NCBI GenBank assembly: GCA_947628155.1
Contig: CANQYQ010000001.1
Location: 1 to 59,954, forward strand
Length of the DNA stretch: 59,954 bases
DNA from: an uncultured Clostridia bacterium
GTDB lineage: Bacteria; Bacillota; Clostridia; UBA1381
Direction of reading: 5' to 3'
In this document: positions 1-59,954 of the stretch, piece by piece
How positions within the stretch are numbered: the first letter of the stretch is position 1
How the letters are laid out: every line of letters starts with the position of its first letter
Translations under genes and position numbers: made by a program
Notes under the pieces: generated by a model
The model's database searches: none
What the model saw: only the letters and a program-made list of their open reading frames with translations
Told to the model about the DNA's origin: nothing

Positions 1-1254
1 GACGGGAATTTCTGTATGGACGGGCTCGTGTACCCGGACAGAACGCCGCATACGGGACTTTTGGAATACAAAAACGCAATCAGACCCGTTCGCGCGAGAT
101 TGGAAAACGGAAAAATCATATTTAAAAATATGATGGATTTCCTCTGTACCGACGACTTTGTTTACGCGAAATATACCGTTCTTCGCGACGGGGAGGCGGT
201 TGAGGCGGGCGGCCTCGATTTGCCGAGCGCCGCGCCGCATGAGGAATCGGAAATCAACCTCCCGTTTAATGATTTTTCAAACGGGGAATATTTTATAAAA
301 ATAGATTATCTGTGCAAAAAACAGGGAACGCGCGAAGCGGAGGCCGAGCATTTATTGGGTTTTGACGAGCTGTATCTGACGGGAGAATATAAGCTTCCCG
401 AACCGGCCCGCGAGGGACATATAAAGGTGTCGGAAACCGATACGAAAATCACCGTGAACGGTAATCATTTCTTCTATCGTTTTGACCGTCTGAGCGGCAA
501 TTTCGAGAAAATCAACGTATACGGCAATGACGTAATAAACCGCCCGATGGAATGGAACGTATTTCGCGCCCCGACCGACAACGACAGGTTCGTTCAGCCG
601 GATTGGAGAAGCTCTGGCTATGACCACGCGTATTCGGAGTGCCGGAAATCGAGCGTCGAATACGGCGATACGGTTATTATACGCGCGGATGTTTCGATCG
701 TGTCGGAGGGCAAGGCGCTGATCGTCAAAATCAACGCGGAGTGGGAGATATTCCCTGACGGCGCGGTCAAGCTGACATGCGAATGCGATAAAAATGAAAG
801 AATGCCGTTTCTGCCGCGCTTCGGCGTGAGAGCGTTTACGAATGTGAACGCGGTAACGTATTACGGCATGGGGCCGTATGAGAGCTACGAGGACAAGCAC
901 CTTAGCTCATACATCGGCAGATTCAGCTCGGATGTCGATTCGCTTCACGAGGACTACATAACGCCGCAGGAAAACGGCAGTCATTGCCTGTGCCGTTACG
1001 CGGAGTTTAACGCGGGAAATGTGAAGTGGACGGTGTACGGAAACGGATTTTCGTTTAACGCGTCGCGATACACACAGGAGGAATTGGATAAAAAGGCGCA
1101 CAATTTTGAGCTGAAGAAATCGGACGAAACTATAATCTGCGTCGATTACCGCATGGGCGGCATCGGCTCGAACAGCTGCGGACCGCTGCCGGCGGAAAAG
1201 TATCTGATAAACGACAAGCATTTTGAATATACGCAAATCTGGCGTTTTGAATAA
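1..1254 (+). CDS. beta-galactosidase (GH2 family), C-terminal portion; 5' end is outside the window
   Basis: Frame 1 is open from base 1. DGNFCMDGLVYPDRTPHTG resembles the LacZ 'FCMNGLV.ADRTPHP' segment. The ORF continues through a beta-galactosidase small-chain-type C-terminal domain to the stop at 1252-1254. Confidence 0.85.
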   Translation, partial: DGNFCMDGLVYPDRTPHTGLLEYKNAIRPVRARLENGKIIFKNMMDFLCTDDFVYAKYTVLRDGEAVEAGGLDLPSAAPHEESEINLPFNDFSNGEYFIKIDYLCKKQGTREAEAEHLLGFDELYLTGEYKLPEPAREGHIKVSETDTKITVNGNHFFYRFDRLSGNFEKINVYGNDVINRPMEWNVFRAPTDNDRFVQPDWRSSGYDHAYSECRKSSVEYGDTVIIRADVSIVSEGKALIVKINAEWEIFPDGAVKLTCECDKNERMPFLPRFGVRAFTNVNAVTYYGMGPYESYEDKHLSSYIGRFSSDVDSLHEDYITPQENGSHCLCRYAEFNAGNVKWTVYGNGFSFNASRYTQEELDKKAHNFELKKSDETIICVDYRMGGIGSNSCGPLPAEKYLINDKHFEYTQIWRFE

Positions 1255-1266
1255 TCGGAGGGAAAT

Positions 1267-1578
1267 ATGATAACAGGCAAGCAAAGAGCGTTTTTAAGAA
1301 AAATATCGCACGATTTAAGTCCGGTGTTCCAGATAGGCAAGGACGGCGTTACGGACGAGCTTTTGACGGGAATTTCGCAGGCGTTAAATAAGCGCGAGAT
1401 AGTTAAAATAAGTATACTCGAAACCGCGCTTTTGGATACGCGCGAGACGTGCGACGCCGTCGCGGCGAAGCTCGGCGCGGAGGCTGTGCAGGCGATAGGG
1501 AATAAATTTATAATCTACCGCCGCTCGGACGAGGAAAAATACCGCAAAATAGACCTGAAGAAGCTGACGGTTTTATGA
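1267..1578 (+). CDS. yhbY: YhbY/CRS1-type RNA-binding ribosome-assembly protein
   Basis: 103-aa ORF. MITGKQRAFLRK...PVFQIGKDGVTDELL...AL.KREIVKI is the typical YhbY signature. It is the first gene of the conserved yhbY-nadD-yqeK-rsfS cluster, and its stop overlaps the nadD ATG (ATGA). Confidence 0.85.
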   Translation: MITGKQRAFLRKISHDLSPVFQIGKDGVTDELLTGISQALNKREIVKISILETALLDTRETCDAVAAKLGAEAVQAIGNKFIIYRRSDEEKYRKIDLKKLTVL

Positions 1579-2189
1579 GAAAGATCGGATTGATGGGCGG
1601 TACGTTCGACCCGATACACATAGCGCATGTGGAAATCGCGAAATACGCGCGCGGACAGTATGGTTTAGACGAGGTAATATTTATGACGAGCGGCAGTCCG
1701 CCGCATAAAAAGGGCAAAAATGTGACGGACGCGGAAATACGGCTTGAAATGACGCGGCTCGCGATCGACGGCATAAGCGGATTTACCGCGTCGGATTACG
1801 AGGTCAACAAATCGGAGTATTCCTATTCGGTAAACACGTTAAAATGGCTGCGTGAGCAATATCCGGATGCGGAAATATATTTCCTTATCGGTGAGGATTC
1901 TCTTGATTATATCGACAAATGGTATTGCCCAAAGGAAATACTTGAATTATGCGTCGTATTGGTATATCCGCGCAAGAGCATGGACAGCCTAAGGCGTACG
2001 CTAAGCGAGAAGCAATCGCTTTTGGGCGGCGATATACGGATAATCGACGCGCCGGTGTATGACATATCGTCGACCTTGATACGCGAAAGGATAGCGGCGG
2101 GCGATGATGTGTCGGATATGCTTGATAAGCGGGTATACGAATATATTAAAGACAACGATCTCTACAGGGGTGAAGCGAATGAAGGATAA
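1575..2189 (+). CDS. nadD: nicotinate-nucleotide adenylyltransferase
   Basis: N-terminus GLMGGTFDPIHIAH (nucleotidyltransferase (H/T)xGH motif). 204 aa, in the conserved context. Confidence 0.9.
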   Translation: MRKIGLMGGTFDPIHIAHVEIAKYARGQYGLDEVIFMTSGSPPHKKGKNVTDAEIRLEMTRLAIDGISGFTASDYEVNKSEYSYSVNTLKWLREQYPDAEIYFLIGEDSLDYIDKWYCPKEILELCVVLVYPRKSMDSLRRTLSEKQSLLGGDIRIIDAPVYDISSTLIRERIAAGDDVSDMLDKRVYEYIKDNDLYRGEANEG

Positions 2190-2721
2190 ACTGAAAAAAG
2201 CGTTGAAGCCGAAGCGTTATCAGCATAGTCTGGGCGTGGCGAAAACAGCGCGGATATTGGCGCAAAAATACGGCGCGAACGTTGAAAAGGCATACATAGC
2301 CGGGCTTTTGCACGACTGTGCGAAGCTGCCGGATATAAAGGAGCAGATGAAGCTCGCGAAAAAATACGGCATGGAGTTTGACGAGGTAACGTTAAAATGC
2401 CCCGCTGTAATACACGCGCCGTTGGGCGCGCGCCACGCGAAGGAGGAATACGGGATCACCGATAAGGAGATCCTCGACGCGATCGAATACCACACCGTAG
2501 GCCGCGCAAACATGACGCTGATGGATAAAATAATATACGTCGCGGACATGATAGAACCGACCCGGGATTTCGACGGGGTAGAGAAGCTGCGGAAAATGGC
2601 GGATAAAAGTCTTGATAAGGTGCTTAAAGCCTGTTTAAAGCAGAGCATAATACATAACATTAAAAAGGATAGCGTGGTTCATCCGAACACGCTTGAAGCA
2701 TGGAATTATATAATGCGATAA
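2179..2721 (+). CDS. yqeK: HD-domain phosphohydrolase YqeK (bis(5'-nucleosyl)-tetraphosphatase family)
   Basis: YQHSLGVAKTA...AGLLHDCAK carries the HD-domain His/Asp residues. The start was moved to the in-frame ATG at 2179 (MKDKLKK), which overlaps the nadD stop. The longer ORF from 2104 lies inside nadD. Confidence 0.8.
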   Translation: MKDKLKKALKPKRYQHSLGVAKTARILAQKYGANVEKAYIAGLLHDCAKLPDIKEQMKLAKKYGMEFDEVTLKCPAVIHAPLGARHAKEEYGITDKEILDAIEYHTVGRANMTLMDKIIYVADMIEPTRDFDGVEKLRKMADKSLDKVLKACLKQSIIHNIKKDSVVHPNTLEAWNYIMR

Positions 2722-2733
2722 AGGAGGGTAATA

Positions 2734-3078
2734 ATGGAAAACGAAAGAGTTAAGATAATCACGGCGGCGCTCGAAAATAAAAAGGCGTCGGATATCGAGG
2801 TATTAGACGTATCGAAGCAGACGTCCCTGGGCGATTATTTTATAATCGCATCGTGTCAGTCGGCCATTCAGGTACGCGCCTGTGTTGACGAGATAGAGGA
2901 AAAGATGCTTGAGGCGGGATACCCGGCCAAGCATAAGGAGGGCTATCAGAGCGGCTCGTGGATATTGATCGACTACGGCGATATAATCGTACACGTAATG
3001 CAGCAGGAGGCGCGCGATTTCTATTCGATCGAACGTCTTTGGCAGGAAGCGGGCACGGTAAGAAACGGAGAAGAATAA
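2734..3078 (+). CDS. rsfS: ribosome silencing factor RsfS (iojap family)
   Basis: 114 aa. ...DIEVLDVSKQTSLGDYFIIASCQS...WILIDYGDIIVHVM...R.FY.IE.LW is a typical RsfS pattern. It sits directly upstream of leuS. Confidence 0.9.
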   Translation: MENERVKIITAALENKKASDIEVLDVSKQTSLGDYFIIASCQSAIQVRACVDEIEEKMLEAGYPAKHKEGYQSGSWILIDYGDIIVHVMQQEARDFYSIERLWQEAGTVRNGEE

Positions 3079-3098
3079 TTTTGTGAGGAGATAATACA

Positions 3099-5510
3099 AT
3101 GGACAGCTACAACTTTAAAAGCATCGAGAAAAAATGGCAGGACAAATGGGAGGACGCGGGCATTTTCCACGCGGTGAACGGCTCGGAGAAGCCTAAATTC
3201 TACACGCTTATCGAATTCCCGTACCCGTCGGGCGCGGGATTGCATGTAGGGCACCCGAGAAGCTATACCGCGCTTGACATAATCGCGAGAAAACGCCGTA
3301 TGGAGGGTTATAACGTGCTTTATCCCATCGGCTGGGACGCGTTCGGACTGCCTACGGAAAATTACGCGATAAAGAATAACGTTCACCCGCGTATCGTCAC
3401 GGCGGACAATATCGCCAACTTTACGCGTCAGCTTAAAATGCTCGGATTTTCGTTCGATTGGTCGCGCGAGGTAAACACCACCGACCCGAAATATTATAAA
3501 TGGACGCAGTGGATATTTTTACAGCTGTTTAAAAAAGGCCTTGCCTATAAGCAGGAAATGCCCATCAACTGGTGCACCGGCTGCAAGGTTGGTCTCAGTA
3601 ACGAGGAGGTCGTAAACGGCGTATGCGAGCGCTGCGGCAGCGAGGTCGTACAGAGAAGAAAGAGCCAGTGGATGCTCAAAATCACTGAATACGCGCAGAG
3701 ACTTATAGACGATCTTGACGAGGTAAATTACCTCGAAAAGATAAAGACGCAGCAGAAGAACTGGATAGGCCGCAGCGAGGGCGCGGAGGTAAAATTCACG
3801 CTGTCCACGGGCGACGAAATGGTAGTCTACACCACCCGCGCTGACACGCTTTTCGGCGCGACATACACCGTTATGTCACCCGAGCATCCGCTTATTGAAA
3901 AGATGAAGGATTCAATCACGAATTACGGCGAGGTCGAGGCGTATCAGAAGGCGGCGGCGAAAAAGAGCGAGTTTGAGAGAACGGAGCTTGCCAAGGATAA
4001 GACGGGCGTAAAGCTTGAGGGCATTTACGCGGTGAATCCCGCGAACGGCGAGCATCTTCCCGTATTCATTTCCGACTACGTGCTCGTGACCTACGGCACG
4101 GGTGCGATCATGGCCGTTCCCGCGCACGACAGCCGCGACTGGGATTTCGCCAAAAAGTTTGATCTCCCGATTATCGAAGTCGTAGCGGGCGGCGAGGACG
4201 TGCAGAAGGAAGCGTACACGGATGTGTACAAGGGCAAAATGGTAAACTCGGGATTCCTCACAGGTATGACCGTCAAGGAGGCCATTCCCGCCATGATAGA
4301 CTGGCTTGAAAAGGAGGGCCTCGGCAAGCGCAAGGTCAACTTCAAGCTTCGCGACTGGGTATTCTCGCGTCAGCGTTATTGGGGCGAGCCGATTCCACTC
4401 GTGCACTGCGACAAGTGCGGCTGGGTCGCGATACCCGAAAGCGAGCTGCCGCTCACGCTGCCCGAGGTCGAGCATTTCGAGCCGGGAGAAAACGGCGAAT
4501 CACCGCTTGCCAAGGCGACGGATTGGATAAAGACGACATGCCCCGAATGCGGCGGCGAAGCTCAAAGGGAAACCGACACGATGCCGCAGTGGGCGGGGTC
4601 GAGCTGGTACTTCCTCAGATATATGGACCCGCACAACGACGAGGCGCTCGCGTCAAAGGAGGCGCTCGATTACTGGTCGCCGGTCGACTGGTACAACGGC
4701 GGCATGGAGCACACGACGCTGCATCTGCTCTATTCGCGGTTCTGGCACAAATTTCTTTTCGATATCGGCGTAGTGCCGACAAAGGAGCCGTATATGAAGC
4801 GCACGTCGCACGGAATGATATTGGGCGAAAACAATGAAAAAATGTCCAAATCACGCGGCAACGTAGTAAATCCGGACGAGGTCGTAAACGAGTTCGGCGC
4901 GGACGCGTTCAGAACGTACGAGATGTTCATCGGCGCGTTCGATCAGTCAACGCCGTGGTCGCAGCAGGGATTAAAGGGTTGCTATAAATTCCTCGAACGC
5001 GTATGGAATTTGCAGTCAATCGTAAATGACGAAGCGGGTTACAGCGCCGATATGGAAAAGGCGATGCATAAGACGATAAAAAAGGTCGGCGAGGACTTCG
5101 AGCGCATGAAGTTCAATACCGCTATAGCGGCGATGATGGCGCTTGTTAACGATTTCACAAAGAAGGGTTCCGTCACAAAGGGCGAGTACATGACGTTCAT
5201 AACGCTTCTTAATCCCGTCGCGCCGCACATGACGGAGGAGCTGTGGCAAACATACGGCGGCGAGGGATTTTTGTCGATACAGCCGTGGCCTAAGTATGAC
5301 GAGGAAAAGACGGTTGACGACGAGGTGGAGATCGTCGTGCAGATAAACGGCAAGATCCGCGATAAGCTGACAGTTCCCGCCGATATAGACAAGACGGGTT
5401 TAGAGGAGCTCGCGCTTGCGAACGATAAGATAAAGGCGGCCGCAGAGGGCAAAACGATCGTGAAGGTAATAGCGATCCCCGGCCGGCTTGTAAACGTGGT
5501 AGTGAAATAA
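3099..5510 (+). CDS. leuS: leucine--tRNA ligase
   Basis: 803 aa with the class I HIGH motif ([13 protein letters not shown]), the KMSKS motif (EKMSKSRGN), a Zn-type CxxC..CxxC insertion and an editing domain. Confidence 0.97.
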
Positions 5511-5541
5511 GAATGAACGGTACGGACGCCGGCGCGTCCGA

Positions 5542-5610
5542 AAAAAACAGTAACATTTGATTTTTGGGAAACGGCGTGATGTTTGCCCGAAAACAATGTT
5601 ACTGTTTTGT
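5542..5610. terminator. putative bidirectional stem-loop between convergent leuS and the lonB-like gene
   Basis: AAAAAACAGTAACATT (5542-5557) pairs with AATGTTACTGTTTTGTT (about 5594-5610) across a long loop. A/T runs flank both sides. Confidence 0.4.
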
Positions 5611-5623
5611 TAAGAATGATTTT

Positions 5624-6556
5624 TTATTCCGGCTTCGCGACCGTGATATTTATTACGCTTTCATCGCGGTACGCGTCCGAACGCCGCGTAAAATGTCCGG
5701 CCTTTACGGCCCAGCGCGCATTTTTCAGCGTTACCGATGTCTGCCCGTCCATATCCGCGATATTGGCAAGCGTTTGTATCAGCTTAACCGCGTCACGCCC
5801 GTTCGCGGCATAGAGCGATATATAATCGCAAACACCGGAATCAAATATTTTATCCGTTTTCTTCGCCGCGCCCTCGACGATTTTTTTTATGTCGCAAAGC
5901 GTAAGCGGATTGAAAAATACCTCCGCGCAGCGTGAGCGGATCGCGGGCGCTATTTCATCCGGACGGCGCGTTGTCGCGCCGATAAGCCGGAAATCGGCGG
6001 GTATGCCGTTTTGGAAAATATCGTGGATGTAGAGCGGGATCTTTTTGTCGGAGGCTCTGTAATATGAGCTTTCAAGCATTACCCTTCTGTCCTCTAAAAC
6101 CTTCAGCAGCTTATTCATCTGTACCGGATGAAGCTCGCCTATTTCATCAAGGAAAAGTACACCTCCGTGCGCCTTTGATACCGCGCCCTCTCTGGGTTCA
6201 GGTATGCCCTTGACGCCAAGACAGCCCGCGCCCTGATAAATGGGGTCGTGCACCGAACCGATAAGCGGGTCGGCGATCGACCGCTCGTCAAACCGCATAA
6301 TTGTCGCGTCCGCTTCGATAAACGGCGCGTCGGGCATGAACGGCGTACCGACGCTTTGCTTCGCGGCCTCCATTGCCAGACGCGCCGCGGCGGTCTTTCC
6401 CACTCCCGGCGGCCCGTATATTATAACGTGCTGCGGATTTTTTCCGCACAGCGCGGCGCACAGCGCGCGTATGCCGTCGGCTTGCCCTACAATCTCCGAA
6501 AAGCTCTTCGGCCGCGCATCCTCCGTAAGCGGTTCGGTCAAATGAACGCGCCGCAT
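5624..6556 (-). CDS. LonB-like AAA+ ATPase, apparently degenerate (no S16 protease domain; N-terminal TM segment cut off by an in-frame TAA)
   Basis: SFSEIVGQADGIRALCAALCGKNPQHVIIYGPPGVGKTAAARL is the LonB-type Walker A region, and Walker B is VLFLDEIGEL. The ORF ends where the Lon protease domain would begin. See the finding covering 5624-6697. Confidence 0.7.
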   Translation of the reverse strand: MRRVHLTEPLTEDARPKSFSEIVGQADGIRALCAALCGKNPQHVIIYGPPGVGKTAAARLAMEAAKQSVGTPFMPDAPFIEADATIMRFDERSIADPLIGSVHDPIYQGAGCLGVKGIPEPREGAVSKAHGGVLFLDEIGELHPVQMNKLLKVLEDRRVMLESSYYRASDKKIPLYIHDIFQNGIPADFRLIGATTRRPDEIAPAIRSRCAEVFFNPLTLCDIKKIVEGAAKKTDKIFDSGVCDYISLYAANGRDAVKLIQTLANIADMDGQTSVTLKNARWAVKAGHFTRRSDAYRDESVINITVAKPE

Positions 6557-6755
6557 TCTGTTCAGCCGCTCCGCCTCCCTTTTTTGCTGCTCGTCATCCT
6601 TCTCCGAGACAGTGCGCTCGGATATAATGCGTTAAAAGAAATATATTCCCACAATCAGCGTCACCGCCAATTGTATAAAAGCGGTAATAGTGTCCATGTT
6701 ATGTCCCTCCGATTGTATTTTTAGCACCTTCGCGCGGATTATTCAGAAAAATGTC

Positions 6756-6784
6756 TTGACAAACATATGTTCGCGTGGTATAAT
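6756..6784 (+). promoter_or_regulatory. sigma-A type promoter with an embedded LexA (Cheo) box
   Basis: TTGACA (6756-6761), a 17-nt spacer, then TGgTATAAT (6776-6784). CAAACATATGTTCG (6760-6773) matches the Firmicute LexA consensus CGAACATATGTTCG at 13 of 14 positions. Confidence 0.6.
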
Positions 6785-6807
6785 ATGGGCATTAAGGCGG
6801 TGATAAA

Positions 6808-8088
6808 ATGGAAATACGTGAAAAGCTTAAAATACTTACGGACGCGGCAAAATACGACGCGTCGTGCTGTTCGTCCGGCTCGGCCCGAAAAAACATACCC
6901 GGCGGGATCGGCGACGCTGCGGCGTGCGGTATATGCCATACGTTTACCGCAGACGGGCGATGCGTATCCCTGCTTAAAATTCTGCTTACGAATTACTGTG
7001 TATATGACTGTCAGTACTGTGTGAACCGGTCTTCAAACGATGTGAAGCGCGCCGCGTTTACGCCGCGCGAGGCCGCGGAGCTGACGATTGAGTTTTACCG
7101 CAGAAACTATATTGAGGGCCTGTTTTTAAGCAGCGCGGTAGTGAAAAATCCCGATTATACAATGGAGCTGTTGATCAACGCGCTGTCGATTCTCCGTAAC
7201 GAATACCGCTTTAACGGATATATTCATGCCAAATCAATTCCCGGCGCGTCGGACGAGCTGGTGACGCGGCTGGGACTTTTGGCCGACCGAATGAGCGTCA
7301 ATATTGAGCTCCCGTCGGAAAAATCGCTTAATGAGTTCGCGCCGCAGAAAACGAAAAAGAATATACTGACCCCAATGCGGCAGATCAAGAATACCATTAC
7401 GCAGTCAAAGAAGGAGCTTGCCGTGTATGAGCACGCGCCGGTGTTTGCTCCGGCCGGTCAGAGTACGCAGATGATAATCGGCGCGACTCCGGAAACGGAT
7501 ATGAATATACTGCTGCTGACGGAGGGACTGTATAAAAATTACAGCTTGAAGCGTGTATTTTATTCATCGTATATCCCGATAGGTACAAATAAGCGGCTGC
7601 CCGCCGCCGCGCCGCCGCTGCTGAGAGAGCACAGGCTTTATCAGGCGGACTGGCTGCTAAGGTATTACGGTTTTGAGGCGAGAGAGCTTTTAGACGAGGC
7701 GCGCCCGAATTTTTCAAATATAATCGACCCGAAATGCGAATGGGCGCTCAGGCATCTTGAGCAATTCCCGATCGAGATAAACAGCGCGCCGTACGAAATG
7801 ATTTTGCGCGTGCCGGGAATAGGTGTGCGCTCGGCGAAAAAAATCGTACGCGCACGCCGCGTATCGCGGCTGAGCTTTGAGGATTTAAAGCGGATGCGCA
7901 TTTCGATGAAGCGCGCGAAATATTTTGTGACCTGCTCCGGCAGAACATACGGGAATATGTGGCTGCGCCAGGAAATCATAACGCCGATGACGCTCGCCGA
8001 TGCGGGCGCGGAGGGTTTCGGACAGCTGAGCTTGTTTGACGAGCCGACGAAAGGGGATGTGGTAAAATGCCTTACCGGAGAGATATAA
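6808..8088 (+). CDS. putative DNA modification/repair radical SAM protein (TIGR03916-like) with a C-terminal helix-hairpin-helix
   Basis: CVYDCQYC is a CxxxCxxC radical-SAM cluster motif. N-terminus ...LTDAAKYDASC. The C-terminal PGIGVRSAKKIVRARR is HhH-like. It is paired with a DUF4130-type gene, as expected for this family. Confidence 0.85.
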   Translation: MEIREKLKILTDAAKYDASCCSSGSARKNIPGGIGDAAACGICHTFTADGRCVSLLKILLTNYCVYDCQYCVNRSSNDVKRAAFTPREAAELTIEFYRRNYIEGLFLSSAVVKNPDYTMELLINALSILRNEYRFNGYIHAKSIPGASDELVTRLGLLADRMSVNIELPSEKSLNEFAPQKTKKNILTPMRQIKNTITQSKKELAVYEHAPVFAPAGQSTQMIIGATPETDMNILLLTEGLYKNYSLKRVFYSSYIPIGTNKRLPAAAPPLLREHRLYQADWLLRYYGFEARELLDEARPNFSNIIDPKCEWALRHLEQFPIEINSAPYEMILRVPGIGVRSAKKIVRARRVSRLSFEDLKRMRISMKRAKYFVTCSGRTYGNMWLRQEIITPMTLADAGAEGFGQLSLFDEPTKGDVVKCLTGEI

Positions 8089-8831
8089 TTTATCTTTACG
8101 ACGGTACGTTCGACGGACTGATGACGGCGGTATTCGCGTCGTTTGAGCATCATGAGATCCCGCTCGGTATTGAGATTGACGGCGAAATACAGCAGACGAT
8201 CGGCGCGGATTATTTCTATGCCGGAACCGACACCGAAAAATCGCGGCGCGTACAATCCGCGATTAGCGGGAAAATTTCCGCGTACGCTATGAAAAGCATA
8301 TATTTCACGTTCCTGTCGGATACGGCGGAAAAAGAAATGAAAATTCTCGCGTACATCTACCGCTGCTTTAAATATGGGAAAGGGGTAAATTCCCACTTGA
8401 ACGATAAATATGTCGCGGCGGTTCTGGACGCGGCGCGGTCTGTAGTGAACGAGGCGCATAAATTGAAGGGGTTTATTCGGTTCGCCGAGCTTGAGGGCGG
8501 GATTTTATACGGCGAGATATCGCCGCGCAGCCACGCTCTCCCATGCCTTGCTTCTCATTTTACAAGCCGATATCCCGGCCGGCCGTTTGTGATAAACGAC
8601 TTGACGCATGGGGAATGTCTGGTGTATAACGGGCACGAATGCGGCATCCGCGAAGCCGGCCGCGTGCCGTCGCTTAAATTCACGGAAAGCGAGATGGAAT
8701 ACAGGCGGCTGTGGAAGGAATTTTACGATACGGTTGAAATTAAGGAGCGGCATAACGAGAAATGCCGCATGACAAATATGCCTAAGCGCTATTGGAAGCA
8801 CCTTACGGAAATGGACGCGCGGCAAAAATAG
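8067..8831 (+). CDS. probable DNA metabolism protein (TIGR03915/DUF4130-like), partner of the radical SAM gene
   Basis: 254 aa. IYLYDGTFDGLMTAVF... is the typical N-terminus of this family. It overlaps the upstream radical SAM gene by 22 nt. No fused uracil-DNA-glycosylase-like domain is visible. Confidence 0.8.
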   Translation: MPYRRDIIYLYDGTFDGLMTAVFASFEHHEIPLGIEIDGEIQQTIGADYFYAGTDTEKSRRVQSAISGKISAYAMKSIYFTFLSDTAEKEMKILAYIYRCFKYGKGVNSHLNDKYVAAVLDAARSVVNEAHKLKGFIRFAELEGGILYGEISPRSHALPCLASHFTSRYPGRPFVINDLTHGECLVYNGHECGIREAGRVPSLKFTESEMEYRRLWKEFYDTVEIKERHNEKCRMTNMPKRYWKHLTEMDARQK

Positions 8832-8944
8832 GCGAATGATATGCCGGACTGTGCGCCGCGCGGTATATATGCGCGTTTGACTGTGCGCCGCGCGGTGTAT
8901 TACATACGCGGCTATATAACGGCGAGCCGGTTCCTTTTCAAGGT

Positions 8945-9769
8945 CTAAATTTCCTTCAGTACGGATCTCCTGTACGATGTGGGCGATTCCCCGAAAAAGG
9001 CGCGGAAGCAGCGGCTGAAATACAGCGCGTCGCCAAAGCCTACCTCGGCGGCGACCTCCGATACGGACATGAACGTGGTGCGCAGCAGCATGCCGGCATT
9101 ATTCATGCGCGCCCGTGTATGGTATTCCTGCATAGTCATGTTCTTTTCACGCTTAAATACCGCCGCCATATACTTATAGCTGAAGTGAAATTCGCGCTCC
9201 AGCTCCGCCGCCGAAAACGGCTTGCCGCAGCGCGATGATAAATACGCGCAGATTTTATCGGATAAAAGGTTTTTATCGGAGTTGTTATAAATCGCGATTT
9301 GCGTAAGCAGCTCAAATAATCTTATGTTTATATTCCAGAGCTTCATCGGATCGTCAGAGTAAAAATAATCCGTATATTCCTCTATCATGCTTTCAATACG
9401 GCTGTTTTTAAGTCCGGAAAGCTGTTTGGGCATCACCGCGTTTTTTTCAAACGCGGACGCGGCGCAGCTTTTGTTCATGCATTCGGGTTTTAGCACACTG
9501 TCACAAAAATGGATATAATACCAGCGAACGCCTTTGCTTATTTCGCGGCGACCGTAATGGCGAACCCCGCTTTTTAAAAACAACAGCTCTCCCGCCTCGA
9601 CAGCGTAATCCGTTTCGTCCTCCGTGATATAAATAGTACCGTCCGTGACATATATCAAAACATTAAAACCGGCGGTTCTGTCCATATGATAAAACGGTTC
9701 GGCGGCCGCAAGCAGTCCGCATTCCGAAAGCACGGGCGGACAGGTATTGGATAAAACGATTTCATTCAT
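8945..9769 (-). CDS. AraC-family transcriptional regulator (cupin sensor plus HTH)
   Basis: N-terminal cupin-like region (VEAGELLFLKSGVRHYG) and a C-terminal AraC HTH (...VSEVAAEVGFGDALYFSRCFRAFFGESPTSYR). It is divergent from the large glycosidase gene. Confidence 0.85.
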   Translation of the reverse strand: MNEIVLSNTCPPVLSECGLLAAAEPFYHMDRTAGFNVLIYVTDGTIYITEDETDYAVEAGELLFLKSGVRHYGRREISKGVRWYYIHFCDSVLKPECMNKSCAASAFEKNAVMPKQLSGLKNSRIESMIEEYTDYFYSDDPMKLWNINIRLFELLTQIAIYNNSDKNLLSDKICAYLSSRCGKPFSAAELEREFHFSYKYMAAVFKREKNMTMQEYHTRARMNNAGMLLRTTFMSVSEVAAEVGFGDALYFSRCFRAFFGESPTSYRRSVLKEI

Positions 9770-9899
9770 GACAATTCTCCATATTTAAGTGATTATTTTC
9801 TATTGTTATGGACTTATGAGAAGATTATAATACATATATAGGCAAATGTCAACATGGCTTGGGACAAATCGGCGAAATGGGTTTGGAAGGAGTGGAAAA

Positions 9900-12800
9900 A
9901 TGAGTATTAAAAGGATTACCGCCGCGGTATGCGCGGCGGCCGTGGCAGCGGCGGCGTTTGTCGTGCCGGTATCGGCCGCGTCGGCCGTATCGGATGAAGC
10001 GGGGTTTAATAACGCCATTGCTGCGGGCGGCGATTATGAGCTTTCGGCGGATATTTCGGCGGCGAACGCGGGGATCAACCAAACTCCGTCAACGGGTACG
10101 CTTGACGGCAAGGAGCATACGCTCACGAAAAAAAGTGATAAATGGGGCGACGCGGTGCTGTATCAAAATTGCAGCGGAAGCTGGACGTTTAAGAATCTGA
10201 CGATAGACGGAAACAAATCGGCAGGCACGTTTACCGACGCGGCGCTGTGGTACATGGCGGGGTCGGTAACATTCGACAATGTGACCATACAGAATTTCAA
10301 AACGTCAAACGCGGCGCGTTACGCGATTAACTGCAACAGCACCGCGAGCATGACGCTTAACAATGTGACGTTTAAGGATAACGAGAACGCGAACGCGGCG
10401 GTAACACCTTCCGATGTGTACATAGACGGCGGAACGCTCGCGCTTTCAGGAGACACCAAAGCGAACGTGTATTACGCGGGCGGCGCGATAGACGTATCGG
10501 GACTTACAAAAGGCTGCAGCGTCACGATCACGGCGGCGGACACGGATAAGTATAAATCGCTTAAATCGCTCGTCACGGCGGCGGCGGTTAAAATGACGGC
10601 GGACGACGGCGCGAGAACGGTAAGCTTTGCGGATTCCGGCGTGGAATGGGCATTGAGCGCGGAGCGGTCGAAATCGTCCGACGGTAAAGTTACCGTGTAC
10701 GCATCGGTATCGAATTTCACCGGCAGCGAAGCGACCGTGAGCGTGACGGCAGCCGCGTATGACGACGGCGCGGCGGGAGATACGCGGAGCGCGGACGTGA
10801 CCGTCGGGGCGAACGGTACAAAATCGGTTTCGATTGAGCTGAACGCATCGGACGAAAGCGTTATAAAGGTTAAGCTGACTTCATCGGGCAAGGATCTCAC
10901 GGATGAAATAACGGTAACCAAAATACGGGAGGACGGGCTGGTATTGTCATATGATTTTGACGATCCCGCCGACACAGCGTCACTTCTTCACGGCGGAGCA
11001 TCGATCGCGGGCGGTCAGGGCATATCCGGGAGCGCGCTGAGCCTTGACGGCACAAGCGGCTATATGCAGCTCCCCGACAATATACTTACCGAAAGCATGA
11101 CGGTTATGGCATGGGTTAAAACCGACGCCGTTCAGGACTGGGCGAGACTGTTCGACTTCGGTTCCGACACAAGCAATTATTTCTTTTACTCCCCTTCGAA
11201 CGGGCGCGTTGAATCGTGTCTTGGCGGAGCGAAGGATACAATGGACGTTACGCCGTTTACAAATACAGGAATATGGGAGCATCACGCGGTCGTGCGTTCG
11301 GCAGACCATGTTTGGCTCTACCGCGGCGGCAGTCTTGTAAGTGATAAAGCGTGCGCGAAATCGATCGCCGGTATTCCGAACACATCGAACTATATAGGCA
11401 AATCGCATTACGCGACGGACAAATACTTCAAGGGGACTATGGACGAGATGAAAATTTACAATAAAACCTGCACCGCCGGGGAAATCAAGGCGGAATACGA
11501 CAAATACGCGGCGCAGATAAGCACGGCCGCGGCTTATAAGGATTACGCCGACCTCGATTTCGGCACGACCGAGCTGACGGATGGCACGATCCTTCCGTCA
11601 AAGGGCGCCAACGGCAGCGATATTACATGGATGTGCTCCGACGCTTCCGTAATCGGCGCGGATATGACAATAACCGCTCCCGCCGCGGGAGAGGCGGATA
11701 AGCGTGTAACGCTTACGGCAACGATTAAAAACGGAAGCACTGTATATACAAAGGCGTTTGACGTGACGATCCTCGCCGCGCCGTCGATCACCGGACTTTC
11801 CGATTACAGCATGACGGATGTTGAAATGAAGGACGATTACCTTATAAACGGTACGGAAAAAATGGCCGCGTATCTGAACGATTTTGATATAAACAAGCTC
11901 GCGTCGGGATTCAGGCGCACGGCGGGACTGTCACAAACCTCAGACACGTACGGCGGCTGGGAAACAAGTCTTATCGCCGGTCACGCGGTAGGTCATTACA
12001 TGACCGCCGTCGCGCAGGGTTATAACAATACCGGCGACGAGGGATTGCTTAAAATGTCGAACGCGCTTATAGACGCGCTGTATGAAGCGCAGATCAAGGA
12101 GGACACGACCGTAAACGGCAATCCCGTAAAGAAGGGTTATCTGTTTGCGACCACAAATCCGTGGAGCGGCGGCAGGGTCGTAACGGGCGAAGGGCAGTTT
12201 GACAATATCGAAAATAATAAGGGAAATATCACAACAGAGGCGTGGGTGCCGTGGTACACGATGCATAAAATACTCGCGGGTCTTGTCGATACGTATAAGC
12301 TTACCGGCAACGAAAAGGCGCTCGAAATGGCCGACGCGCTCGGCACATGGGTTTACAACAGGGTCAAAAATTACGACGCGGCAATGCAGGCGCGCGTATT
12401 AAACATCGAGTACGGCGGCATGAACGACGCGCTTTACGAGCTGTACAAAATCACGAAAGACCCCAACCACGCTAAGGCGGCGCATATGTTTGATGAGATA
12501 AGCCTGTTCGACAGTCTGTATAACGGCGAGGACGTTTTGGCAAACAAGCACGCGAATACAACTATACCGAAAATTATCGGCGCGCTCAACCGCGTAAGAG
12601 CTATCGACGCGACGGGCGGTCAGCTTGAAAAGGACGCGCCCGACAGCGCGCATGACAGGGAATATTACCTCACTGTCGCGGAGAATTTCTGGGATATGGT
12701 CGTTAACGACCACTCGTACATCACCGGCGGCAACAGTGAGAACGAGCACTTCCGCGCGGCGCATACGGAAAACGCGTACCGCAATAACGTGAACTGCGAA

Positions 12801-14768
12801 ACGTGCAACACCTACAATATGCTAAAGCTCTCGCGCGAGCTGTATAAAATTACGGGAGAGAAGAAATATAAGGATTACTACGAGGGCACGTTCTTGAACG
12901 CAATCGTTTCGAGTCAGAACCCGGATACGGGTATGACGATGTACTTCCAGCCGATGGCGACGGGATATTTTAAGGTATATTCCACGCGCTGGAGCGACTT
13001 TTGGTGCTGCACCGGCTCGGGCATGGAGAATTTTACGAAGCTTACGGACAGTATTTATTACAAAAAGGATAATACGATAGTTGTAAATCAGTATATAAGC
13101 TCCGTGCTGACCGATACTGAGAACGGGATAAGGCTTACACAGGATTCGTCGCTGCCGGACGGGGATACGGCGAAATTGACAATCGAGCGTACGGATAAGG
13201 CCGCGTCGGATCGCGCATGGGCGTTGACGGCGCAAAAAACAGATGGCGGGAAAATAACCGGTACTATCACAAACAACAGCGGAAAGTCAAATAAGGCGGT
13301 CATTTATGCCGCGTCATATACCGCGAATAAGCTGACGGATGTGAAGAAGCTTGATTATACCATTGAAAACGGACAGACGCGGGAGTTTGAAACCGAGCTC
13401 AAAAACGGCGATGAGGTAAAGGTATTCCTCTGGGATGATAATCAAGCGCCGCTTGCCGACGCGGTAATTCCGGGTGAGCGGCAGGATGCCGGCCATACGG
13501 CGATAGCGCTGCGCGTGCCCGAATGGTGCGCGGCCGCGCCGATAATCAAGGTAAACGGCGAGGCTATTGAATATACGCGTTCGGCGGGCTACGTTACGAT
13601 AGACCGCGAGTGGAGCACGGGTGATACGGTCGAGATCACAATGCCGATGGAGATGCGCGCGTACGGACTTGCGGACAGCGATACGGTGACGGCGTTTAAA
13701 TACGGCCCGACTGTGCTGAGCGTCGGGCTGGGAGCGGGCGACACCGCGGAGGAAAGTCACGGTATGGCGGTCAGGAAGCCGAAAAATAAGGGCGACGTAA
13801 ACGAGTATGTTATAATCGACTCCGATTACGGTACGCGCGAAAAGTGGCTTGAACATATTAATGAGAACATGGTCAAAACCGACGGCAAGCTTGAATTTAC
13901 TATGCAAAATACCGATCAGGCGCTCGTGTTTACGCCGCATTATAGGCGTCACGGCGAACGCTACGGCATATATTGGTACGTGTCGGGCATGACCGAGGAG
14001 GAGCAGCAGGCGCAGATTTTAGCCGATAAGCAAAAGGGACGCGACGAGAATGTAATTATCGATTCAATTGAGCCGTCGCACGACCAGCAGGAGAACGGCC
14101 ACGGATATACGCAAGATAGATCCACCGGAGTAGAGGGTACGGGCGATATGGTAAATTACCGCGAAATCAAAAGCGGCGGATATGTAGATTACCAGATGGC
14201 GGTTAAAAAAGGCGTTAAGAATTATCTTTCGGTAACGTATCATTCAAGCGACGCCGGAAAGCAGATGACGATTTACGCCGGAGATGTGAAGCTTGCCGAC
14301 GTGACCGCGGGCGGTCAGAATGAAACGGTACGTTACGAGATCCCCGAGGCGGCCGTAAACGCGGCCGCGGCGTCAACGGCGGACACGATAAAGGGACGCG
14401 ACGCGCTGCATATTATATTCCGCGCGGACAAAAATACGGACGCGCCGAAAATATGCGGCACGGTCAAAATCGTGACCGATTACGGCACGAACGCTTCGCT
14501 TTCGGAGCTGACATTTGATAAGGGCGAGCTTTCGCCGGCGTTTAGTGCGGATACGGCGGAATATACGCTGAGTGTTCCGCCGGGTACGGAAAGCGTTAAT
14601 TTAAAAGCAGCTCCGGCGGACAAATACGGACTTGTGTATGTGAATGATATTCTGATAAACGACGCCGTGTCAAAGACCGTTCCCGTTTCGGAAGGGTTTA
14701 CGATCAGGGTTTACGCGGAGGATCATGAAACATCAAGGGAGTATACGATTACATTTGTAAAGCGGTAA
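9900..14768 (+). CDS. secreted multidomain glycoside hydrolase, GH127/GH146 (DUF1680, beta-L-arabinofuranosidase-like) core
   Basis: Start set at ATG 9900 (RBS GGAGTGG; signal peptide MSIKRITAAVCAAAVAAAAFVVPVSAASA). Domains by eye:
- N-terminal beta-helix-like region.
- LamG/concanavalin-like module (SALSLDG..YMQLP...ARLFDFG...GTMDEMKIY).
- Ig-like module.
- DUF1680 core with the Zn/catalytic Cys motifs CETCNTYNM and WCCTGSGMENF.
- C-terminal cadherin-like module (SLSELTFDKGELSPAFSADTAEYTLSV). Confidence 0.8.
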   Translation: MSIKRITAAVCAAAVAAAAFVVPVSAASAVSDEAGFNNAIAAGGDYELSADISAANAGINQTPSTGTLDGKEHTLTKKSDKWGDAVLYQNCSGSWTFKNLTIDGNKSAGTFTDAALWYMAGSVTFDNVTIQNFKTSNAARYAINCNSTASMTLNNVTFKDNENANAAVTPSDVYIDGGTLALSGDTKANVYYAGGAIDVSGLTKGCSVTITAADTDKYKSLKSLVTAAAVKMTADDGARTVSFADSGVEWALSAERSKSSDGKVTVYASVSNFTGSEATVSVTAAAYDDGAAGDTRSADVTVGANGTKSVSIELNASDESVIKVKLTSSGKDLTDEITVTKIREDGLVLSYDFDDPADTASLLHGGASIAGGQGISGSALSLDGTSGYMQLPDNILTESMTVMAWVKTDAVQDWARLFDFGSDTSNYFFYSPSNGRVESCLGGAKDTMDVTPFTNTGIWEHHAVVRSADHVWLYRGGSLVSDKACAKSIAGIPNTSNYIGKSHYATDKYFKGTMDEMKIYNKTCTAGEIKAEYDKYAAQISTAAAYKDYADLDFGTTELTDGTILPSKGANGSDITWMCSDASVIGADMTITAPAAGEADKRVTLTATIKNGSTVYTKAFDVTILAAPSITGLSDYSMTDVEMKDDYLINGTEKMAAYLNDFDINKLASGFRRTAGLSQTSDTYGGWETSLIAGHAVGHYMTAVAQGYNNTGDEGLLKMSNALIDALYEAQIKEDTTVNGNPVKKGYLFATTNPWSGGRVVTGEGQFDNIENNKGNITTEAWVPWYTMHKILAGLVDTYKLTGNEKALEMADALGTWVYNRVKNYDAAMQARVLNIEYGGMNDALYELYKITKDPNHAKAAHMFDEISLFDSLYNGEDVLANKHANTTIPKIIGALNRVRAIDATGGQLEKDAPDSAHDREYYLTVAENFWDMVVNDHSYITGGNSENEHFRAAHTENAYRNNVNCETCNTYNMLKLSRELYKITGEKKYKDYYEGTFLNAIVSSQNPDTGMTMYFQPMATGYFKVYSTRWSDFWCCTGSGMENFTKLTDSIYYKKDNTIVVNQYISSVLTDTENGIRLTQDSSLPDGDTAKLTIERTDKAASDRAWALTAQKTDGGKITGTITNNSGKSNKAVIYAASYTANKLTDVKKLDYTIENGQTREFETELKNGDEVKVFLWDDNQAPLADAVIPGERQDAGHTAIALRVPEWCAAAPIIKVNGEAIEYTRSAGYVTIDREWSTGDTVEITMPMEMRAYGLADSDTVTAFKYGPTVLSVGLGAGDTAEESHGMAVRKPKNKGDVNEYVIIDSDYGTREKWLEHINENMVKTDGKLEFTMQNTDQALVFTPHYRRHGERYGIYWYVSGMTEEEQQAQILADKQKGRDENVIIDSIEPSHDQQENGHGYTQDRSTGVEGTGDMVNYREIKSGGYVDYQMAVKKGVKNYLSVTYHSSDAGKQMTIYAGDVKLADVTAGGQNETVRYEIPEAAVNAAAASTADTIKGRDALHIIFRADKNTDAPKICGTVKIVTDYGTNASLSELTFDKGELSPAFSADTAEYTLSVPPGTESVNLKAAPADKYGLVYVNDILINDAVSKTVPVSEGFTIRVYAEDHETSREYTITFVKR

Positions 14769-14807
14769 TTTAGCAAATCGCGGCGGCCGCGCCGCTCGGA
14801 TATGGAA

Positions 14808-14835
14808 GGGACAGCCGTTTATCGGCTGTCCTTTG
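14808..14835 (+). terminator. rho-independent terminator of the glycosidase gene
   Basis: GGGACAGCCG-tttat-CGGCTGTCC followed by TTTG. Confidence 0.7.
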
Positions 14836-15180
14836 CGCAGGCTGTTATACCGACGCTTTTTTGACAGCGGGAGGCGCGATACGGATGAAAAATGCATTTT
14901 TTCCGTATAATAAAGGTATTTTGTGAATGGTTTACATGCGCGGGATAATATATAATACATACGCAATATGCTAATATTGTTGTTTTCATAAAAATCTCTC
15001 TCTCAAAAATATCGAATCAGCGCTCATGATTCGATATTTTTTCACGTTTTGTACCTTGGCAAGGAAAACAGACGGTTCGGCGAAGCACGCGTAATTTATC
15101 CGCCGCGGCTAAACCGCGGCGGAGCAATCGACTCTCGCGGCGATGATTCTCGTATCACGGTGCGAAAAATTAAGCAATAA

Positions 15181-15215
15181 AAATTGGGGTGCCGCTTTGA
15201 GCACTCCAATTTTAT
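15181..15215 (-). terminator. probable terminator of the small minus-strand gene
   Basis: On the minus strand, TTGGAGTGC-tcaaagcg-GCACCCCAA (one mismatch) is followed by TTTTTATT. Confidence 0.5.
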
Positions 15216-15223
15216 CGATGTGT

Positions 15224-15400
15224 TCAGCCGCGCATACCTACGGCGGTGTCAATGGCGCTCCCGATATTGCGGAACAGGCCTTCCGTCTTTTTCATGATCT
15301 TCTTGCGCTGTTTCGCCGTCGGCTGCTCCATCATAACTGCCGCCGCCGCGCCGAGTACCATACCTGTCGCCATGCCCTTCATAAATCCGGCGTAAGCCAT
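15224..15400 (-). CDS. small hypothetical membrane-associated protein (58 aa)
   Basis: Start set at ATG 15400, preceded by AGGAGGAA. The protein is MAYAGFMKGMATGMVLGAAAAVMMEQ... (one hydrophobic helix, then a basic amphipathic tail). No family was recognised. Confidence 0.5.
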   Translation of the reverse strand: MAYAGFMKGMATGMVLGAAAAVMMEQPTAKQRKKIMKKTEGLFRNIGSAIDTAVGMRG

Positions 15401-15567
15401 AACTGCATTCCTCCTTGATTTGACGCGCCGTGCCGGCCCGCCGTTATGCACGGCGGGTGATCAGGACGCTTTTTAATTGCGGTATTATTATTTGCCGAAT
15501 ATATAAATATAAAACAGACAATATTTTTTTTGAAATATAAATTTAATGTAAATTAGATTAATTTGTA

Positions 15568-15596
15568 TTGACTAAACCGCATATGTTATATATAAT
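15568..15596 (+). promoter_or_regulatory. putative sigma-A promoter upstream of the DUF1015 gene
   Basis: TTGACT (15568-15573), 17 nt, TATAAT (15591-15596), in an AT-rich intergenic region. Confidence 0.5.
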
Positions 15597-15646
15597 ATAT
15601 TTAACTATGTCCACATCTATGCAGATACCGGAAAGGGTGGTATTTT

Positions 15647-16969
15647 ATGGCGAACATTAAACCGTTCAGAGGGTACAGATATAATATTGACAAGGTGAAT
15701 ATGAGCGAGGTCGTATGCCCGTCGCTTTATAAGCTCACCGACGAAAGCCGCGCGCGGCTTTACGATATGAGCGAATATAACGCGGTGCGCTTGTATTCGG
15801 GCGAGGAGCGCATGACGGATAACGAGGTGAATAATAAATTCACGCGCGCGGCGGATGCGCTTAAGAAATGGATAAACGAGGATATACTTATCCGCGAGGA
15901 TAAGGAGGCTATATACCTCTATGAACAGACTGTTGACGTGCATGGTACGACGTATTCAAACCTGAATTTTATAACGCTTGTGGAGATCGAGGAATTGAAT
16001 GAGGGCAGTATTCGCCCATGTGAGGTCATGCACGAAACATCGCTGAAGGATTATTATGAAAAAATTAAGGCCACGGGCTTTGATATAAGTATGATAAGCT
16101 GTCTGTACATGGAGCGTGAAAAGGTGCTGTTAAATCTCATGAACGAGATAAGCGAGACAGAACCGGACTTTGAATTCCGTACAAACGATGAGGACAGCGT
16201 ACATGAGCGCGTGTGGATAATCACGTATAAGCCGACAATTGAGGCGATCGTAGAGCAGTTTAAGGATATGCAGCTCTATATTACCGACGGTCAGACACGC
16301 TATGAGGCGTGCTTGAGATACCGCAATTACATGAAGGCGAAGAATCCCAATCACACCGGCGACGAGCCGTATAATTATACGCTCGTTTCGCTGATGAACG
16401 CCAATTCCGACGGCCTTGTTATCATGCCCCTCCACCGCGAGGTGAAATGCCCGAGGGGATTTAAAGAGGATTTCTTTATCGCGGGGATCCAGGATCATTT
16501 TAAGATTGAGAAAATCATTGTCGATAACGACGAGGATATAATCGTTGACACGATGCGGAAGCAGATCGCGACCATGCGCACCGAAACGCGGATCGCGGTA
16601 TATTGCGGCGGCGATTATTTCTATCGGCTTACGCTTACCGATAAGGATTATATAAAAACGAACCTACTTCCGGAAATGTCCAAGGCGTACTGCGGACTTG
16701 ACGTTGTGGTTTTGAATAAGCTGGTATTGGAGGATCTGCTAAACGTCACCGAAGAAACATATCCCGAACGCGTGACCGAGGACAGAAGCAGGCACCAGTG
16801 CTACAAGGATTTGATCGAGGGGAAATGCGACGTGATATTCCTGCTAAATCCCGTAAAAACGGAGCAGATCAAGAACGTCACGGCGGTCGGCGAGAGACTC
16901 CCGCTTATGACGATAAGCGTGTTCCCAAAGCCGTCTGTCGGTACGATAATGAATTCCGTGGAGGAATGA
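15647..16969 (+). CDS. DUF1015 domain-containing protein
   Basis: 440 aa. The N-terminus MANIKPFRGYRYN is characteristic of the DUF1015 family. RBS GGAAAGGGTGG. Confidence 0.85.
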   Translation: MANIKPFRGYRYNIDKVNMSEVVCPSLYKLTDESRARLYDMSEYNAVRLYSGEERMTDNEVNNKFTRAADALKKWINEDILIREDKEAIYLYEQTVDVHGTTYSNLNFITLVEIEELNEGSIRPCEVMHETSLKDYYEKIKATGFDISMISCLYMEREKVLLNLMNEISETEPDFEFRTNDEDSVHERVWIITYKPTIEAIVEQFKDMQLYITDGQTRYEACLRYRNYMKAKNPNHTGDEPYNYTLVSLMNANSDGLVIMPLHREVKCPRGFKEDFFIAGIQDHFKIEKIIVDNDEDIIVDTMRKQIATMRTETRIAVYCGGDYFYRLTLTDKDYIKTNLLPEMSKAYCGLDVVVLNKLVLEDLLNVTEETYPERVTEDRSRHQCYKDLIEGKCDVIFLLNPVKTEQIKNVTAVGERLPLMTISVFPKPSVGTIMNSVEE

Positions 16970-16987
16970 AAAATTTGTAAAAAGGTA

Positions 16988-17016
16988 TTGACAACTAAGG
17001 ATTTTTCTGTTATAAT
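16988..17016 (+). promoter_or_regulatory. consensus sigma-A promoter of rplU-rpmA
   Basis: TTGACA (16988-16993), exactly 17 nt, TATAAT (17011-17016). This leaves a 5' UTR of about 90 nt before rplU. Confidence 0.65.
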
Positions 17017-17111
17017 AGCTCCCGACCGCATTGAGTAGGTCTTAAATTCACGCAATAAAAGCATGATACCTATAAGAGCGAGTCCTCAAAAAATTAAGAG
17101 GAGGTGTTACA

Positions 17112-17423
17112 ATGTACGCGGTAATCGTAACAGGCGGCAAGCAGTACAAGGTATCGGAGGGCGATACGCTTTTCGTGGAAAAGCTTGACGCTGCCGAAGG
17201 AGAAAGCGTAACATTTGACGAGGTTCTCGTAACCGGAGACGGCGAGAACGTCAATGTGGGCGCGCCGAAAATAGAGGGCGCGACAGTCGAGGCGAAGGTC
17301 GTAAAGAACGGCAAAGCCAAGAAGATCTACGTTTTCAAAATGAAGCGCAAGAAGAATGAGCGCAAGAAGAACGGCCACAGACAGCCGTATTCTAAGGTTG
17401 AAATTGTAAAGATAAATGCCTGA
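17112..17423 (+). CDS. rplU: 50S ribosomal protein L21
   Basis: [25 protein letters not shown] is a canonical L21 N-terminus. RBS AAGAGGAGG. Confidence 0.95.
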
Positions 17424-17460
17424 ATAAGATAGTTATCATTTAGTTTTGGAGGTGTTTTAA

Positions 17461-17715
17461 ATGGCTCATAAAAAAGGTATGGGAAGTACCAAGAACGGCC
17501 GTGACAGTGAGTCGAAGAGACTCGGCGCGAAGCGTGCCGACGGGCAGTTCGTTCTTGCGGGCAATATCCTTGTAAGACAGAGAGGAACAAAAATTCATCC
17601 GGGTCATAACGTAGGCATCGGCAGCGACGATACGCTGTTCGCCCTCATAGACGGCAAGGTAAAGTTCGAGAGAAAGGGCAGAGACAAGACTCAGTGCAGT
17701 GTTTATGCCGACTGA
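17461..17715 (+). CDS. rpmA: 50S ribosomal protein L27 (no N-terminal pro-peptide)
   Basis: [24 protein letters not shown] is canonical L27 and begins directly at the mature AHKKG motif. Confidence 0.95.
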
Positions 17716-17724
17716 TAAGAAATT

Positions 17725-17755
17725 AAAAAACCGCTGTATATACAGCGGTTTTTTT
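17725..17755 (+). terminator. rho-independent terminator after rpmA
   Basis: AAAAAACCGCTGTATATACAGCGGTTTTTTT is a perfect palindromic stem with a T-run. Confidence 0.85.
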
Positions 17756-17906
17756 GTAACGCGGATCATATGGGATTTATTTGGTTACAAATCCGCGCTC
17801 AAGGTGTAAAAATCCGGTCGATTTTACAGCATAATTCGTTAGTATTTGCATTTTTTGTCATTTATGGTATAATTAAATCATTACCGAGAGGGGAGGGGGA
17901 TACGCC

Positions 17907-19607
17907 TTGAAATGGCTGTTGAAATACATATCGCCGTATAAGCTGCGCATAGCGATTGAGCTTATAATAAAAACAATTGCCACATCTATGGATTTATGCA
18001 TACCATGGATTTTGGGCCATATAATCGACGTAGTGATCCCGTCCGCCTCGTCGGCGTATATTGCGATATGGGGCGTGCTGATGATCGTCTGCTCGGTGGT
18101 GTGCGTTGTCGGGAATATCGCCGCCAACCGTCTCGCGTCATCCGTCGCTCGCGATACGACAATGAGCATACGGCACGACCTTTTTTCAAAGATCATGTCG
18201 TTATCCTCCGAGCGCATGGATTATTTCACCGTTCCCTCGCTCGTGTCCAGGATAACAACCGATACGTATAACATAAACAGTATGACCGGTATGATACTTC
18301 GCCTAGGCATACGAGCGCCGATACTGCTGTTCGGGGGAATATTCATCACCTTGTCCATGGACGCGCCGCTCGCGGTCGTGTGGATAGCGGCGCTGCCGCT
18401 CGCGATAGGCGTTTTTATCGCGGTATCCGCGCACGGAATACCGCTTTTCACAACACTGCAGCAGTCCATCGACGATATGGTCCAGGTAATACGCGAAAAT
18501 ATATCCGGCGTGCGCGTGATAAAGGCACTGTCAAAAACGGAATACGAAAAGGGCCGCTTTTCGCGTGTGAACGAGCGCGTATCATTAAACGAACAGAGGG
18601 CTAACGTTGCGATGGGTATCACAAATCCCGCGATTAATGTGTTGCTGAATCTCGCGCTGTCAATAGTGATTTTTATAGGCGCGTACCGCGTCAGCGGCGG
18701 AAAAACGGGCGTGGGAACGCTTGTCGCGTTTACGTCGTACTTTACGGTTATATTAAACGCGGTGATGGGAATAACGAGGATATTTGTCGTTATCTCCAAG
18801 GCCGCCGCGTCATCGAAGCGTATAGGCGAGGTGTTGTATGACAAGGCGACTCTCGGCCGCGAGGAGCTGCCGGACAGCGGCGGCGCGTTTATACGATTCG
18901 ATAACGTGCGCTTTTCCTACAATAAGCGCAAGGATAATCTGAGCGGTATAAGCTTCAGCCTCCGCAAGGGTGAGTCGCTCGGCGTTATCGGCGCGACGGG
19001 CTCGGGTAAGACGACGCTGATAAATATGCTTATGCGCTTTTATGATGCGGACAGCGGCGGTGTGTACATAGATGGTAAAAATATACGCTCCTACGATAAC
19101 GATGACCTTCGCTCCAAATTCGGCACGGTGTTCCAGAACGATATACTTTTCGCCGACAGCATAAGAAACAACATAAGCTTCGGGCGCGATATCCCGGAAA
19201 ACGCGATAATTGACGCGCTTAAATGCGCGCAGGCGTATGAGTTTACGAAAAAACTGCCGCGCGGTATTGACACGGTTTTAAATCCCAAGGGCAATGACCT
19301 TTCCGGCGGGCAGAAGCAGCGGTTATTGATTGCGCGCGCGATAGCGGCGCGGCCGGAAATACTTGTGCTCGACGACTCCTCGTCCGCGCTCGATTATAAG
19401 ACCGACGCGGCGCTTCGTCACGCGCTGCGCGAGCGCTACGCCGGCACTACGCTTATTGTAATCGCCCAGCGTATAAGCTCGGTCAAGGATATGGATAAGA
19501 TTATTTTCCTCGATAACGGCAAAATCGAGGGCATAGGTACGCATGCGGAGCTGATGCAAAGCTGCGCGATGTATAAGGAAACCGCTGATTTGCAAATGGG
19601 TGTGTAA
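17907..19607 (+). CDS. ABC exporter permease/ATPase, half-transporter with non-catalytic Walker B (LDD)
   Basis: TTG start 6 nt after GGGAGGGGGA. Six-TM domain plus NBD. Motifs: Walker A GATGSGKTT, signature LSGGQKQR, Walker B ILVLDDSSSALD (Asp in place of the catalytic Glu). Confidence 0.9.
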   Translation: MKWLLKYISPYKLRIAIELIIKTIATSMDLCIPWILGHIIDVVIPSASSAYIAIWGVLMIVCSVVCVVGNIAANRLASSVARDTTMSIRHDLFSKIMSLSSERMDYFTVPSLVSRITTDTYNINSMTGMILRLGIRAPILLFGGIFITLSMDAPLAVVWIAALPLAIGVFIAVSAHGIPLFTTLQQSIDDMVQVIRENISGVRVIKALSKTEYEKGRFSRVNERVSLNEQRANVAMGITNPAINVLLNLALSIVIFIGAYRVSGGKTGVGTLVAFTSYFTVILNAVMGITRIFVVISKAAASSKRIGEVLYDKATLGREELPDSGGAFIRFDNVRFSYNKRKDNLSGISFSLRKGESLGVIGATGSGKTTLINMLMRFYDADSGGVYIDGKNIRSYDNDDLRSKFGTVFQNDILFADSIRNNISFGRDIPENAIIDALKCAQAYEFTKKLPRGIDTVLNPKGNDLSGGQKQRLLIARAIAARPEILVLDDSSSALDYKTDAALRHALRERYAGTTLIVIAQRISSVKDMDKIIFLDNGKIEGIGTHAELMQSCAMYKETADLQMGV

Positions 19608-19640
19608 ATTTTAGTTTATGTGCGTAACGCTTGCGGCAGC

Positions 19641-20076
19641 GCTCTGCTAAGGCCCCCTTGTCAAAGAGGACTGGCGCGCGTAGCGCGACTGGGGGATTCC
19701 GCAATTACAGCAAATCGCTGCAATATGCGATATTCTGTAAAAATGAATCCCTCCACCCTTTCGATTTGCAAGCAAATCGAGTGGGTCCCCCTCCCTTTGA
19801 CAAGGGAGGCTAACGCCCGCCATATGCGATTTTGTGTGTGGAATCGCATTTCGTAGGGGCGGTCATCGGCCGCCCGTATTCCGTAACGTCGTATGGTATG
19901 CGGCGGGCGGCGAATCGCCGCCCCTAAGAAAGGCCCCCTTGTCAAAGAGGACTGGCGCGCGTAGCGCGACTGGGGGATTCCGCAATTACACCAAATCGTC
20001 GTAATATGCAGTATTCTGTAAAAATGAATCCCTCCACCGCCTTCGGCGGTCCCCCTCCCTTTAACAAGGGAGGCTA
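19641..20076. repeat. mosaic hairpin-rich intergenic repeat cluster (two MITE-like units plus linker hairpins)
   Basis: Two near-identical units, 19649-19812 and 19930-20076. Each is bounded by inverted CCCCTTGTCAAAGAGG / CCTCCCTTTRACAAGGG arms around a conserved core, GGGGATTCCGCAATTACA..AATATGC..TATTCTGTAAAAATGAATCCCTCC. GC-rich hairpins lie between them. The same family occurs at 37476-37930. Confidence 0.8.
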
Positions 20077-20146
20077 CACTCCCCACAGCCAAAAGCGCAT
20101 AAACATACATTTATATTATAAAATAAATCGAAAGGAGGAACCGCAC

Positions 20147-21919
20147 ATGGCACGGCGCGGATTAAGCGATAAAACCGACAAACCAAAGGACATAAAATAC
20201 GTCATAAAGCGGCTGTGGGGTTATCTTGCCTGCCACAAGCTTTCGCTTTTCGCGGCCTTTTTGCTCACGGGCGCTGGCAATATCTGCGCGCTTATCGGCC
20301 CGAATTTATCCGGCCGCGCGATCGACGCGATCCACCCGTCGGGCGGTACGGACTTTAAGGCGGTCGGATTTTATGTCGTGCTCATGATAATCCTATACAT
20401 ATTATCGTCCGCGCTGTCGTATCTGTTGTCGGTGCTCATGATCCACATCACGCGCAAAATCGTGTATGCCATGCGCCGCGACGCGTTCAACAGCCTCGCG
20501 TCGCTAAAGGTCAACTACTTCGATTCCAATTACGCCGGCGACATTATCAGCAAGCTTTCCTACGATATCGATACCGTTAACACATCGCTGTCCTCCGACC
20601 TCGTGCAGATACTCGCGAGCACTATAACGATAGTCGGCGCGTTCGTCATGATGGTATCCATATCTCCGGTTCTCGTGACGGTATTTGTCGTAACGATACC
20701 GCTGTCGGTATTTGTGACGGGTTTTATCGCTAAAAGAGTGCACCCGCTGTTTAAAAAGCGTTCCGCCGCCTTGGGCGATTTAAACGGATACGCGGAGGAA
20801 ATGATAACGGGTCAGAAAACGATACGCGCGTATTCGAGCGAGGACGAGATGATCGGTCGGTTTGATATTAAAAACGAAACGGCCTGCCGCTCGTTTTACA
20901 ATGCCGATTACTACGGCAGCATGGCCGGCCCGTCTATGGGTTTTATAAATAACCTGTCGCTATCGCTTATCAGCATATTCGGCGCGGTGCTTTACCTTTT
21001 CGGGAATATCAGCATCGGCTCGATATCGTCGTTCGTGCTGTATTCGCGTAAATTCGCCGGGCCGATAAACGAGCTTGCCAATATCATAAACGAGCTTCAA
21101 TCCTCGTGCGCGGCGGCGGAACGCGTGTTCCGTTTGATCGACGAGGAAAAGGAGGACGCAAATGATGTTGTTGACGAAAGCGCGGTCATAAACAGCACCG
21201 ATACCGCTTTGTCGCACGTAAAATTCGGCTATGTTCCCGGGCGGACGATAATCCACGATTTAAGCCTTGACGTTAAGGAGGGCGCGCTTATCGCCGTGAC
21301 CGGCCCCACAGGCGCGGGAAAAACCACGCTTATAAACCTTTTAATGCGGTTTTACGACCCCGACGGCGGCAGCATAAAAATCGACGGCATAAATATACGA
21401 TCCGTGAGCCGCTCCGATTTGCGCCGTCTTTACGCGATGGTATTACAGGATACATGGCTTTTCAACGGCACGGTATATGAAAATATCGCCTACGCCAAGC
21501 CCGACGCGTCCAAGGACGAGGTGATCGCGGCGGCAAAGGCGGCGAAGATCCACGAATTTATCGAACGCCTCCCCGACGGCTACGACACCGTTTTAAGCGA
21601 AAACGGCATAAATATTTCAAAGGGCCAAAAACAGCTTCTGACGATCGCGCGCGCTATGCTGTGCGACGCGAAAATGCTCATATTGGACGAGGCGACCTCG
21701 AACGTCGATACGCGCACCGAACAGTATATATCGAACGCCATGCGTTCGCTTATGAACGATAAAACCTGCTTCGTTATCGCGCACAGGCTCTCGACAATCA
21801 AAAACGCCGACGTGATACTCGTGGTAAACGACGGCGATATCGTGGAAAAGGGTACGCACGATGAATTGATGAAGAAACAAGGCGCGTATTATCAGATGTA
21901 TATGTCGCAGTACCGATAA
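20147..21919 (+). CDS. ABC exporter permease/ATPase, half-transporter with canonical Walker B and degenerate signature
   Basis: Start set at ATG 20147 (RBS AAAGGAGG at 20131-20138). The longer ORF from 20006 translates the repeat element. Motifs: Walker A GPTGAGKTT, Walker B MLILDEATSNVD, signature ISKGQKQ instead of LSGGQ. Confidence 0.9.
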   Translation: MARRGLSDKTDKPKDIKYVIKRLWGYLACHKLSLFAAFLLTGAGNICALIGPNLSGRAIDAIHPSGGTDFKAVGFYVVLMIILYILSSALSYLLSVLMIHITRKIVYAMRRDAFNSLASLKVNYFDSNYAGDIISKLSYDIDTVNTSLSSDLVQILASTITIVGAFVMMVSISPVLVTVFVVTIPLSVFVTGFIAKRVHPLFKKRSAALGDLNGYAEEMITGQKTIRAYSSEDEMIGRFDIKNETACRSFYNADYYGSMAGPSMGFINNLSLSLISIFGAVLYLFGNISIGSISSFVLYSRKFAGPINELANIINELQSSCAAAERVFRLIDEEKEDANDVVDESAVINSTDTALSHVKFGYVPGRTIIHDLSLDVKEGALIAVTGPTGAGKTTLINLLMRFYDPDGGSIKIDGINIRSVSRSDLRRLYAMVLQDTWLFNGTVYENIAYAKPDASKDEVIAAAKAAKIHEFIERLPDGYDTVLSENGINISKGQKQLLTIARAMLCDAKMLILDEATSNVDTRTEQYISNAMRSLMNDKTCFVIAHRLSTIKNADVILVVNDGDIVEKGTHDELMKKQGAYYQMYMSQYR

Positions 21920-21936
21920 AAAATATGCGTATCGCG

Positions 21937-22446
21937 TTAAAACTCAATACCCCTCCTTGCCGTAACGCCCCTATCATACGGGTGCTTTACGGCTTTTATC
22001 TCGCTCACGTAATCCGCCGCCTCGATAAATTTTTCATCGGGATCTCTTCCGGTAAGTATCAATTCAACGCTGTCGGGGCGGTTAAACACGATATCGTCCG
22101 CGGCCTCGCGGTCGATAAATCCGTAGTTATAAGCGGCGAAAAACTCGTCGATTATCAGCATATCAACATTGTCCATACGCTTCTTCGCATCGCGCAAAAG
22201 CTCGCTGTGACATTCGATAACGCGTTTTTTATCCTCATTGCTCATATTAAATGTAAAACCATAGTCTTTATCGCATCGCGTCACGCTGATATTTGGGATA
22301 AGCGCGAGCGATTTTAATTCCGACGTCGGCGCGCCCTTTAAAAGCTGCACGATATGTACCCGCATACCGTTTCCCGCGGCGCGCAACGCCGATCCGAGCG
22401 CGGCGGTCGTTTTGCCCTTGCCGTCTCCGCAGTAAATTTGAAGCAT
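21937..22446 (-). CDS. cobO: cob(I)yrinic acid a,c-diamide adenosyltransferase (ATP:corrinoid adenosyltransferase, CobO/BtuR type)
   Basis: MLQIYCGDGKGKTTAALGSALRAAGNGMRVHIVQLLKG is the typical CobA/CobO P-loop region. 169 aa, and the last gene of the cob operon. Confidence 0.88.
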   Translation of the reverse strand: MLQIYCGDGKGKTTAALGSALRAAGNGMRVHIVQLLKGAPTSELKSLALIPNISVTRCDKDYGFTFNMSNEDKKRVIECHSELLRDAKKRMDNVDMLIIDEFFAAYNYGFIDREAADDIVFNRPDSVELILTGRDPDEKFIEAADYVSEIKAVKHPYDRGVTARRGIEF

Positions 22447-23927
22447 TATAACCCCTCCCGTAAAATTTTATAAACCAAATCCATATTAAGACTGTCTTCT
22501 ACCGCGTCAGCCAAAATATCATACTGACGCTCCTTGTATTCGCGCACACCGACCGCGTTATCGATGTATTTAACGCCCTTTCTTTCACATAACGCCTTTA
22601 TGACCGCGCCCAAGATATCCGCGCTGTCGAATATACCGTGTACATATGTGCCGTAAACATTGCCACGCGCCGCGCCGCCCGCGCTCCCGTCCGCGTATAT
22701 TATAAGCGGCCTTTCCTTTGATACCGTTTCTCCCATATGTATTTCATAACCCTCGAACGCCGCGCCGCCAAACCCTTTAAAAATCCCGCCGCACCGCGAT
22801 ATTTTCCCGCGCACGCGTACGCGCTTTTTTTCCTCGCGGAATACCGTTTCCGTATCGAGAAGTCCCATACCGGTTATGCTTCCGCCGCCCTCGGCATTAT
22901 GCGGGTCGGATATTTTTTTGCCGAGCATCTGATATCCGCCGCATATACCAAACATTGGAGTACCGCTTTTGACCCGCTCCCTTGCCGCGTCCTCCAGACC
23001 GCTTTCCCGCAGCCATAGCATGTCCGCGATCGAGCTTTTCGTCCCCGGCAGTATTATCAGATCCGGAGCTCCCAATTCATTTTTACCCGTAACATACCTT
23101 ACCGACACATTTTTAAATTGATCGAACGCGTCAAAATCCGTAAAATTTGAAATTCGCGGCAGACGTATAACGGCTATGTCGATCTCTCCCGCGCTTTTGC
23201 GTTCAAGCTTTTCCGATAAGCTGTCCTCCGCGCCGATATCGCAGTCAATATACGGTACTGTACCGACCACGGGGATTTGACCGCGCCCTTCGAGGAATTT
23301 AATACCGTCGGTAAAAAGCGACCTGTCGCCGCGAAATTTGTTTACTATAAGTCCTTTAATCATGCCTCTTTCGTCCGCGTCCAGTAAATCCAGCGTGCCC
23401 AAAAGCTGCGCGAACACACCGCCGCGGTCGATATCGCCAATCAGCAGCACGGGCGATTTTACGGCTTTTGCCAATCCCATGTTAACAATATCGTCTTTTT
23501 TTAGATTCATCTCCGCCGGACTGCCCGCGCCCTCTATCACGATTATATCATACGATTTTTCAAGCTCGCGGTACGCGCTTATAATTTGCGGCATAAGCTC
23601 TTTTCGGTATTTAAAATATTTTGCCGCGCGCATATTTCCGACGGGAACGCCGTTTACTATCACCTGCGACCCGTTATCCGCCGTCGGTTTTAACAGGATC
23701 GGGTTCATCAGTACGCTCGGCTCGGTTTTTGCCGCTTCGGCCTGTACAGCCTGAGCGCGCCCCATTTCAAACCCGTCACGCGTAACATATGAATTTAGCG
23801 CCATATTCTGCGATTTAAACGGGGCGCATAAGTATCCGTTCCGCATAAAAATACGGCACAGCGCGGCTGTCAGCAGGCTTTTGCCGACGTTTGACATCGT
23901 GCCCTGCAGCATAATTGAAAGCGCCAT
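22446..23927 (-). CDS. cbiP: cobyric acid synthase
   Basis: 493 aa. N-terminus LMLQGTMSNVGKSLLTAALCRIF (CobQ/CbiP ATPase domain) and a C-terminal GATase domain (GICGGYQMLG, ...YEIHMG). Confidence 0.95.
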   Translation of the reverse strand: MALSIMLQGTMSNVGKSLLTAALCRIFMRNGYLCAPFKSQNMALNSYVTRDGFEMGRAQAVQAEAAKTEPSVLMNPILLKPTADNGSQVIVNGVPVGNMRAAKYFKYRKELMPQIISAYRELEKSYDIIVIEGAGSPAEMNLKKDDIVNMGLAKAVKSPVLLIGDIDRGGVFAQLLGTLDLLDADERGMIKGLIVNKFRGDRSLFTDGIKFLEGRGQIPVVGTVPYIDCDIGAEDSLSEKLERKSAGEIDIAVIRLPRISNFTDFDAFDQFKNVSVRYVTGKNELGAPDLIILPGTKSSIADMLWLRESGLEDAARERVKSGTPMFGICGGYQMLGKKISDPHNAEGGGSITGMGLLDTETVFREEKKRVRVRGKISRCGGIFKGFGGAAFEGYEIHMGETVSKERPLIIYADGSAGGAARGNVYGTYVHGIFDSADILGAVIKALCERKGVKYIDNAVGVREYKERQYDILADAVEDSLNMDLVYKILREGL

Positions 23928-23930
23928 TAT

Positions 23931-24959
23931 TCACATTCCCCTCATAATTTTTTTGACCGCGCCGATCAACGCCGCGTTTTCGCGCCTTAACCGCACAGCC
24001 GTTCTGAAATACGTATTATCAAGTCCCGCGAGATCCGCGCACGGGCGCACCGCGATTTTCTCCTTAAGCAATAATTTATCGAGCGGCAGACCGCACCGGA
24101 ACAATATAAAATTCGCGTCCGACGGATATACCTTAAGTCCGAAATTTCTCATTTCGGCCGTAAGATATTGCCGTTCCGCTTCGATCACCCGCGCCGTTTT
24201 TTTAAGATACTCCTTATCCCTTAACGCCGCCGCGCCCGCTGTCTGCGCCGGTACGGACACGCTCCAGCACGGCCCCGTGTCCTCAATTCGCCGTATCAGT
24301 TCCGTATTGCCGCACAGCGCGTACCCCAGACGCAGTCCCGCGAGGGCGTAATTTTTAGTAAATGCTTTAATAATTACGGTATTTTTATCCGTTCCCGACA
24401 TGTATTTTTCCTTGTCAATAACAAAATCCATAAAGCATTCGTCGATCACCGGTAAAATCCCGTTTTCCACGCACCGCCGCCGTATCGCCGCCGTTATTTC
24501 CGGTTTTATAACACGCCCCGTAGGATTATTCGGATTGCATATAAAAAGCATATCCGCGTCATGTATTTGTGTTAATACCGCGTCCGTGACTTCAAAGCCG
24601 TTTTCCTCACTCAGCATGATCGCGGTTATTTTACAGTCCTCTTTTGTCAGCGCGCGCTCGTATTCGGAAAATGTCGGACCGATGATAATCGCCCTGTTCG
24701 GCTTTACAGTCCGAACGAGCCTGTAAATTATGTCCGACGCGCCGTTCCCGCACGCTATATTATCCGTTTCCACACCCTCGCTTTTTGCGATCGCGCGCTT
24801 TAACTCGCGGCACTCCGTATCAGGGTATCGCTCAAACGCGCTTATATTATCGCGAAGCGCCCGCCTCACATTATCCGGCATCCCGAGCGGATTAATATTC
24901 GCCGAAAAATCATAAAGGATCTCACGCGAATAAATATCGCCGCCATGAATAAATTTCAT
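23931..24959 (-). CDS. cobD: threonine-phosphate decarboxylase (class I/II aminotransferase fold)
   Basis: Start set at ATG 24959 (MKFIHGGDIY..., ATGA overlap with the cbiB stop). Motifs: ...FSANINPLG..., NPNNPTG, and the PLP Lys region KAFTKNYALAGLRLGY. Confidence 0.88.
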   Translation of the reverse strand: MKFIHGGDIYSREILYDFSANINPLGMPDNVRRALRDNISAFERYPDTECRELKRAIAKSEGVETDNIACGNGASDIIYRLVRTVKPNRAIIIGPTFSEYERALTKEDCKITAIMLSEENGFEVTDAVLTQIHDADMLFICNPNNPTGRVIKPEITAAIRRRCVENGILPVIDECFMDFVIDKEKYMSGTDKNTVIIKAFTKNYALAGLRLGYALCGNTELIRRIEDTGPCWSVSVPAQTAGAAALRDKEYLKKTARVIEAERQYLTAEMRNFGLKVYPSDANFILFRCGLPLDKLLLKEKIAVRPCADLAGLDNTYFRTAVRLRRENAALIGAVKKIMRGM

Positions 24960-26488
24960 AAAATCACCAACCCCGCTAAAACCGCTCTCACTGCTATCGA
25001 AAACGCGAGACAGATCCATGAGGTTATATACATCAGCCTGTCGGCGCGCCGTATATCCTCATTTTCGACCGGGTGTATATCGTCGCCTATAGTCGGTTTT
25101 TTATAAAGCGCTCCGGAATAATACGCTTCACCCGCCAGTTCGATATCAAGCGCGCCCGCGCAAACCGATTCCGTTTGCGCGGCGTTCGGCGACGCGTGAG
25201 AGCGTCTGTCGCGCCGCCATATTCTTTTTGCGTTTTCCCCGTCAAACCCCAACATATACGCCGCCGCTATCATCATAACCGCCGTCAGCCGCGACGGAAT
25301 GTAATTCAGAACATCGTCAATTTTCGCCGCGGCGTATCCGAATTTTATGTATTTCTCGTTTTTATAACCGACCATCGAATCCATGGTATTTGCCGCCTTG
25401 TACACAAATCCCCCCGCTGCGCCGAGGAGCGCCGTGTAAAGCATCGGCGCGCACACCCCGTCGGACGTGTTTTCCGCGACCGTTTCAACCGCCGCCTTGA
25501 TGATACCCGCTTCATCGAGCTTATCCGTATCGCGCCCGACTATCATGGACACCGCTTTCCGCGCCGCCTCTATATCGCCGCTCCTTAACGCGACGTATAC
25601 CTTCATGCTCTCCGTTTTAAGACTCTTCGCCGCTATAGTGTAAAAGCACATCACGCTCTCGGCCGCCGCGCCGAGCCAAATGTTAATGCGGTACAGCGGT
25701 ATCAAGATCGCCGTCGGTACGGCCGCCGATAATATCAGCATAATCGCCGCCATGACCGCGCCCGCCGCCTTTTCTTTCCTTTTGAAAATCCGCCGCAGCG
25801 CGCGCTCCAATTCCGTTATCGTTTTCCCCATAAGCCGAACGGGGTGGGGGAGACGATACGGATCGCCTATTATTAAATCGAGAATGAATCCCGTAAAAAG
25901 CGGTGTGACCGCTATTAATACGCTCATTCGATCACGCCCCTTATAACGATTTTCTCCCCATCCCAATCCGCTCTGTAGCCGCGTCCGTTTTTTTTGCATA
26001 TACTCATAAAAGCCTTTTTGGGGCACGGCGTATTTTTCCATAATCGCCATAATCGTACCGCCGTGAACGACGAACGCCGCGCTTTTCGCGTTAGCGCAAT
26101 CACGCGCCGCCGTTAAAAACGCGTCCGCGCAGCGGCGCGAAAAAGCTTCCCCGCTCTCGCCGTTCGGCACGGGAAGCGCGCCGCCGCTTTTAAGCCACGA
26201 TTCATAATCCGGATTGCCGCATAATTCCTCGTATGATTTACCCTCGAAATCGCCGAAATCACATTCACGTAAATTATCGTAAATACGCGGCTTTTGATTG
26301 GGATAAATAATCTTCGCCGTCTCTATGCACCGCCGCATCGGACTGCAGATAACAATATCCGCCGGCGGATATACGCGCGATTTTATTTGCTCTCGCCCCT
26401 CGCCGCAAAGCGGCTCGTCGGTGCGCCCGATATAGCGTCTTAATGAATTGCCGCGCGTCATTCCATGACGTATAAAAACCAGTCTCAT
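24956..26488 (-). CDS. cbiB: continuous ORF joining alpha-ribazole phosphatase (CobC, 26488 to about 25990) to adenosylcobinamide-phosphate synthase (CbiB, 25927-24956); junction at an A8 run
   Basis: Start set at ATG 26488 (MRLVFIRHGMTRGN, the histidine-phosphatase RHG motif; ATGA overlap with the upstream gene). The CbiB part starts MSVLIAVTPLFTGFILDLIIGDPYRLPHPVRLMG. The link between them looks like a frameshift product. See the finding at 25924-26000. Confidence 0.8.
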   Translation of the reverse strand: MRLVFIRHGMTRGNSLRRYIGRTDEPLCGEGREQIKSRVYPPADIVICSPMRRCIETAKIIYPNQKPRIYDNLRECDFGDFEGKSYEELCGNPDYESWLKSGGALPVPNGESGEAFSRRCADAFLTAARDCANAKSAAFVVHGGTIMAIMEKYAVPQKGFYEYMQKKRTRLQSGLGWGENRYKGRDRMSVLIAVTPLFTGFILDLIIGDPYRLPHPVRLMGKTITELERALRRIFKRKEKAAGAVMAAIMLILSAAVPTAILIPLYRINIWLGAAAESVMCFYTIAAKSLKTESMKVYVALRSGDIEAARKAVSMIVGRDTDKLDEAGIIKAAVETVAENTSDGVCAPMLYTALLGAAGGFVYKAANTMDSMVGYKNEKYIKFGYAAAKIDDVLNYIPSRLTAVMMIAAAYMLGFDGENAKRIWRRDRRSHASPNAAQTESVCAGALDIELAGEAYYSGALYKKPTIGDDIHPVENEDIRRADRLMYITSWICLAFSIAVRAVLAGLVIL

Positions 26489-26856
26489 TTGATCCTCACC
26501 GCCGTACCGCAGATTATTCTCTCGACCCTTTCCGCGCATTTTGCAATATAGCAGCCGGTCTCGCCGACCCTTTCGCGCCACATGCGCTCCGCTTTATCGA
26601 CCGGTACGATCCCGCCGCCGATTTCGTTCATGATTATGATTATTTTTGGATTTTCACGAATAATTTTTCCAGTTATTTCAAGCGGGTTTTGTCCGCTGTC
26701 TATAACGCGCCTTATAAACTCATGAAAATCGCTTACGCATTCCGCGCCTATAATATCCTCCGTATCGGCGCTGGCGCCGTCGATTATTTTGACGCCGTAT
26801 TTTTCCGCCGCGTATCTTTTCTTTCCCTGATACGCGCCGCCGATTATAAAAATCAT
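26485..26856 (-). CDS. short CobU-like paralog (adenosylcobinamide kinase/guanylyltransferase family, central region missing)
   Basis: 123 aa. The C-terminal half, IIMNEIGGGIVPVDKAERMWRERVGETGCYIAKCAERVERIICGTAVRIK, matches the canonical CobU NEVGxGIVP...G.P..IK pattern. The N-terminal P-loop is degenerate (GGAYQGKK). RBS AGGAGGA. Confidence 0.6.
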   Translation of the reverse strand: MIFIIGGAYQGKKRYAAEKYGVKIIDGASADTEDIIGAECVSDFHEFIRRVIDSGQNPLEITGKIIRENPKIIIIMNEIGGGIVPVDKAERMWRERVGETGCYIAKCAERVERIICGTAVRIK

Positions 26857-26865
26857 CTCATCCTC

Positions 26866-27624
26866 CTACATGACCCACTCCGAAACGGCGGCCGCTATAA
26901 GCAGCGCAAGCTCGCACACCTGCACAAGCCACCCCGCCGTATCGCCCGTAATGCCGCCGAAGCTCCGTTTTGATGTAAAATAACACACCGCTGCCGCTAT
27001 AACCGCCGCTACCGCCATAACCGTTGCCGCGCGTAATGACCACGTGGAAATTGCCGCCGCCGCAAGCATAATATACATCGCCGATGTGATTCTCACCGAC
27101 ATGATATGCGCGGCCGACGAAAATTCAAATAACAGTCCGTCCTTTTTTGCGCATTTAAAGCACGTTATCGTAAGCGCAGCAATTGAGCGCGAAATTATAT
27201 AAGAGCATGCCGTCATGACCGCCCCACCGAATGTATCGATCTCCGTCATAAACCCGAAATACAGCATGAAATACGCCGCCGCGCCTATCACGGCGAACGC
27301 GCCCGTATGCGGGTCATTCATGATCTCAAGCTTCCTTTCCCGGTCCGCGTGCGAGGACAGCGCGTCGCACACATCTATCAAGCCGTCAAAATGGATGCCG
27401 CCGCTTATAAGCACCGGCAGCACCGCCGAAACCGCCGCGAAGCAAACGCGCCCTATCCCGAGCCTGACGCAAACCAAACGCCACAGCATAAACGCCACCC
27501 CTATGACCGCGCCCACAAGCGGGAAAAAGCACAGCGCGTATTTGCGGTTCTCTGCCGTCCACTCGACCTGCGGCACGGGAATCGCCGAATACATTGAAAA
27601 CGCTGTCAAAAACGATTTTATCAT
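26866..27624 (-). CDS. cobS: adenosylcobinamide-GDP ribazoletransferase (cobalamin synthase)
   Basis: 252-aa polytopic membrane protein. ...FSMYSAIPVP...FPLVG...GGIHFDGLIDVCDAL...GGITGDTAG are CobS hallmarks. Confidence 0.92.
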   Translation of the reverse strand: MIKSFLTAFSMYSAIPVPQVEWTAENRKYALCFFPLVGAVIGVAFMLWRLVCVRLGIGRVCFAAVSAVLPVLISGGIHFDGLIDVCDALSSHADRERKLEIMNDPHTGAFAVIGAAAYFMLYFGFMTEIDTFGGAVMTACSYIISRSIAALTITCFKCAKKDGLLFEFSSAAHIMSVRITSAMYIMLAAAAISTWSLRAATVMAVAAVIAAAVCYFTSKRSFGGITGDTAGWLVQVCELALLIAAAVSEWVM

Positions 27625-28142
27625 AACGGCATTTCCCCCTTCAGTATAACGGGGATCCCGTAAACCGCCTCGATCACGCAGTCCGCCATATCCGCGATAC
27701 GCGAATTGATCTTTCCGATATTTTTTATATACTCCATCGTTTGAGCTTCATATTTGATCCCGTCCGCGCCGACCTGACTTGTCACGATTATAAGCGCCTC
27801 CGCCATATCCGCGAGATGCTCGATCCCGCTTATGATCCTTATATCCGCGTCCGCTTGCCCCGCGCCCGAAAACATCTCGTTCGCCAACAGGTTCCCGATA
27901 CATTCTATCAGCACGGCGCATCCGGGCTCTATGTCCGCGCCGCCGATATCGGTATACCTCTCGATTGTAACAAATCCCTTTCCCGCGCGCATGTTTTTGT
28001 GACGCGCGATCGCCTCGCGCGCGTCCGCGCCGTAAGGAACCATGGCCGCGATATAAAAACGCGGCAAATTATACGATACCGCGATTTCCTCCGCGATTTT
28101 CGATTTCCCGTTTTTGCTTGCGCCCGTAATTAAAATAATCAT
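27621..28142 (-). CDS. cobU: adenosylcobinamide kinase / adenosylcobinamide-phosphate guanylyltransferase (divergent CobU)
   Basis: 173 aa. P-loop ITGASKNGKSKIAE, His-containing EAIARHKNMR segment, LIECIGNLLANEMF. ATGA overlaps with both cobT and cobS. Confidence 0.8.
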   Translation of the reverse strand: MIILITGASKNGKSKIAEEIAVSYNLPRFYIAAMVPYGADAREAIARHKNMRAGKGFVTIERYTDIGGADIEPGCAVLIECIGNLLANEMFSGAGQADADIRIISGIEHLADMAEALIIVTSQVGADGIKYEAQTMEYIKNIGKINSRIADMADCVIEAVYGIPVILKGEMPL

Positions 28143-29179
28143 AGCTCCATATACCTCTCCATCGGCAGCTCGCTGAATTTGTGCGCGCCGTTATATACCG
28201 CGAGCGCCCCGTCCAAAAGCGGCAGCAGCATCACACCGCCCGTACCCTCGCCGTAGCGCATATCCGCGCATATCACCGGTTTTAGTCCAATATATTCGAG
28301 GATTTTTCCGCCCGCCGACTCGCCCGATACATGAGACGCGAGCATGTAATGCTTCACCGGCGGATTTATTTTAACGGCGGCCGCCGCCGATACCGCTGAA
28401 ATAAACCCGTCGATAATAACCGGAATTTTATAAACCGCGCCGCCGAGGAACAACCCCGTCATACCCGCGATATCGAGTCCACCTATCTTCGCGGTAAGCT
28501 CCGCAGCTCTGTCCGCGTCGGGTGCGTTCACCGCTATCGCCCGCCTTATCACGTCGATTTTCCGTGCCAATCCCGCGTCGTCAAGGCCCGCACCGCGTCC
28601 GGTGACGCGTTCGGGCGGCAAATCAAGCAAAACGGACGCCATCGCCGACGCGGTCGTCGTATTGCCTATGCCCATTTCTCCCGCGATAATAATTTTCACA
28701 CCGCTAATCATTAAATCCCGGACAATATCCATACCCGCCGCAATCGCGCTCTCCGCCTCCGCTACGCTCATTGCCGGACCTCTTGTGATATTCGCCGTGC
28801 CATACCTCGTCTTTTTCCGCACCGTACCCGGCACATCCGTTATCATGCCGATATCTGCCGCCGTTACGCCCGCGCCGTATACATTCGCCAGCCGATTTAT
28901 TCCCGATACGCCGTCCGCGATCGACCTCGCGACAATTGCCGTCACCGCGCTGGTCGTCTGCGTTACGTTTTCCTCCGTCACGCCGTTGTCCGCGCACATT
29001 ATTACAGCTTCGCGGCGGTCGAGCCGGATGTTCTCGTCTCCGGTAATTCCGGAAATTTTTATGATCGCGTCCTCCAGCAGCCCAAGCCCGCGGATCGGCT
29101 TGGCCACATTGTTCCACCGCTTCCTCGCGCGGGTCATTGCCGCCGCGTCGGGCGGGGTAATTAATTTTATTCTTTCCAT
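28139..29179 (-). CDS. cobT: nicotinate-nucleotide--dimethylbenzimidazole phosphoribosyltransferase
   Basis: Start set at ATG 29179 (MERIKLITPPD; RBS GGGGAG). Motifs: ...KPIRGLGLLEDA..., GEMGIGNTTTASA, and C-terminal YGEGTGG, all typical of CobT. Confidence 0.92.
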   Translation of the reverse strand: MERIKLITPPDAAAMTRARKRWNNVAKPIRGLGLLEDAIIKISGITGDENIRLDRREAVIMCADNGVTEENVTQTTSAVTAIVARSIADGVSGINRLANVYGAGVTAADIGMITDVPGTVRKKTRYGTANITRGPAMSVAEAESAIAAGMDIVRDLMISGVKIIIAGEMGIGNTTTASAMASVLLDLPPERVTGRGAGLDDAGLARKIDVIRRAIAVNAPDADRAAELTAKIGGLDIAGMTGLFLGGAVYKIPVIIDGFISAVSAAAAVKINPPVKHYMLASHVSGESAGGKILEYIGLKPVICADMRYGEGTGGVMLLPLLDGALAVYNGAHKFSELPMERYMEL

Positions 29180-30621
29180 CTTGCGTACTCCCCGCATGTG
29201 TTTACAAAATTTACCGCCGTATCCGTATTTGCCCAAAAATGAAGATGGGGAAATCCCGCATACAGTGTCTTTGACGCGTGCGCGCATACATAATCGCCGC
29301 CGCGCGCTCTTTGCGCCGTAAACGCGCTGCCGCAGTCATAAGCGTTCCAGTAGTGGAACTCGCGCGAACGGATTTTTTCACCCCTTTTGCACAGAAGATT
29401 ATCCTCCCTCGCCGTCAGGGTAACGTACCCGAACCGCTGTAATTTATCAGTTTTGTACGCGTCGGTATCTATAACCCCGGCCATATCATACCGCCTTTTA
29501 TCCGCGCCCTCGAGCGTTTTACAAAGATACATAAATCCGCCGCACTCCGCTATCGTCGGCAGTCCGCCGTTAATTTTCGCTCTTATACCGTAAAGCATCG
29601 CCGTATTATCCGATAGAGCCGCCGCGTGAAGCTCCGGATATCCGCCGCCTATTATAAGTCCGCTTATGCCGTCCGGCAGTTTCTTGTCCGCAAGCGGTGA
29701 AAATTTTATAATTTCACATCCCAAAGAACGCAGCAAATCAAAATTATCCTCGTAGTAAAAGCAGAATGCTTTGTCATACGCGACAGCTATTTTAATCGGC
29801 CCGCGCGGCGGCATTGTACCGGGGACACTAAAATCGTCACACGCGCCTTTCGCGGAGCCGCTGAAATTGCCCGTCATCACGGGGACACTAAAATCGACGC
29901 CCGTTTTTGCATCGGGGACACTAAAACTCTCCGCCATGGGGACACTAAACCGCGCGCTTCCGGATTCGTTTGCGCAGCGGATCATATCGTCTATCCTAAG
30001 CGTTTTATCCGCCGTGCGGGCAAGAATATCAAGCTTTAATTGCAGGTTCTTGATTTCGTCCGCCGCGACAAGTCCGAGGCGGCGGCTTTCTATTGAATAT
30101 TCGGCGTTGTACGGCAAGTATCCGAAATATTGTGTGCCAAGCTCATCGCACATTTGCGCTGCCGCCGCTTCAAGGCTTTCGGGCAGCCGGTTAAAAATAA
30201 ATCCGGCGATGATGTTCGGCGTTTTGTACGTTAAAAACCCCTTCATCACCGCGCCTAATGATTCGCTCATACCCTTGCAGTCGATAACGATCACCGCCCG
30301 CGTTCCGGTACCGGCCGCCAGAGCGTGCGCCGAGGCCGTTCCGTTAACGCCGTCGTAGAAGCCCATGACCCCCTCGATCACGGAGATTTCGCCGGCGTTT
30401 TTTTGAAGCAGATAATTTACGGTGTTCTTATCGCACAGCCACGTATCAAGATTTCGCGATTTCGCGCCGATAACGCGGCTGTGGAACATCGGGTCGATAT
30501 AGTCCGGCCCGCATTTAAAGGCGGTAACGTCCATGCCGCGGTTTTTAAGCGCCTGTAAAACGGCGCATGTTACAGTCGTTTTGCCGCAGCCGCTGTGTGT
30601 GCCGGCGATCATAATTCTCAT
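29167..30621 (-). CDS. cbiA: cobyrinate a,c-diamide synthase, with an unusual FSVP-repeat insert in the interdomain linker
   Basis: Start set at ATG 30621 (MRIMIAGTHSGCGKTTVTCAVLQAL; ATGA overlap with the cbiET stop). The C-terminal GATase domain has AECGGFMYL. The insert is encoded by 29821-29949. Confidence 0.92.
   Translation of the reverse strand: MRIMIAGTHSGCGKTTVTCAVLQALKNRGMDVTAFKCGPDYIDPMFHSRVIGAKSRNLDTWLCDKNTVNYLLQKNAGEISVIEGVMGFYDGVNGTASAHALAAGTGTRAVIVIDCKGMSESLGAVMKGFLTYKTPNIIAGFIFNRLPESLEAAAAQMCDELGTQYFGYLPYNAEYSIESRRLGLVAADEIKNLQLKLDILARTADKTLRIDDMIRCANESGSARFSVPMAESFSVPDAKTGVDFSVPVMTGNFSGSAKGACDDFSVPGTMPPRGPIKIAVAYDKAFCFYYEDNFDLLRSLGCEIIKFSPLADKKLPDGISGLIIGGGYPELHAAALSDNTAMLYGIRAKINGGLPTIAECGGFMYLCKTLEGADKRRYDMAGVIDTDAYKTDKLQRFGYVTLTAREDNLLCKRGEKIRSREFHYWNAYDCGSAFTAQRARGGDYVCAHASKTLYAGFPHLHFWANTDTAVNFVNTCGEYARWKE
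29821..29949 (+). repeat. four same-strand copies of GGGGACACTAAA(A) inside cbiA
   Basis: Copies start at 29821, 29881, 29914 and 29938, with spacings of 60, 33 and 24 nt. On the coding (minus) strand each reads TTT AGT GTC CCC, which is F-S-V-P. Confidence 0.9.
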
Positions 30622-31814
30622 CGTCTGCCTCCTTGTATAATGAAGATTGGATTTTGCGCGTCCATCATCGTGTGATCGCCGATTTTTTTTGTTCGCGTAA
30701 CGGCAATTTGTATTATATCGCACGGCAGCCCAAGCGAACCGAACGCGGCGCGGCATTGTTCAAGCGTTTCAAGCGATATTGCCGGCGCGGCGATTTGAAC
30801 GCGCGGATTTTTTCGGAATGCCGCGTTTATTACCTCGCCGATCTCACCGCCCGAGCCGCCGATAAACACGCGGTCGGGAGCGGGAAGTGAGGATATCGCC
30901 AAAGCCGCGTCGGAATGCAATATTTCAATGTTGTCGCACCCAAATTTTTTTCGGTTTTCATCTGTAAGCCTGACAGCTTCATCGCTTTTATCGATCGCGT
31001 AAACCGTGCCGTCGGAGCAGCGCAGCGCCATTTCGACGGAGACAGAGCCGGTGCCGCAGCCGATATCCCAGCAAATATCGGTTTGCCCTATGCCGAGCTT
31101 CGACACGCAAACCGCGCGTATTTCCGATTTTGTCATAGGAACGCCGCCGCGTATAAATTCGCCGTCCGGTATGCCTGTTCTCACTCCGTGCTCATAATCG
31201 GGATTTTCCACGAGCAGCACGCATAAATTATCGGTTTTTTCGTTGACAAAATCCGCCGCTTTGCCCGTTAAAATCCGTTCGTTTTCCATAGCTAAATTTT
31301 CACCTATGCGGATTTTTACATTTTCCATGCCGTATTCGCAAAGCCGTGCGCAGACGGCGGCGGCGGTTATACTGCCGCCGAGCAGGAAAAAGGTCAATTT
31401 ATTCGCGCGTACGCCGCGTGCGATGTTGGCCGTTTTCCCGTGCAGACTGATGAATTTTGCGTTTTGCCACGGCAGCCTGAGTTTTGCGAGGAAATATGAC
31501 GGAGAGGAGATCCCGGGTATAATTTCAACATCATAACGGGACAGACGGTCGGCAAGCCCGTCCGCGCCGCTGTAGAAGCCGGTGTCGCCGGACATAGCTA
31601 CCGCGATATTTTCATATCCGCAGCCGAATATATATTCCGCGATCTCGTCTTGCTTATATGATTCGAACGTCGGCTTGCCTGTAATCGCGAGCATATCAAT
31701 AACGCGCCGCGCGCCTATTATGACCTCCGCGGCGGTCAGCGCGGAATTTGCCGCGGCGGTCAGCGCCGCGTGCCCGTCCATGCCGACGCCGATAATTTTA
31801 ATTTGCTTGCCCAT
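30618..31814 (-). CDS. cbiET: cobalt-precorrin-7 C5-methyltransferase / cobalt-precorrin-6B C15-methyltransferase (decarboxylating), fused CbiE-CbiT
   Basis: 398 aa. The N-terminal tetrapyrrole methylase domain has IKIIGVGMDG and SGDTGFYSG. The C-terminal SAM methyltransferase domain has DIGCGTGSVSVE. Confidence 0.9.
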   Translation of the reverse strand: MGKQIKIIGVGMDGHAALTAAANSALTAAEVIIGARRVIDMLAITGKPTFESYKQDEIAEYIFGCGYENIAVAMSGDTGFYSGADGLADRLSRYDVEIIPGISSPSYFLAKLRLPWQNAKFISLHGKTANIARGVRANKLTFFLLGGSITAAAVCARLCEYGMENVKIRIGENLAMENERILTGKAADFVNEKTDNLCVLLVENPDYEHGVRTGIPDGEFIRGGVPMTKSEIRAVCVSKLGIGQTDICWDIGCGTGSVSVEMALRCSDGTVYAIDKSDEAVRLTDENRKKFGCDNIEILHSDAALAISSLPAPDRVFIGGSGGEIGEVINAAFRKNPRVQIAAPAISLETLEQCRAAFGSLGLPCDIIQIAVTRTKKIGDHTMMDAQNPIFIIQGGRR

Positions 31815-32553
31815 TGTATTCCTCCAGAAGCTGTTTTGCTTTGTTTACGTCTATTCCGTCTTCGGCCGGGCGCGTAATGATGAGCGCCGTAACGCCAAGC
31901 TCCTTTGAGGCGGCTATTTTTTCGTCATAGCCGCCGAGCCTGCCGCTGTCCTTTGTCACGATGAATTTTGCGCCCGCTCGCCTCAGATGCGCGATATTTT
32001 TCCGAATTGAAAACGGCCCTTTTTCGGCGATGATTTTATCAAAGCCGTACGCGGCGCATTTTTCGTAAATTCCGTCCGCGTCCAGTACGCGTACCGTGCA
32101 CCGCAGGGAAAAGCCGTTTACGGCGCGAAAGCGCGGAAGCTCCTTGCTGCCTGTCGTCAGCAGTATATTTCCGCCGTGATTATTCAGATACTCGACCACG
32201 GATGGGATATCGTTAAAAAAAATCCCGTCGCCGCGCTTTGCCGTCGTTTCGCGCAGTACGCGGATATATGCCGCGCCCGTTTGAGAACATGCCCGCCGTA
32301 TATTTTCCGTTGCCTCGACCGCATACGGATGAGTCGCGTCAAAAACCGGATCGATATCGTTTTTCGCGATAAATTCCGCCATTTCCGCGGCCGTTTTCCG
32401 TCCCGTTACGGCGTGTATATACGGTGATTTTATAAGCTGCGCCGCGCCGTAGTCCGTAGCCGAGCTCACATACGCGCCGATACGCTTTTTTGCGCAGAAC
32501 CGCGCTAGCTGCCCCCCTTCGGCAGTACCGCCGAAAATCAGTATTTTACACAT
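31798..32553 (-). CDS. cbiJ: cobalt-precorrin-6A reductase
   Basis: Start set at ATG 32553 (MCKILIFGGTAEG). THPYA motif (DATHPYAVEAT) and C-terminal TKDSG are typical of CbiJ/CobK. Confidence 0.88.
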   Translation of the reverse strand: MCKILIFGGTAEGGQLARFCAKKRIGAYVSSATDYGAAQLIKSPYIHAVTGRKTAAEMAEFIAKNDIDPVFDATHPYAVEATENIRRACSQTGAAYIRVLRETTAKRGDGIFFNDIPSVVEYLNNHGGNILLTTGSKELPRFRAVNGFSLRCTVRVLDADGIYEKCAAYGFDKIIAEKGPFSIRKNIAHLRRAGAKFIVTKDSGRLGGYDEKIAASKELGVTALIITRPAEDGIDVNKAKQLLEEYNGQAN

Positions 32554-33274
32554 TTTTATATCCTCTCGGCGTAACCATTCTTCCGTTGATAATTTTCGTC
32601 TCACCGCTGCCGATAAATACGGTCGTGAACATATCCGCGTCAGCGGAGCTTAGTTGCTCAAGCGTAAGTATGCGTGCCGTTTCGCCGTCTCTGCCGATAT
32701 TTTTCACTATGCCGCAGACGGTGGTTTTATCACGGTATTCAAGCAGAATCTCACAGGCGCGGGCAAGGTGAGTTTTCCGCTTGCTTGACGCGGGATTGTA
32801 CAGCGCGATTGCGAAGCCGCCCCGCGCCGCCCCGCGCAGACGCTGTTCGATCACGTTCCGAGGCGTAAGCAAATCGGATAGGCTGATGACCGCGAAATCG
32901 TTTGTCAGCGGCGCGCCCAAAAGCGCCGCGCCGCTTAACGCCGCCGTGACGCCAGGTATAATCTCGACCTCGGCGCCGGGATATTTTTGCGCAAGCGAGA
33001 GCGCGGGCGAGGCCATGCCGTAAACTCCCGCGTCGCCGCTGCAGACCAAAGACACGGTTTTGCCGCCCGCCGCCGCGTTAAACGCAAGCATAATGCGTTT
33101 GCGTTCGCCGCGCATGGGTGTGGTTATAAATTCCTTATTGGGAAAAATTCGTCTCACAAGCTCCGCGTAAACGGTGTATCCGACTATGATATCGCTTTTT
33201 TCAAGCGCCGCTCTCGCGGCAATCGTCATCCCGGCTTCGCCGCCCGGACCTATTCCGACTATATACAGCTTCAT
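32546..33274 (-). CDS. cbiH: cobalt-factor III / precorrin-3B C17-methyltransferase
   Basis: MKLYIVGIGPGG..., SGDAGVYGMA, IIPGVTAA are tetrapyrrole methylase motifs. Its position next to cbiG fits CbiH. Confidence 0.92.
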   Translation of the reverse strand: MKLYIVGIGPGGEAGMTIAARAALEKSDIIVGYTVYAELVRRIFPNKEFITTPMRGERKRIMLAFNAAAGGKTVSLVCSGDAGVYGMASPALSLAQKYPGAEVEIIPGVTAALSGAALLGAPLTNDFAVISLSDLLTPRNVIEQRLRGAARGGFAIALYNPASSKRKTHLARACEILLEYRDKTTVCGIVKNIGRDGETARILTLEQLSSADADMFTTVFIGSGETKIINGRMVTPRGYKNV

Positions 33275-34285
33275 CTATAATTCCCTCGCAAAATCAATAA
33301 GTACATCCTCCTCGGCCGCCGCGAAGGTCATGCCGCCGCGCGCCGTTTTTTTGATGATTATCCTCCCGCCGCCGCAGACAGCGGCTCTTTCGCATACGTT
33401 ATCCGTGCCGGTGATTTTTTTCACAAATTCCGAGCCGATAAATTCACCCGGCGCGGCGTTTAATTCACGCGCCGAATGAAATATGAGCGGAATTTTATTT
33501 TTTCGGCAAAATTCAATAACGGCAGGCTCGTCCTTTTTTAAATCTATCGTATGCACTCCGCCTATTCTGTAAAGCGGCAGATTATTCTGAGCCATGGTAT
33601 CCCGTATAAATTCCGAAAGCCTTTTGGGATCTGTGCCGCGCTTACAGCCTATGCCGACGGAAATGTTTTTCGGAATGAGCCGCAGCGTTATATCAAACGG
33701 TTTTTTATCCTCGCGGCCTATGTAAATCCCGACCCGCGTGTTTTTGCCGAAATATTGCTCCGGTATGTTTATTGCCGTATGATCGCATACAAGACCGATT
33801 TTTTCACCGTCCAGAACCGCCGCCGCGATTTCCTTTGCCGCGCTCACATCGCTTATATGAAGGCTGTTAGCCATGGCAAAGCTGTCGGGAGAAAATTTGC
33901 CGCCGGAATCAGTAGCGGTTGTTATCACCGGAACCGCCCCGATAATTTGGGCGATTTTTTTCGCGAGTGCGTTCGCGCCGCCGACGTGGCCGGACAAAAT
34001 CGGCACGGCGAATCTGCCGGAATCGTCGATTACGATTACAGCCGGGTCGGTCATCTTCGACACGATATGCGGCGCGGCGGCGCGGACGGCGATCCCGCAC
34101 GCGCAGATGAAAACCAGCGCGTCGTATTTTGAAAATATATCGCCTACAAGCTTTTTTAAATCGGAAAAGACCTCCGCGCCGTCCGCGTGCTTGTAAAACA
34201 TATAACGCTCACATTCGATTGAGTCAGCAATTTTTCGTGATAATTTTCCGCCGTTTTCCGTGATTGAAATAATAGCCGCTTTCAT
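33275..34285 (-). CDS. cbiG: cobalt-precorrin-5A hydrolase
   Basis: 336 aa. ...LVFICACGIAVRAAAP...VIVIDDSGRFAVPILSGHVGGAN... and C-terminal VGIGCKRG are CbiG N- and C-domain signatures. Confidence 0.9.
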   Translation of the reverse strand: MKAAIISITENGGKLSRKIADSIECERYMFYKHADGAEVFSDLKKLVGDIFSKYDALVFICACGIAVRAAAPHIVSKMTDPAVIVIDDSGRFAVPILSGHVGGANALAKKIAQIIGAVPVITTATDSGGKFSPDSFAMANSLHISDVSAAKEIAAAVLDGEKIGLVCDHTAINIPEQYFGKNTRVGIYIGREDKKPFDITLRLIPKNISVGIGCKRGTDPKRLSEFIRDTMAQNNLPLYRIGGVHTIDLKKDEPAVIEFCRKNKIPLIFHSARELNAAPGEFIGSEFVKKITGTDNVCERAAVCGGGRIIIKKTARGGMTFAAAEEDVLIDFAREL

Positions 34286-35037
34286 CCTTCCGCCTTCCTG
34301 AACCCTGTTTCAAAACCCGCGTCATAGAGCCTTGAGAGCAAATGATCATTGCCCAGAAAATTCCCGACGCATATAAGCGCGGTTTTTGTTATGCCGTGCT
34401 CCTTTGCCGTTTTATCAAGTGTATCCACCGTGCAGCGGCATATTTTCTCATCCCTCCATGTCGCCTTGTACACGATCGCCGCGGGTGTGTTTTTATCATA
34501 GCCGCCGCGGATCAATTCCTCGGACAGCATGCGCGTTTTTGCCGCGCTTAAAAATATAACCATAGTCGCGTTATGCGCGGCAAGCGCGGCTATGCTCTCG
34601 CGTTCAGGTACGCTTGTCCGTCCCGCCGCGCGCGTTATGATAACCGTTTGTGATACTCCGGGAAGCGTGTATTCCGCCTTCAAGGCTGCCGCCGCGCCGC
34701 TCAACGAGCTTACGCCCGGGCATATTTCATATTCTATGCCGAGATTGTTAAGCGCGTCCGCTTGCTCGCGTATCGCTCCGTAGAGCGATGGGTCGCCCGA
34801 GTGAAGCCGAACCGTCATTTTGCGCGCGGCTTCGGCGCGCGTTATAACATTAATTACATCGTCAAGCGTCATAAACGCGCTGTTGTGAATTTCGCAGCCC
34901 GGTTTTGCGTATTTAAGCAGCTCGGGGTTTACAAGCGAACCGGCGTAGATTATAACGTCCGCGTCCGCGATAAGCCTCGCGCCGCGTATAGTTATCAAAT
35001 CGGTCGCGCCGCAGCCCGCGCCAACAAAATTAACCAT
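34282..35037 (-). CDS. cbiF: cobalt-precorrin-4 C11-methyltransferase
   Basis: MVNFVGAGCGATDLITIRGARLI...RLHSGDPSLYGA...ICPGVSS are CbiF/CobM motifs. Confidence 0.93.
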   Translation of the reverse strand: MVNFVGAGCGATDLITIRGARLIADADVIIYAGSLVNPELLKYAKPGCEIHNSAFMTLDDVINVITRAEAARKMTVRLHSGDPSLYGAIREQADALNNLGIEYEICPGVSSLSGAAAALKAEYTLPGVSQTVIITRAAGRTSVPERESIAALAAHNATMVIFLSAAKTRMLSEELIRGGYDKNTPAAIVYKATWRDEKICRCTVDTLDKTAKEHGITKTALICVGNFLGNDHLLSRLYDAGFETGFRKAEG

Positions 35038-36166
35038 TGTATTCCTCCGTGATTTTTTGTATCATCTCCGCCGCTTCGGGTGTTTGACCTATTACGCCGA
35101 ATTTGTCCGAAAACACCAGCGCCCCAGTTTTTATATTTCCGTTCGCGCGCAAGCCGAGATAATACCGTATACGGCTCATGAGGATTTTTGATGTTTTATC
35201 CAAGATCCCCGCGTCCTTGATAATCGACAGGGCGGCGTCGGCGGTCGCGCAGCCGGGGATCTCCCTTAGAGCTTCGATCTCCGCGCCCGCCATTAGTGCG
35301 CACGTGACAAGCACGTCCATTCGCGCGTCGCCGCGCGACGAATGCGTGTTCATAATTCCCGCGCCCAGCTTTACAAGCTTGCCGATATGTCCGACAATTA
35401 GCGCGCCGCCGAAACCGAGTTCTGCCGCCGTATCGATCGCCTCACCGATGAAATTGGAGCATGTAACACATTTCCCGGCAGCGAACGGCATATGTGTTTT
35501 CAAAAAGCCGCTGCCGTAATTCCCTATTGTGAGAACAAGGTTTTTTATTCCCTCCGCGCGGCGCATTTTCATTTCCGTACGCATCGTTGCGATAATGGCG
35601 TCATTGCTCATCGGCTCGACAATACCGGTCGTGCCGATAATTGAAATGCCGCCTGTTATGCCCATGCGGGGGTTATACGTTTTTTCCGCGGCGCGCGCGC
35701 CGCCGGGGACGAAAATCGTTATTTTTATTCCGCCGGTGTAATTATTTGCCGCGCATTCTTCCGCGACCGCCTCGGTTATCATTTTTCGCGGTACGCTGTT
35801 AATGGCTGCCGCGCCGACCGGCTGGTCGAGTCCGGCTTTGGTGACGATGCCCACGCCTTCGCCGCCATGTATTTCTATACCGTGCGTGGATTTTTCGGCC
35901 CGCGCGTATATAAGCAGACCGTCCGTGGCGTCGGGATCGTCGCCGCCGTCTTTTCTGACGGCGCATACGGCGCCGTTATCGGAAATGTACGCGTCGGAAA
36001 TATCAAGCGACAATGGTATGCCCTTCGGCGTGATAAGCACGGCGGAATCGGGGAATTTGCCGCCTAAAAGCGCGGCTGCCGCCGCCTTTGCCGCCGCGGC
36101 CGCGCATGAGCCGGTCGTGTATCCGCGGCGCAGCCGCTTGCCGTATTTGTATATGTAATTATCCAT
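35030..36166 (-). CDS. cbiD: cobalt-precorrin-5B C1-methyltransferase
   Basis: ...LRRGYTTGSCAAAAAKAA...GGDDPDATDG...GIVEPMS... is the typical CbiD pattern. 378 aa. Confidence 0.93.
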   Translation of the reverse strand: MDNYIYKYGKRLRRGYTTGSCAAAAAKAAAAALLGGKFPDSAVLITPKGIPLSLDISDAYISDNGAVCAVRKDGGDDPDATDGLLIYARAEKSTHGIEIHGGEGVGIVTKAGLDQPVGAAAINSVPRKMITEAVAEECAANNYTGGIKITIFVPGGARAAEKTYNPRMGITGGISIIGTTGIVEPMSNDAIIATMRTEMKMRRAEGIKNLVLTIGNYGSGFLKTHMPFAAGKCVTCSNFIGEAIDTAAELGFGGALIVGHIGKLVKLGAGIMNTHSSRGDARMDVLVTCALMAGAEIEALREIPGCATADAALSIIKDAGILDKTSKILMSRIRYYLGLRANGNIKTGALVFSDKFGVIGQTPEAAEMIQKITEEYNG

Positions 36167-36218
36167 TGTTATGACCTTTATGGGAAATTTTAGTTTTGGG
36201 CCGTACAGACCGATAAAT

Positions 36219-36863
36219 TCATCTCTTAGTGTCGTGTATCATATACAGCAGAGAGTTGCATATCGCGGCGGCGACGGGGCTGCCGCCCTTTCTGCCGTTT
36301 GACACGATATACGGCGCGCCGCTCGCTTTAATCAGTTCCTTTGCCCGCGTGACGTTCACGAATCCAACCGGCACGCCAATCACAAGCGAGGGGGAAATGC
36401 CGCCGCTCTGTGTGAGACCGCGCAGGCGAATGAGCGCTGTCGGGGCGTTGCCTACGGCGAAAATTATATTCTTGTTCCCGTAAAGCTTTGCCGCCTTGTC
36501 CATGGCCGCGGCGGCGCGCGTGGTTCCGTTTGCCGCCGCCCGCTCCGCCACGTCGGGATCGGCCATGAAGCAGTGCGCCTCGCAGTTAAGCGAATATAGC
36601 GCGCGTTTGTTTATGCCGGACAGCGCCATATTCGTGTCAGTCACGATAACCGCGCCGCTTTGTAATGCGGCGATGCCGCGTTTTACGGCATTTTCGGAAA
36701 ACTCCAGGCTTTTAACATAATCAAAATCGGCGGTTGTGTGAATAACGCGCTTGAGCACGGTTCTTTCCGTATCCGTAAGCCACGGTGTTTCGCCTATTTC
36801 CGATTCAATTATTTCCATGCTCCGCCGTTCAATATCGGCGGGACGGATATTTTCAGCTTTCAT
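36219..36863 (-). CDS. cbiC: cobalt-precorrin-8 methylmutase
   Basis: ...VIHTTADFDY..., FAVGNAPTAL, GVPVGFV and GGSPVAAA are CbiC/CobH hallmarks. 214 aa. Confidence 0.93.
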   Translation of the reverse strand: MKAENIRPADIERRSMEIIESEIGETPWLTDTERTVLKRVIHTTADFDYVKSLEFSENAVKRGIAALQSGAVIVTDTNMALSGINKRALYSLNCEAHCFMADPDVAERAAANGTTRAAAAMDKAAKLYGNKNIIFAVGNAPTALIRLRGLTQSGGISPSLVIGVPVGFVNVTRAKELIKASGAPYIVSNGRKGGSPVAAAICNSLLYMIHDTKR

Positions 36864-37395
36864 TTGACCGTTTCCTTTTCCAAATAAATATTACCGCCGC
36901 CAAGACCGCGATTACCGCGGCAGCCGCCGCAATCGCCGCCGGAATCGCGGCCTTCCTGCCAAACGCATTCTTCGGCAGGCCGGATGATTCAAACACAAGC
37001 GTCCTGTCGTACCATTTTTGCTTTTTTATACTCCACGCGGCGCAGTCGATTTCCGTGTCGAGTGCTTCGACCGGAACGGTGTATGTATATTTGCCGCCGC
37101 TGTTTTCGGTGAAATATATACATTCGCTGTCGGGAGCGGCGGACGCTTCAGCGCCTGTGCCCATAAACAGCTTTTCATAGCCCTTGCCGCTTAATGTCAT
37201 TGCCGCCCGCATTTTTCCGCCGGCGATGGTAAGAGTGCAGTCCGCTATACGAAACATCGATGAGCTTGATGTTACGGTAATAGGGTATTCGCCGTCGTTA
37301 AGCTCATCGGCGTATATCGGCCGCTTTTGCGCCGCTATGCATACGGATTGCAGCATCAGCAGCGCCGCGCACAGGCATAATATGATTTTTTTCAT
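36853..37395 (-). CDS. hypothetical exported, C-terminally membrane-anchored protein (paralog of 41789-42211)
   Basis: Start set at ATG 37395 (RBS GGAGGAG). Signal peptide MKKIILCLCAALLMLQSVCIAAQ, a soluble domain of about 120 aa, then a C-terminal TM (AAIPAAIAAAAAVIAVLAAVIFIW) and a basic tail (KRKRSNES). Confidence 0.65.
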   Translation of the reverse strand: MKKIILCLCAALLMLQSVCIAAQKRPIYADELNDGEYPITVTSSSSMFRIADCTLTIAGGKMRAAMTLSGKGYEKLFMGTGAEASAAPDSECIYFTENSGGKYTYTVPVEALDTEIDCAAWSIKKQKWYDRTLVFESSGLPKNAFGRKAAIPAAIAAAAAVIAVLAAVIFIWKRKRSNES

Positions 37396-37475
37396 ATGCT
37401 CCTCCATTAGATTTATGTTTATATGGTCGCGCCGGTTCGGCGATTTGTTAACAATGCTGCGAAAAAAGTTCCGGT

Positions 37476-37930
37476 AACGCCCGCCGTATACGAAATCAAT
37501 CACTTGCGCCCCTTGTTAAAGGGGGAGGCTAACGCCCGCCGTATGCGATTTTCGCTCACGGGAACGCTCTGCTTGCGCCCCTTGTTAAAGGGGAGGCTAA
37601 CGACCGCCATGTGCAATTTCGCTCACGGGGACGCTCTGCTTGCGCCCCTTGTTAAAGGGGAGAGGGCCAACGAAGTTGGCGAGGGGATTCCGCAATCACA
37701 CCAAATCGCTGCAATATGCGATATTTTGCAAAAATGAATCCCTCCGTCATTTGCTCCCTGCGGTCGCAAATGCCACCTCCCTTTGACAAGGGAGGCTAAC
37801 ACTCGCCGTATGCGAAATCACTCACGGGGACGCTCTGCTTACGCCCCTTGTTAAAGGGGAGGCTAACGCCCGCCGTATTCCATATCGTGTTACGGAACAC
37901 GGGCGGCCGATGGCCGCCCCTACGGTGTTT
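37476..37930. repeat. mosaic intergenic repeat cluster inside the cob supra-operon (same family as 19641-20076)
   Basis: Four copies of a 60-70-bp unit, TTGCGCCCCTTGTTAAAGGGGAGGCTAACGCCCGCCGTATGCGA...CTCACGGGGACGCTCTGC, start at 37504, 37573, 37640 and 37849. One MITE-like unit (about 37640-37798) carries the GGGGATTCCGCAAT...GAATCCCTCC core. The terminal hairpin GGGCGGCCGATGGCCGCCC is the reverse complement of 19856-19876. Confidence 0.8.
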
Positions 37931-37960
37931 CCCATACGCAAAAGCGCGGCAAACTAAAAT

Positions 37961-38860
37961 CTATTTCCCCGACGCGGCGATTGCGTCGGCGACATGGTTT
38001 ACATAAATCGTCTGAATTTCCGGAAATTCGCCCATACCGCTCAATACGCATTCAACATCGAAGCCGGCCTTTTCAAACTCAGTTTTCCAGGAGCCGTCCT
38101 CGTCGCCGGCCATATCGTTATTGGCATGGTCGCCGGCGACGACCATGAGCGGTTCAAGCACAACCTTTTTATAGCCTCCGGCCTTTACTGCCGCTATCGT
38201 ATCTTCAAGCGTCGGAGTCGATTCGACCGTGCCGATAAAATAATTGCTTTGGCCCTTGCCGGTAAACTCTTGCTGAAGCTTTGTATATGCCTCATTCGCT
38301 TCATGCTCCGTGCCGTGACCCATAAATACGATTGCCGTTCCGTCTGAATTATACTGTGATGTTTCGGCAGTGAGCGCGTCCGCGACCGCGCTGTAGTCCT
38401 TATCGGAGGACAGGAGCGGTTTGCCCATAACGATCGTGTCGAATGAATCCTTGTACGAATCCGCCGCGGCCGCCAAATCATCATATTCAAATCCGCTCAT
38501 AACATGCGTCGGCTGAACGACGACGTCCTTAACCCCATCGGCGGCAAGTCTGTCGAACGCCTCCTCAACATTGTCAATCTCGAGCCCGTCGCGCTCCTTC
38601 AGCTTGTCGATTATGATTTGACTTGTAAACGCGCGGCGGACGTCATAGTCGGGGTACGCGTCCGAGATTGCGTTTTCAACGGCGCCGATGGTTTTATCGC
38701 GGCTGTCGTTATAGCTTGTGCCGAAGCTTACGACGAGAATAGCGGGTTTTTCACCGCCCGCCTCGGCGCCGGGATCATCGGCTGTTTGCTGCCCGCCGCA
38801 GCCCGATAATGCAAGCGCTCCCAAAAGAACGGAGCAGATAAGTAATTTCTTGGTTTTCAT
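37961..38860 (-). CDS. cbiK: CbiK-type sirohydrochlorin cobaltochelatase homolog with a lipoprotein signal peptide (extracytoplasmic)
   Basis: MKTKKLLICSVLLGALALSGC is a lipobox, followed by a low-complexity linker. The CbiK fold signatures are ILVVSFGTSY, VVQPTHVMSGFEY, FMGHGTEH and LMVVAGDHANND. Both catalytic-type His residues are present. Confidence 0.85.
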   Translation of the reverse strand: MKTKKLLICSVLLGALALSGCGGQQTADDPGAEAGGEKPAILVVSFGTSYNDSRDKTIGAVENAISDAYPDYDVRRAFTSQIIIDKLKERDGLEIDNVEEAFDRLAADGVKDVVVQPTHVMSGFEYDDLAAAADSYKDSFDTIVMGKPLLSSDKDYSAVADALTAETSQYNSDGTAIVFMGHGTEHEANEAYTKLQQEFTGKGQSNYFIGTVESTPTLEDTIAAVKAGGYKKVVLEPLMVVAGDHANNDMAGDEDGSWKTEFEKAGFDVECVLSGMGEFPEIQTIYVNHVADAIAASGK

Positions 38861-38875
38861 AATAATGTCTCCTTT

Positions 38876-39628
38876 TTAATTTTTAAAATATTGTGCGTAC
38901 AAATCACGCGGCAGGCCGAATAATCCGCATAAAACATCGGGAGTGAAAATATCCGGCGGCGCGCCCGCCTTGAATATTCCGCCGTTTTTTATACAAATTG
39001 TATAATCGGAAATTATCCTTGCCATGTCAAGCTCATGTATTGATACGACCGCCGCGATTTTTTCATCATTCACAAGCGCGCGGAGCGTTTCCAGAAACGC
39101 GATTTTGTGGTGAATGTCAAGATATGAGGTCGGTTCGTCGAGAAGCAGGATCTTCGGTTCTTGACATATCGCTTTCGCGAGCATCACCCTTTGCCGCTGC
39201 CCGTCGCTTATTTGCGAAAAATCCGTGTCCGCAAAGTCTGCGGTTTCGGTTGCAAAAATCGCTTTATCGACAGCGCGTTTATCGTTTTGTGTAAGCCGCC
39301 CCAGCCGTCCCGTGTGCGGATAGCGTCCCGTTTCCACAACCTCACGGCAGGTCATAAGCTCCGCTCCGACACGCTCCGTAAGCATCACGGCAAGCTGCTT
39401 GGCGCGCTCGTTCGGCGTGATGCGTTCCGCGCCGCGTCCGTTAATAAGCACCGTTCCGCCGCGTTTTTTTAGCGTTCCGGCAAGCGTTTTTAAGAGAGTG
39501 GATTTGCCCGAGCCGTTAGGCCCGATAACAGTCATTATTTCGCCGCCGTCTACGCTGAAGGAAATATGCGACGCGACTGTGTGAGAATAGCCGATCGCTA
39601 AATCCCGAACCTCAAGATATTTTGTTAT
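38876..39628 (-). CDS. ABC transporter ATP-binding protein (FepC/BtuD-type) with an apparent non-canonical ATA start
   Basis: Walker A GPNGSGKST, signature ISDGQRQR, Walker B ILLLDEPTSYLD. The reading frame is open back to 39628, and the N-terminal ITKYLEVRDLAIGYSH...ISFSVDGGEIM segment is required for an NBD. The only in-frame ATG (39535) sits just before Walker A. AGGAGGG lies 6 nt upstream of ATA 39628. Confidence 0.75.
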   Translation of the reverse strand: MTKYLEVRDLAIGYSHTVASHISFSVDGGEIMTVIGPNGSGKSTLLKTLAGTLKKRGGTVLINGRGAERITPNERAKQLAVMLTERVGAELMTCREVVETGRYPHTGRLGRLTQNDKRAVDKAIFATETADFADTDFSQISDGQRQRVMLAKAICQEPKILLLDEPTSYLDIHHKIAFLETLRALVNDEKIAAVVSIHELDMARIISDYTICIKNGGIFKAGAPPDIFTPDVLCGLFGLPRDLYAQYFKN

Positions 39629-40629
39629 ACTCTATCCCTCCTTTGTCTGAGCATGGCGGCGATCACCGCCGGCGCTCCGAAAATTGCCGTGACCGTGCTT
39701 ATACTAAGCTCCGTCGGCGCGAATGCCGTCCGAGATATTAAATCGCACAGCATACAGAATACGCTGCCGCCCAAGAAGCACGACGGTATGAGAACGACCG
39801 GCTTTGATGTTTTAAGCGCCGTCCTCACAATGTGCGGCACTGCTATGCCGACGAATGAAATCGGCCCGGCGAACGCCGTAACGCATGCCGACAGCAGTCC
39901 GGAAAGAAGTATAAGCGCGGCGCGGAGCGGCTTGATTCTTACGCCTAAATTTTGCGCGTAGCTTTCTCCCAGACGATATGCGCCTATCGGTTTTGCCAAA
40001 AGTAGCGTGAGCGCCAATCCGGACGCCGTGACGACGGCGCTCGCCCGTACATTGTCCATATTCATGCCGGAAAACGTGCCCAGCGACCAGCTGCGAAGAT
40101 TGACTATATCGGAATCCGCCGCGAAGGTTACGACGAAATCGGTCATCGCCGAGCAAATATAGCCTATCATTACGCCGCATACCACAAGCGTTGACATTGA
40201 GCCGACGCTGCGTGATACCGTAAGCACCAATGCCAGTGACGCGAGAGAGCCGATAAACGCGGCGCTTATTAACGCGCCCGATGTGAGCGCGGCGCGGCTT
40301 TCAGCCGCCGCGACCATTATAAGCGCGACAGTGAGCTTCGCGCCGGAGGATACGCCGAGCACAAACGGTCCGGCTATGGGGTTACGGAAGAACGTCTGCA
40401 AAAGATATCCGGACAGGGACAGCGCCCCGCCCAATATAAGCGCGGCCATTGCGCGCGGCACGCGGATCTTCATAATTATATCCGACGCGGTATCCGCGCC
40501 GCCGCGAAATAATATTTTTAATGCTTCCGCCGGTGATATGTCCGCGCCGCCTATCGTGAGATTTAGATACAGCGCGGCCAGCAGGGCGGCGCTTAACACT
40601 GTAAATACGGCGGCGTATCTTAGCTTCAT
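39625..40629 (-). CDS. FecCD-family ABC permease (BtuC-like)
   Basis: 334-aa polytopic protein with a typical FecCD pattern (...RVPR..AALILGGALSLSG...QTFFRNPIAGP...GPISFVGIAVPHI.R). Confidence 0.9.
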   Translation of the reverse strand: MKLRYAAVFTVLSAALLAALYLNLTIGGADISPAEALKILFRGGADTASDIIMKIRVPRAMAALILGGALSLSGYLLQTFFRNPIAGPFVLGVSSGAKLTVALIMVAAAESRAALTSGALISAAFIGSLASLALVLTVSRSVGSMSTLVVCGVMIGYICSAMTDFVVTFAADSDIVNLRSWSLGTFSGMNMDNVRASAVVTASGLALTLLLAKPIGAYRLGESYAQNLGVRIKPLRAALILLSGLLSACVTAFAGPISFVGIAVPHIVRTALKTSKPVVLIPSCFLGGSVFCMLCDLISRTAFAPTELSISTVTAIFGAPAVIAAMLRQRRDRV

Positions 40630-41792
40630 TTGACATCGCTCCTCTCAAGCCGAAACAGATATACGGGCGGATGACTTTCGGTATCGCCGGCGAAGACCGC
40701 GCGAAGATCCTCCAATACCGCGCCGAGATCCATCGTTTCCTGATACAGACTTTCGCGGGTGCACCATACATCCCCGGTACGGACGGCTTTGAAATCCGCG
40801 AGAAGCTCATTTTTCGCAATCATTTCATCAATTGAGTGCACCTCGCCGCCTATTGTGCTGTTGTATATTATAATATCCGCGTCCTTGGCCGTTTTGTAAA
40901 ATTCCTCCGGCTCAAGCTTGATAGTGGATAACCGGTCGTCGTTTTCGAGATGGGTAAATACATTGCGGCCGCCCGCCATTTCCATCATCCGTGATACGTA
41001 GTCGCTTGATTTGCGGGTCACGGCTTGTCCGCTGCCGTTTATGTAAAAGAACGCGGCGGTTTTTCCGGTGTCGGCGCACGACGCCGCCTCAAGCCGCTCC
41101 GCCTGTTCCTTCATCAGTATATCGGCCTTATCCGCCTCGTCTAAAATTTCGGCATATACGCGGATCCACTCGCTTCGCCCGAGCGGGTGCGTTTCGTAGC
41201 TTGAATAATCGGTGAGCACGGTTATCCCCAAATCCTCCAGCTTCTCCTTTACATCGGGCGCGTAGTCGATCATTGTGGACTGTATCGATAAATCACAGCC
41301 GTTTGTAAGCAGCATTTCGTAATCCGGCGCGCTGTAATTGCCGGCGTAGAGCATATCGCCGCTCTCCATCGCCCTTCGCGCGTAATCGATGTACCATTCG
41401 TCCGCCTCGGAACCGGAAAATTTAATCGCATTGCCGCGCCCGAGCGAGTCGAACAAATCCATTGCGGCGGTGGCGGCAAGGTATATATTGCCTATCGGAC
41501 GATTGATTATTTTTATGTCATCGTCGATCCCGTCCGGCGCGCCCGCGCCCTCGGGAACAATTAAGAACCGATCTCCGTTCCCGATATAGATCATGGAATA
41601 TCCTTCATCGCAGCGGTCAATTGTAAATTGCTCCGCATATGCCGTACAGACTCGTTCGGTAAATCGTATGCCGTCAATTTCATAAGGGATTTCGGGAACT
41701 CCGCGTTTCGGCGCGCATCCAAATAAGGTCATTATGCCGAATATGAGCGCGGCTTTGCATAATAAAGCCGCCGTTGTTTTTATTATTTTCAT
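40626..41792 (-). CDS. ABC substrate-binding lipoprotein (class III periplasmic-binding fold, BtuF/FhuD-like)
   Basis: Start set at ATG 41792 (ATGA overlap with the upstream stop). Signal/lipobox MKIIKTTAALLCKAALIFGIMTLFGC. Its position upstream of the FecCD permease and ATPase fits this role. Confidence 0.85.
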   Translation of the reverse strand: MKIIKTTAALLCKAALIFGIMTLFGCAPKRGVPEIPYEIDGIRFTERVCTAYAEQFTIDRCDEGYSMIYIGNGDRFLIVPEGAGAPDGIDDDIKIINRPIGNIYLAATAAMDLFDSLGRGNAIKFSGSEADEWYIDYARRAMESGDMLYAGNYSAPDYEMLLTNGCDLSIQSTMIDYAPDVKEKLEDLGITVLTDYSSYETHPLGRSEWIRVYAEILDEADKADILMKEQAERLEAASCADTGKTAAFFYINGSGQAVTRKSSDYVSRMMEMAGGRNVFTHLENDDRLSTIKLEPEEFYKTAKDADIIIYNSTIGGEVHSIDEMIAKNELLADFKAVRTGDVWCTRESLYQETMDLGAVLEDLRAVFAGDTESHPPVYLFRLERSDVK

Positions 41793-42211
41793 TTTGAGCG
41801 TCTCCGTTTCATCCAAACCGCGGCTGCCGCGATAATTACGGCCGCCGAAATCCCGCCGATAAGAATGACGTTCGGCGCGGTATCCGCGGCCTTGATCGAG
41901 GCGCTGTCGAACCGAAGCGAATATTCAATCATATGCGGCTCGCTCATAGCCGTTGTTTCGGCGAGCACGGGAATATCCGTATCCGCCGCCGGGATCTCCA
42001 CCTTAAACCGCGAATTTCCGCCCGTATTTATGGGATAATATCCGTGCCCGTCTATTTCCATATAATCATAATTCGGGCTGCTCCATTCAATCACGGCGGC
42101 CGCGCGGCCGTCCTTGATTTCCATATCCGCGGGAGATTTTATTTGTGCCCTTCCGCTGCCGCCGGTCAGTGTTACATCAATTGTATAGCTGCCGTCCGCT
42201 GAATTTTCCAT
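41789..42211 (-). CDS. hypothetical C-terminally membrane-anchored protein, first gene after the B12 riboswitch (paralog of 36853-37395)
   Basis: Start set at ATG 42211 (RBS GGAGGA). MENSADGSYTIDVTLTGGSG... has no recognisable signal peptide. C-terminal TM VILIGGISAAVIIAAAAVW plus a basic tail MKRRRSK. Confidence 0.6.
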   Translation of the reverse strand: MENSADGSYTIDVTLTGGSGRAQIKSPADMEIKDGRAAAVIEWSSPNYDYMEIDGHGYYPINTGGNSRFKVEIPAADTDIPVLAETTAMSEPHMIEYSLRFDSASIKAADTAPNVILIGGISAAVIIAAAAVWMKRRRSK

Positions 42212-42270
42212 AATATGATCCTCCAAAATAAAAACGCCTTTACCATAAGTAAAAGCGCAGCAAAAAACAC

Positions 42271-42300
42271 ATCCGCGAAATACGGATTTTTCCGGGTGTA
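42271..42300 (-). terminator. candidate riboswitch expression-platform terminator
   Basis: On the minus strand: AAAAATCCG-tatttcg-CGGAT-gtg-TTTTTT, between the B12 box and the first start codon. Confidence 0.45.
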
Positions 42301-42321
42301 CCGCCAATTACTCGTGGCTTT

Positions 42322-42520
42322 TTTCGTACCGAACAAAGGGCAGGTCTCCCGGCTCATACATCAGGCGTTTCAAAAGAGCCTTCCCGGTTTTACCCAGTGG
42401 CGTAATTCTCCGAAACTACGTAATCACGGTGACGAGTTCGCGCGGGATTTTCACCCGCTTCCCTTTTCACCTGAACCAACTCCGGAAACTCCGGAATCTC
42501 AGGCACCCTTCGTCATTATT
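42322..42520 (-). promoter_or_regulatory. cobalamin (B12) riboswitch
   Basis: The minus strand reads ...GGTTCAGGTGAAAAGGGAAGCGGGTGAAAATCCCGCGC...GCCACTGGGTAAAACCGGGAAGGC...GAGCCGGGAGACCTGCC. These are the conserved GGUGAAAAGGGAA / GUGAAAAUCC core and a B12 box (AGCCGGGAGACCTGCC). Confidence 0.88.
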
Positions 42521-42533
42521 TAATTGTGAATGT

Positions 42534-42562
42534 ATTATACCACACGATCCGAAAATTGTCAA
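42534..42562 (-). promoter_or_regulatory. consensus sigma-A promoter driving the riboswitch and cob supra-operon
   Basis: On the minus strand: TTGACA (42562-42557), a 17-nt spacer, TATAAT (42539-42534). Confidence 0.65.
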
Positions 42563-42577
42563 TGATTTCCGCGCATG

Positions 42578-42597
42578 AAAAAAGAGCGCTGCCGCTC
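42578..42597 (-). terminator. weak candidate terminator after spo0A
   Basis: On the minus strand: GAGCG-gcag-CGCTC followed by TTTTTT, about 50 nt after the spo0A stop. Confidence 0.4.
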
Positions 42598-42646
42598 CTC
42601 TTTCATACTTATATTTAATCTTGGCGCCGGGGGATTCCTCATTGTT

Positions 42647-43420
42647 TTACTTAATCTGTAATCTAATACGGTCGGCCACCATAGCGATGAACTCCGAATT
42701 TGTAGGCTTTCCCTTACCGGTATGGATGGTGTACCCGAATATTTCGTTCATAGTCTCAGGCTTGCCTCTGCTCCACGCAACCTCAATAGAATGGCGGATG
42801 GCTCGTTCAACGCGGCTTGCGGTCGTATTATAAGCCTTTGCGATATCGGGGTAAAGCTGTTTGGTGATGAAATTCAGCAGATCCATATTTTCCACAACCA
42901 TCATAATCGCGCTGCGGATGTACTGATATCCTTTGATGTGTGCGGGAACTCCGAGTTCATGGATGAATTCCGTTACAATAGTCTCAAGGTCGTAGTCCTT
43001 ATTTTGGGGCAGGGCCTCAGGGACGCTTGCTTTTGACGGCTTTACCGCATGCGTGAATTCACGGATCGTGTCGCACACTCTTTCGGGTGACTGAGGCTTT
43101 AACAGGTAATAATCAGCGCCGAGGTTAAGCATAGTCTCAACCGTTCTTACAAGCGTTGAAATCGAATATACTATAACGATTGGTTTTTTCGGAAATTCCG
43201 CTGTTCGGAGACGTTTTAATACGCCTATCCCGTCAAGCTCCGGCATTACCATATCAAGTATCAAAACATCCGGCTCGATTTCCTTGATACGCGCTAACGC
43301 TTCATTCCCGTTTTCGGCTGTCGTAACTTCCATATCGGGCTGTGCGCCGATATACTCAGACAGCTCTTTTGTCAGTTCCCGGTTGTCATCTGCGACTAAT
43401 ACAGATATTAAGTTATTCAT
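42647..43420 (-). CDS. spo0A: sporulation master regulator Spo0A
   Basis: Receiver domain (VLVADDN...[14 protein letters not shown]). The Spo0A-specific C-terminal DNA-binding domain has [19 protein letters not shown] and [15 protein letters not shown]. Confidence 0.95.
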
Positions 43421-43676
43421 GGATTTAATCCCCCTTTGATTTATTTATACAAGGAATTATTGACGGTTGTCCGCTAAATAATCCCTTAATATACAATATA
43501 TTACCATATAATGGAAATAAAATCAAGGGTTTTTGGAAAAAAATTCCATTTCGTGCAATTATTTGTGACTTTTTTGTCTTTATTCCTATTATATCACTTT
43601 AATGATATAATGCGGTAACAATATGACAACTTTACGCTTACATTTGGATTACGTAATTAATACAAAAAATGCGGAA

Positions 43677-43686
43677 TTTGTCGAAA
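43677..43686. promoter_or_regulatory. consensus Spo0A box upstream of spo0A
   Basis: TTTGTCGAAA contains the 0A-box core TGTCGAA. It lies about 260 nt upstream of the spo0A start, in the AT-rich leader region. Confidence 0.4.
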
Positions 43687-43783
43687 CAAGGCGAAGTACA
43701 TAAACCGCGGCCGCCGTTTTACCCGTCGGCGCTGTCCCCGCGAGGGCATGTTCCGCAGCCGTTTTTTAGCCGAGCGGCGGCGA

Positions 43784-44017
43784 TTAATTTGTCACCGTCA
43801 CCGGTACGCCAAACACTGCCGAGAGCGCCGCCTCCTCATGTTTTCGTACCCACTCGCGGCGGCTGACATTGCCGAACTTCTCATTGTCGAAATATTCGTC
43901 GATCGGTATCATCTGCGGCGCGATCCGCTCACTATACGTTTTTCCGTTCAAGTTTTCGGGTATTGATTTCACCCGTATGTACGCATTGACCGTATATTTC
44001 GTTTCTTTACGTGCCAT
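43784..44017 (-). CDS. small hypothetical protein (77 aa)
   Basis: Start set at ATG 44017, preceded by GGAGGTGG. The protein is MARKETKYTVNAYIRVKSIPENLNGKTYSERI.... No family was recognised. Confidence 0.5.
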   Translation of the reverse strand: MARKETKYTVNAYIRVKSIPENLNGKTYSERIAPQMIPIDEYFDNEKFGNVSRREWVRKHEEAALSAVFGVPVTVTN

Positions 44018-44283
44018 TCGCACCACCTCCGTTTTTATCCTATGCCCGGGCCGCATGGGCAAGCAGCAAAAGTAAAGCTGTGCATGTACTATTTTAATTT
44101 TGACATCAGTCTGATCCCATTTCCTTCATATTTTAAAATCTGCGGGAAATGCCGTTGATCCCCGCGTCGGCGTACCGCGCCGGACATCCGCTTTATCGGC
44201 ATAACGATCGATCTAAACCACGCCCGCACATGATAATAGGGAATTGTAATTGAAAAATATTTAAGAAAATTAAAAAAAAAGGG

Positions 44284-44364
44284 TTGACAAACAAATACGA
44301 CAGGTGTAATATATAGATAAAGCATATATGACAGATGTCGTATATGCAAATACGACGGTCGTAG
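44284..44364 (+). promoter_or_regulatory. promoter plus repeated ATACGAC/GTCGTAT operator-like half-sites upstream of the blaI-like gene
   Basis: TTGACA (44284-44289), 17 nt, TAATAT (44307-44312). ATACGAC occurs at 44295 and 44350, and GTCGTAT at 44337. Palindromes: GTCGTAT-atgcaa-ATACGAC and ATACGAC-g-GTCGTA. Confidence 0.55.
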
Positions 44365-44398
44365 GATATAGTGATCATGATTACAAGGAGGCAAAAAC

Positions 44399-44785
44399 GT
44401 GGAACACTTCAAAAAGCTGCCGGACGCGGAGCTTGAGATTATGAAGGTGGTCTGGCACAATGCCAACCCTATCGCGACGAGCGAAATAAAGCGCATAATC
44501 GACGCGGAGGGCATAAACCAATGGACGCAGTCAACGATGCAGACGCTTATAAACAGGCTTATCGGCAAAGGATTTTTAGCGAAAGACAAGCGCGGGAAGG
44601 AGTATATATATACCGCGCTTGTGAACGAAACGGAATATGCGGAGGTTGAAAACGAGTTATTCCTTAAAAAGATGTACGGGAACTCCGTCACAAGCTTCAT
44701 GCGCGCCCTTTTCGACAGCCGCAAAATAAGCGACGCTGACATTGACGAGCTGGAAAAGCTGTTTAAGGAAAAGAGAAATGACTGA
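44399..44785 (+). CDS. BlaI/MecI/CopY-family transcriptional repressor
   Basis: GTG start after AAGGAGG. LPDAELEIMKVVW......TSEI.......W...T..TLINRL..KGFL is a typical winged-helix penicillinase-repressor pattern. 128 aa. Confidence 0.9.
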   Translation: MEHFKKLPDAELEIMKVVWHNANPIATSEIKRIIDAEGINQWTQSTMQTLINRLIGKGFLAKDKRGKEYIYTALVNETEYAEVENELFLKKMYGNSVTSFMRALFDSRKISDADIDELEKLFKEKRND

Positions 44786-47258
44786 TTTTTTAAAGCAATT
44801 ATTCATTCAAACCGCCGTGTCGTCGGCGAAAATGTCGGTGATCGTCATACTGCTTTTATGCCTGACAATTCCCGTGACGAAGCGCTACCGCGCGGGCTGG
44901 CGATATTATTCATGGCTTGCGGTAATGCTAGTGTTTATGATACCGTTTTCTATGCTCGGCATAAGCTTTAAGGCGGAGAATCGGGCGCTTACTCAGAACG
45001 CGGTAAAAACGGGCGAATGGATAAGAGCTCACACGCCGATGTACGAAGTGACGGAGGAAAATCCGTTCTATTGGGAAACCGATGACGGAGAGCCGGCGTC
45101 ACCGGCTTCGGAGCCGACGGCGACTTACCGCAGACAGATCGATATAACGCTGATTTTATCTATAGTATGGCTTATCGCGGCGGTGATATTTTTTGCGGAG
45201 CATATACGGCGGTATATCGTCTTTTTGTCGGCGGTGAAGCGGAGATCGGAGCCGGTTGAGGACGGGGAAATACTATCGGCGCTTTCTGAGGAAAAACGGC
45301 GCATGGGGATCAATGCGGAGATCCCCGCGCGTGTATCCCCTGTAATAAACACGCCGATGCTCACGGGGGTATTCAGGCCGCTGCTGCTTCTGCCGCAAAG
45401 CGGGTTTGATTTTGACGAGCTGTGTCTTATATTTTGCCATGAGCTGACGCATTATAAGCGGCGCGACATTTGGTACCAGTTCATAATTCTCATATTCCTG
45501 TCGCTTCATTGGTTTAATCCGTTTGCCTACGTTATGGCGAAGGCGGCGGAGCTGGACGGCGAAACGTCGTGCGATGAGGCGGTGCTTGACCACAGACCGT
45601 ATGAAACACGGGTGTTTTACGGTGAAATGCTTTTGAAATTTTTAAGGATAAGCAATCAGAAACGGTCATATATGACCACGACGTTTTTTGGAGGTAAAAA
45701 GGATATGAGTAAGAGATTAACATTAATTGCAAGCAAAACGGTAAGGAAAAAGGGTACGGCGGCAATGGCCGCGCTTCTGACCGTGACGATCGGAGCGTCG
45801 GTTACAGCCGCCGCGGCGCAGCCGTGGGATGAGGAAATGCTGAAATACTTTAACGATCCCACGCAGGAATTAATGGACATGGTTGACGAAAATGTGGCAC
45901 GTCCGCAGGCGAGAGCCGAGAACAACGGAACGGTCGTTGAAATTCGTCAGACGATAATTGACGAGCACCAGTTCGCGGTATTGTTTGACGTAACGGCGCC
46001 GGAGGGTACGGATCTGACGGGAGACACATATCCGGGCTTCCTCAGTATAACCTGTGATCCAATCGGCTCGGACAGCAAATACTGCGGCGGCGGCGGTCCG
46101 CGCGAAAGAATAAGCGTTGAGGGAAATAAAGCTGCGTATGTTTATACCGGATATTTAGTGGACACCGAATCGTCCCTGCCGGAAACAGCGGCGTCATATG
46201 AGATGCGGTTTTCCTTCAATAACATATACCGAAATATTCCGGGAGTGAAGGAGGAGGATAACGAGCCTATCGCGGAGTGTACCTTTGACTTCCCATGGGA
46301 GGTGCAATATACCGATATATCGGTCGATTACGCGCCGGAGGTACCCGTAACTCTGTCGGACGGAACACGATCGACGGTTAAGCAGATAGAAATATCGCCG
46401 CTGTCCGCGGTTGTATATTTAACAAATGCCGGACAGACTCTCAACCTCAGCACCGATATTGCGAAAGCGGCGCTTCATATGAAGGACGGTACCGACATTA
46501 TCCTTGGTTCCGAATCGGATGACAATGGGATGGGATTATTCAGACCGGAGAATCATTCCGTAATTCTGGACGGCGACGCGGACGCAAATCTGTTTATGCC
46601 CATACTGATGATCGGGCGGCTGTTTAACAGGATTATCGACGTTTCGGAATGCGAGAGCGTCACTATAGGCGGCACGACGATACGTCTTGATGAGATGAGT
46701 CCGGTAAACAGAGTAGATATAAACTACGATCCGATCATATCCGATTGGGCGAGGAACGATATAAAGGACGCGATTTCGAGGAATATTATCGGCCTTTATG
46801 ACGGTGAAGGTGATTTTACCCAAAATGTTACGCGCGTAAATTTCTGCTCGTACGCATACCGTGTGCTTGTGATAAACAAAAGCATGGAGGAGAAGGATTA
46901 TTTCAAGATATATGAAAATCCGTACGAGGACGCGCTCAGCAATGAGGCAATTGCCTTTTATCATGCGGGTATCATGACCGGCAAGGGCGAAAAGACCTTT
47001 GCGCCGGAGGATCATTTGACGCGTGAGGAAGCGGCGGCGATTATATACCGCATGATGGAGTATATGAAAAAACCGCTTGACAGTACGGCGGCTCCCGAAT
47101 ACGAGGACGCGGACGAAATTTCCGATTGGGCGAAAAACGCGGTGGCCGCGGTCAGCGCGGCGGGGATCATGTCCGGAGACGGCGTGAAGTTCGATCCAAA
47201 GGGAGAATATACAATTGAACAAGCTGTCGCGACGCTTTTGAGGTTAATAGAAAATTAA
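44778..47258 (+). CDS. BlaR1/M56-family membrane metalloprotease sensor with a large non-PBP extracellular region and C-terminal SLH-like repeats
   Basis: Start set at ATG 44778 (overlaps the blaI-like stop). N-terminal TM helices and the HExxH motif in FCHELTHYKRRD. An additional TM follows (AAMAALLTVTIGASVTAAAA), then about 350 aa of an unrecognised domain. The C-terminus has SDWARNDI.../SDWAKNAVAAVSAAGIMSGDG..FDP SLH-type repeats. Confidence 0.85.
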   Translation: MTDFLKQLFIQTAVSSAKMSVIVILLLCLTIPVTKRYRAGWRYYSWLAVMLVFMIPFSMLGISFKAENRALTQNAVKTGEWIRAHTPMYEVTEENPFYWETDDGEPASPASEPTATYRRQIDITLILSIVWLIAAVIFFAEHIRRYIVFLSAVKRRSEPVEDGEILSALSEEKRRMGINAEIPARVSPVINTPMLTGVFRPLLLLPQSGFDFDELCLIFCHELTHYKRRDIWYQFIILIFLSLHWFNPFAYVMAKAAELDGETSCDEAVLDHRPYETRVFYGEMLLKFLRISNQKRSYMTTTFFGGKKDMSKRLTLIASKTVRKKGTAAMAALLTVTIGASVTAAAAQPWDEEMLKYFNDPTQELMDMVDENVARPQARAENNGTVVEIRQTIIDEHQFAVLFDVTAPEGTDLTGDTYPGFLSITCDPIGSDSKYCGGGGPRERISVEGNKAAYVYTGYLVDTESSLPETAASYEMRFSFNNIYRNIPGVKEEDNEPIAECTFDFPWEVQYTDISVDYAPEVPVTLSDGTRSTVKQIEISPLSAVVYLTNAGQTLNLSTDIAKAALHMKDGTDIILGSESDDNGMGLFRPENHSVILDGDADANLFMPILMIGRLFNRIIDVSECESVTIGGTTIRLDEMSPVNRVDINYDPIISDWARNDIKDAISRNIIGLYDGEGDFTQNVTRVNFCSYAYRVLVINKSMEEKDYFKIYENPYEDALSNEAIAFYHAGIMTGKGEKTFAPEDHLTREEAAAIIYRMMEYMKKPLDSTAAPEYEDADEISDWAKNAVAAVSAAGIMSGDGVKFDPKGEYTIEQAVATLLRLIEN

Positions 47259-47532
47259 CCCGTGAAAAGTCTCCGTTTTCGAGGCTTTTTCGACAGGCTG
47301 TATACTCATCATAAGCGGCGCAAAGGAGCGGCACGGTCAAGGGCAAAATGAACAAGCCATCGCTTGTCCCTGACACGGCCGCTTCTTTGCGTTTTCCAAA
47401 ATCCGTTTTAAAACGCTTCCCGATGATTATGAGCGCGAACGCAAGCAGCGGCATAGCCGAAGCTATGCCGCTGCCGTAAAGTCAAAACATTACTGTTTTA
47501 CGGGAAGCGTCTTAAAAGCCGTTCCCTTTTGT

Positions 47533-48906
47533 CTATTCCTCCTCATCATCGGAGCTGCCGGCCGGTTCTGTGACAGACGTACCGTCGACCGATGTGCGGG
47601 TCGTACTGCCCGTGCGCTGTTCGTTAATAATCGAACCGTTGCCCGTAAGACCCGATGAACTATCAGATTCATCAGATTCGTCGGAATCCGATGAGCCTGA
47701 CGAACTCGATGAGCCTGACGAACCCGATGAGCTCGATGAGCCTGACGAACTCGATGAGCCTGACGAACCCGACGAGCTTGACGAACCCGATGAGCTTGAC
47801 GAATCTGACGAGCTGTCGTCATCATATGATGAATCAATATATGCCGATGAGCTGTAGTCCTCGCCGCTGCCATCAGAATCCTCGCTGTCGGTATAATCGG
47901 AGTATGTACCATCGCCCGTCATGGACGGGTCGGAGGATGGTGTGGGTTCAAGATACGGCATTTCATCAAGGCGCTTGAACACATAGCCCTCGGATATCAG
48001 GTATTCGATAATTGAGCTCAATCCCTCCGCTGTCGCTGTTTTGGCCGCGGCGTCATGCATAAGCACGACCGTGCTTGAATCGGTATCGAGATTGCTCTGG
48101 AGATATTCCAAAAGCTCCTGTGAGTTTTTCTTTCGGCCCTCCGCGTCGCCGTTCAGTGAGTTCCAGTCAATATAATAGAAGCCGTTGGCGGCAAGCGTGT
48201 TTTTGTATACCTGCTTCTCGGACGCGTGATCGCCCGCGTTGTAGCTGCCGCCCGGGAAACGAAACAGCTTCATATGGTGGTCGCCGTTTGTGATATTTGA
48301 TATTATCTCCTCTGTTTCCTGGACCTCGCTCATAAACGATTCCTCGGTCGCATATAATGTCTCATAGTTATGACCGTTGGAGTGATTTGCTATAAGATGT
48401 CCCTCCTCATATACTCGGCGCGCGAGATCGGGATAAGAATTAATGGACGTTCCGAGCATGAAAAACGTCGCCTTAATATTGTATCGGCGCAGTGTATCAA
48501 GGATAATCGGAGTGGTGTTCTCCGCCGGACCGTCGTCAAATGTCAGGTACGCGGTTTTTTCCGCGCCTTGTTCGTCCAGATCCATGATTATATCAAGAAG
48601 GTCATTTTCCTCTTCCGCCGGAGGCAGAAGCGTCGCCGCGCTCGGAACGGGAGTAGGAGCGAGAGGATCGATCGTCGGCTGAGCCGTAACTTCCGCCGTA
48701 TCCGTATCCGCGTTTACCGCTTCGCTGCCGTTTTTATTGCGGCACGAAACAAACGCCAGTATAATAAGCGCTATTACCGCTATAAAAATCACAAACAGCA
48801 ATAACGCGCGTATTCTTTTCTTACGCCGTCTCTCGCGGCGTCTGCGCTCCGCTCTGCGCGCTTCAAGACTTCTTGGTTTGTTTTGATTTGTCTGATTAGC
48901 AGCCAC
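47533..48906 (-). CDS. membrane-anchored polysaccharide deacetylase (CE4) with a Ser/Asp-rich C-terminal tail
   Basis: Basic N-terminus and one TM (ALLLFVIFIAVIALIILAFV). NodB domain (YLTFDDGP..., HSNGHNY, LMHD). The tail is SSSDSSSSSGSSSSSGSSGSSSSSG.... The start is ambiguous. GTG 48906 has a GGGGGA RBS, whereas the ORF-track TTG at 48930 has none. Confidence 0.82.
   Translation of the reverse strand: MAANQTNQNKPRSLEARRAERRRRERRRKKRIRALLLFVIFIAVIALIILAFVSCRNKNGSEAVNADTDTAEVTAQPTIDPLAPTPVPSAATLLPPAEEENDLLDIIMDLDEQGAEKTAYLTFDDGPAENTTPIILDTLRRYNIKATFFMLGTSINSYPDLARRVYEEGHLIANHSNGHNYETLYATEESFMSEVQETEEIISNITNGDHHMKLFRFPGGSYNAGDHASEKQVYKNTLAANGFYYIDWNSLNGDAEGRKKNSQELLEYLQSNLDTDSSTVVLMHDAAAKTATAEGLSSIIEYLISEGYVFKRLDEMPYLEPTPSSDPSMTGDGTYSDYTDSEDSDGSGEDYSSSAYIDSSYDDDSSSDSSSSSGSSSSSGSSGSSSSSGSSSSSGSSGSSSSSGSSDSDESDESDSSSGLTGNGSIINEQRTGSTTRTSVDGTSVTEPAGSSDDEEE
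47660..47815. repeat. imperfect 18-bp tandem repeats encoding the poly-Ser/Gly/Asp tail
   Basis: The plus strand reads GATGAGCCTGACGAACTC / GATGAGCCTGACGAACCC / GATGAGCTC / GATGAGCCTGACGAACTC / GATGAGCCTGACGAACCC / GACGAGCTTGACGAACCC / GATGAGCTTGACGAATCT.... Confidence 0.8.
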
Positions 48907-49051
48907 TGTAATTCCCCCATTTTTCAACAAATATCGTGTACATATTTTATTATATACTACTTTTTCAAAAAATTCAACATTAATTTATACATATTTGAAA
49001 ATATATTCCGCATATATATGAAATATAACAAAAAAACGGGAGGTTATAAAA

Positions 49052-49924
49052 ATGAAAAACATTATTGCCGCGGCGGCCGCGGCCGCGATGCTCGGATGCG
49101 CGGGCTGTGCCGTTTCCACATATGAGCCGGCCGCGTATCAATCGTACAGCGAGCTGTCGTCAGAGGCTGTAAACTGGGGATTTGTAAGGCGCAAGAACGC
49201 CGAACCGGAGGTGCTGCGCCGGGATGTCGATATGCTTGAGGCGTACGGCGGATACTATATAGACGAAACGCGCCCCAAGGCGCTCTATCTTACATTTGAC
49301 GAGGGTTATGAAAACGGATATACGGCAAAAATTCTCGATATATTGCAGGCGGCGAAGGTTCCAGCGGCGTTTTTCGTGACAGGGCCGTATCTGGAAAATC
49401 AGCCGGAGCTTATAGAGCGCATGATACGTGAGGGCCATATCGTCGGGAATCATACTATAAATCATATCAATATGCCGTCCGCGTCGGCCGAGGACATAAA
49501 ATCCGAGCTTGACGGACTTAACAAGATGTGTATGGAGAAATACGGCTGTGAAATGAAATATGTGCGCCCGCCGGAGGGGAGCTTTTCGGAAAAATCGCTT
49601 GCCGTATCGCGTGATATGGGTTATAAAACGATATTATGGAGCTTTGCTTACAAGGACTGGGATGTCAATACGCAGCAGGGCGCGCAATACGCGTTTGATA
49701 ACGTTGTTCCGTATCTCCATGACGGCGCGATATTGCTTCTCCACGCCGTATCCTCCGACAACGCCGCCGCGCTTGAGGATATTATAAATTACGCTAAGGA
49801 GCAGGGTTACGAATTTCGTTCCCTTAATGAGCTTGGGGAAACGGGGGCGAGCGCCGCGCCGGAAAACGGTTTGATGACGGCGTATTCGCGGCGGACGCAA
49901 TATTTTTGCAAAAAATCTTCATAA
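49052..49924 (+). CDS. pdaA: delta-lactam-biosynthetic de-N-acetylase (PdaA-like CE4 sporulation deacetylase), lipoprotein
   Basis: Lipobox MLGCAGC. ...VNWGFVRRKN...LYLTFDEGYENGYT...FFVTGPY...GHIVGNHT.NH...VRPPEG.FSE..L...R.MGY.T..WS.AY.DW......GA.YA.......H.GAILLLHAVS..NA.AL is closely PdaA-like by eye. Confidence 0.82.
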   Translation: MKNIIAAAAAAAMLGCAGCAVSTYEPAAYQSYSELSSEAVNWGFVRRKNAEPEVLRRDVDMLEAYGGYYIDETRPKALYLTFDEGYENGYTAKILDILQAAKVPAAFFVTGPYLENQPELIERMIREGHIVGNHTINHINMPSASAEDIKSELDGLNKMCMEKYGCEMKYVRPPEGSFSEKSLAVSRDMGYKTILWSFAYKDWDVNTQQGAQYAFDNVVPYLHDGAILLLHAVSSDNAAALEDIINYAKEQGYEFRSLNELGETGASAAPENGLMTAYSRRTQYFCKKSS

Positions 49925-50005
49925 CCACTTTATTTTTCCGGCAAACGGGTGTATAATGAAAACAACAGGATAAATTCAGGTAATCCACAAGAAGGAGATA
50001 AGATT

Positions 50006-52813
50006 ATGGATATCAGCTTTGATTTCGGAAGCAAGCCCCCCGCAGACGGGTACATAAAAATCACGGGACGCACGATCTATAATGAGGAGCGCGGCTACGG
50101 CATATTGCGCCGCGCGCAGGCAATGCTCAGGACGAGCGGCGAAAACCCCATTATGCGTGATTTTCTGATAATGGATCAGAACGCGTTTAAGGTAAAAATC
50201 CCTAACGGGATGTACAAGATCCGTATCGCGCTGGGTGATTATGAGGATGAGGGCGACGTTACTACGGTGTTCAAGATAAACGGCGAGGAGCAGCACTCAT
50301 GGGTGCACGACAGCACGGTTATCGAGCGTTTTCACGAGGTCGAGGTAACGAACGGCGAGATTTTGTTTGAGTTTTCCGGCAAGCATCCGGCGCTTAACGC
50401 GATCGATATCGCCCAGAAGCGATGGCTTAAAATGACGCCGGTCGAGTGGAGCGCATGCGCGAAGCCGGAATGCCCGTCCATTACGCTTACATGGCCTCCG
50501 GTCGAAGGTTCGCACGGTTATCAGATTACGCGCCGCAATATGCGCAATAATGAGCATGATATAGTAAGGAATGTATACACCGAAAGCTATACGGATACAA
50601 ACGTGCATTTGTGCAAGAGGTATGAATACAATGTGTATCCGCTCTATTCCAACAAGTTCCGCGGCTCAAACCACTGCACGGTTATGGCCGAGGTCGTTGA
50701 CGGCGGCGAGGTAAAGGGCGAAATTACGAACCTTGAGGCGGTGACCCGCCTTAAATCGGTCACACTTTTATGGGACAGCACATATGACGCGGCGTTTTAC
50801 AATATTTATCAGAAAGCGCCCTACGGCAAGGAAAAGCTTATCGGCACTACGCGCGAATGCCGCTTTATTGACGCGGATGTTGATACCGTCGTTCCGTTTA
50901 CATACGCGGTGGAGGCGTGCACTCCGCACGGATATTCGCCGAAATATGAGGTCGAAAGCTACGTGTTCGACAAGCCGATGAAAAGGAAGATGGAAACTCT
51001 GAGCCGCGCTCTTATCGCGGTGCCGACGAAGGACGGCGTATTTTTAAGCTGGCGCCTGCAGGCGTATGAATATAAGCTCGGCATGAGCTTTGTGCTGTTC
51101 AGAAACGGTAAAAAAATCACCGGCGTGATCGGCGGCGCGACAAACTATCTCGATAAGGACGGCAAGCGGGGCGATACATATACCGTAAAGGCCGTATTAA
51201 ACGGCAAAATGGAAAAAGAAGGATACAGCGCCAAGGTATGGGAGCATGAGTATCTGTCGATACCGCTTGACAAGCCGGCCGATTTCATATCGCCGCGCGG
51301 ACGCGTGCATGAATACACGGCCAACGACGCATCGATCGCGGATCTGGACGGCGACGGCGAATACGAAATTGTGCTGCGCTGGGACGCGAACGGCAAGGAT
51401 AATTCGCATAAGGGCTTCAGCGGAAACTGTATTCTTGACGCGTATAAGCTCGACGGCACGAAGCTTTGGCGAATCGATTTGGGCAGAAATATCCGCGCCG
51501 GTCAGCATTATACGCAGTTCATGGTTTACGACTTCAACAACGACGGCAAGGCGGAATTAATATGCAAAACCGCCGACGGCACGGTTGACGGCGTGGGCAA
51601 CGTTATAGGCACGGCGTCCGCCGATTACCGCAACAGCGATGGGTTTATTCTCGAGGGCCGCGAATTTTTGACGATGTTCCGCGGCGATACCGGAGAGATC
51701 ATGGATACGGTCGAATACGACCCGCCGCGCGGCAATGTCGCGGATTGGGGCGACAGCTGGGGCAATCGCTGCGACCGCTACCTTGCGTGCGTTGCGTATC
51801 TTGACGGCGTTAACCCGAGCGTTGTTATGTGCCGCGGCTATTACGACCACGGCAGACCGACATATCTTGTGGCGTGGGATATTATCGACAACAAGCTTGT
51901 AAAACGCTGGAAATTCGTCGCGGATCATACGCATAATATCGAATATACATTCCAGGGCAACCATAATCTCGGCGTGGGAGACGTTGACGGCGACGGCAAG
52001 GATGAGATAATTTACGGCTCTATGGCGGTCGATCACGACGGTACGGGTATGTACACGACCGGGCTTATGCACGGCGACTGTATTAACGTAGGCAAATTCC
52101 GCCCCGACGGCGATGGCCTTGACTGCTTCCAGATACATGAGGAAATGGAGGCGGAATACGGCTTTGAGGTCCACGACCCGGCTACGGGCGAGATCAAATG
52201 GGGAAGGTTCACCGGACGCGATACCACGCGCGGCCTGTGCGCGAAAATCGATCCGCGCTATCCGGGCAACCAGTGCTGGGTAATGGACGACGGCATATAT
52301 ACCATGGATGGCGAATTGATTAACGAAAAAGGCCCGGAGTCGATAAACTTCGCGATATGGTGGGACGGCGACCTTATCCGCGAGCTGCTCGACCATGAAT
52401 TTGATGACACGATCCGCTGCGGACGGCCTAAAATATACAAGTGGGATTATGAGAACAACAAGCTCAAAACGATACTCGACCCCGTCGGGACATTGTCCAA
52501 TAACTGGAAGAAGGGTACGCCCTGTATTCAGGCGGATATATTCGGCGATTGGCGCGAACAGGCGGTATGGAGAAATTACGATGATACAGAGCTTCGTATT
52601 TATACCTCGACAGATATAACCGAGCATAGGTTCTATACGCTTATGCATGACCCCGTGTACCGCTTGTCGGTTGCGTGGCAGAATACGGCGTATAACCAGT
52701 GCACACAGACGGGCTTCTATATCGGACCGGATATGAAGGAAATCCCCGTGCCGGATAATGATTATGTGCGCGGCGAAATTCTCCCCGAATTTACGGAAGA
52801 AATCGACGAATAA
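50006..52813 (+). CDS. rhamnogalacturonan lyase (PL11, YesW/YesX-like beta-propeller) with an N-terminal CBM-like module and two FN3-like modules
   Basis: Start set at ATG 50006 (RBS GAAGGAG). The core has ANDASIADLDGDGEYEIVLRWD, YKLDGTKLWRIDLGRNIRAGQHYTQFMVYDFNNDGKAE and GDVDGDGKDEIIYGS, which are FG-GAP/YesW hallmarks. No signal peptide is seen. Confidence 0.85.
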   Translation: MDISFDFGSKPPADGYIKITGRTIYNEERGYGILRRAQAMLRTSGENPIMRDFLIMDQNAFKVKIPNGMYKIRIALGDYEDEGDVTTVFKINGEEQHSWVHDSTVIERFHEVEVTNGEILFEFSGKHPALNAIDIAQKRWLKMTPVEWSACAKPECPSITLTWPPVEGSHGYQITRRNMRNNEHDIVRNVYTESYTDTNVHLCKRYEYNVYPLYSNKFRGSNHCTVMAEVVDGGEVKGEITNLEAVTRLKSVTLLWDSTYDAAFYNIYQKAPYGKEKLIGTTRECRFIDADVDTVVPFTYAVEACTPHGYSPKYEVESYVFDKPMKRKMETLSRALIAVPTKDGVFLSWRLQAYEYKLGMSFVLFRNGKKITGVIGGATNYLDKDGKRGDTYTVKAVLNGKMEKEGYSAKVWEHEYLSIPLDKPADFISPRGRVHEYTANDASIADLDGDGEYEIVLRWDANGKDNSHKGFSGNCILDAYKLDGTKLWRIDLGRNIRAGQHYTQFMVYDFNNDGKAELICKTADGTVDGVGNVIGTASADYRNSDGFILEGREFLTMFRGDTGEIMDTVEYDPPRGNVADWGDSWGNRCDRYLACVAYLDGVNPSVVMCRGYYDHGRPTYLVAWDIIDNKLVKRWKFVADHTHNIEYTFQGNHNLGVGDVDGDGKDEIIYGSMAVDHDGTGMYTTGLMHGDCINVGKFRPDGDGLDCFQIHEEMEAEYGFEVHDPATGEIKWGRFTGRDTTRGLCAKIDPRYPGNQCWVMDDGIYTMDGELINEKGPESINFAIWWDGDLIRELLDHEFDDTIRCGRPKIYKWDYENNKLKTILDPVGTLSNNWKKGTPCIQADIFGDWREQAVWRNYDDTELRIYTSTDITEHRFYTLMHDPVYRLSVAWQNTAYNQCTQTGFYIGPDMKEIPVPDNDYVRGEILPEFTEEIDE

Positions 52814-52904
52814 TTACAAATTTGTGCAAAATATATCATTTATATTACAAATTGGTTACATCTTTGTGTAATATATAAAAAATAAAAAATTTTACAAAAT
52901 TTTG

Positions 52905-52933
52905 TTGACCTTTTTGAAAAATTAGGATAAAAT
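52905..52933 (+). promoter_or_regulatory. putative sigma-A promoter of rsmD-coaD
   Basis: TTGACC (52905-52910), 17 nt, TAAAAT (52928-52933), in an AT-rich spacer. Confidence 0.45.
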
Positions 52934-52960
52934 ATATAAGTATAATGCGGAGGATAATAT

Positions 52961-53503
52961 ATGAGGATAATAGCCGGCGAACGGCGCGGGCGCAAGCTCG
53001 CGGAATTTGCGGGGGACGATGTTCGTCCCACTACCGACAGGGTGAAGGAATCGGTATTTAACATTATCCGGATGTTTATCCCATCCGCCTCTGTGCTTGA
53101 TTTATTTGCCGGAAGCGGCGCGCTGAGCTTTGAAGCGCTCTCGCGCGGCGCAAAAAGCGCGTGCTGTGTAGACATTGACCCGCGCTCGGCCGGCATAGTA
53201 AAGAAAAACGCGGAGCTTACGGGATATACCGACAGGTGTGATGTGCAAATCTGCTCGTGCTTCGATTTTCTTGAGAAAACGGACAAGCGGTTTGATATAA
53301 TTTTCCTCGACCCGCCGTACAACAAAGGGTATATTGAGCCGGTGCTCGGGAAGATCCGTGAAAAAAACGTCTTAAATGACGGCGGGGTTGTTGTTTTGGA
53401 GAGCGACGGAACGGATTTTCACGGCGGGGCGGACGGATTTTCGATATACCGTCAGCGCAGATACGGCCGCACGTATATCACCGTGTACATTCAGGAAGGA
53501 TAA
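52961..53503 (+). CDS. rsmD: 16S rRNA (guanine966-N2)-methyltransferase
   Basis: [13 protein letters not shown].....[16 protein letters not shown]...[20 protein letters not shown]...FLDPPY is the canonical RsmD pattern. Confidence 0.9.
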
Positions 53504-53510
53504 TCAACAA

Positions 53511-53990
53511 ATGAAGGTTGCGGTTTATCCGGGCAGCTTTGACCCGGTAACTAACGGTCATCTTGATATAATAGAGCGTTCGAGCAAGGTATGCGATAAA
53601 GTAGTTGTGGGCGTGCTGAACAATTCAAACAAAACCCCGCTGTTTGACGCTTCGGAACGAGTGGACATGCTTAAGGATGTAACAAGTCATCTCCCAAACG
53701 TCGAGGTGGACAGCTTTTCGGGACTGCTGGTTGATTTCGCGGCGTCTCACGGCGCGAAGGTTATAGTAAAAGGGTTGCGGACGGTCGCGGATTTTGAATA
53801 CGAATTTCAGATGGCGCTGCTTAATAAGACGCTTAATCAGGAAATCGAAACGATGTTCATGATGACAAATTCGAAATATTCCTATATAAGCTCCAGTATG
53901 GTCAAGGAGCTTGCGGGTTTTAACGGAGACTTGACGGGACTTGTTCCCGCGCAAATAATAAATAAAATAAAGGAAAAATATACCGGTTGA
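53511..53990 (+). CDS. coaD: phosphopantetheine adenylyltransferase
   Basis: Start set at ATG 53511. [24 protein letters not shown] is the canonical CoaD N-terminus. 159 aa. Confidence 0.95.
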
Positions 53991-54006
53991 AAGGGTGGTT
54001 TAAGTA

Positions 54007-54462
54007 ATGGATATGGAAATGGATATCATGGAAATTATCGACATGATGGAGGAGACGATTGATAAAGCGTCCTCTGTTCCGCTTACCGGCAAGGTAATGC
54101 TTGACAAGGAGGAGCTTCTTGACTACATTCAGGAGATACGTCTTCTGTACCCGGATGAGCTTAAGGAAGCAAAATGGGTAAAGGAAGAGCGGCAGAGGAT
54201 CTTATCCGAGGCCGAGAGCAGAGCCGAGGCGATAAGAAAGAGCGCCGAGGAAACCCAGATGCAGCTTATTGACGAGCATGAGATTACAAAATGCGCGTAC
54301 GATAAGGCGAATGAGCTTGTTAATAACGCCACATCGAAAGCTATGGACATCAAGACCGATACCGACCAGTATGTTGACGATATATTAAATGACGTTGAGC
54401 ACCGCCTTGACCTTCTCATCCGCAAGGTTCGCGAGGACAGAGGGTATTTTAATAACAACTGA
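54007..54462 (+). CDS. hypothetical coiled-coil protein (ATP-synthase-b/H-like heptad-rich)
   Basis: 151 aa, acidic and Met-rich at the N-terminus, with a long predicted coiled coil (EERQRILSEAESRAEAIRKSAEETQ...). No catalytic motif. The exact start among several Met codons is uncertain. Confidence 0.55.
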   Translation: MDMEMDIMEIIDMMEETIDKASSVPLTGKVMLDKEELLDYIQEIRLLYPDELKEAKWVKEERQRILSEAESRAEAIRKSAEETQMQLIDEHEITKCAYDKANELVNNATSKAMDIKTDTDQYVDDILNDVEHRLDLLIRKVREDRGYFNNN

Positions 54463-54479
54463 TTTAATACGACAATGCG

Positions 54480-54509
54480 CAGAGCCGGATTTTTGTTCGG
54501 CTCTGTTTG
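54480..54509 (+). terminator. rho-independent terminator upstream of fhs
   Basis: CAGAGCCG-gatttttgtt-CGGCTCTG followed by TTTG. Confidence 0.75.
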
Positions 54510-54530
54510 AGTTTAAAGGAGGAATTTAAA

Positions 54531-56198
54531 ATGTTATCCGATATAGAAATCGCGCAGGCGGCGAAAATGAATCATATACGCGACGTCGCGGCGTCCTTGG
54601 GTATAGATGAGGACGAGCTTGAATATTACGGCAAGTACAAGGCAAAGCTTGGCGTTGACGTATGGAAGAAATTTGGCAGTAATAAAGACGGCAAGCTTGT
54701 GCTCGTTACGGCGATCAATCCCACCCCCGCGGGCGAGGGCAAGACCACGACAACTATAGGCTTGGGCGACGCCCTGTCGCGCATGGGTAAAAAATGCGTG
54801 CTCGCGCTGCGCGAGCCGTCTCTCGGCCCGGTCATGGGTGTTAAAGGCGGCGCGGCCGGCGGCGGTTACAGCCAGGTCGTGCCTATGGACGATATAAACC
54901 TGCATTTTACGGGCGATATGCACGCGATAACAGCGGCAAATAATTTGCTGTCGGCAATGATCGACAATCATATCCATCAGGGCAACGAGCTCGATATTGA
55001 CGTTACGAATATAGTATGGAAGCGCGTGGTCGACACTAATGACCGCGCTTTGAGGAAAATAGTAGTCGGCATGGGCGGACATATAAACGGTGTACCACGC
55101 GAGGACGGGTTTATGATCACGGTCGCGTCGGAGGTTATGGCGATATTGTGCCTCGCGAGCGATATGGACGATTTGAAGCGCCGGTTCGGCGAGATTATAA
55201 TCGGTTATAACCGTGCCGGTCAGCCGGTCAAGGCGTCGGATCTGCACGCCGAGGGCGCTATGGCCGCGCTTATGAAGGACGCGATTCACCCGAATCTTGT
55301 TCAAACGCTTGAGCATACGCCGTGCCTTATCCACGGCGGGCCGTTCGCGAATATCGCGCATGGCTGCAACAGCGTCCAGGCGACGACCCTCGCGATGAAG
55401 ATGGCCGACTACACGATCACCGAGGCGGGTTTCGGCGCCGATTTGGGCGCGGAGAAGTTTATGGATATAAAGTGCCGCATGGCCGGAATTAAGCCAGACG
55501 CGGTGGTCATTGTCGCGACGGTGCGCGCGCTTAAATATAACGGCGGCGTGAAAAAGACCGATTTAAAAGCGCCGAATCTTGACGCGCTTAAAAAGGGAAT
55601 TGTAAATCTTGAAAAGCATATTGAAAATATGAAGAGGTTTGGCGCGCCCGTGGTCGTCGCGGTCAATCGTTTCGATACGGACAGCGATGAGGAGCTGAGA
55701 TATATAATCGACCGCTGCGCTGAACTCGGCGCGGACTGCGCCCTTTCGGAGGTGTTCGCAAAGGGCGGCGAAGGCGGATTGGAGCTTGCCCAAAAGGTAC
55801 TCGCGGCAATGGAAACGCCGTCGGAATATCATCCGGTTTACGATGTCAACGACAGCATAACCGATAAAATCAACGCGATTGTAACAAAAATTTACGGCGG
55901 CGCGGGAGTTGAGTATTCGGCTAAGGCGAAAAAGGCAATAAAGAAGCTTGAAGAGCTCGGCCTTGACAAAAAACCCGTCTGCATAGCGAAAACGCAATAC
56001 TCCCTTTCCGATGACCAAACACTTTTGGGCCGCCCCGAGGAATTCACGGTCAATGTGAGCGAAATACGCGTATCGAACGGCGCGGGATTTATCGTGGCGG
56101 AAACGGGAAATATTATGGTAATGCCCGGGCTTCCGAAGGTTCCGGCCGCGAACAATATAGATATTGACAGCGACGGCGTAATTTCCGGCTTGTTCTGA
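54531..56198 (+). CDS. fhs: formate--tetrahydrofolate ligase
   Basis: Start set at ATG 54531 (RBS AAGGAGG lies inside the longer TTG-initiated ORF). [11 protein letters not shown]......[17 protein letters not shown]... is canonical FTHFS. 555 aa. Confidence 0.96.
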
Positions 56199-56200
56199 TA

Positions 56201-56293
56201 GGGGACACTAAATCCATGGGGACACTAAATTATATCTCAAACGATCCCGAAGACACAAAAAAAATCGCGTCGGATTTTTCGGGGACACTAAAA
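56201..56293 (+). repeat. three same-strand copies of GGGGACACTAAA at the fhs/tsaE junction and in the 5' end of tsaE
   Basis: Copies at 56201-56212 (intergenic, 2 nt after the fhs TGA), 56218-56229 (tsaE codons 2-5, read G-T-L-N) and 56281-56293 (read G-T-L-K). The 12-mer is identical to the one in cbiA. Confidence 0.9.
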
Positions 56294-56656
56294 CCCGGAA
56301 GCGTGGTATGCCTTTACGGCGGTCTTGGCGCGGGAAAAACCGCGTTTGTGCAGGGCCTCGCTAAGGGCCTGGGCGTGACGGAATATATTACCAGTCCGAC
56401 GTTTACAATTGTGAACGTGTATGAAAGCGGACGCGTGCCGCTGTATCATTTTGATATGTATCGGCTTGCCGACTGTGACGAGGCGTATGAGATAGGGTAC
56501 GAGGAATACGTTTACGGCGGCGGAATAAGCGTTATGGAATGGCCGGAAAACGTTGCGGATATTTTGCCGGAGAGCCGTTATGATATAACGATCTCAAAGG
56601 ATGATGGCCGCGGCACGGATTTTAGGAAAATAGACATTATAAAGGTAGGAAAATGA
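56216..56656 (+). CDS. tsaE: tRNA t6A37 biosynthesis ATPase TsaE
   Basis: LYGGLGAGKTAFVQGLAKGLG..SPTFT.VN.Y......YHFDMYRL are TsaE/YjeE hallmarks. 146 aa. Confidence 0.9.
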   Translation: MGTLNYISNDPEDTKKIASDFSGTLKPGSVVCLYGGLGAGKTAFVQGLAKGLGVTEYITSPTFTIVNVYESGRVPLYHFDMYRLADCDEAYEIGYEEYVYGGGISVMEWPENVADILPESRYDITISKDDGRGTDFRKIDIIKVGK

Positions 56657-57357
56657 GGATTTTAGCGATAGATACCGCCGCGCAGACCGCGTCGGCGGCG
56701 GTCATTGACGGCGGCTCCGTTATGGCGGAGTGCTCGATAAATCATAAAAAAACGCATTCACAGAAGCTGATGGTTATTATTGAGCGCATGATGAGCGATT
56801 TGGAGCTTGACATATCGGATATCGATTTGTTCGCGGCGGCGGAAGGCCCGGGTTCGTTTACTGGACTCCGCATAGGCATAGCGACGGTTAAAGCGCTTGC
56901 GCACAGTGTGAATAAGCCGGTAATCGGCGTATCCACGCTTGAGGGACTTGCATATAATATGCCGTACACGAACGGAATAATTGTTCCGATTATGGACGCG
57001 CGCAATAATCAGGTTTTCAACGCCGCGTACGAATGGTCGGACGGCGTATTACAAGAAATCACAGCCCCTAACGTTTGCACGATCGACGAGTGCGTCGCGC
57101 GCACGCGGGGCAAAAACGCGGTATTCACCGGCGATGGGGTGAATATACACGCGGATAAAATAAAGGAATCCGAAATTGCTCCCGTTAACGCGCGCCTGAA
57201 CCGTGCGTCGTCGATCGCGGCGGCGGCGCTTGTAAAGGCAGAAAACGGCGGCGCTGTGCGTTATACGGAGCTTGTTCCCAAATACCTGCGGCTGTCGCAG
57301 GCGGAGCGGGAGCTTAAAAAACGCAATGCATTAAATACGGAAGGAGAACGGAAATGA
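56653..57357 (+). CDS. tsaB: tRNA t6A37 biosynthesis protein TsaB
   Basis: MRILAIDTA......HS..LM..I........DIDLFAAAEGPGSFTGLRIG.A..KALA is canonical TsaB. It overlaps the tsaE stop. Confidence 0.9.
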   Translation: MRILAIDTAAQTASAAVIDGGSVMAECSINHKKTHSQKLMVIIERMMSDLELDISDIDLFAAAEGPGSFTGLRIGIATVKALAHSVNKPVIGVSTLEGLAYNMPYTNGIIVPIMDARNNQVFNAAYEWSDGVLQEITAPNVCTIDECVARTRGKNAVFTGDGVNIHADKIKESEIAPVNARLNRASSIAAAALVKAENGGAVRYTELVPKYLRLSQAERELKKRNALNTEGERK

Positions 57358-57788
57358 TAGGAATAGGATCGGATCATGCGGGCTTTGAGCTTAAGGGATA
57401 CATAATCGAGCATTTGAAGGAACGCGGAATCGAGGTAAAGGACTACGGAGTATATAATGAGGACAGTGTGGATTATCCCGATTGCGCCGTGCCGGTATGC
57501 GAAGCGGTATTATCGGGCGAATGCGAGCGCGGGATATTGATATGCGGCACGGGAATAGGCATATCAATATCCGCGAATAAAATAAAGGGCATACGCGCGG
57601 CGCTGTGCGGCGACGTATTCAGCGCGGCTATGGCAAAGGAGCATAACGACGCGAACGTGATATGTCTCGGCGGCAGGGTCGTCGGCCGTGAGCTGGCGTA
57701 TATGATTGTTGACGCGTGGCTCGACCGTGAGCATTTGGGCGGCAAGCACGCGCGCCGCGTCGCGAAAATTCACGCACTGGAGCAATAA
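57354..57788 (+). CDS. rpiB: ribose-5-phosphate isomerase B
   Basis: IGIGSDHAGFELK......ILICGTGIGISISANK.KGIRAALC.D...A...KEHNDANV..LGGRV is canonical RpiB/LacAB. 144 aa. Confidence 0.93.
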   Translation: MIGIGSDHAGFELKGYIIEHLKERGIEVKDYGVYNEDSVDYPDCAVPVCEAVLSGECERGILICGTGIGISISANKIKGIRAALCGDVFSAAMAKEHNDANVICLGGRVVGRELAYMIVDAWLDREHLGGKHARRVAKIHALEQ

Positions 57789-57805
57789 TATTATTATGGC
57801 ATTTT

Positions 57806-57836
57806 AAAGGGGGTATTTACACATGCCCCCTTTGTA
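57806..57836 (+). terminator. probable terminator after rpiB
   Basis: AAAGGGGG-tatttacacat-GCCCCCTTT followed by a T-rich tract. Confidence 0.5.
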
Positions 57837-57934
57837 TTATTTTATATAAACAGGTGATTTATCAATATATAACATTTTATCATATATCTAAAAAGGCAAT
57901 AATTTTTGATAAATTATCCGATTATCTTCACATA

Positions 57935-58471
57935 TTAAAATCGTATCATGTATTTATTAAATCTTTGTGAAACAAATATGTCAATATGATGTAAAAAATA
58001 TTCGTTTTTGCCTTTGTATGCGGACGGAGAATACACACGCGTGTTGCTATCAACATATTTTTCATCGCAGTCCCACAGCCTTCCGAGTATTTGTTCTGAC
58101 GAAAGGACAATATCGGGATTTTTCATAAACATACAAAGCAGCCTATATTCGCCCGCCGTCAAATCGATGCGTTCACCGTTCTTATATACCTCGCCCTTTA
58201 ACAGCTTTATGGTTATCCCGTTTGAGCTAAGCTCCGTATCGTTTCTAAACCCGCCGCTTCTGCAAAGTGCCGCGTTTATCCGCGACATCAAAACCGATAG
58301 CTTAAACGGCTTTGTAATATAGTCGTCGCCGCCGATGTCAAGACCCATTATAATATCCGTTTCCTCGTCCGCGGCGGTCAGAAATATGATCGGCACTTTA
58401 GACGCTTCACGGATTTTTTTTGCAAATGTCAAACCCGCTGCCCTCGGGGAGCGATACGTCCAAGCTTTCAA
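57935..58471 (-). pseudogene. remnant of an OmpR-family response regulator (receiver N-terminus missing, C-terminus degenerate)
   Basis: The sequence retains ...KIREASKVPIIFLTAADEETDIIMGLDIGGDDYITKPF (receiver beta4-alpha5) and the winged-helix region LTAGEYRLLCMFMKNPDIVLSSEQIL..LWD. There is no phospho-acceptor Asp region and no ATG. The ORF starts right after the pspC terminator. The tail after YVDSNT does not resemble the usual ...TV.IRRLR.K.. motif. Confidence 0.6.
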
Positions 58472-58474
58472 CGC

Positions 58475-58503
58475 AAAACGGCATAGACGCGCTATGCCGT
58501 TTT
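58475..58503 (-). terminator. rho-independent (bidirectional) terminator after the pspC-domain gene
   Basis: AAAA-CGGCATAG-acgcg-CTATGCCG-TTTT. Confidence 0.75.
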
Positions 58504-58554
58504 GCCAAAAAACTATTCCGTTGTTTTATCAATACCGCCTTTTATGCCCGGAAA

Positions 58555-58746
58555 TCAGTCCTGTCCGCGCATAGGTATAATAATCGCGGCTAGGAAATAA
58601 GCAATTACAAACGTTCCGCACGCGGAAAGCGTCAGCGCCGCGGCGGCGAGCCGAATAAGGGTGGGGTCAACGTCAAAATATTCGGCTATGCCGCCGCACA
58701 CGCCGCTTATCATTTTTTCCGTAGGGCTTCTGTATAAACGTTTCAT
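58555..58746 (-). CDS. PspC-domain membrane protein
   Basis: 63 aa. KRLYRS...KMISGVCGGIAEYFDVDPTLIRL is the PspC-domain signature, followed by one TM. Confidence 0.85.
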   Translation of the reverse strand: MKRLYRSPTEKMISGVCGGIAEYFDVDPTLIRLAAAALTLSACGTFVIAYFLAAIIIPMRGQD

Positions 58747-58892
58747 ATCGCATCCCTCCCAAATTGATTCCTGAGTTTATTTTATCACAATAAATCGGGT
58801 TTTTCAACAATATAAGAAAAATTTACAAATCCCGCCCGGAGCTGCCGCGTACGTGTTATAAACGCCCGGCGCGAAGACGGGTTTGGGTCTTT

Positions 58893-59660
58893 TTATTTTT
58901 GCTCCGGCGCGCTCGATTCGGGCTGCGGCGTGTCGGGGGCGGCGGGTGTCGTAAACGATTCTATCGAGCCACGCTTTTCCGTATCGCCTATTTTGGCATA
59001 CTGCTGGAAATAATATGTGGTTTCCGGCTGCAGAACAACCTTTGTATCGGCGATGATATCAAACCATATTTCAAATGACGGATAGTCGTAGAGCTTCATC
59101 GGATCTTTCCGGCGCGCGACCTTTATCATCTCGTCCGGCGACGTGCCGAAATACATTCCCGCCTCGTCCGGCTTTGTTTCAAAATCACTTATGCGGACAA
59201 ACAGCTTCGCGTTGTCGTATGTGAGGTCACGGACCTCCTTTTCCGTTTCAACGGTAACATTCGCCTCGGGAATGCTCTCAAGCGTTGTAAATGACTTGAT
59301 CTCACCTTTGACGTCCTTGCCGTCCACACGCGCGTATGCCTGATAATAATATGTGGTGTTCGGTTCAAGAAGCTCTCCCGTCTCGATGGCTATATCGAAA
59401 TCGACGTCGATTTTTGGCGCTTGGGCAAGGTTCCCCGGGTGCTCGTCCATTATCGCCTTCTTCATATCGTCCTCCGATGTGCCAAGAAAAATTCCGGCAT
59501 ACGACGGCATTTCTTTATAGTCGCTTATATATCCGTTTACAATAGCGTCGTTGTCGGTTATGCCCGATACTTCGCGTGTTTCCACATTTGCCTTTGGCGA
59601 ACAGCCCGCCGCCGCAAGCATTGCCGCCGCGCACGCAAGCGCGAATAATAATTTTCTCAT
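58893..59660 (-). CDS. hypothetical lipoprotein with an internal tandem duplication (two modules of about 110 aa)
   Basis: Start set at ATG 59660 (RBS GAGGAGGGG). Lipobox MLAAAGCS. The two modules share ...G.YFGTS.DEM.K.......L.P.TTYY.Q.YA......K.G.I.SFTT. Pro/Glu-rich C-terminus. Confidence 0.72.
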   Translation of the reverse strand: MRKLLFALACAAAMLAAAGCSPKANVETREVSGITDNDAIVNGYISDYKEMPSYAGIFLGTSEDDMKKAIMDEHPGNLAQAPKIDVDFDIAIETGELLEPNTTYYYQAYARVDGKDVKGEIKSFTTLESIPEANVTVETEKEVRDLTYDNAKLFVRISDFETKPDEAGMYFGTSPDEMIKVARRKDPMKLYDYPSFEIWFDIIADTKVVLQPETTYYFQQYAKIGDTEKRGSIESFTTPAAPDTPQPESSAPEQK

Positions 59661-59805
59661 GCTGTGTTTTCCCCTCCTCATGGGTTTGTTTCTACTATAA
59701 TATCACATTTCAACGCGTTTTTCAATTATATTTTAGTATTTTATGGGACTGTTCATAATATGTTTAAAATAAATTAAAATATTTCAAAAAATTTAAAAAA
59801 AGATG

Positions 59806-59834
59806 TTGACAAATTAAAAAACATATGGTATCAT
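59806..59834 (+). promoter_or_regulatory. sigma-A type promoter upstream of the tRNA gene
   Basis: TTGACA (59806-59811), 17 nt, TATCAT (59829-59834) preceded by TGG. Confidence 0.55.
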
Positions 59835-59861
59835 ATTATCCGTGCTTAGGAAAGCACGTAT

Positions 59862-59937
59862 GCGTGATTAGCTCAGCTGGTAGAGCACCTGACTCTTAAT
59901 CAGGGTGTCCAGGGTTCGAACCCCTGATCGCGTACCA
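59862..59937 (+). tRNA. tRNA-Lys (anticodon CTT), CCA encoded
   Basis: 76-nt cloverleaf by hand. Acceptor GCGTGAT/ATCGCGT (with G1-U72 and U4-G69 wobble pairs), D arm GCTC-AGCTGGTA-GAGC, anticodon arm CCTGA-CTCTTAA-TCAGG, T arm CAGGG-TTCGAAC-CCCTG, then A-CCA. Confidence 0.88.
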
Positions 59938-59954
59938 AACCCTTGAAAACCTTG

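Follow-up and report, generated by a model that had tools for sequence, protein, structure and literature searches.

What keeps a 12-nucleotide word exact, three times over, at the junction of two housekeeping genes, where it lies partly outside and partly inside the coding sequence? The question was raised by the fhs/tsaE junction in a 59,954-nucleotide stretch of DNA from an uncultured Clostridia bacterium (the window), where an initial annotation had placed copies of GGGGACACTAAA at 56201, 56218 and 56281 on the + strand. Exact matches were found at these three positions, and the three junction repeats together form a local array of a 12-nt word found throughout a lineage, a clade of pectin-degrading Clostridia of the gut, as yet uncultured, in which it is kept exact in many places per genome. 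Below we examine the junction itself, the copies elsewhere in the window and in related genomes, and the forces that may maintain them.

The junction is internal to an operon, fhs-tsaE-tsaB-rpiB, which has a terminator-like hairpin on either side (54479-54506 and 57805-57834). Its upstream gene, fhs (formate-tetrahydrofolate ligase; 54507-56198, + strand), ends with a TGA at 56196-56198, and tsaE (56216-56656, + strand) encodes a protein of 146 amino acids; the names given to these genes and to cbiA were borne out by the Pfam domains FTHFS, TsaE (residues 9-130) and CbiA plus GATase_3, respectively. Copy 1 (56201-56212, + strand) is intergenic and begins, as had been described, 2 nt past the fhs stop. 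Its GGGGA (56201-56205) is located 10 nt 5′ of the tsaE ATG, and AGGGGA (56200-56205) is, again as annotated, the sole Shine-Dalgarno-like sequence there: it is rich in purines, matches the anti-Shine-Dalgarno sequence and falls within 5-10 nt upstream of the start codon. Shine-Dalgarno sequences of the GGGG(A) type are frequent 5′ of other window genes, and an orthologue of copy 1 is found in the related loci L067 and L010. Judged by these features, copy 1 is probably the ribosome-binding site of tsaE. Copy 2 (56218-56229, + strand) follows the tsaE start and is read G-T-L-N, as had been stated, its first G being the G of the ATG (56216-56218), so that start and copy together are read M-G-T-L-N. 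In relatives the counterpart of copy 2 is non-coding and abuts the ATG directly (GGGGACACTAAA-ATG), and compared with L067, L010 and L088 the TsaE of the window has an N-terminal extension of three residues (MGT). We infer that the ancestral tsaE ATG was removed through a deletion of ~5 nt; copy 2 is a putative former ribosome-site copy, captured into the tsaE frame once the ancestral ATG was gone. Copy 3 (56281-56292, + strand) lies inside tsaE, where a variable segment precedes the Walker A motif GGLGAGKT; the annotated G-T-L-K reading was found there within FSGTLKPGSVV, just ahead of that motif. SGTLKPG of the window aligns without gaps with SQTLNSG in L067 and AKRLKAG in L010, and copy 3 is apparently the product of substitution, its length unchanged.

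A role of the junction as promoter or terminator was rejected, the junction being internal to the operon. The predicted fold of 56185-56300 was no better than that of shuffled sequences (z −0.44), and an intrinsic terminator at the tsaE cluster was likewise rejected, as the three copies are all direct, the fold has this same z score and the locus is within the operon. RNA structure would play no part at the tsaE locus. The exact TsaE protein was found in three ENA metagenome assemblies and, from a public sequencing run, in one Logan assembly, and the DNA across the three junction copies is 100% identical over 301 aligned nt in these four assemblies. As the four are independent, the junction copies are not an assembly artefact, and misassembly or contamination, which had been named as a possible source, is contradicted. 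The comparison of fhs/tsaE spacers in relatives, proposed with the annotation, revealed copies in at least four other genomes.

The window contains a second cluster, in cbiA, a minus-strand gene which reads the reverse complement of the word, as had been noted, and does so as FSVP four times. These copies, all on the + strand and antisense to the gene, are at 29821-29832 (residues 264-267), 29881-29892, 29914-29925 and 29938-29949 (residues 225-228). They lie in an inter-domain linker at approximately 29806-29949 (minus strand), between the Pfam domains (CbiA and GATase_3), which stop at residue 176 and resume at residue 277. The linker lengthens the window CbiA by about 41 residues compared with its closest relatives; the protein has 484 aa, and the 119 other listed homologues have 440-478 aa. 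At the site of the 29938 copy the closest homologue has TTT ACC GCG CCG, read FTAP. The fold of the cbiA cluster was not better than that of shuffles, and a look-up of the exact CbiA sequence found no further contig carrying the window protein. This antisense cluster is exceptional, in that coding copies on called ORFs are mostly on the sense strand. The initial annotation had also pointed to CCATGGGGACACTAAA, shared between 56214-56229 and 29934-29949; the sharing is real, but the shared 4-nt flank is unremarkable because there are 21 copy pairs and a pyrimidine is preferred at position −1.

An exact search of the window yielded seven copies of GGGGACACTAAA in all, starting at 29821, 29881, 29914, 29938, 56201, 56218 and 56281, all on the + strand (0.12 per kb), compared with 0.01 expected, and none of 100 dinucleotide-preserving shuffles reached seven. 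No copy with one mismatch was found within the window, and there was one with two mismatches, at chance level. The word has the core GGGACACTAAA and, with its flanks, the consensus Y-GGGGACACTAAA-A-Y, where coding and non-coding copies alike favor a Y at −1, an A at +12 and a Y at +13; the 12-mer lacks both self-complementarity and GTAG. CRISPR arrays consist of regularly spaced 25-40 nt repeats with unique spacers of similar length. A CRISPR array was rejected for the window copies, since the unit is 12 nt, the gaps between neighbouring copies are 5, 12, 21, 48 and 51 nt (2-5 nt in the arrays of other loci) and copies lie inside genes. Among known RNA families and tRNAs, the window contains only a cobalamin riboswitch and a tRNA-Lys, both away from the word copies.

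Species-representative genomes were scanned, in blocks of 8 kb, for clustered copies of the word. At least 114 blocks, from about 17 Clostridia genomes, carried such clusters. The carriers are related to Hominilimicola and Ornithomonoglobus, come from rabbit, goat, chicken and human gut and from several independent studies, and carry the identical word, yet where alignable they are only 66-84% identical to the window. A count over 0.93 Mb of sampled loci, in the spirit of the census that had been suggested, gave 430 exact copies, where 0.11 were expected, an enrichment of about 4000-fold in loci that were picked for having a cluster; the density was 0.25-0.75 per kb in blocks selected in the same way. 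Grouping of copies outside the window, which had been proposed as a check, was also seen, in groups of two to four. The early view that two housekeeping genes carry clusters stands as regards the clusters but not as regards a restriction to two genes, as the word is lineage-wide; its suggestion of a nucleic-acid-level function or a mechanism of spread, left unnamed, holds for a word enriched far past two loci. The window's own lineage is word-poor, having unrelated sequence at sites where relatives have copies. Exact copies (430) outnumber those with one mismatch (107), and 61 of the latter differ solely at position 1, G to A. Dialects were not seen: the top variants, AGGGACACTAAA, GGGGACAGTAAA and GGGGACACAAAA, are dispersed over many genomes and mark none. 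Matches in a Tepidisphaeraceae locus (L104) and a Doudnabacteria locus (L116) were rejected as unrelated local tandem duplications.

The copies in the sampled loci also show at which level the word is maintained. Of these, 215 are intergenic, 196 coding and 19 at boundaries, so about half are intergenic, though ORFs make up 91% of the DNA. All three sense frames are used (GDTK, GTLK/N and xGH-stop), together with two antisense frames (FSVP and LVSP). The observed copies numbered 113 for GDTK, 65 for GTLK/N, 10 for FSVP and 8 for LVSP, whereas a codon-usage null predicted 0.007 for GDTK, 0.001 for GTLK, 0.003 for FSVP and 0.002 for LVSP; the antisense coding copies are enriched more than 1000-fold. 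The word brings with it the rare codons GGG (0.49%), ACT (0.42%) and CTA (0.15%), and many single copies lie inside ordinary enzyme loops. Hence it is as DNA that the word is maintained, whatever the strand or reading frame, and it overrides codon preference. The initial annotation had argued for conservation at the nucleic-acid and not the protein level, and the five frames, the non-coding copies and the encoding of GDTK by the exact word in 113 of 119 instances, with 64 encodings possible, bear it out. Selection for the peptides GDTK or GTLK is contradicted by the same five frames and non-coding DNA, 95% of GDTK using one of the 64 encodings. Together with artefact, contamination and chance it is effectively refuted: one rabbit-gut MAG study does supply most of the matches, but goat, chicken and human studies also yield carriers, identical DNA was recovered from independent assemblies, reading frames are respected and orthologous sites occupied, and chance would provide 0.01 copies per window.

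Conservation was assessed for copies that had not seeded the search. The word was exact at the orthologous site in 13 of 43 cases when the flanks were 60-70% identical (0.4 expected), in 6 of 16 at 70-80% (0.4 expected), in 14 of 23 at 80-90% (5.4 expected) and in 85 of 101 at 90-97% (39 expected), so the word persists at orthologous positions while its flanks diverge. Copies are gained by two routes. By the first, substitutions turn a near-match, for instance a native ribosome-binding site or the codons of a loop, into the word; the native rpiB ribosome-binding site, GGGGGAATTAAAATG, agrees with the word plus ATG at 12 of 15 positions, and relatives carry exact copies at that site. By the second, tandem arrays gain or lose whole units of 14-17 nt, and indels of such units (15 nt in coding sequence) distinguish close relatives.

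One explanation of this turnover is neutral replenishment, by which biased repair or gene conversion would turn near-matches into functionless copies, the agent being a sequence-specific nick, or mismatch or methylation-linked short-patch repair, as others have proposed for HIP1 and VSP repair words. Such a process would account for conversions involving several substitutions (FTAP to FSVP, QTLN to GTLK, and a native ribosome-binding site to the word), for enrichment in both orientations and for decayed copies being far fewer than exact ones. However, it would need a specificity of 12-15 nt, and to our knowledge any short-patch repair context is far shorter; the conversions take up to 5-8 changes in 12-21 nt, which repair of single mismatches would not make in one step; and the orientation rules and the arrays would be left unexplained. 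We therefore regard neutral replenishment as improbable. HIP1 (GCGATCGC, cyanobacteria) is similarly a hyper-abundant short word, found in and between genes, of unsettled function and conserved at orthologous positions above expectation, and the same debate of selection versus biased repair surrounds it; there, orthologous-site conservation was argued to favor selection over neutral replenishment. Unlike the word, HIP1 is palindromic, has 8 nt and is associated with orphan methyltransferases, and it has neither strand orientation nor tandem arrays or terminator pairs.

Between genes the word is arranged by strict rules. Direct arrays are tight, with gaps of 2-5 nt and units of 14-17 nt, and begin 0-30 nt past stop codons, in the same direction as the upstream gene; no array containing antisense copies turned up where the genes on either side of a spacer run in the same direction. 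Long ORFs have a copy directly against their ATG (distance 0) in 17 cases and at distance −1 in four, and the TAA of the word is the stop codon of 17 ORFs of at least 100 codons. Convergent pairs are separated by exactly 2 nt in 42 of 47 cases and mostly lie between convergent genes, while adjacent divergent pairs of the word are absent. The hairpins of these inverted pairs have energies of −27 to −30 kcal/mol (z about −5 against shuffles) and are flanked by A-rich sequence upstream and T-rich sequence downstream (6.1 of 10 positions per side), and the pairs spaced by 2 nt are predicted to form terminator-like hairpins. In the same genomes, REP-like repeats of the classical GTAG-plus-hairpin type occur separately. 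The TAACTGA repeats of Beggiatoaceae and cyanobacteria are also a short exact word shared by lineages, with sets of two to six direct copies located a few nucleotides upstream of start codons and no known mechanism; in contrast to the word, they are contiguous heptamers, essentially intergenic, with one indirect repeat described, and are found neither in coding sequence at scale nor in terminator hairpins.

These arrangements bear on the possibility that the word is a miniature mobile repeat (REP, REPIN or MITE), copied by a RAYT-like or other HUH or recombinase enzyme. Insertion and deletion of whole 14-17 nt units between close relatives, the location of the cbiA cluster within a lineage-specific insertion of about 41 codons and the resemblance of the inverted pairs to REP doublets would agree with it, and the machinery may exist, given the REP-like repeats just mentioned. 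Like the word, the REP/BIME/REPIN elements associated with RAYT are short repeats at gene ends between convergent genes, direct or inverted and hairpin-forming, but they are imperfect palindromes of ~20-40 nt with a GTAG head and are extragenic. The unit described here is non-palindromic and without a GTAG head, ~45% of its copies (196 of 430) are inside ORFs, many of them acquired by substitution at constant length, and replication slippage equally predicts unit indels in arrays. Furthermore, the spacers of the cbiA insertion, searched for a donor, match nothing else in the sampled loci apart from the word. A mobile origin of the copies seems to us improbable.

The orientation of the coding copies suggests yet another explanation. 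Within genes the sense copies exceed the antisense ones by ~10:1 or more, where the codon null predicts just 1.6:1; the antisense counts are upper bounds, because our crude ORF caller also called spurious ORFs on the antisense strand, as it did opposite rpiB in L010 and L087. The word could belong with Chi (AddAB) or KOPS/SRS (FtsK/SpoIIIE), as a polar chromosomal signal whose orientation follows replication, and its sense bias would then be only apparent, since most genes are co-oriented with replication. All seven window copies are on the + strand, though cbiA is on the minus strand, the ~10:1 excess is of the order of the gene-strand bias of Bacillota, and one copy per few kb is a Chi-like density. 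Chi and KOPS/SRS are indeed over-represented oriented words, mostly on the coding or leading strand and occurring once per few kb, but they are neither clustered nor head-to-head and are enriched a few-fold only, far below the ~4000-fold of the word. Known Chi and KOPS motifs have 5-8 nt and no tandem arrays. In addition, abutting inverted pairs (42), the commonest intergenic arrangement, would be counter-productive for a polar signal, and genes opposing the local majority direction still have 11 sense versus 9 antisense copies. At least three of these nine are on the spurious ORFs opposite rpiB and four more are on a doubtful ORF, and the local gene-direction proxy, computed on 8-kb blocks, does not separate replication-strand from transcription-strand orientation. 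Overall, a polar signal is very improbable.

Ordinary selection on a binding site deserves more weight, though we consider it unlikely. The word would then be the cis site of a lineage-specific DNA- or RNA-binding protein with a role in chromosome organisation, in termination or as a roadblock, or at mRNA 3′ ends; tandem arrays would reflect cooperative binding and the 26-bp palindrome a dimer site. Strict conservation of orthologous sites is in line with such a protein, as are the regular 14-17 nt units and the exact 2-nt inverted spacing, the arrays 0-30 nt past stop codons oriented as the upstream gene, the strong sense bias in genes and co-directional spacers, and the flank preferences common to coding and non-coding copies. 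What it does not readily explain are the single copies in enzyme loops, which use rare codons and are hard to justify individually as functional, and the tsaE and cbiA clusters, which lack structure or regulatory context. The >1000-fold enrichment of antisense coding copies, including the four exact ones in the cbiA linker, also speaks against it, and argues in particular against a purely RNA-level reading.

Our best reading, still a tentative one, is that the word acts at the level of DNA, is akin to the DNA uptake sequences (DUS/USS) and has been locally co-opted. The maintaining force would be a preference for this particular sequence in double-stranded DNA, symmetric with respect to the strands and most likely of the DUS/USS type, by which word-bearing DNA is preferentially taken up and recombined, and the word would then build up wherever it is tolerated. 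It may be tolerated, and be locally useful, because it is modular: GGGGA would act as a Shine-Dalgarno sequence, CACTAAA would be a good spacer before an ATG and TAA would provide a stop codon, while an inverted pair 2 nt apart would form a hairpin with a G+C-rich base, adjacent copies giving the A and U tracts. A more specific proposal, which we put forward with somewhat greater reserve, is that one clade of Gram-positive gut Clostridia may have acquired a counterpart of DUS/USS, a tag that marks self DNA by its sequence, with the word doubling as gene punctuation: as Shine-Dalgarno plus spacer, as stop codon, and as the stem and U tract of terminators. Being shaped for this double use, the word would therefore saturate short intergenic spacers in tandem and inverted arrays.

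The likeness to the DUS of Neisseriaceae and the USS of Pasteurellaceae is extensive. Those are non-palindromic words too, of 9-12 nt, over-represented thousands-fold and identical across a family-level clade on both strands; about half of their copies lie between genes, those in inverted pairs make terminator hairpins behind genes, and coding copies keep to a few tolerated reading frames and favor one orientation. According to published accounts, terminators hold about half of the DUS/USS copies as well as their inverted pairs, and copies in coding sequence show a bias in frame and orientation. Over-representation, sharing among related species, coding copies in tolerated frames and terminator-like inverted pairs were all found for the word. 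An uptake sequence would be expected to be scarce in phage and other foreign DNA. In 2.9 million viral contigs (IMG/VR), a collection that may lack the phages of these hosts, the pair and hairpin patterns had no match, and phage and plasmid collections, whose coverage of these phages is uncertain, gave nothing significant for the word. In a metagenome scan with the hairpin pattern, 13 of 15 matches came from a single terminator in an unrelated, AT-rich organism of the human gut, and by a rough estimate these matches fit chance for a terminator-shaped palindrome.

There are also differences from DUS/USS. The word is less dense than the approximately one copy per kb of DUS/USS, and it is clumped rather than evenly spread, so its density departs from the DUS/USS pattern. 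Its units of 14-17 nt are packed closely in direct tandem arrays, a feature not described for DUS/USS; its sense bias is ~10:1 or more versus roughly 2:1, it doubles systematically as Shine-Dalgarno plus spacer and as stop codon, and it has no dialects among the carriers sampled. The scarcity of the word in the window's own lineage also counts against the uptake reading. Its hosts are Gram-positive anaerobes, for which no uptake specificity is known; in the Gram-positive bacteria that have been studied, B. subtilis and S. pneumoniae, DNA uptake is sequence-independent. No competence proteins were detected among the window proteins scanned. As antisense arrays are absent from co-directional spacers, the uptake reading needs an added argument, namely that a short co-directional spacer would hold a copy only if that copy is also a ribosome-binding site. 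Literature searches for the word and its reverse complement returned unrelated primer matches only, and a search for reports of uptake sequences or iterated words in Firmicutes or Clostridia found none.

Whatever the force, the proteomes of these bacteria are visibly reshaped by the word, GDTK being the commonest tetrapeptide of the sampled loci, and one module supplies predicted ribosome-binding sites, stop codons and terminators. In practical terms, the word can serve to bin the clade, as a taxonomic marker of high sharpness, and is also a source of annotation errors, in the form of spurious antisense ORFs and misplaced starts. For the long-standing question, posed for HIP1, USS and DUS, of whether selection or molecular drive is at work, it offers a clean natural system. 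If the word marks self DNA for uptake or recombination, sequence-biased transformation would have arisen independently in Gram-positive gut anaerobes; such a tag would be the first equivalent of DUS/USS outside Proteobacteria, and it would provide a handle for the genetic manipulation of an uncultured pectin-degrading lineage.

The window contains seven exact matches to the 12-mer GGGGACACTAAA, all on the plus strand (starting at 29821, 29881, 29914, 29938, 56201, 56218 and 56281), against 0.01 copies expected from dinucleotide-preserving shuffles, and a search of the window allowing up to two mismatches added a single match, at chance level. These positions agree with the two clusters described in the initial annotation, one at the fhs/tsaE junction and one in cbiA, a minus-strand gene that indeed reads the word as its reverse complement and encodes FSVP four times. 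Three metagenome assemblies in ENA and one in Logan contain exactly the same TsaE protein, and their DNA is identical over 301 aligned nt across all three junction copies, so the window copies are not an artefact of a single assembly. Pfam confirmed FTHFS, TsaE, TsaB, RpiB and CbiA+GATase_3 among the window proteins.

The arrangement proposed for the junction was borne out. The fhs stop codon (TGA) is at 56196-56198 on the plus strand, and the first copy (56201) is intergenic, starting 2 nt past it; no Shine-Dalgarno-like sequence other than its GGGGA precedes the tsaE ATG (56216-56218, plus strand). The G of this ATG is the first base of the second copy (56218), giving M-G-T-L-N, and the third copy (56281) encodes G-T-L-K directly ahead of the Walker A motif. 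Comparison of fhs-tsaE spacers, as had been suggested, revealed two to three junction copies also in each of four loci of related genomes (L067, L010, L087 and L088), where the last copy adjoins the tsaE ATG (GGGGACACTAAA-ATG or AGGGACACTAAA-ATG). We infer that the window lost this ATG through a deletion of ~5 nt; its replacement is formed by the spacer tccat and the first G of the second copy. With the new ATG in use, the second copy would constitute tsaE codons 1-5 and TsaE would have three additional N-terminal residues, while the first copy now probably serves as the predicted tsaE Shine-Dalgarno sequence, at 10-nt spacing. Folding detected no significant RNA structure at the junction (z -0.44), which is internal to an fhs-tsaE-tsaB-rpiB operon with a terminator-like hairpin on either side (54479 and 57805). 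Further along, a response-regulator ORF (57935-58471, minus strand) has a TTG start and matches the receiver-domain profile from position 53 onward only; a truncation or frameshift may have affected its 5′ end.

The cbiA cluster lies within an inter-domain linker that exceeds that of the closest relatives by ~41 residues, and CbiA has 484 aa in the window vs. 440-478 aa in the 119 other homologues listed. One sense copy, read GDTK, is present in the same linker in L058 and L099. These loci (L058+L056 and L099) are cobalamin-biosynthesis operons of the word-rich relatives Lapin-008 bin90 and Lapin-030 bin80, with 11-13 copies in 8 kb that are mostly sense and lie without exception on the plus strand of their block. 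In the orthologous cobalamin genes of the window, the four antisense cbiA copies are the only ones. A cobalamin riboswitch (Rfam RF00174, 103.5 bits; 42322-42525, minus strand) is located upstream of the minus-strand gene run that includes cobalamin-biosynthesis genes and cbiA. The window lineage is word-poor, with unrelated sequence at most sites where relatives hold copies, yet the process that makes copies is, or recently was, active in it as well, since none of its seven copies has decayed and no relative shares the cbiA array.

A scan of GTDB r232, with each species represented by a single genome, for pairs of word copies at most 30 nt apart yielded at least 114 eight-kb blocks. Among the matches listed, nearly all sources were uncultured Clostridia MAGs from rabbit gut, with others from goat, chicken (Candidatus Ornithomonoglobus) and human (Hominilimicola sp. 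and others); in all, the carriers are ~17 species-level genomes, contributed by several independent studies. Two matches, in Tepidisphaeraceae and Doudnabacteria, proved to be unrelated local tandem duplications and not the lineage word. Several carrier blocks could be aligned with the window at 66-84% DNA identity. The window encodes a large GH127 beta-L-arabinofuranosidase with lectin and cadherin-like domains (9846-14768) and a PL11 rhamnogalacturonan lyase (49949-52813), and because of these pectin-degrading enzymes its gene content fits a pectin-degrading, Monoglobus/Hominilimicola-like host. A polysaccharide deacetylase gene (47533-48930, minus strand) contains a 9-nt tandem repeat (47666-47827) that gives the protein a low-complexity C-terminal tail rich in Ser, Gly and Asp (SSSSSGSSGSS...).

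The blocks, which were picked by the word pair, and the window together span 0.93 Mb and contain 430 exact copies vs. 0.11 expected, extending the enrichment beyond the two window loci. The grouping within ~130 bp that the initial annotation had proposed to look for recurs elsewhere: at a linking distance of 130 nt, the sampled loci held 50 single copies and 74, 55 and 25 clusters of two, three and four. There were 107 one-mismatch copies, and because 61 of them differed solely by G to A at position 1, the core is taken to be the 11-mer GGGACACTAAA; two-mismatch copies were near a rough random expectation. Flank preferences, equal in coding and non-coding copies, lengthen the word to Y-GGGGACACTAAA-A-Y.

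About half of the copies are intergenic, though ~91% of the sampled DNA is ORF. Copies within ORFs are mostly sense, read as GGG GAC ACT AAA (GDTK, 113) or G GGG ACA CTA AA (GTLK/N, 65), and in the third sense frame the word's TAA terminates ORFs 100 or more codons long (17 cases). Antisense copies are rare (FSVP 10, LVSP 8), and spurious ORF calls account for part of them. Long opposite-strand ORFs in which the word is read FSVP or LVSP were seen at L010 171-677 and L087 6385-6837 (both plus strand), which are spurious since they are antisense to rpiB, and at L105 5198-5617 (minus strand), a doubtful call. The observed counts far exceed a codon-usage null of 0.001-0.007 copies per frame, so that both orientations are enriched more than 1000-fold, sense 5-20 times more than antisense. 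The word contains the rare codons GGG (0.49%), ACT (0.42%) and CTA (0.15%), and GDTK is the top tetrapeptide of the sampled loci, with 113 of its 119 occurrences encoded by the exact word. We consider an origin of the word in artefact, chance or selection on the peptide practically negligible.

In the spacers of convergent genes, the stop codon is typically followed by one to three sense copies (2-5 nt apart) and then by an inverted copy, at a gap of exactly 2 nt in 42 of 47 convergent pairs. The inverted pair is predicted to fold into a ~12-bp stem (-27 to -30 kcal/mol, z ~ -5), A-rich upstream and T-rich downstream (each 6.1/10), flanks that come largely from neighbouring copies (...CTAAAAC on one side, GTTTTAG... 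on the other). The sampled loci showed no adjacent divergent pairs and, between co-directional genes, no array with antisense copies. A polar signal of the Chi/KOPS type is very unlikely given the 42 head-to-head pairs. At the starts of long ORFs the word adjoins the ATG with a distance of 0 (17 cases) or -1 (four cases), in the layout GGGGA, 7-nt spacer, ATG; GGGG(A)-type G-rich Shine-Dalgarno sequences are common in the window. A separate search with the hairpin pattern found the 26-nt palindrome GGGGACACTAAA-NN-TTTAGTGTCCCC in 13 samples (metagenome contigs L119-L127 and L129-L132) as a lone terminator at one locus of an unrelated AT-rich human-gut organism; by a rough estimate, a terminator-shaped sequence could have converged on this palindrome by chance.

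Conservation was scored as exactness at the relative's orthologous position, on a set restricted to copies with no possible part in seeding the search. At flank identities of 60-70% and 70-80%, 13 of 43 and 6 of 16 copies were exact (0.4 expected in each case); at 80-90% there were 14 of 23 (5.4 expected) and at 90-97% 85 of 101 (39 expected). A DNA-level force works on both strands, overrides codon preference and holds exact copies over long divergence. Alignments show two routes of change. By the first, near-matches are turned into the word by substitution at unchanged length: TsaE has SGTLKPG in the window vs. SQTLNSG or AKRLKAG in relatives, and cbiA has TTT AGT GTC CCC vs. TTT ACC GCG CCG (FTAP) in a homologue. 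Likewise, the native rpiB ribosome-binding site, GGGGGAATTAAAATG, equals the word plus ATG at 12 of 15 positions, and L010, L087 and L088 carry exact copies in its place. Their tsaB-rpiB junctions hold two to three copies (L010 645-690, L087 6805-6850, L088 1157-1185), the first providing the tsaB TAA stop and the last adjoining the rpiB ATG; in the window and L067 the two genes overlap there via ATGA. Biased repair or gene conversion could also make the word, and we rate it improbable. By the second route, whole units are gained or lost: close relatives differ by unit-sized indels, 14-17 nt long in intergenic arrays and 15 nt long within coding sequence. A REP-like mobile unit is similarly improbable, as the word units are non-palindromic and coding copies arise by substitution. 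Other repeat families densely occupy two intergenic patches (19649-20093 and 37475-37924), which have 58-109 nt segments in common, direct and inverted; their units include hairpins such as GCGCCCCTTGTTAAAGGGGAGGC and GGGCGGCCGATGGCCGCCCCTAC, REP-like in combining a hairpin with CTAC/GTAG, and similar GTAG-hairpin repeats are present in related genomes.

The closest known behaviour is that published for the DNA uptake sequences of Neisseriaceae (DUS) and Pasteurellaceae (USS), and for this reason we tentatively favour, at somewhat less than even confidence, DUS/USS-like recognition with molecular drive as the nature of the force. Predicted terminators contain about half of the DUS/USS copies and most of the inverted pairs; coding copies of these words show frame and orientation bias, and a single word is common to a family. 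Recognition of double-stranded DNA would be strand-symmetric, as with DUS/USS, and the word may have been co-opted on top of the drive, because it is modular, offering a Shine-Dalgarno sequence, spacer, stop codon, stem and A or U tract. Uptake can be reconciled only in part, by argument, with the pronounced excess of sense copies: native ribosome-binding sites and purine-rich coding strands would supply sense-oriented near-matches, a copy would fit a short spacer only when also serving as a ribosome-binding site, and loops probably tolerate GDTK and GTLK better than FSVP and LVSP. Against uptake, to our knowledge DNA uptake in studied Gram-positive bacteria is sequence-independent; moreover, the word is less dense than DUS/USS and clumped, forms tandem arrays undescribed for them, and showed no dialects among the sampled carrier genomes. 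Alternatively, the word could be the site of a lineage-specific DNA- or RNA-binding protein, with ordinary selection keeping the copies; the literature on HIP1, a hyper-abundant cyanobacterial word, argues likewise from conservation, and we regard a protein site as less likely than an uptake-type word. The searched literature held no paper with the word except for unrelated primers, and no description of an uptake-sequence-like word in Bacillota. The word fits best among the hyper-abundant lineage-specific genomic words (DUS/USS/HIP1-like), as a new member whose place among the uptake sequences is putative. Automatic annotation of the carrier genomes may miscall opposite-strand ORFs that read the word.
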